From contig MCFE01000433.1 of the NCBI GenBank assembly GCA_002104905.1, positions 11,871 through 75,870 on the forward strand: a DNA stretch of 64,000 nt. The letters run 5' to 3'. The position numbers and the translations under genes are program-made. Origin of the DNA: Basidiobolus meristosporus CBS 931.73 (taxonomy: Eukaryota; Fungi; Basidiobolomycota). Numbering within the stretch: position 1 is the first letter of the stretch; every line of letters begins with the position of its first letter. This document shows, one piece after another, positions 1 to 64,000 of this stretch. The notes below the pieces were generated by a model. It made no database searches and was not told the DNA's origin. It was given only the letters and a program-made list of their open reading frames with translations.

Positions 1-23
1 TTAATTGATACGCTGCCGTTAAC

Positions 24-1003
<980 letters not shown>

Positions 1004-2717
1004 CGCGCCATCCACAACCCCATCTGTTGAGTGATTAGAGTGATTGCCAGGGCTGTATTCTGTATTGTACGAATCAACGATGCCTCGCCTGTATTCGCCG
1101 GAGGCTTCGCTTGAATGCTACTATACTTCATTGTGATTAAACCTTTGTTTGGCACCCCCAGTACGTGCAGCCATCTCCGGCCTCCCTTGATGTCCAGGCC
1201 ATTTCAGTCATATCTTCTACCATTTTTCATATGACAAGTTAGGAACGCATTATCCTGCAAACCCTTCCTCTCTAGTAGTCATTTCCGACCATGTGTTTGT
1301 GACTTGAGGGCGACACAAATTCGAGAGTCCGGCTGGCTGCGAGTGAAAAGTCTAATCGTGCGGAAGGGTGAAGAGATCAATTGGATACTCATTTCTAAAT
1401 ACAGAACAAGTCAACCCGAAGATCCTGATAGCACCATCGCTTTGCCGAACAATCTACCCACCCCATTGGAGGCTCACCCGGTAGAATAGATGTTACTCAA
1501 GCAACGATGGGATCTCCTGTGCAAGAGAAGCATGTCCATCGACCAACCGCGACTGACAGTTGCACCACAGTCACAAACAAGGCCTCTTTGTGGCATCTAC
1601 AGGATCAGCAGGATGTATAGATGCAACCCCACCAAATTGCATTCCTAAACCGAATTAATGGTAGCTTCAAGCTGGCTGCACTGATGAGACAGAGGTGTGT
1701 CATGGATCCCCCGTTCTGGAGGTATAACCGTAGCAGGTTACGATTAGCGATGCACACGTACTTTCGAGTCTCACATTGGAGTGCAGCACCGCGCATAGCA
1801 GGTTCGCTCTCCTAAGACCGGTTGATTAATTGATGTAACAAACATGATGCCTCAGCCTCAACAGATCCAAAACCTGAGGAATCCATTGGATACACGATTG
1901 TATCCGGGGATCCCAGGAACGCTCACCGTTATCTTCAGCCTGCCATAAGCATGAGCAACGATTGGCATAGGGTAGATTGCAGTGAGCCTTCACATGGACG
2001 AGAGCCAGGTTGCAGACAATGACAGAGTCCAGATACTCGTGCATGACCAACGTAAGAGCCGAAACACCGCTGCATGTGCGGTGCAGTGAAGCCTCGCAAG
2101 CAATGCATCCCCATACTAATAGTCACATTGCTCGATCAGATGGGAATCTTCTTGGTTGTGTCATGTGGATCTGAAGACTGCGCGCTAATCTCGATGCATG
2201 CAGAACATAGCCATTCATTTGTATCATGATATATTAAGTGCCATGTTACGCACCCAATGTATTCTACCAAAGCCCCTTATCTAATCTGACAAATGCTCAT
2301 GAGGCCATCAGTATTTACGTAAGCCAGCTGCATTCCCTACTCAGTCCTGGCCGTGAATGCAACAGTTGGAATATCGGCTCCAACAGCGATCCCCAGTTTG
2401 GGCCATCTCTTGCCTAGATCGATTTCTCTCTGGCTACTCGCCAAGAATCACCATTATCCGATCTGCAGCAGCTATGAAAAGGAAAATCACTGCATCTTAC
2501 TAAAATGGGCGGTCGGCGACGATCAAGGTAGAGGCTCAGTGGAGGACTCTGGCCATGGTCGCTCAGGATGGGTGAATATTAAAGCAACTGGCGATGTTTA
2601 TTCAGCAAAGTGGCCGTGTATTGGCCAGGACCTCCGATGAGCATCCAATGATTAGACCACCCAAACGGATACGATATTAGGTGGAAAACAGTGATTAATT
2701 CTCGTAGAAAGAGGCTT

Positions 2718-3353
2718 CTAGTGATTAAGGATGGTGTGAATATCCATAAGAGACCTGCTCTTTTGGCATGGGGAGGCAGAACAAAATGAAGGGAGCGACA
2801 TGTCCACAAATGGTCGAAATATATACGTGGGCGGCATGTTCAGTGAACTGTATCCGCTGGGCTCCGGGGTGCCTGGCGTGGAGGAATCGCTGTCAGTGGC
2901 TGTGCTACCTGTACTTTCAAGCCCAACGGAAGTTTCACCTGCTACGCTTGGCGATGGGGTATTAATTACAAAAGATGGACTACAGCTAGGGTGTGTGGTA
3001 ATGCGCGTACGCATTGAGGGGTAAGGGGAGAGAGGGCTGGTCTTTTCGGCTCTGAAAACCGTGGATTTTCGATTCCGTTTCTTCTCATGAACTTTGGCAT
3101 GGCGAGATTGCTCGTCAGACCGGGAAAATTCACGTAGACAGCCAGGAAATGTGCACTTGTATGGCTTCTCCCCTGTATGGGTGCGAACATGCCTTTTCAG
3201 GTGTTCCGATCGGTTAAAGCGCTTGTAACAGACATGGCAGATGTGTTTGCGAGCTAGTACGTGGGTATCTCTTGCGCTGGGAATTTCAGGCGTTTCGAAG
3301 GTCTGTGGGTGCACGCGAAAGATAAATTGTTGGTCTTTACATATGTTCTTCAT
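2718..3353 (-). CDS. Two-finger C2H2 zinc-finger transcription factor, CreA/Mig1/Adr1-like
   Basis: [27 protein letters not shown] linker, [23 protein letters not shown], followed by an S/P/T-rich tail. ATG at 3353, single exon. Confidence 0.85.
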
Positions 3354-6300
3354 GTTACTACAGCAAAGTTCGTTGCCAGATTGCAGGGATTGGATAGGCT
3401 GCGGAAGTACTATAATGGATGTATGCCGGAATACAACTCGATGCTGGGAGGCTTCTGCTTCTTATATAACTCTTAAGGGCGTGTAGTCATGTACCTTAAA
3501 TAGAAGTAAGCTCTCTCCAATCCGATTTTTTTGTACTGAAACTAATAGGTTGCCACTGAAATTAACCGGCAGAAGGGTGTTGGAGGATCAAAAGCCAGAT
3601 CTCAGCAGGTATTAACTCTGCTCGTGGTCACTTGACTAACCTCCAATTGCAGTGGCATATTGTCGCGATGGATCTCTGCCACACCAGCTGAATCTTGCGG
3701 TTATCAATTTGACACACAAAAGAGATTAACCACTGATCGTGTGCACCTATTGTCTCCTGGAGACCCGTTTAGTGCTGATGCGTTTATTGGCTTACTTTGC
3801 TCCGACGAATGTTACAAGCAAACTCCAATGGGGCCATGTATGAGATAAGTGATGGAACAGCAGGGTAACCCTGGTCCACGCCCGAGTCCGAGTCAGCCGC
3901 GTCAATCCATCGAGAGCTATTATGCTACCCATCAGCCTTGCCACCAATTACACTGTTTGAAGCTGGACATATAGTCGGCCACATTGGCATGAGCACTCGC
4001 TTCCGCCGCCAGAAAATGGAAAGCCCAACACGAAGGTGACCCTAAAGTTGGCAGATTCAAGTCCGAATCAGAGGCGAATTTCTCCTTGATTCGCCTCCAT
4101 ACTGGTTTATGCGGAATAGCTTGCACTCTTTAGATGGTTATTATGGGCCTCTATGGAGGATTCCAAACTACAATCCAACTCATCTGTAAGTGATACATCT
4201 CTAATTAATTTACCCCACATTATATGCTCGAATTCGTTGGCTGGCCATCGCCATCGCCATGTCTCGTTTTTGGATTATGTAAGAGAACACAACAGGCCTC
4301 GATTGAGATAAACCCCTTGAAAATCAAGGAGATACCAATAGATGACATAATACCGACATGGGAGGATTCGTCACGGGTAGCTGAGGCATCTTTCGATAAG
4401 AATGAGAATGCCTACTGCAATAGATCTGGTGTACGCTTCTTGCCGCATATCCTCAACAAACGTATCATAGATCTGGCGTACCTGGGAAAAGGAAGCATAC
4501 TATCTCCTCTACATGGCTAGCATTGCATCTGTATATCTCTGCCTTGGCTCTGTCAAGTCCGGCAATCGATTATTAAGTACATCCTCGATAGCGGGCTGGT
4601 ATATCAATTCCGGACTGATGTGGAAATCTGTGCAAATGTTGTCAATATACGGTCAACGCTGTGGATGATTGAGGAACATTAAATTCAATATACCATCCCC
4701 TCGATTGATAGGCTTGGCGGCTGGTACTTGCTTCCTTACCCAATAAATACCTGAGTGGCTCCCCACAATGGCAATAATTACTCTACAACACTTGTCAGCC
4801 TTAATCGCTCATTTGTGTCAAGTATCCACTGTGTCTCTTCATCATGTGAGCTCAAGTGAGGGTCAAGTAGGTTGGGTTTGAGATTGGAAGCACAAAGAGC
4901 TGATATCCAACAAGATGCGATTTGGCTCCAAGCTGGTTGTGGCTTGCGTGATCTTTCTCGTAGCATATTAAGTAACTGGGATGAAGGCCTCGCCAATAAA
5001 GTGCCTTCTTACCAAAATGAAACTTCGTACGAGTCATCTACAGGTCAAATCGTAGTGTCACTGTTTGTTTCGACGTCACCTCTACAGGTAACTCTCGAGT
5101 GGGAAGTATAGTTAGAGTAGCCATTCGTCCAGTTCGCACATGGTTGTCGAACCAACCTCAGGTCAGGGGCCGCTCTCAATATTACCCATCCTCCAATTGA
5201 AGGCATCACGTATTTGTCGTACACATACACACTACAAGATGCATTGCTTGGACTACCCATTGCTAGCCCAAGATATAGTAAGCATTCACTAGAGGGACAA
5301 TATTGCGTAATTGCACTCGAATAATCCGAAACCGGTACTGCGTGGTATTGTGGGAACTAGCCCTGTGGCCATTACTGATGAGGTGTATTGCAAAGTGCAG
5401 ACTAATAAACCATAGAGACAAACAAAATAAGCACTGACTAAAGGGAATTGATCCTGGCGGAAGGCAGCACTCTAGAGGTGGAAGCATATTACCTGCACAT
5501 GGCTAAATTGATGAACTAAAGATCAAATTGGAGTTCGTCAAAAGTTACGCGAGACGCACTATCGGTGTGCGCAGACGCCCTGACGAATCATGGTATCGCA
5601 GTATCCCGTGTTTCGCCTTCAGAATGTTGGTGAGCAATAAACTGGTTACGGCTTGCAGTAGGGTGTAGCTCAAGGCTTGTTATTGATTTCACAGATACGA
5701 GTAGTAAGAATATCGAAGGTATGGCAGATTAAGAGGATCTTAGGGGACTGTGTGGGATGGTACTGATGACTTCATAGCTCAATTGGCCGCTAACGCATTA
5801 TTGGTAATTATTGAGGGCTTCTTCAGATCGGTATCATATTTTGACGCATCAAACGATTGACCCAACCCTCCATTTGCACCCCTGATTTTGACGATGGTGA
5901 ATAGGGAGCGCACCTGGGGTTTTACACATTCGCCTTCACTGAGGTGAGGTCAAATGAGGCTCTCGGATGATAGCAGTGCATTAATATTTGACACTAGTAC
6001 AGTTTCTAGTCTAACTGTGCTTCCCAGTTAATATAGGTTTTACGGAGGTGGACCAAATCATCACCTACTACGAGACTATATAGCCTTCTCATTGGCCAAA
6101 TCTTTCCTTATAAATTATAATACACCAGCGTGTTTGCTATGAATTATTTTAGATTCACACAAATCCTGACAGTTGATTTGCCACTTGGTTATAAACCTTA
6201 TCTAGGATCATATTCTTGATATGGGTGGAGTTTACCTTACTCCCATCGAGATGTACCGGCAATGGGTAGAAATCAAATAGTGCGTAGAGCTAACGCTTGA

Positions 6301-6818
6301 TTGATCGTAGATCTTTCATTGGCTGACTTCGATTGATCTTCAATTTGGCCATAAATCTCGTGGGTGTCAATCTAACAATCCATCAGTACTTGAGTGCTAG
6401 CGGTATGAAGTATGCATCACTGGAGTCCCAGAGGTTCCATACGTACAATAGGACTTCGCGGGAAGGATTATTATGGAGTATTAGAGATCGTTTGAACATC
6501 TGCTCCTCACTAGCATGACTTTGTGTGCAGGCTAATCGTCGATACTCAATCCCTGGTGGTTTTATCTGGGTGGCAGGATCTTGCCCCGAGCTCTAAGCAT
6601 TGAACCTTTACACTAATGGTGGCATTTATATTGGCATTTAGGCTTCATAAAATGGGGAAGCTACTCAAATACTTAAAGGGCATTCATTTATGCTAGTATA
6701 GCTGAATGTTTTGGTGTGCAGCCAATAGGACAAACACTCACTAGAAACCATGCGCCCGCATTTATTGAAAGAACCTCAATGCTCAAGGCTTCTATAGAAG
6801 TGGCCATATCGAAATCAT

Positions 6819-7409
6819 CTACTTCCAGGCCTTAAAACGGCCATGATTCAGCCGATTGCTATACATTGGTGATGTCGCACTCTGGCGGTTACCTGGTGAC
6901 GTTCGAAGACACAATCTAGCTTGTGGCTTAAGAAGCATACCGCGCTTGTATCGATGTTCCCCCATCGAGAAATCCCAGGTTGAGCCTGTCTCTTGAAAAC
7001 AACAATATTTATTCATAGCTCTGAAATATTTAACGATTACATAAATCATTTACAGCACATCGATTATACGGCAATCGGTGTATTTGGTGACCTTGCCGGA
7101 CTACTTCCTTGGAATGCTATCCCAGATGTTAACCTTGCTCTCTGCCAAGTCTGGGTTGAGGTCTTGCTTGCCAAGTAAAGTGACGAATGCTTTGTCCATG
7201 TCAGTGAAGTGCTGGACATTGATGACCTCGGAGGTTGATTCGGGAGAAACGACCTTTCTGATTGGCCGAATCTTGACAACGTTGGAGGTGGAAGCGTCCA
7301 TTGGTGGCATGCTTGGGATGTCAAAGCTACGCAATGCAGAGGTAGAGAAGAGTCGAGGTACCAAGGAGGATCTCTTCAATTGGTATGTTACGGAAGTTAG
7401 GCTTTTCAT
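6819..7409 (-). CDS. Putative spliced gene with a mitochondrial-presequence-like N-terminus; product unknown
   Basis: ATG at 7409 gives MKSLTSVTYQLKRSSLVPRLFSTSALRSF (R/S-rich, no acidic residues). The frame ends at a possible GT donor near 7103. Downstream exons are unresolved. Confidence 0.3.
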
Positions 7410-10291
7410 GACTAATTTAGGTTTGTGGTCTTCGGCACCCAAAAGCAATCTTTATATATTCTCTGGTTGTCACCTGAAGAGCTACTGACATCGCTTCATT
7501 CTGAAAGCCCCCACTCCCCAAAAATTCGCATTGGATGATGCGCGAGGCACTGGCAGCGGTTTCAGCCAGCTGGTGGTCTTAGAAACAAACATACGTCTAG
7601 TCTTTGGTCAGTTGACCATCATCCATGATCACTCACCACCAACACCATTACCTCGTCAGCATCGAGATACCCGTGCGTCAGGTTAAATATGGCTTTTCTT
7701 TTTGCTTGGGGCAGACTGTAGCTACCTCACTGGTCAGCATCCCCCTCCCGTGCTAGATTGAAACCATCAGGTGTCAGTTTTAAGATCATACTTTACCCAG
7801 GTTGCCTCAGCAGAAGGATTTGGCATCACAGGCATAATGGTCCCAATTCCTCGCTGAGGATCGTAATTCGTCCAATCCTGAGGAAGCATTCTGGATGGCT
7901 GCATGCCGTGAACGTATCGCTGATCGCAAAATGCACCGGAGTGCTACAAAACGATAGTTTACTTGGCCCATGTTGGCGAGGATTTCATGGGAATGCTGAA
8001 GAGTGATGCGGGCTCGGGGCGGTTCTAGCCATTTGCGTGACAAGTGGTTCGACGAATCTTATTGCGAAGGTCATTTCAAGTGTGCCTCTGGTAATCAAGA
8101 CGCTCGACAATCCGCTAATTTGATGAGACATCTCGAGCCGCTTTCTCGTGTGCTTAGCTCGATAACCCCAAATTGGATCCGAGACTACGATACGCCACTG
8201 ACCACCCAACTGCTATTGGTATCTTGAATTGCATGCTTAAGAATTTGCTAGATCAAACGTCACAGAGCATAGATCTCACGAAAATAGTGGCATTGGTAAT
8301 CACCAGGTCAGACCAGTGTAAATGCCTGCCGAAGAAAACCCTGAATGCCGTATCCTAGCCAGTCCTCCACTCCCCAGCTTCAGAGGAACACAACAGCGAT
8401 CTCCAGAAATACCCCATTCCACAAAGCCCCACATTATTGTACAAAAATCCCTGCCCTTTCCAAAGCTATGCATCTCCCCGAAGCCAAAGTGTTGACACAG
8501 TGTGTACCGCATTTTGGACAGGGAAAAGGTAGGTCTTCAGGTGAATCACAAATCCTAAACAAAGAGCCACCGCGCCCATATTGCTCAGGATCATGAGGCC
8601 ATCTAGCATCACATTGTTTGGCACTTGATATATACTCAACAGTCAAAGAATGTGACCATCCCCACCACCTCCAAGGGGGGTCATTTCCCCGAACACAACC
8701 GGCACTCCACAAACTCGCATTCACCCACGGCCCTAACAGCTGCGTGACCTCCGATTTCTATCGCTTCGGAAGTCTTAGGTATTGTGTTGGTGGGCAAGAT
8801 GATTGTTCCATTCTTTCGTGGTGGGGTGTGACTGAGCTGAGAGACCTCGAGCGTCAGTTAGTCGGTGTCGAGGTGCCTCCTGGACAGAGATGCCTATCAA
8901 TCTATGGGGCTACCTCCATCGCATATGAAGCAGATTATCAACCCTACCTCGCTACTTTCGAACCCGCCAATTTCCATATCAAGCCGCACTCCAAATGGGT
9001 ATCAGTAATAGGCACACATTTGTGGGACGGGCCATCTCTCACATCTACAACAGGCACCGAAATCCTGTGGTTGCACACCGAACGATGTTAAGGCAAAGGC
9101 ATGGGAAAATTCTCTAAACTAACTCGAATGCATGCCGCATCCAACGAAACACACACATACTCACACCTCATATATATATGTATACATTGCGTAAGATAGA
9201 GGCTGGCAATGCAGGATTGCCAGTAGAACTCCACTACTGTGACTAATTTGTTCCACCTCGATTCTCACATGGTTTCTGGACGGGTGATCCTTTTAGTCAT
9301 CGAACCACCAATAAACATCAAGATATTGGATCTTTGATGTTTCAATGCTGCAAGGGTTTGAGCTGAATCAGCGTTAACAACAGGGTCTGTTCCTTCCCAG
9401 CAGCTGCTTACTTGTAATATTCAACACTTCGCCTTGATCAGCCCGCTTCAAATGGGATCTTTTTGTAAGACCAGCCAGTTGGCAACCTGCCGACTCAATT
9501 CAGCCTGCCTTTTCTGGGCTAAAACCATCCTAGGTAGCCGGCATGTCGCTGTGCTTGTATTGTCCCTCACAAAGCAACAATGGTGTGAGGCGGGTAAGCT
9601 CAATCACCTAATAGGCGCACAACTTCAATCTTGTCGACAGATGGTGCGCATCTTGTGCAAGTATCAACAACTAGTTTGGCCTTGTGGCGAATGGGGCCAG
9701 TTAGCGGTCGAGATTTATATGCTTGGGCGGGTCATTGCAGAAATAGAGCATTGCCTGATGACATGGGCCGAGACACCTCTGTGGTGAAGATATCAGAGTT
9801 CAAATCACAACAATGGAACCCAATCCGAATTAGCATTATTAATGGTGCTGAGGAATTTCATGTGCTATATGTCAGCATCGTGATTTTCGGCCAATCATCA
9901 GCTGATTTGCATGTTACACGCCAGCTTTTGTGAAATAGTGGGTTTTTAATTGTTGAGACGAATTCATATGATCATCTAGGTTTGCTCAAAAGGGAGACTT
10001 CAGCAGAGCCAGATGGGAAGAATTTCATGTAAGTTTGCATTGAATTTGGGCTAGTACGATTGTGATGAGAATCTGAAACCATTCTTGACCAGACGATTTC
10101 GGAATTTGATGGAATCATCAGTTAGGTTATTCTACATCCGAAGGCTAGGATTCCTCCTGGTGTGCCTTTAAAAAGCGTTTGCTCGTGAAACTGGCCCCTT
10201 TACGAAAGACAACCGAGTCCCGATTTTCCAGTTGTGCTTCGAACTAGAGCTAGACAACCGCGCTTTGTACCCACGTTAAATACAAACCGAT

Positions 10292-11041
10292 ATGAAGGTA
10301 GTAGGGCTGACTGGTGGTGTTGCTTCAGGTAACATGCGGCTACTTAGAGCAGCCCTTTGATCTCCACTAAACTTTCTCGACAGGCAAGAAAACGGTGGCG
10401 AAACTGATTGCACAGGAAGGGTATCCGGTGCTAGATATAGATAGCCTGCTCAGCCTAGGCCCCTCAATTTCTTCGAAAAGTGGGTCGCTATATACCCTGC
10501 TCCTGAGTCTAATTGGATGGATAAAACCAAAAGCCCAAGTGCAACAGGACAAAACACCGAGCCCCAGCGAATCGCGTCGCATTCTTTTGAAATGGGTGCT
10601 GTGGAAATACATCACGGGCTACCGCATGGTTTTTGTGAAGTCCCGATTCCTCTACGAGCTGGGCTTGGCACGGTTCGTGAGTGCCGTGATAATGGTGTAT
10701 TGGTAAGTGGATTTAGCAACGTCCCCGTCGTATGGTAGGAAAGCTAATCTCTTCGTCATAGCACAAAGCAGGTCATGATTCAGCGGCTCATGGAGCGTGA
10801 CGGGTGCCACGAGAACCTCGCGGTCCTACGGGCGGAGCCAAATGGCTGGATGGAGAAAAAGCGCCAAATGGCGGACTACGTGATTCACAACTCCGACTCT
10901 TTTCGGAACACGGAAAGCCAGGTGCTGCTCGTTCTGGACAAGCTGCGGCCTACCTGGAGATCCTCTATCATCTCGTTGCTTTTACCCTCCTTGGTTACCA
11001 TCTCATGTCTAGGCTTCTGGATAAAGCATCGTTCACAGTAG
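10292..11041 (+). CDS. Dephospho-CoA kinase (CoaE/DCAKD)-like protein, divergent, 3 exons (10292-10328, 10384-10702, 10762-11041)
   Basis: MKVVGLTGGVASGKKTVA...YPVLDID...FLYELG...VYCTKQVMIQRLMERD...EKKRQMADYVIHNS, plus a hydrophobic C-terminal tail. Introns are GT-AG and keep frame. Confidence 0.8.
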
Positions 11042-12752
11042 CGGATTGGCTCCTCGCTTAGTGACAACTTGCGTATGTATGTATCTAGCTGAGGCAAACT
11101 TGTTTTTTCTGTATAAAGTTTTTCAACATCATATCGTGGATCGAATTTCTTTTTATCAGTGTTGATTGGAAAGAAACCATCAGTTATTTGGTGCACGGTA
11201 GGGCTGCGTGCAGTAGGTTACGTCGGTTGATTGACGAAACAGAGAGGCATTCTAACACCATGGGCACGGTTTCGCTCATGGCGGCCTAGGGAAGGCAACT
11301 GCTTGGATTCAAAGTGGAAATGGAATACTGGATGGTGTAAAGGAGTTTATTCGTCTCCGTATATTTAGTATAGGATCCCACGGTGAGCAAGGGGAATGCT
11401 GCTTATTTACCACTCCATTGGGCTGATGTTGCCGTGGCTCTAGACCACCAAGACATGGATCGAGGAGATGATCCAGTGCATGCAGTGTCAGTAGAATGGA
11501 CGGTGTGTATGTGCAAGGCGGACGATACTTAAATTTCATAACACTGCAACCGAATTTATCCCAACCCTGGATGTGGTCAGAAAGGGACTACAGGCACTGT
11601 GTGCAGGAAATTGTGGGAGTCCTGCATCGTTGCCGTTGCTGCTGCCGTGATTGTGACCAGAGGGAGTGAGCAAGGTGTCTTGGTGAGGGTCACAGTTACG
11701 TCGAGTTCTGATTGTAGGTCCAAGCGACTTGGTCCACTAGAGACTTGATATTACATTTCAAAACCATTGAACCGCCATCATCGCGTATTCTGGGTGCTGA
11801 TCATTGTGTAGCCCTGATGATCTCAGTTGCCAGGGAAGCTTGGTGGTGGCGTTGAGTAGATCAGCAAGAATCAAGGAACGTTTCCAATTTTTCTACTCAT
11901 CGTCAGGGCAATGGTTACCCAGTAGAGGATTCATTTACGATCACTTGGGAAACAGTCACACATGTGTTACAAATTTTGCTAAACAAACACTCCGCAGATC
12001 TTGTCACGAAGATGCAGCCAAGGAATTTTCCCCACTTTTCACGAAGTCGAATAGCCCAGCCAGAGGAGCCACACAGTGATGTTGCGCGTAGCAACAATAC
12101 GAGACAAGATAGGCACCAAGCAAGCAACAGCCTGGCGCGGTGATATACAATGCACTATGGATCGCGTTGGGTGCTAGTGATTTCATCATGATGGCAAGCT
12201 TTGGATGAATGATTGCCAAGCGGATTCAGGGCCTCCGATGCGATTGGCCTGGCTTGTTGATATAACTATAAATATGTTTTGCCATCGGAAACGGAGCATT
12301 ACAAAAGCCCAAGAAGGACGCAACAATCAACACTTGCTATCCGTAGGTTGGACCAGCTTGTTTAGTCCAGATTCTTGTTGACTAATCGGTAGGGCTGATA
12401 TCCTGCAGTTCGACGCATCCACTTCGTCTCCTGTTATTTACTCAAAGGTAATCTTCCCCGCTTATTTTGATTCCTCCCACATAGTGCATATCGTCAGGTT
12501 ATTTCCTAATCAAATCCCAGTTTAATCCCCTCGTCGATAGTGGATTTAGGAATTCAGTCGAGCGGATACTTAACTCGCAGCCGGCCCCTCACATCTGTGT
12601 TTTTGCTGTTTCCGAGTTTACTTGCCACTTCTCTGTGGTGATCCCTTTCGTTTGACTCTTCTGACTTTCCCTACTCCATTTCTAGTATTGGACGTCACGC
12701 AAGGTGACCTACAGACTCAGACGGTCGGCAATTTACAGTAGCGTCCTTAGAA

Positions 12753-14477
12753 ATGCTTTCCTCTAGCAACGGCGAGAACCCACCCATCTACAAAACCATT
12801 GGTCTTATCCTAGCTGTATCTAGCGGTACGACACAGTGCTTTGTCTAGCGAGGCCTCTTGTTCTAACCTGCGCCGAATCCTACAGGCTTTTTCATCGGAT
12901 CGAGCTTTATCATCAAGAAGAAGGGGCTTTTGCAATCGTACGCCACCGGTATTTGGTCTTGCCAGCTGGTTGCTTTTTGCTCTGTTGTTTACCTGATTTA
13001 CAGGTGGGATCCCTGGAGAAGGGCATCAGTATCTTAAATCCAAGTTATGGTGGCTCGGGATGATCTTGAGTACGTCTATTCACCGCGTGTATATTGCGCG
13101 CCTTACTAACCTCCCTACTTCAGTGGTGGCGGGAGAAATTCTGAACTTCGTCGCATATGCGTTTACCCCCGCGATTCTTGTAACCCCTCTAGGGGCGTTG
13201 AGCGTCGTTGTGAGGTATACAGGACGATCTTCTGCGAAAGAGAACGCTCGACAATGTGATCTAACGTTTATTCACCACCAGTGCTGTTCTGTCCTCTATC
13301 TTCCTGAAAGAAAAGTTGACCTTCGTCGGGAAAATCGGGTGCGGTATCTGCGTCGTAGGGGCAATCATCATTGTTATCCACGCACCGGAGCAGAATGCTC
13401 CAGCAACGATTGCCGCGTTCATGAACTACACCATATCACCAAGTAAGTGTTTCTTGAAAGATGAGTGGGGAGTGTGTTACTGATCGCAAGTGCCATTCCA
13501 TAGTATTTCTCACTTACGCGGTAGTATTGATATTGATCAGTCTGTTCCTGATTTTCAAGATTGCCCCCAAGCACGGCAAGAACAATATGTTGGTGTATAT
13601 TAGTGTGTGCTCTCTTATAGGCTCACTGTCTGTCGTTTGCACCCAGGGGCTCGGGGCCTCGATCATATATTCGGTCACAACGGAGAGCCAATTCAAGCAC
13701 CCATTTATCTACGCGCTGATTGTTTTTGTGGTGGTCACACTATTGGTCGAGGTGGACTACCTCAACAAAGCGTTGAACCTATTCAGTACCGCCCTGGTAA
13801 CGCCCATCTATTATGTGATGTTCACCACATGCACCATCGTCTCCACCGCCATCCTATTCCAAGGCTTTCACGCGGAGCCGTTGAGTATAGTCACCGCGGT
13901 GTGCGGGTTTCTTGTGATATGTGGCGGGGTACTTTTGCTCCATATCTCCAAAGAGTCGGAGGAGATGGTAAGTGGAAAGAGCCACGAGCTGGACGCCGAG
14001 ATGGGTCAGATCGAAAAATTCCCTTCCGCAGTGCTGGTGGACTCTGGAAGAATCCGATCAATCCATGGGAGTAGCCAGGAGCCGATGGTCGATCGTTCGA
14101 ACACCACCATGGACCACCAACTAGACCGAGCCCTATCCTCCCCTACGGCTCGTAGAAACTCTAGTTCCGGAATAGTTAGGCGCACCGCCACCATTGGCCC
14201 TATGAGTGGCTTCGACTCTATTAAACGGACGCGAGGTAGAAGGGCGTACACTCTGGAGAGTGGATATCCAGGCAATCTGATGAAGGTCTACGATTTCCAG
14301 CTCGCGCTGGTCCCCAGTGCAGCCCCAGGGCTGCTACCAGGCGTAACAGTCTCCCGAATTCACTCGCTATCCTCAAAATCCAACCGAAGTAGTCGTTCCG
14401 AGCGATCCAGGTCCGTGGTGTATCCACAGGATGCAGCAGGGGGCGCGAGCCTGCCCGACCCTAATAGCAGCGGATGA
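12753..14477 (+). CDS. NIPA-family magnesium transporter, multi-exon
   Basis: [73 protein letters not shown] motifs across short GT-AG introns. ATG at 12753, stop at 14477. Confidence 0.9.
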
Positions 14478-14921
14478 CCTTGAAGCGATGAGCGGTGTGG
14501 TGGTCGAGGGAACTAATCTGTAGATAAAACCAGCCAATATCCTACGCTCTGTAGTCCTAATAACTCTTACAGTCTAGGCCAACTAATCTTCTAACCCCAG
14601 ACGATTCCAATGATAATCCCCCGGGAATCACACTGCCTGACCTTAGTTCAGCCCAACTGAATAAGCCAAGATTTTGTCAGCTTGGAGAATTCTCTTACCA
14701 TGCCTTCTTGTAACTAATTTTTGATATAAACCCTCCTTCGATCCAATCCATTCCCTTGGCGGGGCTACGTCCGTGGTGGTTGGCGGGATGTCCGGGGATT
14801 TGACGTTTGACGGGTTCGTTTGCAATCTGGTGGATTTATTACATAGAAAAGGATATTGTGTACATATTTCTTGATGGGAGAGTGTGTGAGGCACACAGGG
14901 AGCCCATGAGTTGGGAAGGGT

Positions 14922-16040
14922 TTACTTGTCGTGGGGAAGTAGCCACTTCCGTACCGCCCAGCGGATAAGTTGCTGTCGTATTGAGGCCTTCTGGGTGATT
15001 GGGGTATCGGAGCAAACGGAAGGGGAGAGCAAGTGTTGGGTGGGGGTGAAGCCGGGTGAGATCGGGCTGAATGGTGGAGGCCCGGAATATTCACTGTGTT
15101 GAGAGAGAGTGCCGTACTCTTTCACCATGCCCTCGCAGATCTTCAGCCAAGCGTGCTTCAAGCTCGGATCGAATAGAAACACTATGGCCGTAATCGTTCC
15201 CGGGCTAGCGGCGGTGATGACACCACCGACATTGACCCAATAAGGAAACTCCCCTTGATGGTAGGTGTAGACGGCGTTGAGCAGTTCGAAGAATCGAGTG
15301 AATAAAGAGATGATTGGATACCAAGCTACTCTATAAGCGGCCTGTTTGATCGCTTCAAAGGCGTTTCTCTGGGCGATGCTGGAGAAGGCAACCTTCTTCC
15401 CGCCTTCGAACTCAAGCTCGATCTCCCTTGTGCGGGTGTAGATTTTTTTCAGTACGATAACGATGGTGAAGGTGGAATAGATCACCGACATCAGCACCCA
15501 GATATAATAACTCAGCCATTCCCACACGTACCCGTCGAACAGTCCGTCGTTGAGGTACCAGCAGGTGTGTTCCCACTCGAGCCATCCATACATCCCGGCT
15601 AGTGCGGGGGCGGTTGCTGGGATAAATGAGCCGATGATGGCTCCAACAATGTACCATGCTTCGTAACGCTTGGTATCCTTAATCTGGTGCACAAATATCA
15701 GTTGCAAGCTGAAGGCTATCAGCCCCTTTAGATACACTGAGAGCAGAGAGAAATTCACGTAGCCCCACACCGAAAAAGAGCACCAGAAGCCGGGCTGCTC
15801 GATGACATAGCTGAATACTTGGAAGACCGAGTAGACCAGGTCCGCGATGCTGACGTAGAAGGTCAACCTCAAGGAGACCCGGTCGGCCAGCTTGGCGTCG
15901 TACATGTGTATCAGGGTGATCACCGCAATGATACCCAATGAGCACGCTATGGAGGGGATGCTGAAGACGATATCCAGTTTCTTGAAGAAGTTGGTGTCAT
16001 CCAGGCTCAATGGCATAAAGAAAACCTCGTCGTGAGACAT
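14922..16040 (-). CDS. Seven-transmembrane GPCR, cAMP-receptor/Git3-like, intronless
   Basis: 372-aa ORF with seven hydrophobic segments, ADRVSLRL after TM1, a C(84)...CW pair, RVAWYPII in TM6 and AIVFLFDP in TM7. Confidence 0.85.
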   Translation of the reverse strand: MSHDEVFFMPLSLDDTNFFKKLDIVFSIPSIACSLGIIAVITLIHMYDAKLADRVSLRLTFYVSIADLVYSVFQVFSYVIEQPGFWCSFSVWGYVNFSLLSVYLKGLIAFSLQLIFVHQIKDTKRYEAWYIVGAIIGSFIPATAPALAGMYGWLEWEHTCWYLNDGLFDGYVWEWLSYYIWVLMSVIYSTFTIVIVLKKIYTRTREIELEFEGGKKVAFSSIAQRNAFEAIKQAAYRVAWYPIISLFTRFFELLNAVYTYHQGEFPYWVNVGGVITAASPGTITAIVFLFDPSLKHAWLKICEGMVKEYGTLSQHSEYSGPPPFSPISPGFTPTQHLLSPSVCSDTPITQKASIRQQLIRWAVRKWLLPHDK

Positions 16041-16677
16041 CCTTAGGATCGCTTGAGTAAGAAGCTGGCCCAGGCGGAGGCAATGGAGAGGAATTTAAAT
16101 AACCACCCCGTGGTTTCAAATGGCCTTCACTGATCGATGATCCTCTGGTAATGGGCATGCTGCTCCATAACTGGTCACCCGGACCCACGAGAATTCCGGC
16201 TGGGCGGTCGGTGGGGTGCCGCCCAGCGGCCATTTAGAGCCCACGTCTCTCTGGATCCTGGGTGTTTGAGCAGGTGCTGTATGTGACACGGTCTCCACCC
16301 TCTCTGTGACAACAATGACCTCAGCTTGCCTGCGGTGTGCAGCGAATCTACCGAATTGTCCTATCTGTTGCATCGCTGTACACACGAGGGGTCGAGTCCT
16401 CCTGACGCGAAGCTCGGGTGAATCTGAAACCAATCAGGCGGCTCTACTTTCACGTTGTCCTAACCAACGAGGCGCGCACACACCAACCAACCATCCAACC
16501 ATTTCAGAAATCACAACTCAGACATCAAACGCGGAAACCAATGGTACCGTGATCTATATGGCACCAACAAAGCTCTGGCTGGGCAACGATAGTGGTCAAC
16601 CTGGGCTTGCCCTGCCTCGCAGTCTTCTCGCTCGCAAACAGGCTCTGCAGCAGTTGAATCGATTTTAATCCATACGA

Positions 16678-18179
16678 TTAGTCTAAAGTTACATCCCGTT
16701 CCAATGTGGGGTTTAGGGTGCTGGGGGCCACTTCGGGAGTGGGTGTGGGAGGGGGTGAGGCTGAGGTGGAGGTGGAGGTGGAGGGAAAGACATCGGTCCT
16801 ACCCGAAGCTACGGGTGGCTCGGTAATATCCCGTTTACACAGCGGGCACGTTCTATTTAGCTTCAGCCACTCATCAACACAATCTATGTGGAAATGGTGG
16901 TGACAGTACAGCTGCCTCAATTTCTGGCCATCTTCGTACTCAGATAGACAAATGCAACATATCGCATCCTCCTCCCGGATCCTGATCAGCGTCCCGGTGG
17001 TGTCCTCCATACACTCCGACTCTCTCCGGACGGGAGGGACCCCCGATTTTCGGCAGAGCTTCTTTTTGACTCGGTCGAGGAAACGTTGCGGTGGGTTCGC
17101 GTGGCTGGGCCAGGGCTGATCAGACACCAGTTGGTGGGTGGCGGGAACGTTCTGTCCCATGTTGATAACATGCGGATGTTCCGGGCTGGCCTGTGGGGTT
17201 CGTCGGTAGGTCAGAACAGGGATTTTGGAAATCACATCCTCCGTAGCACCAGCTCCGGTCACCTCACCGATGCCCAAGGTGCGCATGATCATCAGCACGC
17301 AAGGAAGACAAAAGATCACCGCCCCGCAGAGGAAAACCGGGATTGTGATCACGAAATACCCCAGGATCACCAGGGCCATGGACAAGCCAAACAGGCCGGG
17401 GGAGGTTTTCTGGCAGGTCGTCGTGGTGAACAATAAATAGTTTCCCACCAGGAAGATGAACGTTCCTACAAGATCCAGCAGGGATTTCCCTCTGCAAAAG
17501 AAAGCTGGTCAGTATTCTGGCTTGTTGTGTGGGACGCCGCTAGCTCCCAAGGAGGCGTGTGTTTACCTGTCAATCCAGTTCAGCAGTATGCTCGACTGGT
17601 CATTGGAGCTGTGTCTCTCGGGATGGATGTGGTAGGCAGCCAACACTGGAGTGGCCAGGAAGATTCTCACGACGTAACAGATAAGATACAGTCGCAGTGG
17701 CTTGTCACATTCCTCATGCCGGGTCACTAGCAGAATCGCTATGATGGTCGCTGACTAATGGAAAAACTTAGCTTCTCTCACAAAAGGGGATTTGCCGCTT
17801 GCTTTACCTGGACGACGAAAGACATGAGCGATAGGAGTAGCAGCAGTCTGGAGGTACGGGAGGCATTCCGATAGTACTCTAGTAGGTAACTTAGCCAATT
17901 CCGCCTAGCCAGGGTCACGGTACGGATGGAAGTGGTCCTGATTGAGCCAGAACGTGCGGTAGAGAGGTATATGGGTTGAGGGGTATGGGTATTTTCATGC
18001 TGGATATTCATCGAGATTGAGGAACTGGAGGGGTTGGAGCTTCGCGTGGAAAGTGCAGCGTTCAAGTGCCCTTCGGTTGTCGGCTCATCAGGTGTATTGC
18101 TAGAAACGGAAAGGGCTTCTATGGCCGTCTGGGGCGGGCCCTTCTCCGTACACGTGTGGACTGTGCCCGGCGAACTCAT
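16678..18179 (-). CDS. Transmembrane RING-H2 E3 ubiquitin ligase, 3 exons (18179-17808, 17754-17567, 17491-16678)
   Basis: C-terminal [47 protein letters not shown]2. Upstream TM segments with CDKPLRLYL and GNYLLF...C motifs. Splice sites keep frame. Confidence 0.87.
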
Positions 18180-18949
18180 CAGAGCAGTTATTCCACTTTC
18201 TGAAAGGATGAAGTGATATCGTCTCAGTCGACCGATAGCGAACTCAAATTGTGGGAAGAATTGGGTTGTAGGGGCGGCCACCAACCAAGTAGTCAAATAG
18301 GGAAAATTCGGACAAAAAGGAGACTCAGAACGTTGGCTCGCTTCAACAGCGAGCTACATATGTAGGGGATGATTCTCAAGGTCAGCGTTTTATGAGGTGT
18401 TCGGGTTTGTTATTTGTCGGAGGATTATGCGAAATAACCGCATTCTACAAATCGTGTTTGCTCACCAACAATATATAAACTGGCTCCTAGGCGCTAGATC
18501 TACTGGTGGAGTGTTGTCGCATAGTTTGTAGATCTTGTGGATCGCCCTTGATATCCTCAACGATCTGCAACTGTTGGTTGAAAAGCAGCAAGAATGGCCC
18601 AAATCTAAACCCTGGTCCCCCCCATCGGCAAGCGTATGACAAGTGGCTGTGAGTTGGGCCCGAAGCGGTGGTTGCTTTTGATGCTTGTGGTCAGAAACTG
18701 CCTGTGTTTGTTGGTGATGATAGGCCTACAAGGTTGAGACTGGGTGATGAAATGCTAGACTATCTAATCTTATTGAAGATCCTGTATTCATGGAAAACGG
18801 AGCACCTGAGGCATGGTTTTAGACCTTCCTGCATGATATTCTATAAAAGGCCAATATCGTTTGCAACCAGACAAAACCCTGTGCATGCCCATTCCGATTA
18901 ATACAGGTGGCCTGGGCTCTGGTAAACGATTCCATCCCAACAGTAATTT

Positions 18950-19800
18950 CATGCACGCCATTCCTGAGATGAATTAGGGCAAACAATACATGGTTCCATT
19001 GGTTCTGCTGTTGCATTAACCCGCTAGTCATTGGCCCACTTGGACTTTCACTCAATTGGAAATGCTGAGGATGGCCATCGCTGTATTGACCTTTTTATGT
19101 GTCAAGCTCCTCAAGCAAATAACTCGTATAGCCTGGCATATGCTTGAGTTTCTGAAACTACTACAAGTGGTTGTGTGGTGATTCCTCATCCCCAGAGCTT
19201 TATATATTACGGCTTAAAAACTGCCCATAAGCTCGAACACCTTATCAAAATCAACAGACCCTGTCTGTCAAGTAGTGTGCACCATCAAATGTAGAGGTTC
19301 CATAAGCAATTGACAAACTCATCCTGATTGTTAAAAAAGTTTGTTACGTGAAAACCAAAGGGTCGCGTTTCAAATGTGCACAAATGCGTCCGTATGAATT
19401 GTTTGTTTGAAGTAGTTTGGTCTTCTCCACTAACCAGAATATACTCAATAAGCCAACTAGCATTTGCTCTAACCTGCAACTACCACAATTTCAGCTTCCG
19501 CCTTTTGAGCACTACTACTGTTGCAGGCATACAGGATTTCCTGACAGTGGCTATGTGCTCATTCCTTGCAACTACCACTGCAGAGCTTTGCCCAATTCAA
19601 ACTACAGCAAGACCCTTTATTGGTAGGCTTCCATGTGATTTTTCCACATAGAAGTAGGAAGTAAATTAGGCTGTACCCCCTGCTGGTTCTTATTAAGTAC
19701 ATCTTGAATGAATGAAAATGCAGGAGGTTCTGGTACCAACAGATATTTGAGTGCATATTATTAGAATCAGACAATCTAGCCTTCTAGCACCAGCATAATT
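18950..19800 (-). mobile_element. Degraded Ty3/gypsy reverse-transcriptase remnant
   Basis: Minus-strand peptide ...EYILVSGEDQTTS...FETRPFGF... resembles the RT segment Y.QI.V..ED..KTAF...F..MPFGL. Many stops. Confidence 0.4.
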
Positions 19801-20540
19801 AGTGGATTGAGAGTGCAACAACATTGTAACAGCCAGTCAATAGAATGAAATATAGGATCATGTTAAAGAAGTAACTTTTGTGCTCTGGGTATCTAATATA
19901 TTGGTAAGAATATTACAGGTTTACCCCTACAAGGAATTTTGGTAGATATCACCAAGATTTGAAGAAGGGTGAATCCTTGGGTGGATCTTCTATGTTCTAA
20001 ATTTCATCCCCAATCTCCATCACAGTATCCCAAAAGCTTCTGTTCTTACATTTAAGCTTTATGCAGATACCAGCAGTTCCTTTTAAGTATCTAAATGTCT
20101 GCATTACTGTCATTATATGATCAGACTCATAGTTCTCACAATGCTGGCTAGCAAATACCACTCAGTACAGAAAATCTGCTTGGATTCCTAGCATCATATG
20201 CATTGGACTGCCAACCGCTCACTAACAAAGGAACTGTACACTCCTATATATTTTTAAGCTCTCCTAATTTGGTTGATTTTTGACCAAGCTAAGGTTAATC
20301 TGCATAGGGATACCAGGAGGATACTGACTGAATAACATATGATATCCAGGTTTCAGATTTCTTATTGAAATACTACCTGGCCTTTAGTTTCTGTTTATCC
20401 CATGGTATTCTTGTAGTGAGAGTCTTGGATATATTGGAAGTGACTGGGAGAGCAAGTAGACTATGTGGTTTTCACTTAATGATTTATTGAATGCAAAAAC
20501 AGTATTTATACTCAGCATATTCAAGGCATAACAAGAATTA

Positions 20541-21312
20541 CATATCAATCACATGTAGATATATTGATCATAAGTATGGTATTTATACTTTTGATAAAGT
20601 AAACAAATATGTATAGTCTAATAAGGAAGGTCCCAAGAATGTGTGCAATGTTTGGGTTCTTTTGGACAACTTTGAGAGAAATCATAATCTGGGTACCTGA
20701 CGTTTTGGTGAAAATATTACAAGTAAATCTCAGCCAGAAGTTTGGTCAGGATAGAATGCTTATCAAAAGAATAAGATCTTTATGATTAAGTTAGCATGAA
20801 TATTTAGGTGACAACTTAATAATTACAACATACAATTAGGTAGAAATCAAATTTTTGTGCTAGAACTAAGCACACAGATATTAGACATCATTTCATACAC
20901 AATGCCATAAAGAATAGCTTAGTTTAGTTTGCTGTCCCACATATGAAGTGATTGCAGACATATTTACCAGACCATTAACTAGAAACAAACTTGAATATCT
21001 TAGGTCAAAATTAGGACTAGTCAGTATAAACATTTAGTTGTGTCAGAGTGTTGTAGAAATTTCAAGTCACTTAGATTAGTACCTACAAATCTTAGAGAAT
21101 ACAGACCAAATTTCTGGTTGGGATTTACTTGGAATATTTTCACCAAAACATCAGGTACCCAGATTATGATTTCTCTCAAAGTTGTCCAAAAGACCCCAAG
21201 CTTTGCACACATATTCTTGGGACCTTCCTTATCAGACTATACACATTTGTTTATTTTATCAAAAGTATAAATACCATACTTTTGATCAATAAATCTACAA
21301 GTGAATGACATG
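20541..21312. repeat. Inverted repeat, ~207-bp arms (20541-20747 / 21104-21312)
   Basis: For example GGTCCCAAGAATGTGTGCAA versus TTGCACACATATTCTTGGGACC. The left arm is an inverted LTR fragment. Confidence 0.85.
20770..21020 (+). mobile_element. Ty1/copia RNase H C-terminal remnant
   Basis: Degenerate RTKHTDIRHHFIHNAI...IADIFTRPLTRNKLEYLRSKLGL, matching the copia RNase H end. Confidence 0.75.
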
Positions 21313-21376
21313 CAATTCTCTAGTTCTCCACATCACCTCCAATACTCCTCAGAATATTGCAATAGGTTATGAGCCC
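21049..21376 (+). repeat. Copia LTR (21049-21364, TGTTG...CAATA) followed by PBS GGTTATGAGCCC
   Basis: Follows the RNase H end. Homologous to 45715-45939, which ends CAACA and is followed by GGTCATGAGCCCC and gag. Confidence 0.65.
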
Positions 21377-23949
21377 CAAGCTCACTGTCCTCTTGGTGTC
21401 CACTTTGCCTTGGATCCTTTTCTGTTATTGTGGAGAGAGACTTTTTGCACTATTGCTCTGCTACAGTTAAAAATGGCTACCACTGCTCAAAGGACTATGT
21501 TCATGAGGATATTGCTCTGGAAAAGAAGGCCTTGCCTTTGGAAATCTCATTGAGTAACTACTCAAGCCAATTATAAAGGAAAGTCTATCAAGCTGGCATG
21601 TAAATATGTCCAGAAATATAGTACATTGGTGCTCAACCACTACTGAAGAAAATTGTGTAATTCCAACAATTGAGGGTACAGATCTACAATGCAATATATT
21701 GCTATATGTATTCATATGACTCCAATTTACTTTTAGACAAGCTTTTGGGTAGGATATTACCCCAAATTGCAAGAAAAAAAAATAGATTATTATTGAATGA
21801 TTGCCATAGGAAGATTTTACCACATCTGTTGCTGCACAAAATATAGGTGAGAATACAAATACAGGAGCTTTTAACCGCCATTTTGGACTACCTATTGAAG
21901 GAAGAAGATCTCAGAAACATGCTCCTGCAACTGTTAGGATCCTATTGGTTTATAATATATACAATTTCACCTGTAGTATGGATATGTGCTACAAAGTTCA
22001 TTGGAACAATGCTATAATTGTATCATGTAGTTTGATACCTGAACCAAGTTACCAGGAACTAAAAGTAGTGCTGTTAGATGTGCTTTCACTCTGTTTAAGT
22101 CTCAAAACAGCTGGAGAAAGTGCTTTACAAACTTAGCAAAATCAACTCAATGAAATTCTGCTACCAGCCAAAAAGAGTGAAGCAGATGATTGCAAGCCGG
22201 ATTGGAGTATTCTACCAAGCATCAGTTGGCCAGTATACAGCTAAGAGCCTCTCAGAAAATAGCATAGTACTTTATACTTGCAATATATATCACTTATGAC
22301 AGTGAGAGAAAACACTTGGTGACATTTGATTATCTGGATAAGATCAGTAGAATTTAATTGATGAAGTCACTACCAAGCTCTACATCCCAGAAATCTGATA
22401 TGTTGGAGTCCAGCACCAAAGCACTGGTGAAGCTAGCTTGCAGATGCAGGTTATTTAATCAAATTTGGCCAACTCTATCAAAGGTTATGATTGATCTAAG
22501 TGGATGCCAATTTTGATTATATCACTCTCAAATAGTGATATATCTGGACCAATGATGTTGTGATTACTTCTATACTCCAACACACTGCGGCTCCACCTGT
22601 AAGGAAGTCCAGAACCATCCCATAAAAGGAATATCCCCTGGGTCATCAGCAAAAAAAGAAAAAGAAGAAAAATGGTAAAGTACTACTACTGCAAATAGGT
22701 ATTTCCCAAATGGAGACAAAAGCCTATGTAGGCTTCATTTGGACTATCTGGCAATGCAGACATGCTCAATGGAGCCACTTGTACAAAGGTCTGAAGCCCA
22801 AAACCCCAGAAGAGCCTTGAAACTTCAACAGGATTTGTAAGATATTGTAGTATATATTGGAGCAGATTATTCAATGCAGAAGTCTTGATGTCTGCTGCCT
22901 ATGGAGCTGAAAGAAAAAGGTGCAAGGATCAACCATATGGTCTTTGTGGATTCTGAAGACACTGAAAGAATCATTTGGCCTTGCACACCAAGCTCAAGCT
23001 TGGAAACAACTATCAGGAGCACAAATATAATCAAAGCTCTTGTTAAGAAGAATCTCACTTCTGGAAAGGTGCCAATCTCTACTCTACAAGTATATTCTGA
23101 TAAGACAAAAGCAGATGCATCAATCCAAATCAGTAGAAGTACTTGAAGAATAGCTACCAAACAACCTATGGTATTGTCTGATACCAAACTGGGTAAATCA
23201 TGAAGCAAATGAACTTTGAATCAACCATAGATGAAGTAATTAGTCCAAAGAATGTTACTCCTATGTAAGGAAGACAAAGATGACCACTCTAGATTGCTTT
23301 TTTGTGGATATGAGGTCAATAAACAGACATGGCTCAAGCAGCGGCAGGCCATCCCAGCTCAGAGCTGAGCAAAAACCTTTTTTTTGGCCATGCTGTATGT
23401 GCTTTAGTGCCAGTAAATGAGGATAATCTGGATCAAGTGTAAATGACAAAGCTTTAACTTGGCCCAACAGAGGTTGTTTTTTCTCCTCATTTAGAGTCAA
23501 TTTGATAGAAGTAGCTGTCTCTGAGCCCAATATGGGCAAAAAGTGAGGTTGTCTAAATGAACTAGATTTTTGGCCAGAAATAAGGAAACTCATGATATGC
23601 CATAAATAAAAAAACCCTAACTTGACCAAAAGTGGGTCAATTCAGCTCAAATAATAAGCATTAGATAGCCCAGGGACTATATAACTTAGCTCATTCTGAG
23701 GTCATTGAGAAATCTATCAATCTCTGGTACCTTCTGGAACACCATGATTAGTGATCACTTAGCCAGTGAGAAAAGTATATCAGGGAGGCAATCCCACAAC
23801 AATACATCATCATCCCTTTCACCATTATACCAACTTGATGTTTGGTGTAATCACTGCTACCTGCTGCTTCCTTGACTTCCAATCCCAGACCACAGAACAC
23901 TCCCAGGAAACCACACTGACAGCCAACTGACCTTGGAGGCACTACTTGT

Positions 23950-25799
23950 GAGGAATACTCAGAGTAGGTATTGTTTATTTTGTTCCATTCTTTCCCATGT
24001 TGATTCTTGTACAGGCAAAGATACTTTTCTGTCTTTGTAACTATTGACTACAGCTGCATTCTTATTAAGTCCCTGCTGATGGAGTTTACAGTTGTTGTGA
24101 CTTTGGAAGCTTTAGTACATTGCCATCCCAAAGGACACTGAACCCAGCACATTCTGTTGCCAGGATGCTAACTAAGTTGGGGATTGTAGCTCAATGGTTT
24201 ACCCTTGACAAGCTTGTGGCTTTATTCCCCTTCACATTAGAGTGGACACAGAACCCAAGTATTCATAGCAAAGCTACTGCTAGAAGTGCTCATTTAGCAG
24301 CTTGAAGACATGGATAAGCCACTCCCAAAGTCTCTAGCTATAACTGAGTTTACCATGACACCCTACCTTACTCAAGGACTTCCCTAGGGCTTGGCAAAGA
24401 GAGTTGACTTACATGCAGCCAAGGATGACAAGTCTGGAATTCTATGCTTTGCAGAGATGAAATGTGTTCTCCTAGAGACACAACAAACTTCCACCTTTAT
24501 GAGCCTCTTGAAGTCAAATCTACCCAGCCAGTAAGCCAAGGAGCCAAGGAGTGCTGCTACTGAGAAGGAAACTTACACTACCAGCAGAATTGATCAACTT
24601 GCTGAACAGCTGCAAAAAGCTAGCCCTAAAGATATATGGCTCAGCTAAAGTGGCTACTGAGAGCCAGAGACCTTTGTCCAGACACTCTATCTATTGTGAT
24701 TCTACTCAACATGCCAGAGGAGAATGCTAAGAGCTTAGTCAGCTATTTGGAGATGGAACTGTACAGTTTGCTGGAATGCTTGCTGACAAGGAAGCAAGGG
24801 GGATCTCCACCAATTTCCAAAGAGGAGGGATCAGAGCCTTATTACAAGATTCCAACACAGCAGCCAGGAAGCTTACTGTTGATCCCCCTAATGGGACACA
24901 TGCAGAGAGCACAAGTGTCAGGATCACATGACATCCCTGGTCACCAATATTCAAGCTAAATCAAGTTGGTGAAAAATCTCAGTTCCTTCTGGAAAGTTCT
25001 GCCACATTCTAGCAACTTCTGGAAAGCTCCAAATCAACATTACACAATAGAAAGCCTTAGTGACTACTCCATTAACTCAATATATAATCTGTACTGTGGA
25101 TATGACCAGATCCCCCGGATGAGATATCAAGATATATGTTTGCACTCCAGACACTATTTGGGCTGTCAAGGAAGACAAGACTCAGCCAAGGGGGTACAAA
25201 CTCTGTGGCTCAGTTTCAGAGATGTATGGTGAGTGTGCTGTACCAGTTCATACCTGAGGAACTTGCTGTCATTGTTGATGATGCAGGCATCAAAAGACCA
25301 AAGCTCCTGGACACCACTGAGGTTATGCCTGGTGTAAGAAGGTTTGTCTGTAACCATATTCTGGACAATGATGCTATGTTAAGAGCTATTGAAGAAGCCA
25401 GACTCACCATCAGTGGTGAGAAGAGCATTTTTGTGTATCAGAGATATCTGTTGTTGGACAAAGATGCAACACTTATGGTTGTTTGCCTGGAGACTCCAAG
25501 ACACAAAAGATAGGCAACTGGCCCACTTGCACAAGCCTGACCCAAGCATGTGGCTTCTTTAGAATCTGAAAAACAAGATTTTCTGAAATTGCAGAACCAA
25601 TTTATCAGTTACAAAGAAAGAATGCCCTCATTTATCTGGGGAGAAGAATAAGAAGATGCAATGCTACTACTAGAAGTGGCCCTAGTATCCCTACCAGTTC
25701 TAAGACCTCTGCAATTGCAGAACACTGAATGCCCACCTATAATGATGGTTGATACAAGCCCAATAGGAGCTAGAGCACTACTGGGCCAAGACAACCTAG
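23950..25799 (+). mobile_element. Degraded Ty3/gypsy gag-pol remnant (RT and start of RNase H)
   Basis: NLYCGYDQIP; FIPEELAVIVDDAGIKRP...PGVRRFVCNHI...LTISGEKS (fungal gypsy RT); IMMVDTSPIGARALLGQD (RNase H). Confidence 0.72.
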
Positions 25800-26300
25800 T
25801 GTAATGAACAGACACAAGGCAGGAGAGTAGAACTAGGCAAGGCAGGACCCAGAAAGGACTTGGGTGTGGATCAACAAGGCAAGACGTGTTTTCAAGGCAA
25901 GGCTGATTTCCAAAGCAAGGCTATTTATTCAAGACCTGAGTTTATCAAACTGAGGAATACACCAGGGGGGGATAGGACTATGTATACTTTTTGGCAATAT
26001 GGATGCCAAGAGATATTGGCTAATATTGATGGGGTTCTGGGGTGAAGCACAGTAAGTGTGCCAAGATAGAATATACTAAAGAACAGACTGGAATATCACA
26101 TTGAGATATGTCAGGGGTCAGTTGATTATGTGACTAGGTCATGTTGCATGTAGTTACCATATATGGCATGGGACTACATAAATTTTAATGGGAAGCTTCC
26201 ATAAAATGTTCCATTGTGTAATGTTAACTTGGAGCTTTCAAGAAGTTGCTAGAGTGTAGTAGAACTTTCTAGATGGAATTGGGACTTCTTCAATGACTTA
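25800..26300 (-). repeat. LTR, reverse copy of the 52618-53123 solo-LTR family; right end eroded
   Basis: TGTAATGAACAGACACAAGGCAGG... is the reverse complement of the 3' end of the 52618 LTR. Similarity continues to about 26290. Confidence 0.72.
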
Positions 26301-29300
26301 GCAGGAGCCCAACAGCTTTATGTCTCTGCTCATTCACTGGTTCCCATATGTCCAGGTCTTTGCCAAGCACCGCAAGGGCTAGCCCCTCATCTGCCAGTCT
26401 TTACATAGATTGTTGCAATATTCAAGTGTGTGTTCTTGAGCACTACTCCAAAAGTAGTGTTGTAATCTCTTTGTGTGCCTATTAATATTCCAAAATTTCA
26501 CTGAGGATATTACAATAACCTTTTGAGTTCAAGACATTGTTACTTTGCTTGTGAGTTGGATCACCACTTTGTTAACAATGGTGGATGTGGAGACTGTGGT
26601 AGAAAAATTGCCTTTCTCTGCAAACTCATGTACCTCACTGAAGGGTAGCTCAACAGGCTGCACTTTCAACTCTTGCAAAAACAGCTATTTTCTTGTTGGT
26701 AATTCTTCTTGGCTTTGATGGGATTCAGTCTGTTCCAAGCTTACACTGTTAATTGGCAATAGCTGTAGCCTTTTTCTCATGCTTCCCTGTCTCTGACTTG
26801 GGTAGACTTTCTCCCTTTACCTTTTCCTTTGTCACTGCAAGGTCTTTCACTGCTACTTGTGTGAGTTCTTCTTGTATTCAACTACATTTTCTCCTTGAAG
26901 AATGCGACTATGATGCATCTGTTATGTCCAGCTTGTCCCTTGCTTGCACTCTGTTGGCAACCTGATGCTTCATTTATAATTGATTTAAGCTCTCAGTCTA
27001 TGCTGTGATGAGATCCTGAGGTAGCTGCTTGTTTATATCACTGCCAGGTCCTTAACTGTTATGTTGATTGAGTGCTTTCCAAGTAGAACTACACATTTTC
27101 CTTGGTAAATTTTGTGCTGGTGCATCTGTATCTGCCTGCTTTTACCTTATCAGCACTCTTTCAGCTACCTGATGTCTCTTTGAGGCTTACTTGGAGCTTT
27201 TGGCCCTGCTTTTAACAGGCTATTGAGGACACTGCTGGCTTATGGTCATTGCACCCTGGTTGTTCTGCCATTCTTGAGATACTTACTTAGCAAAGCAATA
27301 ATGGCCCAGAATGTGTTTGCTTGCTTGGATCCCAGATAATGCTCAAGGAGTAAGTCAAGCACATTTTGCTTGGCCTTAAGTTCCTGATGGTCCCATTGTA
27401 TGCAGACCTTAAGGTGTTGGCTTGCTAGAATTCTAATGGTCTCCTTAATATTAGCCCACTTCTGATCATTGCACTCATTAGCTTCACAGATCTTCAATGT
27501 CTTTTGATACTTAGGCTTTGGTGTTGAACACTACATTTTTGCCCTCCCATACTACAATAGGTTTTCTGTGGGCTTTATCTTTGGGCACTGTTGTTATGTA
27601 TCAATGACTGTACAGTGTTCCTCTGCTGTTAAATCAGGAAATGGCTCAACTCTTGGCTGTGACATTGAGATACTCAAGGTCCCTTTTTGCGGCAAAGAAA
27701 CTGCTTTCTCTACCTGGGATATTGATTGCTCTACACCTTTTGTCTGCTCATCCTGTTTCCGTACTATTTCTTGATTTCTCTGGGCCATTGCATCTATCCT
27801 ATCAGCCACTGCACCTAATTGCCTCATCAATACTTAGGTATGAGCAGACAAAATACTGAGTAATATGGATGGTGATGATGTTAAGATGGCCTCTTGCTGG
27901 TCTTGAACCAAAGGTACTGCTTTTGCTACATTCTCAACTACCTCAGCATTATGATCAGCTTGCAGCTCCACAGATATTCCCAATTGCCTACTTGACTGAG
28001 ATCTTGAGGAGTCCATATTATTACCTCTGTGGGAACACTATCCACTGGGCCATTTTTAGTTGTAACCCTGCTTGTTGCACTAAATGTCAAAGCAAGCTGT
28101 TGTCCCACCTTTCTTCTGCTGCTGTCAACGGTGGGGTTTGGCCAGGAACCAGACAACTTTGCTTTTTTTTTGGCGGAATATATATGGCAGTAAGTCAAAC
28201 TAAAGGGGAAATGGGGTTACATATACCTGTGTATGTGGTGCCACAGCTTTATTTATAATGCTTACTATGGCAGGTCATTATTGAATCTTACATTCATGTA
28301 GGTGCAATGTCTCAGATCAAAGATTGTACTAAGTTCACTTAAGTATTGACAAAAAAGTGATATAATAGCATGATGTTATTGAGTGTCAAGCTGTTTGCCC
28401 CCTGGACAAGACTACTTTGAATCTATGCAGTAAGAGAAGAGAAAAAAGACTATGTGGCTATTGTAGCAAGCCTCTCAGCCATGAAGCATACAGACAGCAT
28501 AGGAAGTATTACAAGGATCATGACCAGTGTATTGCCACCCAAGTCATATTAACCATTCACCTGTCACTACTATACCAACAATATCTTGCCAGCCATTTGA
28601 TATATCTATTATGGCACCTAACCATACTTGTCACTTTGCACAAACAGAGTCAGGTGAGCTTGGGATGCTTTTAAGCTCACCTCAGCCTTCTTTATATGGC
28701 ATGCAGAGTGATAGTTATGGAGAAGCAGGCTTGCTGGTAATTTGTGAGCCTACCTTCCCTAACAACTGTACTCTGCATGAGCCTGGCAAAATCCTATTAT
28801 GCAATGAGACAACACCCATGGAAAAAAATGCCAAGGGTACTTTCTGGAGTTGGGTGTGCCTAGTAGTCCATTTACTGGTGAATGATGTAGTGTTGTGGGT
28901 AGAGATGTGGCATGTGTCCACCAATATCAGTATTGGGAGCTTGGAGGATTTACAACTACCTCTTGCCAAAGTCATCCCAGGATGCAACTTACAATGTACA
29001 TGGTATAAGTGGACAACCATCATGCAGCTGGCAACATACAACCCAGAGACCATCTTGATACCAGCATGTGTTAACAGTTGCAGGGCATTCACATCAGATA
29101 GTGCCATCATTGCAAGGTGTCCAACTTGTCAGGAATCCACCAGCTTTGGGGGAAAAGATTAGTTACACTCTGTATATATTCCAGTGATGCCCTGTCCAAA
29201 GAAGCTCATGCAGTACAGCAAATATTGTAAAGCTATAAAGTACAACACTCAGTATCAATCAAGCACAAACATACCCAAAATTGATGGATTCTCATTGAAC

Positions 29301-30181
29301 AAGTACACTACTGGCAAACCACTACCATATCCCAGTCTCATCAGGAATATTACCTTTAAGTCCATTATGGATGTGATGAATTGGCATCTGGAGGACACCC
29401 AGGAAGAGTTGGAAAATACTGAGGACAAAAAAGCACATGGAGACACTTATGCCTATGGCATTAAGAAGCTAAGCAGCCATAATGTGTGGGTAATCAGGCA
29501 AGTAATGCAAAGTTGTGTTGGGTGCAACAAGCAACTAATTTTTATTAGGAGAACTCTACCAGGCTATGCCAGATTTCTCTTGTCAAAAGCCAATCTCTAT
29601 ACCATTCAATATGGAATTGAAACTAACAAGAGCCAGAATGCACCTATAAGGGGGACTGGAATCCAGCAGGGAGAAGGAATATATTGGCTAAATACCAACA
29701 AGCTCTTTGCAGATATTTTGGAGGTATTCATGGCAGAAGTGGTGTCAACCAAGCATATGCTTTGAAGATGTATATGCTACCAGCACTACAGGGCATATAA
29801 TAGCTTTGTAAATATGTCATTGGTGGCAGTTGTGCATATTTTCAGAGGTTAGTGAGCAGGAAGCTAAAGTATTTCTTGATTCAAACTATATGTGGAATAC
29901 CCAAGGTTGTAGTGAGCAAGCAAACAAAGAGGGGCAATTCTACAGTGAACATATGAATTGCATAAGGGGAGATAGAGAAAGGAAATACCATTTGGTCAAT
30001 TGGTATGGTAGCATTCTACAGAACTAGCTGTAAAATTAGCCAAACACTGTTGTGATCCCATTATAAGATTGTGTGGATAGCCATTAGTACTAAGCTGCTA
30101 GCACTATGGTGGTCTCTTTACAAGATCTTGATGGCTAATCTGGATGAGATTCACCTGTGGGACCAAATTATTTTCATAGGG
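26300..30181 (+). mobile_element. CACTA/CMC-type element copy A (ORF2 on minus ~26300-28180; Tnp2 transposase pseudogene on plus ~28410-30010, internally deleted)
   Basis: IPACVNSCRAFT...CPTCQE (Tnp2 N-terminal Zn motif) and LPYPSLIRNI...YGIKKLSS C-terminal region. Terminus GGACCAAATTATTTTCATAGGG ends at 30181. Confidence 0.75.
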
Positions 30182-32019
30182 ATGGTAGTTTTGGCTATTT
30201 CTGGTCTAATTAGATCATGTGGCATTTGATACTGGGATGATCACATCTGTGACATTCTTGGGCACTGAATTAGGCTCAATCACTGCTTTAGGGTCCGCTG
30301 GACTCAAAAAGTTTTCATGAGTTTGCTGCAACTTGATCCTGACAATTGGTGGACCTGTGAATAGTGTCTTGTTATCATGCAATGTCATTTTTTGTGATAT
30401 TTTTAAATTTCATCAAACAACAACTCTCTGGACTTGCTCAGCTTTTTTGCTTTGGCATAGTTCAGTCTGTATGACTTCCTTTCATTGGAGCAGCCCAAAA
30501 GTATGCTTTTTACACTTTTTGGCTGAGATTTTGATGGAATTCCAGGCTGTTTCACGGCATACACTGTACACCCAAGTACTCTTTGATGTTCTTCACTTTG
30601 TCTATATCCATATCATGCCTCAAGTGGGGTAGATCCACTAGAGATTCCACTATAACTCCTATTTTTATAGTTTACAGCTGTGGTAACTAATTCTGCCCAA
30701 AAATCATAGAATAAATTTTGATCATGGACTATAGATCTCACCATATCAATTATTGATCTGTTTGCACAGTCTGCTACTACACTTTGCTGTGGGGAGTATG
30801 GTACCACAGTCTGTTGCTTTATCCCATGAATCTTGCAGAAGTGGATGAAGAGTTTTGAAGTATACTCTCTACCATTGTCAGCACATATTTTTGTGACTTT
30901 TTAACCAGTTTCACTTTCCACTATGGCTTTAAACTCCCTAAACTTAGACATAGCCTTTTCCTTTCTCTCCATGAAGTAGACCTATGTGTAACTTGTATCA
31001 TTATCAATAAATGGGATTAAATACTTCATCCAACCAATGAATAAATTTTGCATAGGTCAACATAGATCTGAGTGAATTAGACGTGTTTTTTCTTAGCTTT
31101 GGCTAACTCAGAGCTCTTGAAATGTTGTATGGCTTATTTCCCATATATACAGGCTTCATGGTGCTCTAAACTTGCTAGGCAATCAGTTTTTCATTTCAGC
31201 TACGTATATTGGCTTCCAGATATGACAGAATATAAGTCAACTTTGATAGAATCTGATCCCTAATACCTTAAGTAAAATGAACACCATTTTGATCAGTGAT
31301 CCTGCATCTAGAATTGTAAAATATGAAGCTGAGTCCTTCTGCAGTGGCTTTACTTACTGATGATAGGTTTTTGGCCATTGCTGGTACAAAGGGTACTTCC
31401 TTGAAGGTAGGAGTAACGCTTCCTTTAACATTACTAAGGATTACTTTGATAATTCCTTCTCCTACCACAAACTGTTTCAATGTAACCCATGAATACATTC
31501 ATAATTGAAATTTATTGATATTGGGCAAAAAGTCCTGTTTGATGTGTTAAATGTAGAGATGTGCCAGAGTAGTACACCACGTAGGAGAATCCTTTTTGTG
31601 GTCATAGTAAGTGCTGATATTAATAGTTAATCCTTTGTTGTGCAACATTTCCATATTCAGGCTTCTTTTGCTGATTATCTCACTGTTTATAGCACTGGTC
31701 GGATGTGTGTCCTTTCTTTTGGCAGTGATTGCAAAACAGGTTGCTGTTGCCTTTGAAGGGTCTCAAGCACCTTCTTTAGTGATTATTGTTGCTTATTAAA
31801 GCATCTTGTACTTCCCTTTTATTGGCACTTGATTTTTTTAATTCCTCATCCAGAAGCCCTTCATATATGTAATTTAAGGTCAAATAAACAATGCTGAAAT
31901 CTTATGCTGATACATGTCCCTGAAACATAACTGCCAGGCAATTCAGGATGGAAACTATCACATCCTCTTGAGGAGCTAGTATGATCACAGATTCAATTGC
32001 ATCCACCATCATGGTACTA
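30182..32019 (-). mobile_element. Degraded Ty1/copia gag-pol (protease, integrase)
   Basis: PYSPQQSVVADCANRSIIDMVRS...FWAELVTTAVNYKNR (integrase); GEGIIKV...FVPAMAKNLSSVSK. Confidence 0.8.
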
Positions 32020-32686
32020 CTCTGTAATAAATTATTGAGATGATCCCGTCAAAAGGCCATCACAAGTCAAAGTCCCATGACTAAGAGGTACTATTCCCAT
32101 CAGGACACTGTCCAGATACTGTTGAAAAATAATTGCACTCCAGATTTCTCAAAAAACTTAGTCAAAATCTTTCATCACTACAATGTATAAGTGGCATCTG
32201 ATTGGTTCCCTGCCAATTTGCTCACTTTCTGATCCCAGACACTTTATTGCCTTCTACATTTGTGTGACTTCATTGGCTATTGCTTCTTTTTCACACTTCT
32301 TACTTCCTGACTCAACCATTTCTCTTACTCTTCACACATATAATTTAATTTATTTCCATTGAAACTTCAGTTGTACCTCAATTCCAACTCTTGTGCAAAC
32401 AGCAGTTTTCTAGTTGCTAATTTTTCTTGGCTCTGATGGGATTCAGTCTGTTCCTGGCTTGTGGAATCAATTGGCAAGAACTGGGGTTTTTTTTTCATGC
32501 CTCCCGGTCTCAGGCTTGGGTAGACATCTTTCCCTTTCCCTTTTTCTTTATCACTACCAGGTCTTTCACTGCTAATTTGTCTGAGTGCTTCTTGTAAAGA
32601 ACTACGTTTTCTCCCGGATAGATTCTGCTCTGACACATCTGTTTTGGCCTGCTTGTTGCTTGCTGGCACTCTTCTGGCAATCTGGC
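32020..32686 (-). mobile_element. Truncated CACTA-type element: eroded left end plus 3' part of ORF2
   Basis: 32020-32350 duplicates 32687-33020 (AGATGATCC.GTCAAAAGGCCATCACAA...). ORF2 fragment ERPGSDKEKGKGK. Confidence 0.65.
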
Positions 32687-35096
32687 GCCCATGAAATATT
32701 ATTAAGATGATCCTGTCAAAAGGCCATCACAAAGTCAAAGTCCTATGACTAAGTGGTACTGATCTTGTCAGGACACCATCCAGAGACCATTGAGAAAAGT
32801 TGCACCGCAGATTTCACACAAAACTTAGTCAAAATTTTTCATCACAACAATGTATAAGTGGCTTTTGATTGGTTCCCTGTCAATTTGCTCACTTTCTAAT
32901 CCTGGACACTCTGTTGCCTCCTATGTTGGTGTGACATTATTGGCTATTGCCTCTTTTTAACACTCCTTACTTCCTAACTCAACCATTTCTCTTACTTTCA
33001 TGCATACAAATTGATTTATTTCTGTTGAAACTTCAGGTGTACCTCAATTGCCAACTGTACTGACCTATACAAGTCTCTATACCCTACACTAATATTAAGC
33101 CCAACCCCAAACTCAACAAGTAACTCCATTAAAATCCACCTCTCAATAAGTATTTCTGCAGTAACGCTCTGGTTCCACAACTTTGGCGGGAACTCACCAG
33201 CTTTATGCCACTGTTCATTCAATGGCTCTCACACATCCTGGCATTCAGTCAGCACTGCAAGGTCTAGATCTTCATCTGCCAGTCTTTGCAATAAATCCTT
33301 GCAATATTCCAGTGAAATTTCTTGAGCACTGCTCTTGAAGAAGTGCTGCAACCTCTTGGTGTGCCTATTAATGTACCAAAACTCCACTGAAGGCATTGTG
33401 ATAGTCTCTTGAGCTCTTGATATTGTAGCCTTTTCTGTCAGTAGGATCTCCATCCTGTCAATAATGGAGCCTGTGGAGGCTGTGGTAGACAAATTGCCTT
33501 TTTCAGCAAACTCATCTACCTTGCTGGAGTGTAGCTCAACTGGCTGCGCTTCCAACTCTTGTGAAAGCAGCTGTTTTCTTGTTGGTAATTCTTCTTGGCT
33601 ATGATGGGATTCAGTCTATTGCTGGCTTGTGGCATTAACTGGGTAGACATTTTTCCCTTTACCTTTTCCTTTATCACTGCCAGGTCTTTCACTGCTACTT
33701 TGTCTGAGTACTTCTTGTAAAGAACCATGTTCTCTCCCGGATAAATTCTGCTCTGACGCTGCTATTTTGTCCTGCTTGCACTTGCTGGCACTGGTCTGGC
33801 AACCTGCTATTTTTTTCAGCTTGTTTTGAGCTCTCAACTGTAGTTGTGACAGGCTCCTGTAATAGTAGCTGGTTTTTATCACTGCCAGGTCCTTTGCTGC
33901 TACTTTGACTGGGTGCTTTGTGAGTGGTACTACACTTTTTCCTTGATAAGTGTTGTGCTGGTGCATCCATGTCTGCCTGCTTGTCCCTAATTGGCACTCT
34001 TCCAGCTGCCTGATGGTGTTCCCCTGCTGTTACATTGGGAAATGGCTCAATTCTTGGCTGTGACATTGAGCTACTTGAGATCCTTCTTTGCAGCAAAGAT
34101 TATGCTGTTTCTACCTGGGATATTGATTGCTCTACATGTAATATCTGCTCATCCTGTTTCTGCACTATTACCTGATTTCTCCGGGCCATTGCATCTATCC
34201 TATCAGCCACTGCACCTAATTGCTTCATTAATGCTCTGGTACAAGCGGACAACATACTTGCTAATATGGGTGGCAGTGATGTTATTATGGCCACTTGCTG
34301 ATCTTCAACTGAGGGTACTGCGTTTGCTACAATCTCATCTGCCTGAGCATAGTGGTCTGCTTGTGGCTCTGCATAGGTTCTCAATTGCCAACTTGACTGA
34401 GAGCCTGAGGAGTCTGCATTATTACCTTCAATGGGCACACTTTCCACAGGGCCTTTTTTGGATGTAGCCCCACTTGTTGCACTAGATATTGAAGCAAGCT
34501 GTTGTCCAACCATTCTTCTGTTGCCATCAGTGGTGGGGTTCAGTTGAGAACCAGACAACTTTGCTTTATTTTTTGGCGGCATATATATGGGAGTGAGTCA
34601 AACCAAAGGGGAAATAGTGTTACATACACATGTCTATGTGGTGCCATAACTTTATTCATAATGCCTACTATGGCAGGTTATCATTGAATCTTACATTCAT
34701 GTAGGTGCAATGTCTCAAATACAAGACTGTCTTAAGCTCACATGAGTATTGACCAAAACTTGACATAATAGCGTTATGTTGTTGAAGTTCAAACCGTTTG
34801 CCTCATGGACAAGACTGCCTCAATTCTATGCAGTAAGAGAAGAGAAAAAAGACCATGTGGCTATTGTGGCAAGCCTCTCAGCCATGAAGCACACAGACAT
34901 CATAGGAAATATTACAAGAACCATGGCCAGTGTTTTGCTGCCAAAGTCATATTTGACCATTCATTGGTCACTATTGTACCAATATTACCTTGCTGGCCAG
35001 TTGATACTTCTATACTGACACCTGCCCATCTTTGTCACCTTGCGCAAATTGAGTCAGGTGAGTCTGTGACGCCGTTAGGCTTACCTCAAACTTCTG

Positions 35097-35762
35097 AACT
35101 AGATGCAAGTCTTCAGTCCCTCTGTGCTCTTATACATCCTGCATAACATTGATCCACAGAAAAAGGTCATAAAATGGATTTTCTCCTGCATAATAAGTGA
35201 ACCACAGGGGCTGCTTTGCATGAAGATGCAGAGCTATGTTTCACACTCTGTGGCCAAGTATAGGCTCACCTGGCCTCCCTGGCACACTGTGGCATCATTT
35301 GGCAATCATGGCTCAATGTGGTGTTATGATCTGCTGCTTGAATGTTTAAGTTAGATCAGTTTTTAGTCAAATCAGTTTGTATATGTTTATGTTATCAGTA
35401 AATCAGTATTATCTATCAGATCAGTAGCATTAGTCAGCAAATGAATCAGCAGATCCTTATCAGACAGAATTTGATATATTAAGTGGGATCTTATTGGGTG
35501 ATGATGATGCAATCAAATGAGTCATCAGCCACAACCTACATAGGAAATACAATTAGTCAGTATTTGATCTGGCAAATTCATATAAGGAGCTGCTGGAAAC
35601 TCAATAAAGATCAGTTCAGGTCTTAGTGAATACAATACTAGCCAAACTCCCTATTCCTCTACAACTCTTATACCAAGACTTGTAACAGTGGCACTATCCA
35701 ATTGAGCAAGTCTAATAATATGCGCATTTACATGACAGCCATTTATCCAAAGGAACAAGTCT
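35097..35762. mobile_element. Truncated, rearranged foldback MITE (MITE-3) of the AGACTTGTTCC family
   Basis: 35100-35321 aligns to the MITE arm at 58180-58402. TIR ends at 35713 and again at 35744-35762. Interrupted by a solo LTR. Confidence 0.8.
35322..35687. repeat. Solo LTR, 366 bp, TGTTA...TAACA, 4-bp TSD GTGG
   Basis: GTGG at 35318-21 and 35688-91. Removing it restores GGCTCAATGTGGCACTATCC, as in the intact MITEs. Confidence 0.85.
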
Positions 35763-37727
35763 TTTATCTGCATTGGAGAAACCCCAGCCATTAGCAAGAA
35801 AGCAGGTTTTTCTGGGCACAATGGATGGTTTTACTGTTGAATGTGTGAGATCCAGGGGATTTAGTCCATAACTCATATGCATTATCATTACCCAAACACT
35901 AGCACTAAGTGCATTATCTTCCCACTAAGAGAATGTACAGAAGTAAGCATGCAATTGCAGCATAGTTGGCAAGCTATAAGCCATCAGCCAGAATATGGAA
36001 TCAATTGGAAACCGGAGATACTTGAGATAGAGGGTGTATGTTGGAGCAAAAGCTTTCCACTGGGAGCAATGCATTTGCTTTTCAACAATATCCCTATACT
36101 GCTGACCAAGTTGTATATAGGGCATTTCAAACTAAATGTGCCCTTCAAGATACTGGAGAAATTTGAAAGAATTGGCAAGATACTACAGAATATCTGCTAC
36201 ACCAAGTACTTCTCATGGGCTCCAATTAATATTCATACACATATGCCATAATACATATGCAATGACTGGATGAGCTGGATATCTATTTATTTAGGTGGTG
36301 TTCTGAGACCATTCCTACCAAGAATACATTGGAAGCATTGGGAGTCATATGTGGCCATTGTAGGAATATTTATCCAGATGCAGATCACCAATGCCAACTT
36401 TGCACATCTTCAGCTGTTGTATGAGGAGTTTGTGACAGGATTTGAGCGGCTATACTACAAGCATAAAGCTGAACGCGTAGATCTCTGCTGCTACTGTATC
36501 CATTCTCTACCCCACCTTGAACAGCATGTGGAGAATATTGGGCTTTGCTTCACCTTTTGGAAGTTTCCTATGGAGTGGATGCGTGGGGAGATAGGAAGAC
36601 AAGTCAAGTTGCAGGTATTACCATATCCCAATCTCATCAAGATTATTACCTACAACTCCCTCATGGATCTGATGAGATGGCACATGGAGGACAGCCAGAA
36701 AGAGTTGGAGAATACTCAGGACAAATGTGCAAATGAGACACCTATGCCTATGACATTAAGAAGCTAAGCAGCGCCAATGCATGGGTAATCAGTTAAGTAA
36801 TGCAAAGTTCAGTTTAGTGCAACAACCAACTAATTTTTATCAGGAAAACTCTACAAAGATATGCCAAAATTTTCACGGTCAGAAATCCACTTCTACACCA
36901 TTCAATATGGACTCACACAAACAAAAGCCAGGATGCACCTATAATGGGGACTAGAATCCAGAAGGGAGAGTGAACATATTGGCTAAATACCAACAAGCTC
37001 TTTGCAGATATTTTGGAGGTATTCATGGCAGAAGTGGCAACAACCAAGCATATGTTTGTAAGATGTATATGTTACCAGCAGTACGTGGTATACAGAAACT
37101 TTGCAAGTATCACACTAAAAAGCCATAGAGCTGAGGTGATAGAAGTATGACAATTGTGGCAGGTGTGTGTGTTTATAGAGGTTAGTAAGCAGGAGGCCAT
37201 AGTTTTTTTGATTCAGACTATATGTGGAAAACCCAAGGTATTAGTGATTAAGCAAATAAAGAGGGGTGATTCTACAGTGGAATAAATGAATTGCACAAGG
37301 GGAGGTAGATAAAGGAAATACCATTTAGTAAATTGGTACAATAGCATTATACAAAACCAGTGGTAGGCTGTCATACTGCCAATATAATGCCATCAGAGTC
37401 TTGCTGTGAGGCCATCAAAATACCCTCAAGTGTCTTATGTTATAAGGCAATTGGGTGTGCTGGCCAGCTGGATCCACTTAAAGTAGTTATAGAGCCCTAA
37501 AAGACTGCAACAATACCATGCAAATATTGTTACCGCACCAACAAAGTATTATCAAGTTTTATCCGTTTATTTGGTTGTAAATTAGCAAAACACCATTGTA
37601 ATCCCATCATAAGATTGTTAGGAGGGTCACTAATTCCAGGTTGCTAGTATTATGATTGTCTCTAAATGGGATCCTGATGGCTGATCCTGATGAGATCCAC
37701 CATGGGACCAAGTTATATCTCATAGGG

Positions 37728-40107
37728 CTACTGCTAATTAGGTTCCTCATTTCTTCTCCTGGCGCAATCTTTATAGTAAAGAATCTTATCTAAGATACAC
37801 TTTCTTAGCAGCTGAACATGACTGGTATATGTCTTCTAATGCCTTCTAGGCATTTCTTGCAGTTTTTGCTCCAAGGCACTCAATTAGCAATTTGTATTTG
37901 GCAATAAGGCAAATGCATTTAAAGGCACTCTGTTCTTTCTTCTGGTACTTTAAAGCTTCCTCTCACATATTTTTTAGGAGGGCATTCTGCTCCCATAATA
38001 GTATTCCAAAGCCCTTTTAATTTTAGCAGCATCTGCATCTTCACCTTCAACACTTGGTAGTTGAATCTATCCAACTTTTCAGCAGAGGGAGAAATTACTG
38101 TGATAGCAGTGCTACTACTAGTTGATAAGCAAAGTCAGGGCTTTCCAATGGCACCAAGCTCCCTTACTATGGTAGGGTTTTGACAAAGTTAATGTTTGTA
38201 TCCATTGTGGTAATAATCAATTTACAGTCTTCCATTTTGTACTTCTTTAGTATATCTTGAGTATACTTGGGTTGACTTAGGACATTAATCTGTGTACCTC
38301 TGTCTATGGACAACATCATCCCTAAGTAGTAACTGAGTTCTCTTAGATCAGACATTGCAAGCTTTTCAGATGGGCTGGATTTAGTCTCTCCCAATGTTTC
38401 AGGGTTATTGGTGGCACTAATAAGTTCATCCACATATAGATCTAATGCAACTGGATTGGCCATATCTGGCTTATAGTACAAACAATAGTCAGCATTACTT
38501 CTTTGGAAACTCAAAGATTCCAAAAAAATCTATGTTGCAATTGCATGCCCTTGATCATTATGCGGGACCATACAGAGATTTTTTAAGCATGCAGGCCAAA
38601 TAAGGACCTTCCTGGTCAGGAAACCTGTCAGGCTGGTTCATATACACATTGTCATTAAGCTCTTTATTCAACAAAGCTGTTTTGCATTCATTTGATATAT
38701 CAAGAACTTAATATTGGCTGCAATAGCAAATAGTAATCTGATGGAAATAAGCATGGCTACTGGTGCAAAGGGCCCAGTATAGCAGGTTCTTTTGATTGGG
38801 AGTATCCTTTGGCCGCAAGTCCAGCCTTGTGCCTTTCAATTGTATGAATATCCTTGTATCTTGCCATTTAAGACCTATCTGTACTTGGCTGATTTTTGGT
38901 TGACTTGTAATTTGACTAACTATCAAGTTTGATTTTCCATCAAGGCCTGACACTGCTCAGTGATTGCAGTTTGCCAAGATTTTGTCTGAGGGCTATATAG
39001 GGCCTCTCTAGCAGTCTGGAGCCTATTAATATGGACCAAATAGGCATAGGCTAATTTGAAACCTCATTGATGTAGTAATTTGGGCTATTTCTGGTCCACT
39101 TGGAGCTCCTTGCTTGTAATACTGGAGTGATCACTTCCGGGATATTCCAGGTACTGATTTGGGCTGTACCTTTGTGGTAAGGTGTTCCAGGGTGACAAAA
39201 TATATATTGTTTTGCTATAATGCAATCCTGCCTATTGGTGGATTTGAGAACAGATTCTTGTCATTGACTGATGTCTTCTTTTGTGAATATCTTGAATTTT
39301 CATCAACCATCACATCCCTGGACTGGATTAGCTTCTTTGCTTTGGTATTTTAGGGTTTGTATATTTTACTCTCATCTGAATAACACATTCCTGGCTGTGA
39401 TCTTGTTCTTTACATTGTTATAGCAAAGTCTTTATGCTTTGCAATTATTGCAGTTGCCCCAAAATATGCATTTCACACTTTTGGCTCAAATTCTTACTGA
39501 TGTCTGAGGAGTTTCTTGGCTTATGCTATACACCCGGATATTCTTATACACTCCGCACTTGATCTATATTCATACCGTGCATCAAATGGAGCACAATCAC
39601 AAAGTACTCTGTTATAATTCCTATTTTTAAGGTACAGAGTGGTGGCAAATGATTCTGTTCATAAATCACAAGATAATATTGGTCCATAGAGATGTGAGTC
39701 AATCAGATTTAATTCTTTGTTAGTTCTGATTAGCCCAGAGTTCATGAATGGCTGCCTGGCTTGTTTCTCATTTATATAGACTTTACAGTGCTCTACACTA
39801 GCAGGGGGATCCGCTTTTTCTCTGAATATAAGCTGATCTTTGACAATTTTGCACATATAATCAGATTTGATGTGTAGAAATCTCCTGTGCCAAAACCTTA
39901 GTATTTCTTTTTTAAGTTGACTTAATTGGCTTCCAAATGTGAAGGAATATAAGTCAACTTGTACAAATACTGACTTCTGCAACACAAAGAAATATGTGCA
40001 TTATTTGTATTGGTAATCCTGCATCCAGATTTGTCAAGCCTAAAACTAAGTCCTTCTGCTGTGACCATGCCTACAGATAGTAGGTACTTAGCTAGTTATG
40101 GAACATA
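37728..40107 (-). mobile_element. Degraded Ty1/copia pol (pre-integrase, integrase, RT, RNase H)
   Basis: FQRSNADYCLYY...LYVDELI (RT); LWHRR..H-like pre-integrase; YVP*LAKYLLSVG next to 40107. Confidence 0.8.
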
Positions 40108-42321
40108 AGACTTGTTCTATTGGATAGTGCCACATAGTACCAGCCTGTTTATAGTGCCAGACCAATCTGGCACCCTATGGCACCATCTGGCACTATAATT
40201 TCTACCATGATGCCAGTGGTATGATACAGTTACTGATAATTTTACTCAATCTTACTTATGTTGCTCAGAATAGTGCATTGCTTGCTTTATTTTCTCCTCA
40301 TAATGCTCCAGATACATTTCTCTCAGTGGATGTATTCTTGTATGAAAATACTATGCGTTAATAAGTATCTTAACTATTTTACCTATTCTGCTATGTTCTC
40401 TTATATATGACTTTCCTCTGTATTTACCTGCAAATATGCTGAATATCTGCAGATATCCAAATGTGTGCTCTACCCTTACTCTGGAATAATTAAATATCTC
40501 ATTTTAGAGCTGGTGCTTCCTGCTAAGCACACCAGTCCTTGGCTTCCTATATGCTGTAATACTCCCTAATTGCTGACAATTCTCTCCTATATAAGCTAAG
40601 TCTGCCATACATTTCTCCCCTCTACTGAATTCTGGATGATTCTCTACCCAGAGTGCTTTGTCATGCCTACTTCCAGCAAATGGCCCACTAAACCAGATGA
40701 TGTTACCCTTGATGTCAGACAGTGCTTGAAACTTCTCACAGAGTACCTTGTACTTGCCAGAATAAAAGTGCCTCTGCCCTCTAGATGGTCTGTTAATCTT
40801 GACTAGGAAGGTATCCAAAATACTCCTAAAATGGCACCTACTGCTGAGCACTCTAGGAAATGGAAGTCTACTGGAGCTTCTCAACCTAGTATTCCAAGCT
40901 TGCTCTAAGTCATTAATACCCTCTGCAAGGTGGTTTGCCATTGCTGTTAGCTGGGAATGGAAGCTTCTAGGACTTTTGTTGCCATGGATGGTGTGATGAA
41001 ACCTTGTAGGGCTATACTTCTTTTAATAGCAGAGAAGCTTAACATGGGATCTCCTTGAGTAGATTGGGGCAGATGGTCCACAGTACTTGGAATAGATCTC
41101 CTCTAGTGTGTCAAAAGGAAATCATGTGGTAGTGATGGGATTGATGAGGGAAGGCCATTCAGATGAGTAAGTCATATTAAAATTGGTAAAGGATTGAGTC
41201 AAAGTGATTTGAGTTGATTTGGCACAATCCGCATTGTTTATCTGATTTTCCATGCATTATGATTAAATCTCCATCAATTGCCATGTATCTTGCCATTGTT
41301 CTACAAAAGTCATCCTTTGAGCTCAGCTAAGGGCTATGCTAATGCATCAATTTGCACCTGCATGTGCCAATTTGCCTAACCATCAGCAATTTTCTTCTGG
41401 TGAACTGACTGATGATGACCCACATGAAGTGCCTCAACCACCAGAGCCCTTGGCAAGTAGAAGCACACATCAGCACATGGCACTTCAGGCCGGTTCAGTA
41501 GGCTCAATTGGAGCAACTCAGCATGGCCAGCTGCAGCATTGCACTCATCAACTAGGAGGCAAAATACTGACAACAAATACACAAGTAGCCAAGTTGACAG
41601 TCAACAAGAAAGTAGTATAGGAGTGCAAAGTGAGTCACTACCAAATGCTGCAGTAGTATTCCCTGTGAGAAGAAAACCCAGGAGATGATGATGCAATTGC
41701 TTTGAATTGCTATCATTTGTAATGATCCCAACAACACATTTTTTTTGCAATCCCAATTGAGCCATTGCTAATCAGCGATCAGCAAATTCTTGATATAATT
41801 GATTTCAAGGTTGTTTCATATTTGAGACAGAACCTCTTTAAATAAACACCCTGTATAAAAACACATAATCTGTAATACCAATGAGGCTATTGGATCTGTT
41901 TGGCACCTACCCAATCACTAGCATGCTAGCTATGACACCTTGTCCAATCACTAGGATCAAGGATTTACTTGCCCAATAGGCAAAATGAGATATTTGAGGG
42001 CAAACCAGGTAGCTTGTTTAATAGTCAATGAGCCAATTGGGGGCTGCCAGCGTCAGGATACTTTTGGACCAATTAACCTGACATACCGTCTAGTTGAAGT
42101 GATGGTAACCGAAACAATAAGTATCAGTGTAGTTTATAAGACTTGTTCCGTTGGATAGTGCCACATAGTGCCAGCCAGTTTATAGTGCCAGATCGATCTG
42201 GCACTCTACGGCACTATCTGGCACTATAATTTCTACCATGATGCCAGTGGTATGATACAGTTACTGGTAATTTTACTCAATCTTACTTATGTTGCTCAGA
42301 ATAGTGCTTTCCTTGCTTTAT

Positions 42322-43206
42322 TTACTCTTCATAATGCTCCAGACACATTTCTCTCAGTGGATGTCTTCTTGTATGAACATACTGTGTATTGATAAGTATC
42401 TTAACTATTTTACCTATTCTGCTGTTTTCTCCTATATATGACTTTCCTCTGTATTTACCTGCCAATATGCTGAATCTCTTCAGATATCCAAATGCGTGCT
42501 CTACCCTTACTCTGAAATGATTAAATATCTCATTGTAGAGCTTCTGCTTCCTGCTAAGCACACCATTCCTTGGCTTCCTATAAGCTGTAATACATCCTAA
42601 TCTCTGACAATCCTCTCCTATATAGGCCAAGTCTGCCATACATTTCTCCCCTCTACTGAATTCAGGATGATTCTCTACCCAGAGTGCTTTGTCATGCCTA
42701 CTTCCAGCAAATGGCCCACTAAACCAGATGATGTTACCCTCAATGTCAGACAGTGCTTGAAACTTCACACAGTGTGCCTTGTACTTGCCAGAATAAAAGT
42801 GCCTCTGCCCTCTAGAAGGTCTGTTAATCCTCACTGGGAAGGTATCCAAAATACTCCTGATATGGAACCTGTTGCTGAACACTCTGGGATATGGAAGTCT
42901 AATGGAGCTTCTGAACCTAGTATTCCAAGCTTGCTCTAAGTCATTCATACCCTCTGCAAGGTGGTTCTCCATTGCTGTCAGCTGGGAATGAAAGCTTCTA
43001 GGACTTTTGTTGCCATGGATGGTGGGATGAAACCTTGTAGGGCAATAGTTCTTGTAATAGCAGAGAAGCTTAACAAGGGATCTCCTTGAGTAGATTGGGG
43101 TTGATGGTCCACAGTACTTGGAATAGATCTCCTCCAGTGTGTCAAAAGGAAATCCAGTGGTAGTGATGGGATTGATGAGAAAAGACCATTCAGATGAGTA
43201 AGTCAT
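42322..43206 (-). CDS. DDE_Tnp_4 (Harbinger/IS5-like) transposase, 294 aa
   Basis: ILDTFPVRINRP, YSGKYKAHCVKFQALSD..G.IIWFSGPFAGSRHD, ADLAY, RVRVEHAFGYLKRF: the complete Harbinger catalytic motif set. Confidence 0.93.
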   Translation of the reverse strand: MTYSSEWSFLINPITTTGFPFDTLEEIYSKYCGPSTPIYSRRSLVKLLCYYKNYCPTRFHPTIHGNKSPRSFHSQLTAMENHLAEGMNDLEQAWNTRFRSSIRLPYPRVFSNRFHIRSILDTFPVRINRPSRGQRHFYSGKYKAHCVKFQALSDIEGNIIWFSGPFAGSRHDKALWVENHPEFSRGEKCMADLAYIGEDCQRLGCITAYRKPRNGVLSRKQKLYNEIFNHFRVRVEHAFGYLKRFSILAGKYRGKSYIGENSRIGKIVKILINTQYVHTRRHPLREMCLEHYEE

Positions 43207-43565
43207 ATTAAAATTGATGGATGATTGTATGGAGGCGGTTTGAATCGATTCGGCGCAATCTGCGTTATTTATCTGATTTTTAACACATTATGGTTAAATC
43301 TCCATCAATTGCCATGTATCCCATCATTATGTTGCAAAAATCATCCGCAAACAATGCCTTGGTACTTTTATTGATGCTTTATTCATAGGTCTATAATCAA
43401 ATAGGAAATCTGCGATTGATGTGATCTGATCCGTGTCAACGCGATCCGAGATGCATCATGCCTAATATATGGAAAATTCAACAATCACTTTAGTTTTCAT
43501 ATATATTTCATATAAGACCAGGTTGATGCCAATATACTGCTGTATAAGTATCCAAATCCGTTGCT

Positions 43566-44837
43566 ATGGTCCCCATACCAAGCCTCAACTCATCTTTAGT
43601 ACAACCCAGACAAAACCCATCCCCCAGCTCTCTAGCGCGGTCCGGACTGCAAAAGTTGATGTTGGATCCGTTCGAGTTCTTGCCAAATGATTTTAGTATG
43701 GCCCAAGTGTCTATGATGAGCCTTCATACAGATATTTGGGCACTACTGATTAATCTAGCAGAACTAGATACCTCAGAGAGTCGACAAAGATGGAAGAATT
43801 TGAGTAGAAAGCTGTGGCATGAGTTCTACATCAAGATGCCAGCCGATGTATGTAAAAAGATATATAACAAGACAAGTATTGAAATCAAGAATGAGCTGAG
43901 AGTGAGGGGATTTGACGAGGAAGCCGCGCGGGAACAATTTTGCGCGCAATTTGCACAGTACGGGCCGGATGCGTCCGTTCGTGCCTCAACTTTGGGAACC
44001 AAAGAGATTTTGAATGAGTTTTTGCCTCAAATGACTAATGTACTACGTGATATATTAGTAGAGCTAAGTGGCTTCCGAGAGCAATATACACAGGACTCAT
44101 CCAGGCAACAGCTCCAAAGTATCAGACAGAGGGTAAGTGAATACCTTGAGGAATCAGATGGTGAGCTTCAGGAGGAAGAATACAGACCGCGAGCAACATC
44201 GTCCAGATCGCGCCAGCACGCCTTGCTGGATTCCCTACCATCTCTTGCAACCACAGCGCGCCGGCGCACGTCAGTCCAGACCACGCCAACATCCTTTACC
44301 AGAACGCCCCGCGTCGAGTCAACGCGCATTGAGTCAACGCGCATCGGGTCAACGCGCGCGCTTCAGAGCAAAACTACCATAACTCGCCAAACTGCTCATT
44401 TAGACACAAGTCTATTGGAGCGGACCGAGTCGCGTCAACATGCGGCATCACATCAAACTCAGCCAAGGGCCATCTCAACGCGTCAAGGTGCGCCTGCGCG
44501 TGCCGTTTTGCCTGACCATCAGCGAGTTACTTCTGGTGAACTGACTGATGATGACCAACATGAAGTGACTCAACCACCGGAGCCCTTGGCAAGTAAAAGA
44601 ACGCGTCAGCGCGTGGCACTACAGGCCGGTTCAGTTGGTTCAGTTGGTTCAGTCGGAGCAATTCAGCGCGGCCAAGCTGCAGCATCGCACTCATCAACTA
44701 GGAGGCAAAATACTGACTACGAATACACAAGTAGCCAAGATGATCGTCAGCCAGGAAGTAGTATAGGTGTGCAAAGTGAGTCACTACCAAATGCTTCAGT
44801 AGTAATCCCTGTGAGAAAAAAACCCAGGAGAAGATGA
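43566..44837 (+). CDS. Harbinger partner protein ORF2, Myb/SANT(trihelix)-like N-terminus, 423 aa
   Basis: W...RWKNLSRKLWHEFYIKMPADVCKKIYNK trihelix-like motif, S/T/R-rich tail and a C-terminal basic NLS-like PVRKKPRRR. The true start codon is uncertain. Confidence 0.75.
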   Translation: MVPIPSLNSSLVQPRQNPSPSSLARSGLQKLMLDPFEFLPNDFSMAQVSMMSLHTDIWALLINLAELDTSESRQRWKNLSRKLWHEFYIKMPADVCKKIYNKTSIEIKNELRVRGFDEEAAREQFCAQFAQYGPDASVRASTLGTKEILNEFLPQMTNVLRDILVELSGFREQYTQDSSRQQLQSIRQRVSEYLEESDGELQEEEYRPRATSSRSRQHALLDSLPSLATTARRRTSVQTTPTSFTRTPRVESTRIESTRIGSTRALQSKTTITRQTAHLDTSLLERTESRQHAASHQTQPRAISTRQGAPARAVLPDHQRVTSGELTDDDQHEVTQPPEPLASKRTRQRVALQAGSVGSVGSVGAIQRGQAAASHSSTRRQNTDYEYTSSQDDRQPGSSIGVQSESLPNASVVIPVRKKPRRR

Positions 44838-45714
44838 TGCGATCGCTTTGAATTGCTGACATTTGTAATGATCCGGACAACTCTTTTTTTTTGCGATCCG
44901 AAACAAGCCATCGCAAATCAGTGATCATCAAATTTTTGATATAAGTAATATCAAGGTCGTCTCACATTTGAGACAGAACCCCTATAAATAAACACCCTGC
45001 ATATATATACGTCATCTGTAATACCAGTGCAGCTATTGGATCTGTTTTGCACCTACACAATTGCTTGCGTGCTAGCTATGACACCTTGCCCAATCACTAG
45101 GATCAGGGATTTACTTGCTCAATGGGCAAAATGGGATATTTGATGGCAAATCAGGTAGCTTTTTCAGTAGTCAATGAGCCAATTGGGGGCTGCCAGCTTC
45201 AGGATACTTTTGGACCAATTAACCACTGAGATACCGTACAATTGGAGTGAGGGTAACCAAAATGGTAAGTATCAGTGTAGTTTATAGTGTGATACACATT
45301 TATTTCCATTTACATTAAAGAAACATATCCAAATAGCGGATTTTACCTGCCATTATAGCGGTATCCGATCACGCACGTGATGCAAGCATTACGACTTGGC
45401 GCAATCATCCGCGCCAACCTCATTGTGTCAGATTGTGCCATAGTGTGCGAGATTGTCCTGCATAGTGCAAAATCGTCCAAGAACAATCCTGCCTTCTGGT
45501 AGCTATAATATCGCGCCCAATCGTTCTTTGCAACCGCGGATTGTGCCGCGCGCCCTGGCACGGTACAATGGAACAAGTCTATAGTGTGATACACATTTAT
45601 TTCCATTTAAATTGAAGAAACATATCCAAGTGCCATATTTTACTTGCCATATTAGCAGTATGCAATTGCGCACATGATGTAGACAATAGGGGTTGGCACA
45701 GTCACCCATGCCAT

Positions 45715-46495
45715 AATATCAGGTACCCTGGACATGAAAATTCTCAGAGTTGTTCAAACAGCCCTAAACTTTGCACACATGTACTTGGGACCATCTTAAA
45801 TCTATTCTGTTTGTTTTTTATGCCAAGACCATGCAAAAGTATAATTACTACTTTTACATTAAATAAGTCATCAAGTGAAAACCCCATAATCTACTAGTCC
45901 TCCCATATCATTTCAGATATCTCCAAGACTTTTACAACAGGTCATGAGCCCCAAGCTGTCACCCTCTGCAATGTCTACTACTGCTATGACTGAAAATCTC
46001 CCTCTGCTAGAAAGTTGGATGGATCTAACTAACTAGTGTGGAAGGTGAAGATGAAGATACTGATAAAAGAAAGAGTCCATTGGGATATTGTCCAAAAGAA
46101 ATGTGGGATAGAAATCCTCAAAGTGCTAGATGTAAGAACAAAGTGCATTTAACTGCATTTGCCTTAATGTCAAAGACAAATTGCTAATTCAATGCTTAAG
46201 AGCAAAAATGGCAGAGAATACCTGGAAGGTATTTGAAAAACCTACCAGTCATGTTCAGCTGCCAAGAAATGCATCTTGGATGAAAATTCTTTACTACAAA
46301 GATGCCAACTGGAGACAAAATGAAAAATATAATTAACAGAATTACCCTGCTGGTGGATGAGATGGAATCTATGGGTGTAACAACTACTGATGAGGATGTG
46401 ATAGCAATCACCCTGAAGAGCCTGAAAGACAGGTTCCAGGGCCTTGTAGCAGCCCTAGAGTCCAGAACCAAAGATTTGGCCTTAAACTACATATT
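45715..46495 (+). mobile_element. Ty1/copia 5' remnant: LTR 3' part (to 45939), PBS 45940-45952, gag
   Basis: ...CAACA|GGTCATGAGCCCC; WKVKMKILI; DKMKNIINRITLLVDEMESMG..TTDEDVIAITLKSL..RF..LVAALE (UBN2 gag). Confidence 0.82.
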
Positions 46496-47229
46496 AGACT
46501 TGTTCCGTTGGATAGTGCCACATTGAGCCATGAGTACCAAATAGTGCCATAGTGTGCCTGAGAGTCAGAGCAGACCTAAACTTGGCCATAGAGTGTGACA
46601 TATAGTTCTGCATGTTCATGCAAAGCAGCCCCTGTGTTTCACCTATGGTGCAGGAGAAAATCAGTTTTTTAACCTTTTTTTTGGGATCAAAATTGTGCAT
46701 GACATACAAGAGCACAGACAGACTGAAGATATGCATCTGGTACACAATACCCATGGCACTCTAAATCTAGCCCCACAGGCTTGTAGCATGTCACAAAAAT
46801 GCATGGCACTATCTTGGTCCACTGGTACTATCTGGCACTATATTTAAATATTAGCCCTAAAGTAGAACCTATACAAAGCACTTATAGTGCCAGATAGTAC
46901 TAGTGGACCAAGATAGTGCCATGCATTTTTGTGACATGCTACAGGCCTGTGGGGCTAGATTTAGAGTGCCATGGGTATTGTGTACCAGATGCATATCTTC
47001 AGTCTGCCTGTGCTCTTTTATGTCATGCGCAATTTTGATCCCAAAAAAAAGATTAAAAAACTGATTTTCTCCTGCACCATGGGTGAAACACAGGGGCTGC
47101 TTTGCATGAATATGCAGAACTATATGTCACACTCTGTGGCCAAGTTTAGGTTTGCTCTGACTCTCAGGCACACTATGGCACTATTTGGCACTCATGGCTC
47201 AATGTGGCACTATCCAACGGAACAAGTCT
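46496..47229. mobile_element. Foldback MITE-1, 734 bp, 347-bp arms and 40-bp spacer, TSD ATT
   Basis: Arms 46496-46842 and 46883-47229 are near-perfect reverse complements. ATT flanks both sides. Confidence 0.95.
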
Positions 47230-47701
47230 ATTATCTATCACTTAAGCCCCTCTTGGTGAGATCTATGTATTGATCCAACTGAGACAAGTTGGGGGGGCAA
47301 ATATTTTGAGGTAATAAACATAAGCCTTTATTACCTTGCTACCTTCTATTGGAAGCTATTCTTAGCCATGTGGTACTAACTGGACCTAGAAGCTCTCCCA
47401 GCTACCAAGTACAGTCAGTAATTACCCACAGATTTGGTTTCATCTCTGAGGAAATAAGCACAAGTGAGGTAATGTCTACTACAATGAAGCTGAGAGCATA
47501 CAGAGGAAAGAGAGAGAAAGCCCTTGAGTGGTTTGATAAGCTTGAGAGAGTTGTGGTTGAAGCAGGATGGGACAACAATAAGAAAGTAAGGGGGTTTGCA
47601 AGACATGCAGAGTGGTCAGCATAGCAATGGTGTTATGGGTTGGAAGCCACTGCAGTGGGGTCACAGTGACACCCACTGACAGTTGTGCTCATTCTCATAT
47701 T

Positions 47702-50700
47702 AGACTTGTTCCATTGAATAGTGCCACATAGTTCCAGCCTATTTATAGTGCTGGATCAATCTGGCACCCTACAGCACTATCTGGCAATATAATTTCTACC
47801 ATGATGCCAGTGGTATGATACAGTTACTGGTAATTTTACTCAATCTTACTTATATTACTCAGAATAGTGCTTTCCTTGCTTTATTTACTTCTCATAATGC
47901 TCCAGACACATTTCTCTCAGTGGATGTGTTCTTGTATGAACATACTGTGCATTAATAAGTATCTTAACTATTTTACCTATTCCGCTGTGTTCTCTTATAT
48001 ATGACTTTACTCTTTATTTACCTGTTAATATGCTGAATCTCTTCAGATATTGAAATGTGTGCTCTACCCTCACTCTGAAATGATTAAATATCTCATTGTA
48101 GAGCTTCTGCTTCCTGCTAAGCACACCATTCCTTGGCTTCCTATAAGCTGTAATACATCCTAATCTGTGACAATCCTCTTCTATATAGGCCAAGTCTGCC
48201 ATACATTTCTCCCCTCTACTGAATTCAGGAAGATTCTCTACTCAGAGTACTTTGTCATGCCTACTTCCAGAAAATGGCCCACTAAACCAGATGATGTTAC
48301 CCTCAATGTCAGACAGTGCTTGAAACCTCACACAGTGTGCCTTGTACTTGCCAAAATAAAAGTGCCTCTGCCCTCTAGAAGGTCAGTTAATCCTCACTGG
48401 GAAGGTATCCAAAATACTCCTGATATGGAACCTGTTGCTGAACACTCTGGGATATGGAAGTCTATTGGAGCTTCTGAACCTAGTATTCCAAGCTTGCTCT
48501 AAGTCATTCATACCCTCTGCAAGGTGGTTCTCCATTGCTGTTAGCTGGGAATAGAAGCTTCTAGGACTTTTGTTGCCATGGATGGTGGGATGAAACCTTG
48601 TAGGGCAATAGTTCTTGTAATAGCAGAGAAGCTTAACAAGGGATCTCCTTGAGTAGAATGGGGTAGATGGTCCACAGTACTTGGAATACATCTCCTCTAG
48701 TGCGTCAAAATGAAATCCAGTGGTAGTGATGGGATTGATGAGAAAAGACCATTCAGATGAGTAAGTCATATTAAAATTGGTGGATGATTGTATGGAGTTG
48801 GCATGAGTTGATTCAGCACAATCTGCATTATTTATCTGATTTTTAATGCATTATGATTAAACCTCCATCAATTGCCATGTATCCCATCATTATGTTGCAA
48901 AAATCATCCGCAAACAATGCCTTAGTACTTTTAGTGACGCTTTACTCATAGGTCTATAATCAAATAGGAAGTCTGCAATTGATGTGACCTAATCCGTGTC
49001 AATGCAATCCAAGATGCATCATGCATAATATATGGAAAATTCAACAGTCACATTAGTTTTCATATATATTTCATATAAGACCAGGTTGATGCCAATATAC
49101 TGCTGTATAAGTATCCAAATCTGTTGCTATGGTCCCCATACCAAGTCTGAGCTCATCTTTAGTACAACCCAGACAAAACCCATCCCCCAGCTCACAAGCT
49201 TGGTCTGGACCGGAAAGGTTGATGTTGGATCTGTTTGAGTTCTTGCCAAATGATTTTAGTATGGCCTGAGTATCAACAATGAGCCTTCATACAGATATTT
49301 GGGCACTACTGATTAATCTAGCAGAACTAGATACCTCAGAGAGCCAAGAAAGATGGAAGAACTTGAGTAGAAAGCTGTGGCATGAGTTCTACATCAAGAT
49401 GCCATCCAATGTATGTAAGAAGATATATAACAAGACAAGTATTGAAATCAAGAATGAGCTGAGAGTGAGGGGATTTGATGAAGAAGCTGCATGGGAACAA
49501 TTTTGCGCGCAATATGCACAGTATGGGCTGGATGTGTCCATTTGTGCCTTAACTTTGGGAACCAAAGATATTTTGAATGAGTTTTTGCCTCAAATGACTA
49601 ATGTACTATGTGATATATTAGTAGAGCTAAGTGGCTTCCAAGAGCAATATACACAGGACTCATCCAGGCAACAGTTGCAAAGTAGTAGACAGAGAGTAAG
49701 TGAATACCTTGAGGAATCAGATGGTGAGCTTCAGGAGGAAGAATACAGACTGTGAGTAACATTGTCCAGATTGCGCCAGCATGCCTTGCTGAATTCCTTA
49801 CCATCTATTGCAACCATAGCGTGCCAGTGCACATCAGTCAGACTATGCCAACAACCTTTTAGCAGAACACCCTGCATCAAGTCAATATGCATTGGGTCAA
49901 CACGCACGCTTCAGAGCAAAGCTACCAGAACTTGCCAAACTGCTCATTTAGACACAAGTCCATTGGAGCGGACCAAGTCACGTCAACATGCAGCATCACA
50001 TTGAACTCAGCCAAGGGCCATCTCAACGTGTCAAGTTGTGCCTGTGCATGCCATTTTGCCTGACCATCAGCAAGTTACTTCTGGTGAACTGACTGATGAT
50101 GACCAACATGAAGTGCCTCAACCACCAGAGCCCTTGGCAAGTAAAAGAATGCATCAGCATGTGGCACTCCAGGCTGGTTCAGTTGGTTCAGTCAAAGCAA
50201 TTTAGTGTGGCCAAGCTGCAACATTGCAATCATCAACTAGGAGGCAAAATACTGACTACAAATACACAAGTAGCCAAGATGATAGTCAGCCAGGAAGTAG
50301 TGTAGGTGTGCAAAATGAGTCACTACCAAATGCTTCAGTAGTAATCCCTGTGAGAAAAAAACCCAGGAGAAGATGATGCAATTGCTTTGAATTACTATTA
50401 TTTGTAATGATCCCAACCCATTTTTTTGCAATCCAAATCAAGCCATTGCAATTCAGTGATCATCAAATATTTGATTTAAGTAATATCAAGTTTGTCTCAC
50501 ATTTGAGACAGAACCCCTATAACTAAACACCCTGCATATATATACATCATATGTAATACCAGTGCAGCTACTGGATCTGTTTGGCACCTACCCAATCACC
50601 AGCATGCTAGCTATGACACCTTGTACAATCACTAGGATCAGGGATTTACTTGCTCAATGGGCAAAATGAGATATTTGATGGCAAATCAGGTAGCTTGTTT

Positions 50701-51115
50701 AGTAGGCAATGAGCCAATTGGGGGCTGCCAGTCTCAAGATACTTTTGGACCAATTAACCACTGAGATATAGTCCAATTGGAGTGATGGTAACTAAAATGG
50801 TAGGTATCAGTGTAGCTTATAGTATGATACACATTTATTTCCATTTAGATTAAAGAAACATATTGAAATACCGGATTTTACCTGCCATAATAGCGGTATC
50901 CAATTGCGCACGTGATGCAAACATTATAAGTTGGTGCAATCATCCATGCCAACCCCATTGTGTCAGATTGTGCCATAGTGTCCAAGATTGTCTCACATTG
51001 TGCAAAATTGTTCAAGAACAATCCTGCCTACTGGTAGCTATAATATTGCCCCCAATTGTTCTTTACAACCGTGGATTGTGCCACATGCCCTGGCACAGTA
51101 TGATAGAACAAGTCT
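47702..51115 (-). mobile_element. PIF/Harbinger-superfamily element copy 2, full length, both ORFs disrupted, TSD ATT
   Basis: AGACTTGTTCC at 47702 and GAACAAGTCT ending at 51115, with ATT on both sides. Frameshifted transposase (~47883-48769) and ORF2 with stops (~49128-50374). Confidence 0.93.
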
Positions 51116-52617
51116 ATTTTCCACTTCCCTATTTCTCTGCTACACTAGTTTTAGTTTTATCCCACTTGTTGTACTTGATTAATACTATCCCTTATACTGG
51201 CTGACTATTGCACATGCTTACCTTATTGCATAAATTATCCCTCACTTTATGTAAGGTTACTTGGTGTAAGTGCTTCTATATTAGGCAAGTACCTGTGCCA
51301 GTACCTGTGACACATGATCCAACTGTGTCAGGGAGGCAAAGGAACCTGTAGTAGAGGTTCTGTCAAAGGGAAACAATGCAGAAGTGAGTGAAGAAGTACA
51401 GGATGAATCCTGGGCTGAAGTATTGAACAGAACTAGGAATACTAATATGTCCTCCCACAGTCTATCCCCCATAGTGAAGGTACTAGAGCAAACCAAGGCA
51501 ACCCTCCCAACACCAATTTACTGGGACTTGCCCCAGCTGCAGTCAAAGAATTGTTGGAGGGATTGAAGGAGATAACAATCCTTCATGTCAACCAGTTGGT
51601 CCTACAAAAGCCAAGTAAGGGTACATATGTAAAGCTATGTATAGAGAATAAGGAAATTCTTGCCTCTTTGACACAGGATCCTTTACATTAATCATGTCAG
51701 AGTCATTAGCAAAATGTCTAAAATTAGACATAGTCCCCAATGGCACCATTCAAGTACAGCTAGCAAATTAACAGGTGAAACAACCACAGTCACCAATCTT
51801 CACTCAAAAGGTGATAAAAATACCATCTGCCAGCAAGATGGTGATCTCATTAGATACACCAACAGCATATTTGACAATGGGAGTAATGATAACTGCAACA
51901 AAGGTATTCCATCATCTGGAAGGAATCTTTATCCCTAAATATGGATTCCATCAAAATTCAAAGCGCAAAATGTGAAATTCTTAGTGGTCAACAACTGACA
52001 ACATATGGCGGTACTGGCTTTTGGAGTGATGTTGTTAAGCAAAGAGGAAGTTGACAGAAACAACCAAGGACAACCTACAATCAAGGAGCCAGAAGAGGGG
52101 CTCCCCAAACTGGATGTGGGCCCCAGTCTATCACCTATGCAACAAGACAAGCTCTTACAAGAAATGTACCCTCTTGCTTAAGTATTCTCTAAGAACCAGG
52201 TAATTGGCCATATGCCTGGGGAATATCATTAAATCCACCTTGCCAACAAATATCCCATCAAGCAAAAAGCCTATTAGAGCTCAAAAATTAACACAATATG
52301 TCAGAAAGACAATTGAAACTTTATTAAAGGACAACATCATTGCAGCAAGCCACTCTCCATGGGCCTCCCCCATAGTGATAGTCCCAAAGAAGGACAGAAA
52401 GCAATATTTTTGCACTGACTAACAACAATTGAATGCTGTCACCAAAAGGATGTGTATCCACTACTTGAAGTAGACAACCTGTTGGACAGATTAGTCAGAG
52501 CTAAATATTTTAGCTCTCTTGAATTAATCCTTGGGTATTGGCAAGTAGAAGTAGCCCCAGAAGATTGACCCAAAGCCACTTTTATAACATTGTTTGGATG
52601 ATACAAATGAAGACAAC

Positions 52618-53123
52618 TGTCATGATCACATGACAACCATGAACACCCATGCCAAGTTTCAGCATCCTAGCTCAGTTTCTAAGAGATTCCTTCTGGAACA
52701 TTCTACCACCTTCCAGAAAGTTCCTGACCATTCCAAACCATTGTTACACAATGGAACATTCCATGGAAGCTTTCCATCGTATTTTTCATAGTCCAGTACC
52801 ATATATAGAAATACCAGGTCACATGACTTAGTCACATGATCAGGTGACCCAATCCATTTCCCCATTCTGTCTCAGTGCCGTGTCATCTATGTCATTATTC
52901 CCAGCACCATTGCTGTGCCTCACCCCACAACCCCATTAGTATTAGCTAATATCTCTCAGCATCCGTATAGCCAAAAAGTATTTATAGTCCTATCCCCCCT
53001 TAAGTATTCCTCAGTCTGATAAACACAGGTCTTGAATAAACAGCCTTGCCTTGGAAATCCGCCTTGCCTTGTTGATCCACACCTAAGTCCTTTCCTGGTC
53101 CTGCCTTGTGTCTGTTCATAACA
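52618..53123 (+). repeat. Solo LTR, 506 bp, TGTCA...TAACA, 5-bp TSD ACAAC, inserted in gypsy RT
   Basis: ACAAC at 52613-17 and 53124-28. Removal joins the RT sequence to PFGLCNAPATFQ. Confidence 0.9.
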
Positions 53124-56100
53124 ACAACTGCCCTTTGGCTTGTGCAATGCCCCTGCAACATTCCAAGCATGATTGATAAGGTACTAGGGAATTTTCAATA
53201 GGAATGCACTCTTGTGTATCTAGATACCATCACACTGTATTCCCAGAAGTAGAAGAACATATACACAACATGCAATGTATACTGACAGCCCTCCTTGACA
53301 ACCAGCTCAAACTACATCCCAAGAAGTGCCATTTTTTGTATACAAATTGTTGTTGCTAGGCCACAAGATCTTCATACACAGTATGTACCCATCTACTTCA
53401 GTACTGAAGGCTGTTCAAGGTACACTCACACCAAAGGATATCAATGCAGTGTCTGGGCTCCTAAGATTAGCCAATTACTATTACTGCTTTGTCAGAAACT
53501 TTGAGACAATAGCAGCCCCCTTGTTCATATTAACATGGAAAGGCCAGTGTTTTGTGTGGTTGGAGCCTCAAAAGGAGGCATTTAATCAGCTGAAACATTC
53601 CTTAATGTCACCCCCAAGGTTATGTTTTCCCAACTGGGATGTACAAATTTTTATTAGCTGTGATGCAAGCCTCACCAGTAAAGTCACTGCACTGGGACAA
53701 TACCACCAGCCTGGCATATTCTACCCAATTGGTTATGTGGGCCATTTGCTAAACAAACACAAATGCAACTACACCATCATCAAGATGGAATGTCTGGTTG
53801 CTGTTTATTCTATTAAAAGATTTCACACTTGCATACATGGTTGCTGATTCACAATAGTAACAGACCACAGTGCATTGGTCTGGCTGATGAAAGCTAAAGA
53901 CTTCACTGGTCAACTAGCTCATTGGGCCCTTTGACTAGAGCAATACAACCTTGAAATGATTCACCATGCTGGCAAGAAACACCAGGACGCAGACTTCCTC
54001 AGTTGCTATCCTGCTTGTCACATACATGTCAATCATAATTACAAGGACATAATATGCTTTAAAATGAAGGGGAAGTATCCTAAATACATTGTTACAAACA
54101 AACTGAAGTGAGAATTTTGAAGGAAATGTTTTCATTACAAAGAACAAGAAAGTCAACCATGGTTCCTACATGGACTGTTCAGAGCTAAGGTACTCCCACT
54201 AGCTGCATGCAAAGAAACCATACCAGAAAGACATATGTTGCTAGAGCACAATAACTCCTTAACAACATATAAGATGTTAAGAAAGACACTTTATTCAAAA
54301 AAAAATGAACACTGATCTTACAAATATGCTATGAAGATGAATCACTTGCAAAAGATTCAACCAGAGTTAGAAGATAGGGACAACTGCACCAACACTGGTT
54401 GATCTACCCTTCCACCAAGTTGGGATTGACTTTTTTGGCCCTTTAATATAACAAAGAAAGGAAAATAATACATAATAATTGTTACTGATTATTTCACAAA
54501 ATGGATAGAAGTCCAAGCGGTCCAAAATAAAGATCAGAAGATAACCACCCAATTCATTCTAGAGCACCTCATCTGGCTGCACAGATATTCCCAGATACTC
54601 CTGTCTGACAATGGTGGTTCCTTCTTGAACAACACCATGGCCCACTTGTACATAATGATGAATGTGAAACAGGTCTTCACAGCTGCTTATCATCCCCAGA
54701 CTAACTGATTAACCAAGAGGATGAGCCAGACATGTTGCCCCATACTATAGAACACTCACAGGAAACTTCCCCAATCATGGGCCAAGCTGCTCCCACTGAC
54801 ACTCCTAGCAATACATACCATACCAAATAAAACAACAGGTTTCTCCCTGTATGAAGTCATATATGGGCAAAACCCAAGTAGTGCAAAGAAGCTGGATTGA
54901 CAATGGAAGGGGTCCCCCTGACAACCCATAGCAACTTTATAGAAAGATTGATCACTGTATTGCCCACCTACACATAAAGGTTTTCAAAAATGCTGACAAA
55001 CACCCTTCTCTGCTACCTAAAAATAGAAACTAACCAGATAAAAATGGAAACCAGGCAATAAGATGTGGTACAATCAAACCATTGCAGGCCTCAAATTTTG
55101 CCCATAATTTACACCTCAATGGATTGGCCCTTGCATCATTATCAGCTTGGACCACAGACCAAAGCACACCATCACCCTGGACAACAAAACAATCAGCCAC
55201 ATAGCACCGTCCCATCTGAAGCTGTTTCATGATAATCCACCAACCATCACCAAGACCAAAGTGTGGTTGAACAATGATCAAGACAAGGATAGAGAAAGAC
55301 ACAGTATACATACAAGAGATTTTAGTCAATATAGGTACAAATGATATGCACAAGGAAGTTTGCCTAAAAGGGAGTACAAAAGAATGCATATGGAAAGCGC
55401 CAAAGGAAACAGTTCAACCAAAAACTGGCACTACTCCCGCCACCTGCAAGAATCAGGACAATATCAAAAACAAGACCAACCTGCAATTGTTGAGAGATAT
55501 GGTACAAGCACTAAATGCAACAAGAGCCACCTATGAATAGATGTTTGCCACAGTAGTCATGCTAATACAAGACACAATCAGAGAAGGACAAGACAAGTAA
55601 CCCACACAAATACAAAGTATGAAGATACTACCAAAAAAGACAGTATAGCATCTGAGAGGAGGTTCCTTGATCTATAAGGAGAGGGATGCAGCATTGATTC
55701 CTATTTCAATACTCAACACAGTCAGATATAAGATGCACAGAAACAGCTGTTGCACCATCACATGGCCTCAAGAGCCCCCCTGTTTTGTTGCATGCCTACC
55801 ATTGATTGGTACTACAATTGTTGAGGTATATGCTGACCTGGTACAAGCTGCAAGAGCTCCAGAAGTAGAACTCCCAATCAAAGGACTCCTCTGAAAATCT
55901 GCAAATATCTCAAATTGCATTTCCAAGAAGGAACTATCATGGAGAAAATACATGAACAAAGTAAATACACCAGCCTGATGACCCACACAATCCACCAAGT
56001 TGCTGTGTTACCACTATTACTGTGGTTCACTATATGATCACTCAGGAGCCAGTACAAAGTCCAACTGCAAGAAACCAAAGATATTGCTGCAGACTCTGTA

Positions 56101-56349
56101 GAAACCATGAGGCAAGTGCAAAAACACCTCAGTTAGACCGCAGTCTCCATAGAAGAACTACAATATGTCTCAGAAGAAGCAAAAACCTGTTATTGACAAT
56201 AGATGACTGCCAACTGAGTGTATGCCCTCTTCAAACAAGCCCCTGCCATCATCCAGAATACAGTAAGGACAAGACCCAACAATATCTGTAAGATAAAGAA
56301 GCAAGACTTTATTGCAATATTGCATCTCTTCTTGTTCACCAATACCCCA

Positions 56350-58490
56350 AGGATCCTTATCACCAATCTTTGCAATAAGTCCTTACAATATTCAGGGGCA
56401 TTCTCTTGAGCACTGCTCTTGAAGAGGTGCTGCAACCTCTTGGAGTGCCTATTAATGTTCCAAAATCCCACCAAAGGCATTGTGATGACCTTTTGAGTTC
56501 TTGATGTTGCTACTATGTCTGTCAGTGGGATCTCTACTCTGTCCACAATGGAGGACATGGAGGCTGTGATAAACAAGTTGCCTTTCTCTGCAAACGCATC
56601 TACCTCACTGGAGTGTGGCTCAACTGGCTGTACTTCCAACTCTGGTGAAAATGGGTTCTTTCTTGTTGGTAATTCTTCTTGGCTATGATGGGACTCAGTC
56701 TGTTCAGGGCTGATGGCACTAACTGGTAAGAACTGCATCTTTTTTCTTATGCTTCCCTGTCTCCAGCTTGGGTAGACTTTTTCCCCTTTACCTTCTCCTT
56801 TATCACTGCCTGGTCTTTCACTTCTACTTTGTATGAGTGCTTCTTGTATTGATCTATATTTTCTCCATGATAAATGCTGCTCTGATGCATCTATTTTGGC
56901 CTGCTTGACCCTTGTTGGCACTATGCGGGCAACCAGACAATTCTTTCCTGCTTGTTTTGAGCTCCCAGCTAATACTGTGACTGGCTCCTGAGGTAGGCAC
57001 TTGTTTTTATCACTGCCAGGTCCTTCACTGCTACTTTCACTGAGTGCTTCTTTAATAGAACTACGCTTTTTCCTTGATAAATGTTGTGATGGTGCCACTG
57101 TGTCTGCCTGCTTTTCCTTTTATTGGCATTCTTCCAGCTACCCAATGCCTTTTTGATGCTTGTTTGGAGCTTTTGGCCATGCTTGTAATTGGCTCTTGAG
57201 GAAGCCACTGGTTTCAGCCATGGCACCCTTGTTCTTCTACCTTTGATAGTTTCTGCTATTCTAGAGATACTTTCTTTGCATACCAATGCTGGCCTAAAAT
57301 TCATTTGCTTGCTTGAATCCAGTATAATGCTCATGTAATAAGTCAAGCACATTCTGCTTGGCCTTAAGTTCCTGATGGTCCCATGGTATGCCAGCCTTTA
57401 GATGTTGGTGTACTAGCCTTCTAATGGCCACCTGAATATTAGCCCACTTTTTATCAATGCACTCAAAGCCTTCATGGTTCTTCAATGTCTTTTGATTCTT
57501 AGGCTTTGGTATAAACACTACATTTTTTCTCTCAGATGCTGCGGCAGCTTTTTCTGTGAGCTTAATCTTTGGGCAATGTTGTTGTGCTTCCAAAATTCTA
57601 TGGTGTTCCTCTACTGTTACATTAGGGAATGGCTCAACTCTTGGCTGTGATATTAAGCAACTTAAGTTCCTTCTTTGCAGCAAAGATACTAGACTTGTTC
57701 CGTTGGATAGTGCCACATTGAGCCATGAGTGCCAAATGATGCCATAGTGTGCCAGAGAGGTAAAGTGAGCTTCTACCTGGCCACAGAGTGTGAAACATAG
57801 CTCCGCATCTTCATGCAAAGCAGCCCCTGTGTTTCACCCGTTGCGCAGGAGAAAATCCATTTTTTGACCTTTTTTTGTGGATCAATGCAGCTCAGGATGT
57901 GTAAGAGCACAGGAGAACTGAAGATATGCATCTGGTACTCAATGCCCATGGCACTCTGAATCTAGCTCCTGTAGCTTGTATCATGTCACAAAAATGAATG
58001 GCACTATCTTGGTCCACTGGTACTATCTGGCACTATATTTAAATATTAGCCCTAAAGTAAGATCTATACAAAGCACTTATAGTGCCAGATAGTACCAGTG
58101 GACCAAGATAGTGCCATTCATTTTTGTGACATGATGCAAGCTACAGGAGCTAGATTCAGAGTGCCATGGGTATTGAGTACCAGATGCATATCTTCAATCT
58201 GCTTGTGCTCTAACACATCCTGCACAAAATTGATCCAAAAAAAAAGGTCAAAAAATGGATTTTCTCCAGCACAATGGGTGAAACACAGGGGCTGCTTTGC
58301 ATGAAGATGCGGAGCTATGTTTCACACTCTGTGGCCCGGTAGAGGCTCACATGGCCTCTCTGGCACACTATGGCATCATTTGGCACTCATGGCTCAATGT
58401 GGCACTATCCAACGGAACAAGTCTACTGCTTTCTCTACCTGGAATATTGATTGCACTACACCTTTGATCTGCTAATCCTGTTTCTGAACT
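56350..58490 (-). mobile_element. CACTA-type element copy C (ORF2 region), interrupted by MITE-2 and cut by copy D
   Basis: Aligns to 33270-34170 and 26380-27770; KWANIQVAIRRLVHQHL...WDHQELKAKQNVLDLL. Confidence 0.75.
57691..58424. mobile_element. Foldback MITE-2, 734 bp, 347-bp arms and 40-bp spacer, TSD ACT
   Basis: Arms 57691-58037 and 58078-58424, with ACT on both sides. The empty site AAAGAAACTGCTTTCTCTACC is present in copy A near 27695. Confidence 0.95.
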
Positions 58491-61200
58491 CCCTATGAAA
58501 AATAATTTGGTCCTGTGGGTGGATCCAATCCGGATCATCCATCAAGTTCCCGTTTGGAGACCGTCATAATAGCAGCGGCTTGGAATTAGTGACCCTCCTG
58601 ACAATCTTATAACAAGATCATGACGGTGTTTTGCGAATTTTTCAGCCAAATAAAGGGATAAAACTTGACAATTTTTGATCAGTGCTGTGACAATATTTGC
58701 ATGTTATTGTTGCGGTCTTTCAGCGCTCTATTACTATTTTAAGTGGATCTAGTTGGCCAGGACTTCCAATTGCCTTATATGGCAAGAAACTTGATGGTAT
58801 TTTGATGGCCTCACAGCAAGACTCTGATGGCTTTTTTTACAGCAGTATGACGGCCTGCCGCTGTTATGTATAATGCTACCATACCAATTTACCAAATGGT
58901 ATTTCCCTTTTCTACCTCTGTTGTGCAATTCATATATTCCACTGTAGAATCACCTTTCTTTATTTGCTTACCCACTACTACCTTGGGTATTCCACATATA
59001 GCTCAAATCAAAAAAAACTATGGCCTCCTGCTTACTAATATCTACAAATGTGCACACCTGCCACAATTGACATACTTCTATCACCTCAACTTTACAGCTT
59101 TTTAGTGTGATACTTGCAAAGTTGCCATATACCTTGTACTGCTGGTAGCATATACATCTTGCAAACATATGCTTGGTTGTTGCCACTTCTGCCATGAATA
59201 CCTCCTGAATATTGGCAAAGTACTTCTTGGTATTTAGCCAATATATTCCTTCTCCCTGCTGGATTCTAGTCCCCCTTATAGATGCGCTCTGGCTTTTGTT
59301 TGTGTGAATTCCATATTGAATGGTGTAGAAGTTGGCTTGTGACCACAAGAAATCTGGCATATATTGGTGGAGTTTTCCTGATAAAAATTAGTTGCTTGTT
59401 GCACCCAACCCAACTTTGCATTACTTAACTGATTATCCACGCATTGGGGCTGCTTAGCTTCTTAATGCCATAGGCATAGGTGTCTCCATGTGCACATTTG
59501 TCCTCAGTATTTTCCAATTCTTTCTGGCTGTCCTCCATGTGCCAACTCATCACATGCATGATGGACTTGAAGGTACTATTCTTGATGAGATTGGGATATG
59601 GTAATACCTGCAACTTGACTTGTCTTCCTATCCCCCCACACATCCACTCCATAGGAAACTCCCAAAAGGTGAAGCAAGGCCCAATATTCTCCATACACCA
59701 TGCAAGATGGAGTAGAGAATGGATACAGTAGTGGCAGAGATCTACACGTTCAGTTTTATGTTTGTAGTATAGCGACTCAAATCCCGTCATAAACTCCTTG
59801 CACAACAGTTGTAGATGTGTCAAGTTGGCATTGGTGATCCGCTTCTGGATAAATATTCCTACAATGTCCACATATGACTCCCAATGCTTCCAATGTACTC
59901 TTGGTAGGAATGGCTACAGAACACCACTTGAATAAATACACATCCAGTTCATCCAGTATTTGCATTTGTATTGTCACATATGCATATGAATATTAATTGG
60001 AGCCCATGAGAAGTACTTAGGGTAGCAGATACTCTGTAATATCTTGCCAATTTTTTCAAATTTCTCCGGTATCTTGAAGGGCTCATTAGCTTGAAATGCC
60101 CCATGTACAACTTGGTCATCAGTATAGGGATATTGTTGAAAAGCAAATGCATTGCTCCCAGTGGAAAGCTTTTGCTCCAACAGATACCCTCTATCTTAAG
60201 TATCTCCAGTTTCTGGTTGATTCCATATTCTGGCCAATGGCTTATAGCTTGCCTACTTTGCTGCAATTGCATGCTTACTTCTGTACATTCTCTCTGTGGA
60301 AAGATGATGTTCTTGTTGCTGGTGTTTGGGTAATAATAATGTGTGTGAGTTATGGAGTAAATCCCCTGGATCTCACACATTTGACAGCAATACCGTCCAT
60401 TGTGCCTGGAAAAACCTGCCATCTTGCTGATGGCTGGGGTATCTCCAATGCAGATAATAGACTTGTTCCATCGTACCGTGCCAGGGCGTGCGGCGCAATC
60501 TGCGGTTGCAACATACAATTGGGCGCAATATTATAGCTACCAGAAGGCAGGATTGTTCTTGGACGATTTTGCACCATGCGGGACGATCTTGCACACTATG
60601 GCACAATCTGACACGATGAGGTTGGCGCGGATGATCGCGCCAACTCGTAATGCTTGCATCACGTGCGCAATTGGATACCGCTATAATGGCAGGTAAAATC
60701 CGGTATTTGGATATGTTTCTTTAATGTAAATGGAAATAAATGTGTATCACACTATAAACTACCCTGATACTTACCATTTTGGTTACCCTCACTCCAATTG
60801 GATGGTATCTCAGTGGTTAATTGGTCCAGGAGTATCCTGAAGCTGGCAGCCCCCAATTGGCTCATTGACTACTGAAAAAGCTACCTGATTTGCCATCAAA
60901 TATCCCATTTTGCCCATTGAGCAAGTAAATCCCTGATCCTGGTGATTGGGCAAGGTGTCATAGCTAGCACGCAAGCAATCGTGTAGGTGCAAAACAGATC
61001 CAATAGCTGCACGGGTATTACAGATGACGTATATATATGCAAGGTGTTTATTTATAGGGGTTCTGTCTCAAATGTGAGACAACCTTGATATTACTTATAT
61101 CAAAAATTTGATGATCACTGATTTGCAATGGCTCGATTTGGATTGCAAAAAAAAGGGTTGTCGGGATCATTATGAATGTGAGCGATTCAAAGCAATCGCA

Positions 61201-62442
61201 TCATCTTCTCCTGGGTTTTTTTCTCACAGGGATTACTACTGAAGCATTTGGTAGTGACTCACTTTGTACACCTATACTACTTCCTGGCTGACTATCATCT
61301 TGGCTACTTGTGTATTTGTAGTCAGTATTTTGCCTCCTAGTTGATGAGTGCAATGCTGCAGCTTGGCCGCGCTGAATTGCTGCAACTGAACCAACTGAAC
61401 CAACTGAACCGGCCTGTAGTGCCACGCGCTGACGCGTTCTTTTACTTGCCAAGGGCTCCGGTGGTTGAGTCACTTCATGTTGGTCATCATCAGTCAGTTC
61501 ACCAGAAGTAACTTGCTGATGGTCAGGCAAAACGGCACGCGCAGGCGCACCTTGACGCGTTGAGATGGCCCTTGGCTGAGTTTGATGTGATGCCGCATGT
61601 TGACGTGACTCGGTCCGCTCCAATGGACTTGTGTCTAAATGAGCAGTTTGGCAAGTTCTGGTAGTTTTGCTCTGAAGCGTGCGCGTTGACTTGACGCGGG
61701 GCATTCTGGTAAAGGGTGTTGGCGTGGTTTGGACTGACGTGCACCGGCGCGCTGTGGTTGCAAGAGATGGTAGGGAATCCAGCGAGGCGTGCTGGCGCAA
61801 TCTGGACGATGTTGCTTGCAGTCTGTATTTTTCCTCCTGAAGCTCACCATCTGATTCCTCAAGGTGTTCACTTACCCTCTGTCTGATACTTTGGAGCTGT
61901 TGCCTGGATGAGTCCTGTGTATATTGCTCTTGGAAGCCACTTAGCTCTACTAATATATCACATAGTACATTAGTCATTTGAGGCAAAAACTCATTCAAAA
62001 TCTCTTTGGTTCCCAAAGTTGAGGCACAAACGGACGCGTCCAGCCCGTACTGTGCAAATTGCGCGCAAAATTGTTCCCGCATGGCTTCCTCGTCAAATCC
62101 CCTCACTCTCAGCTCATTCTTGATTTCAATACTTGTCTTGTTATATATCTTTTTACATACATCAGCTGGCATCTTGATGTAGAACTCATGCCACAGCTTT
62201 CTACTCAAATTCTTCCATCTTTGTCGACTCTCTGAGGTATCTAGTTCTACTAGATTAATCAGTAGTGCCCAAATATCTGTATGAAGGCTCATCATAGACA
62301 CTTGGGCCATACTAAAATCATTTGGCAAGAACTCAAACGGATCCAACATTGACTTTTCCGGTCTGGACCGCGCTTGTGAGCTGGGGGATGGGTTTTGTCT
62401 GGGTTGTACTAAAGATGAGTTGAGGCTTGGTATGGGGACCAT
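61201..62442 (-). CDS. Harbinger partner protein ORF2 (Myb/trihelix-like), 413 aa
   Basis: Near-identical to 43566-44837, with CpG-type substitutions and a 10-aa repeat contraction. Confidence 0.75.
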   Translation of the reverse strand: MVPIPSLNSSLVQPRQNPSPSSQARSRPEKSMLDPFEFLPNDFSMAQVSMMSLHTDIWALLINLVELDTSESRQRWKNLSRKLWHEFYIKMPADVCKKIYNKTSIEIKNELRVRGFDEEAMREQFCAQFAQYGLDASVCASTLGTKEILNEFLPQMTNVLCDILVELSGFQEQYTQDSSRQQLQSIRQRVSEHLEESDGELQEEKYRLQATSSRLRQHASLDSLPSLATTARRCTSVQTTPTPFTRMPRVKSTRTLQSKTTRTCQTAHLDTSPLERTESRQHAASHQTQPRAISTRQGAPARAVLPDHQQVTSGELTDDDQHEVTQPPEPLASKRTRQRVALQAGSVGSVGSVAAIQRGQAAALHSSTRRQNTDYKYTSSQDDSQPGSSIGVQSESLPNASVVIPVRKKPRRR

Positions 62443-62801
62443 AGCAATGGATTTGGATACTTATACAGCAGTATATTGGCATCAACCTGGTCTTATATGA
62501 AATATATATGAAAACTAAAGTGATTGTTGAATTTTCCATATATTATGCATGATGCATCTTGGATCGCGTTGACACGGATCAGATCACATCAATCGCAGAT
62601 TTCCTATTTGATTATAGACCTATGATTAAAGCATCAATAAAAGTACCAGGGCATTGTTTGCGGATGATTTTTGCAACATAATGATGGGATACATGGCAAT
62701 TGATGGAGATTTAACCATAATGTGTTAAAAATCAGAAAAATAACACAGATCGCGCCGAATCGATATAATATGCCTCCATACAATCATCCATCAATTTTAA
62801 T

Positions 62802-63686
62802 ATGACTTACTCATCTGAATGGTCTTTTCTCATCAATCCCACCACTACCACTGGATTTCCTTTTGACACACTGGAGGAGATCTATTCCAAGTACTGTGGA
62901 CCATCAACCCCAATCTACTCAAGGAGATCCCTTGTTAAGCTTCTCTGCTATTACAAGAACTATTGCCCTACAAGGTTTCATCCCACCATCCATGGCAACA
63001 AAAGTCCTAGAAGCTTTCATTCCCAGCTGACAGCAATGGAGAACCACCTTGCAGAGGGTATGAATGACTTAGAGCAAGCTTGGAATACTAGGTTCAGAAG
63101 CTCCAATAGACTTCCATATCCCAGAGTGTTCAGCAACAGGTTCCATATCAGGAGTATTTTGGATACCTTCCCAGTGAGGATTAACAGACCTTCTAGAGGG
63201 CAGAGGCACTTTTATTCTGGCAAGTACAAGGCACACTGTGTGAAGTTTCAAGCACTGTCTGACATTGAGGGTAACATCATCTGGTTTAGTGGGCCATTTG
63301 CTGGAAGTAGGCATGACAAAGCACTCTGGGTAGAGAATCATCCTGAATTCAGTAGAGGGGAGAAATGTATGGCAGACTTGGCCTATATAGGAGAGGATTG
63401 TCAGAGATTAGGATGTATTACAGCTTATAGGAAGCCAAGGAATGGTTTGCTTAGCAGGAAGCAGAAGCTCTACAATGAGATATTTAATCATTTCAGAGTA
63501 AGGGTAGAGCACACATTTGGATATCTGAAGAGATTCAGCATATTGGCAGGTAAATACAGAGGAAAGTCATATATAGGAGAAAACAGCAGAATAGGTAAAA
63601 TAGTTAAGATACTTATTAATGCACAGTATGTTCATACAAGAAGACATCCACTGAGAGAAATGTGTCTGGAGCATTATGAAGAGTAA
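62802..63686 (+). CDS. DDE_Tnp_4 transposase, 294 aa
   Basis: Differs from 42322-43206 at five residues by eye. Catalytic motifs intact. Confidence 0.93.
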   Translation: MTYSSEWSFLINPTTTTGFPFDTLEEIYSKYCGPSTPIYSRRSLVKLLCYYKNYCPTRFHPTIHGNKSPRSFHSQLTAMENHLAEGMNDLEQAWNTRFRSSNRLPYPRVFSNRFHIRSILDTFPVRINRPSRGQRHFYSGKYKAHCVKFQALSDIEGNIIWFSGPFAGSRHDKALWVENHPEFSRGEKCMADLAYIGEDCQRLGCITAYRKPRNGLLSRKQKLYNEIFNHFRVRVEHTFGYLKRFSILAGKYRGKSYIGENSRIGKIVKILINAQYVHTRRHPLREMCLEHYEE

Positions 63687-64000
63687 ATAAAGCAAGGAAA
63701 GCACTATTCTGAGCAACATAAGTAAGATTGAGTAAAATTACCAGTAACTGTATCATACCACTGGCATCATGGTAGAAATTATAGTGCCAGAGTGCTGTAG
63801 AGTGCCAGATCGATCCGGCACTATAAACCGGCTGGCACTATGTGGCACTATCCGACGGAACAAGTCTAATAATATGCGCTTTTACATGATGGCCATTCAC
63901 TGTTATCCTGCTGGAAAGCATACAAAATTCATTCAGCAATGGATACAGGTAGCTATCCAGGTTGGATGGTGATTTAGGCCAGATACCAGTGAGACTACCA

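What the first reader, a model, noticed from the sequence alone, without database searches (positions are those of the whole stretch)
35714..35775. Two different family members inserted at the same nucleotide of the CACTA Tnp2 gene: possible TE-targeting transposon
Seen: autonomous copy 3 (60459-63867) sits in CACTA copy D at ...GCGCATATT|ATT|ATCTGCATTGG, inside HIIICIGDTPA and just upstream of the conserved GD.PA aspartate. In CACTA copy B a TIR ending AAGTCT abuts (T)TTATCTGCATTGG at 35763. A second TIR end at 35713 abuts AATAATATGCGCATTTACATGACAGCCATT, which matches 27/30 of copy 3's other flank (63868-63897). The element in B is the MITE type (GGCTCAATGTGGCACTATCC, left-type ends on both sides), not the autonomous type, and hosts B and D differ at many non-CpG sites. 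Inference: two independent hits at one base, meaning sequence-directed targeting of another transposon's catalytic gene.
Basis: partly seen in the sequence, partly recalled or inferred. Interest (0 to 1): 0.82.

Follow-up and report, generated by a model that had tools for sequence, protein, structure and literature searches.

The report
Same-site hits in a dead transposon
Two different members of one fungal jumping-gene family sit at exactly the same base of two old copies of another transposon's enzyme gene. The ordinary target-sequence taste of that family, known for its superfamily, is enough to explain this, so it is not evidence of a weapon aimed at another transposon.

Summary
In host copy D, a young two-gene PIF/Harbinger-superfamily element (Pangu type; c3, 60459-63867; TSD AAT) splits a Tnp2-family transposase gene four codons before its invariant GD.PA aspartate. 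In host copy B, both junctions recur at the same nucleotides (35713|35714 and 35762|35763). The element there is the 734-bp foldback MITE type.

The 30-37 bp upstream host piece is inverted. The MITE arm lies outside the two junctions and carries a nested 366-bp element. The upstream half of the gene is missing.

Dating:
- c3 is young: 1.4% private changes, intact ORFs, CpG o/e 0.54.
- D (5.5%, CpG o/e 0.22), B (6.8%) and B's MITE arm (6.1%) are old.

So the site was most likely entered twice. Three of the five distinct family sites in the window share ANT followed by ATCT (p about 3e-5). A host copy has roughly 15-20 such sites, so a repeat hit has odds of about 5-18%.

Limits:
- B and D are sister copies that diverged neutrally, so an ancestral MITE cannot be excluded.
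- Five of the seven family insertions lie elsewhere.
- No other genome copies could be fetched.
- Unchecked scan notes on other pieces of this genome also place AGACTT-ended arms beside Tnp2 units.

The parts
60459..63867 (-). c3: a young, apparently autonomous copy of family X (PIF/Harbinger superfamily, Pangu type). Its left-type end is at 63867. The transposase ORF is 62802-63686 (+) and ORF1 is 61201-62442 (-).
   Evidence: TIR AGACTTGTTCC at both ends with TSD AAT. DDE_Tnp_4 hit, E 1e-23. Both ORFs intact, CpG o/e 0.54. 96.9% identical to c1, with 1.4% private changes.
58491..60458 (-). Host copy D, downstream part of the Tnp2-family gene, running to the element's ...TAGGG terminus at 58491. 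The TSD copy AAT is at 60456-60458.
   Evidence: 87% identical to B 35763-37727. Its homologues carry PF02992. The D of GD.PA is invariant in 12 homologues.
63868..64000 (-). Host copy D, 133 bp of the gene upstream of the site, cut off by the window end. The TSD copy AAT is at 63868-63870.
   Evidence: Open frame colinear with P0004 residues 9-53.
35763..37727 (+). Host copy B, downstream part of the gene and the 3' terminus. 35763-35765 (TTT) is a mutated TSD copy.
   Evidence: tblastn hits of Tnp2 homologues.
35744..35762 (+). Family X terminal scrap (14-19 nt) ending in AAGTCT and abutting host B's downstream part. Its first five bases (TATCC) may instead be host sequence.
35714..35743 (+). 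Upstream host flank of the site (30 nt certain, up to 37). Its orientation is inverted relative to the rest of host B.
   Evidence: 27/30 identical to 63868-63897 on the same strand, whereas B's downstream part matches D on the opposite strand.
35688..35713 (+). Terminal 26 nt of the MITE arm in B, ending in AAGTCT at the host junction.
35322..35687 (.). Unrelated 366-bp small element nested in the MITE arm. It has TGTTA...TAACA ends and GTGG on both sides.
   Evidence: The MITE alignment breaks and resumes exactly here. No other copy was found in the window.
35098..35321 (+). Body of the MITE arm in B. It is 87% identical to the m2 arms and 80-81% to the m1 arms, and has no counterpart in c1-c3.
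33183..35095 (+). Host copy B, 5' part. It is joined to the inside of the MITE arm by a deletion junction at 35095/35098.
   Evidence: Homology to copy A 26298-28691 ends here.
57691..58424 (.). MITE m2 (734-bp foldback, TSD ACT), inserted in a third host copy, C, at a different AGAT-ACT site. It is the closest relative of B's MITE arm.
   Evidence: The empty site is at A 27700-27702.
46496..47229 (.). MITE m1 (734-bp foldback, TSD ATT). Its target, ATT-ATCT, matches the site in B and D.
42139..45580 (+). c1: a second young copy with both ORFs intact (TSD ATA), nested in an older family copy at 40108-42138.
47702..51115 (+). c2: an older, decayed copy (TSD ATT, CpG o/e 0.14).
26298..30181 (+). 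Host copy A, an internally deleted outgroup copy that lacks the site.

Best explanation
It has AGACTTGTTCC ends, a 3-bp ANT-type duplication, two genes, and a 734-bp foldback MITE derivative.

The same ANT in a Tnp2-family transposase gene was entered on two separate occasions.
- **First, long ago:** a MITE, either in copy B or in the common ancestor of B and D.
- **Second, recently:** the autonomous copy c3, in copy D.

The repeat hit is explained by the transposase's ordinary extended target preference, here ANT flanked by ATCT. In this gene that motif is spelled by the Ile-Ile-Cys codons just before the catalytic Asp. Two further factors help: local hopping within a dense cluster of family copies, and the fact that insertions into dead transposons cost nothing and are kept.

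The B site was later scrambled. A short segment holding the upstream flank and one MITE arm was inverted, DNA on both sides of it was deleted, and another small element landed in the arm.

**Shown:** the junctions, the element types, the relative ages and the shared target motif. **Inferred:** the number of integration events and the cause of the rearrangement.
For: - **Junctions.** They are identical to the nucleotide in B and D.
- **Element types.** B's element is MITE type and D's is the autonomous type.
- **Ages.** c3 has 48 private changes in 3396 nt (1.4%), both ORFs intact and CpG o/e 0.54. D has 5.5% private changes and CpG o/e 0.22, B has 6.8%, and B's MITE arm has 6.1%.
- **No in-situ origin.** MITE arms share only about 28 nt with the autonomous left end and 11-14 nt with the right end, so the MITE could not have arisen in place from c3.
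- **Target motif.** Three of five distinct sites (S, m1, m2) have ANT+ATCT, against 1.5% of all ANT sites in the window. P(>=3 of 5) = 3e-5; leaving S out, P(>=2 of 4) = 1.3e-3.
- **Number of candidate sites.** Known host parts hold 2-7 such sites per 2 kb. With 8-30 candidate sites per host copy, two hits coincide with probability 3-12%, and any two of the three insertions into host copies seen here coincide with probability 10-34%.
- **Literature.** Extended target preference (9-15 bp) and precise excision are established for PIF/Harbinger elements (PMC2836001, PMC4561436). The Pangu group has ANT TSDs, AG-starting TIRs, a length of about 3.5 kb, and two ORFs of which the second has no known motif (PMC4482050).
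Against: - Only two host copies in the window carry the site, and both are occupied. No empty copy of this host family was seen.
- B and D are sister copies (86% identical to each other, 80-82% to A). Their coding divergence looks neutral: dN/dS 0.66, 95% interval 0.43-1.13, with differences by codon position of 34/37/35. This fits a common ancestor that was already disabled.
- B's MITE arm differs from m2, which lies 67 bp from D's terminus, by 12.6-13.4%. That is about the same as the B-D host divergence. It would fit an ancestral MITE that later left D.
- The target motif rests on five sites.
- Other ATTATCT sites in host copies are empty.
Confidence: 0.6

Rival explanations
1. Single ancestral insertion with replacement. 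A MITE entered the site once, in the ancestor of B and D. In D it was later swapped for an autonomous copy by homology-guided repair or recombination between family ends, as happens with P elements in Drosophila. The site would then have been chosen only once.
For: B and D are sisters with neutral divergence. B's MITE arm is about as old as B itself (6.1% against 6.8%). The MITE and the autonomous element share 28 nt at one end.
Against: Only 11-14 nt are shared at the other end. Elements of this superfamily cut within the TSD and excise precisely, leaving no element sequence on the flanks to seek a donor (PMC4561436, PMC2836001). D shows a clean c3 with a perfect AAT/AAT duplication and no MITE trace. 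Replacement is not documented for this superfamily, as far as I know.
Confidence: 0.15
2. Evolved targeting of a rival transposon. The family would have a dedicated, sequence-directed hot spot in the catalytic core of Tnp2 genes, used as a safe haven or to disable a competitor.
For: Two of seven family insertions in the window are at this one base. A third, m2, is in another copy of the same host family. A related Tnp2 gene from a metagenome (L001, 55% protein identity) has the same ATTATCT at the homologous Ile-Ile codons. Unchecked notes from other pieces of this genome describe AGACTT-ended arms beside Tnp2 units.
Against: Five of the seven insertions are elsewhere, including one inside a copy of the family itself. 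The m1 and m2 targets share only the 7-base motif with this site. Identical motifs elsewhere in host copies are empty. A second related Tnp2 gene, L002, lacks the motif at that position. A 7-base preference is sufficient on its own.
Confidence: 0.1
3. B's junctions were copied in rather than inserted. The stretch made of the MITE end plus inverted flank in B would be a templated repair patch taken from another occupied host copy. B would then give no information on where an element integrated in B.
For: The flank piece is inverted and only 30-37 nt long, with deletion junctions on both sides. An unchecked note describes a similar inverted end-plus-flank patch elsewhere in this genome (s1-209874).
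Against: The second junction, the family end abutting B's own downstream part at 35762|35763, is in the native configuration. Even if the patch reading were true, a MITE at this site in some host copy is still required, so the count of arrivals at the site does not change.
Confidence: 0.1
4. Pure coincidence, with no preference beyond ANT.
For: The genome holds many copies of both families, so some coincidences are expected somewhere.
Against: There are about 170 ANT sites per 2 kb of host, which gives well under 1% per pair. The shared ATCT flank is itself non-random.
Confidence: 0.05

Closest known systems
Maize PIF and rice mPing/Ping/Pong (PIF/Harbinger superfamily)
   Same: Cut-and-paste elements with two genes, a 3-bp TSD and MITE derivatives moved in trans. 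They excise precisely and prefer a target that extends beyond the TSD (9 bp in plants, 15 bp in vertebrates; PMC2836001, PMC4561436). From my own knowledge, not checked here: PIF was discovered through repeated independent insertions at one identical site in the maize R gene (Walker et al. 1997; Zhang et al. 2001).
   Different: Here the TSD is ANT rather than TWA. The apparent flank preference is one-sided (ATCT) and rests on five sites. The recurrent target lies in another transposon's gene rather than in a host gene.
Pangu group of the PHIS superfamily (Han et al. 2015, PMC4482050)
   Same: ANT TSD, TIRs that start with AG, a length of about 3.4-3.5 kb, a DDE transposase plus a second ORF with no known motif, and presence in fungi.
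   Different: One copy (c1) has ATA rather than ANT. Placement on the transposase tree was not tested. The paper lists ascomycetes and basidiomycetes but no early-diverging fungi.
P-element replacement (targeted transposition) in Drosophila; from my own knowledge
   Same: One family member ends up at the exact nucleotide of another with the same TSD. This is the pattern seen when B and D are compared.
   Different: That mechanism depends on element ends left on the flanks after excision. PIF/Harbinger excision leaves none (PMC4561436). It is not known for this superfamily.
Site-specific elements that live in one conserved repeated target, such as R1/R2 and Pokey in rDNA; from my own knowledge
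   Same: Repeated occupation of one nucleotide position in a multicopy sequence.
   Different: Nearly all copies of those elements sit in the target. Here most copies are elsewhere.

Membership tests
PIF/Harbinger (PHIS) superfamily, Pangu group - family X | DDE transposase of the IS5/DDE_Tnp_4 type | tested here: met
   PF13359, E 1.1e-23, on the 294-aa ORF of c3.
PIF/Harbinger (PHIS) superfamily, Pangu group - family X | 3-bp TSD of the form ANT | tested here: met
   ATT, AAT, ATT and ACT in four of five complete copies; c1 has ATA.
PIF/Harbinger (PHIS) superfamily, Pangu group - family X | TIRs of 11-40 bp starting with AG or GG, a length of about 3.5 kb, two ORFs, and no known motif in the second ORF | tested here: met
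   AGACTTGTTCC ends and lengths of 3409-3442 bp. The 413-aa ORF1 has no Pfam family and no relatives in the word search.
PIF/Harbinger (PHIS) superfamily, Pangu group - family X | Transposase falls in the Pangu clade of the PHIS tree | not tested
CACTA/EnSpm-type (Tnp2, PF02992) transposon - the host element | Transposase_21 (tnp2) domain, with the site inside it | tested here: met
   The window's own decayed pieces give no Pfam hit. Nine of ten homologues scanned from the whole-library search do carry PF02992. The site aligns inside the domain, four codons before an invariant Asp.
CACTA/EnSpm-type (Tnp2, PF02992) transposon - the host element | CACTA-like termini and a short TSD | tested here: inconclusive
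   Three copies end in ...TCATAGGG, that is a CCCTA-type terminus. The 5' terminus and the TSD were not resolved.
Dedicated site-specific or TE-targeting transposon | Most copies occupy the one target sequence | tested here: not met
   Two of seven family insertions in the window are at the site and five are elsewhere. A genome-wide count was not possible.
Dedicated site-specific or TE-targeting transposon | Occupied target copies lie on separate branches, with empty sister copies | tested here: not met
   The only two copies with the site are sisters. No empty copy of this host family is available.
Homology-guided element replacement | A resident element was present at the site in D before c3 arrived | not testable with these tools
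   D shows no trace of one. The test needs population or sister-genome data.

The most novel reading that the evidence does not exclude
The preferred target of this Pangu-type family (ANT+ATCT) coincides with the conserved Ile-Ile-Cys codons just before the catalytic Asp of a co-resident Tnp2 transposase. The family would then repeatedly knock out that transposon across the genome. That would be a standing transposon-against-transposon interaction, or a safe-haven strategy, rather than a one-off coincidence.
Probability: 0.1. Interest if true: 0.65.

Novelty: new member of a known kind. Interest (0 to 1): 0.3.

Why it matters
If a genome-wide count showed this base to be occupied far more often than the family's target motif predicts, and on independent host branches, it would be a rare documented case of one DNA transposon systematically disabling another's transposase.

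As it stands, the finding is an example, in an early-diverging fungus, of the extended target preference already known for PIF/Harbinger elements. It also offers a first candidate flank preference (ANT+ATCT) for the little-studied Pangu group. Separately, it shows how a foldback MITE site decays by inversion and deletion.

Tried and rejected
**Searches that came back blank**
- I tried to fetch other genome copies. Word-index protein searches with the family transposase gave only three distant hits. Searches with the host piece and with ORF1 gave nothing.
- A scan of metagenome contigs for the left-end motif gave nothing.
- A sequence look-up in earlier findings gave nothing.

**Results that did not decide the question**
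- Pfam on the window's own host ORFs gave nothing. The host family was settled only through homologues found by the whole-library search.
- The two closest homologues lie on short metagenome contigs of 1.0 and 1.6 kb, which serve only as distant empty sites.
- dN/dS between B and D was meant to show whether their ancestor was still a working gene. The result is neutral and does not discriminate.
- The host 5' terminus could not be located.

**Readings I rejected**
- A 47-bp mini-element at 35667-35713. The AGACTTGTAAC there is the end of a nested 366-bp element.
- The MITE in B arising in place from a c3-like copy. The arm interiors are unrelated.

**Paper not held**
- The PIF founding paper (PMC60095) is not held. 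The maize R-gene precedent is therefore cited from memory only.
Full report
**What the window is.** The window has 43% G+C and is CpG-depleted (o/e 0.41). It is packed with nested transposons. An earlier follow-up on a neighbouring piece named the organism as the fungus Basidiobolus meristosporus. I did not test that.

**The inserting family (X).**
- The terminus AGACTTGTTCC occurs 13 times, against 1.3 expected by chance.
- The complete copies are c1 (42139-45580), c2 (47702-51115) and c3 (60459-63867), plus two 734-bp foldback MITEs, m1 (46496-47229) and m2 (57691-58424). An older partial copy at 40108-42138 has c1 nested inside it.
- The TSDs are ATA, ATT, AAT, ATT and ACT.
- c3 carries a 294-aa ORF with a DDE_Tnp_4 domain (E 1e-23) and a 413-aa ORF with no known family.
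- These features match the Pangu group of the PHIS superfamily: ANT TSD, AG-starting TIRs, about 3.5 kb, and two ORFs of which the second has no known motif (PMC4482050).

**The host element.** The decayed host ORFs gave no Pfam hit. A whole-library search with the 169 residues downstream of the site found 83 relatives. Nine of the ten I scanned carry Transposase_21/tnp2, PF02992. Reading D across the site with c3 and one TSD copy left out gives an open frame...VKAHIIICIGDTPAISK.... It is colinear with P0004...KTRIILCIGDTPAISK.... The Asp of GD.PA is invariant in 12 homologues.

**Host copies in the window.**
- A (about 26298-30181) is internally deleted and lacks the site.
- B has its 5' part at 33183-35095 and its 3' part at 35763-37727.
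- C (56363-58484) carries m2 and is cut by D.
- D runs from 58491 past the window end at 64000.

Three of these copies (A, B and D) end in ...TCATAGGG.

**The observation in D.** The insertion is clean. The host ends ...GCAGAT-AAT, c3 follows, and the host resumes AAT-AATATGCGC.

**The observation in B.** The same two junctions exist.
- ...GGAACAAGTCT ends at 35762 and abuts TTT-ATCTGCATTGG. This is the host's downstream part, 87% identical to D over 1985 bp.
- ...AAGTCT ends at 35713 and abuts AAT-AATATGCGC..., which matches D's other flank at 27/30.
- The end at 35713 belongs to a MITE arm. 35098-35321 is 87% identical to the m2 arms and has no counterpart in c1-c3. The arm resumes at 35688 after a nested 366-bp element with GTGG on both sides.

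So the element type in B differs from that in D, at least on the upstream-flank side.

The locus is not a simple insertion.
- The upstream flank piece (35714-35743, perhaps to 35750) lies on the same strand as in D, while the rest of host B lies on the opposite strand. The piece is therefore inverted within B.
- Both family ends point the same way, and the MITE arm lies to the left of both junctions.
- On the left, the arm is fused by a deletion junction (35095/35098, 2-nt overlap) to the host's 5' region. About half of the transposase gene is missing.
- The simplest history starts from a normal arrangement: upstream host, whole MITE, downstream host. The segment made of 37 bp of flank plus one arm was then inverted, with deletions on both sides. 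The right-hand joint lies at or beside a TATCC shared by the host (GTTATCC in D) and the MITE (CTATCC).
- Because of that overlap, the claim that the 35762 end is left-type is weak. It scores 18/19 against left-type ends and 12-15/19 against right-type ends, but the two types tie over the last 14 nt.
- The AGACTTGTAAC at 35677-35687 is the terminus of the nested element, not a family end.

**Relative ages.**
- c1 and c3 are 96.9% identical. Private changes are 1.5% for c1 and 1.4% for c3. c2 is 92% identical to both.
- c1 and c3 keep both ORFs and much CpG (o/e 0.69 and 0.54). c2 has o/e 0.14, host D 0.22 and host B 0.13.
- In the region shared with A, the host tree is ((B,D),A). Private changes are 6.8% in B and 5.5% in D.
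- B's MITE arm has 6.1% private changes against the four arms of m1 and m2.

Hence the MITE reached the site at about the time B and D separated, or before. c3 reached it much later.

**One entry or two?** The element types and ages rule out simple inheritance of one element. Three readings remain.
- (a) The MITE entered B and c3 entered D.
- (b) The MITE entered the B-D ancestor, left D by excision, and c3 then entered the restored site.
- (c) The MITE was ancestral and was replaced by c3 through homology-guided repair.

Readings (a) and (b) both mean that the base was chosen twice.

Several facts fit an ancestral MITE and so keep (b) and (c) open.
- B and D are sisters.
- Their coding divergence is neutral: dN/dS 0.66, interval 0.43-1.13, with differences by codon position of 34/37/35.
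- B's MITE arm and m2, which lies 67 bp from D's end, differ by 12.6-13.4%. That is about the same as the host divergence.

Against (c):
- PIF/Harbinger elements cut within the TSD and excise precisely, leaving no element ends on the flanks (PMC4561436, PMC2836001).
- The MITE and c3 share only 11-14 nt at one end.
- D shows no trace of a MITE.

**Is special targeting needed?** Written with the matching side to the right, the five distinct target sites are S (...ATT-ATCTGCA), m1 (...ATT-ATCTATC), m2 (...AGT-ATCTTTG), c2 and c1. Three of the five have ATCT next to the TSD. Only 78 of the 5173 ANT sites in the window (1.5%) do. That gives P = 3e-5, or 1.3e-3 for two of four when S is left out.

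The known host parts hold 2-7 such sites per 2 kb. I estimate about 15-20 per full copy, but the middle of the host is not in the window. With 8-30 equally used sites, two hits coincide with probability 3-12%. Any two of the three insertions into host copies seen here (B, D and m2 in C) coincide with probability 10-34%.

The family is abundant in this genome according to unchecked notes, so such a coincidence should occur somewhere. Extended target preference is a known trait of the superfamily (PMC2836001).

Against a dedicated anti-Tnp2 function:
- Five of the seven insertions lie elsewhere, and one of those is inside a copy of the family itself.
- Other ATTATCT sites in host copies are empty, for example B 35913 and A 27334.
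- Of two related Tnp2 genes from metagenomes, one has ATTATCT at the homologous Ile-Ile codons and the other does not.

**Leads from earlier notes (unchecked).** Three notes on other pieces of this genome describe AGACTT-ended or foldback arms directly beside Tnp2 units (s1-222284, s1-209866, s1-242940). The one follow-up among them called its case a MITE scrap at a broken junction. These notes fit either a hot spot or the spread of an occupied host lineage. They are the reason the novel reading keeps about 10%.

**Limits.** No other copy of either family could be fetched from this genome. The census and tree that would decide the matter remain to be done. The target motif rests on five sites, and the ages rest on a few hundred to a few thousand aligned bases.

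**Verdict.** Two separate entries at one base are likely. They are explained by an ordinary extended target preference of a Pangu-type PIF/Harbinger family. Targeting of a rival transposon's catalytic gene is not shown.

Noticed in passing
window 35322-35687: A 366-bp non-coding element with TGTTA...TAACA ends and GTGG on both sides is nested in the MITE arm of B. No other copy was found in the window.
   Followed up: partly
window 40108-42138 and 45581-45713: An older, about 85% identical copy of family X is split by the young copy c1 (TSD ATA). The family has therefore inserted into itself. Seven family members lie within 29 kb, which suggests local hopping.
   Followed up: partly
window 56363-58490: Host copy D (terminus at 58491) is itself inserted into another copy of the same Tnp2 host family, C. 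C carries MITE m2, and the empty m2 site (ACT) is visible in copy A at 27700-27702.
   Followed up: partly
window 28691-29323: Host copy A keeps the N-terminal zinc-finger-like region (ORF 28527-29162). It then jumps to the C-terminal third of the gene. It is an internally deleted, non-autonomous derivative that lacks the catalytic domain.
   Followed up: partly
L001 428-1018 and L002 432-1490: The closest database relatives of the host transposase (52-55% identity) come from two short ENA metagenome contigs. No protein of this host family, and no protein of family X from this genome, is present in the protein collections that were searched.
   Followed up: partly
window 36820-36840 / 59390-59410 / 29490-29510: B and D share ...CAGTTAAGTAATG where A has ...CAGGCAAGTAATG. 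This is either a stop codon shared by B and D or a decayed intron donor. If it is a shared stop, the B-D ancestor was already non-functional.
   Followed up: no
window 25136-25513, 38167-38523, 39659-39985, 53326-53847: ORFs with retrotransposon-like sequence (reverse-transcriptase or integrase-like, judged by eye) flank the DNA-transposon cluster. Not analysed.
   Followed up: no
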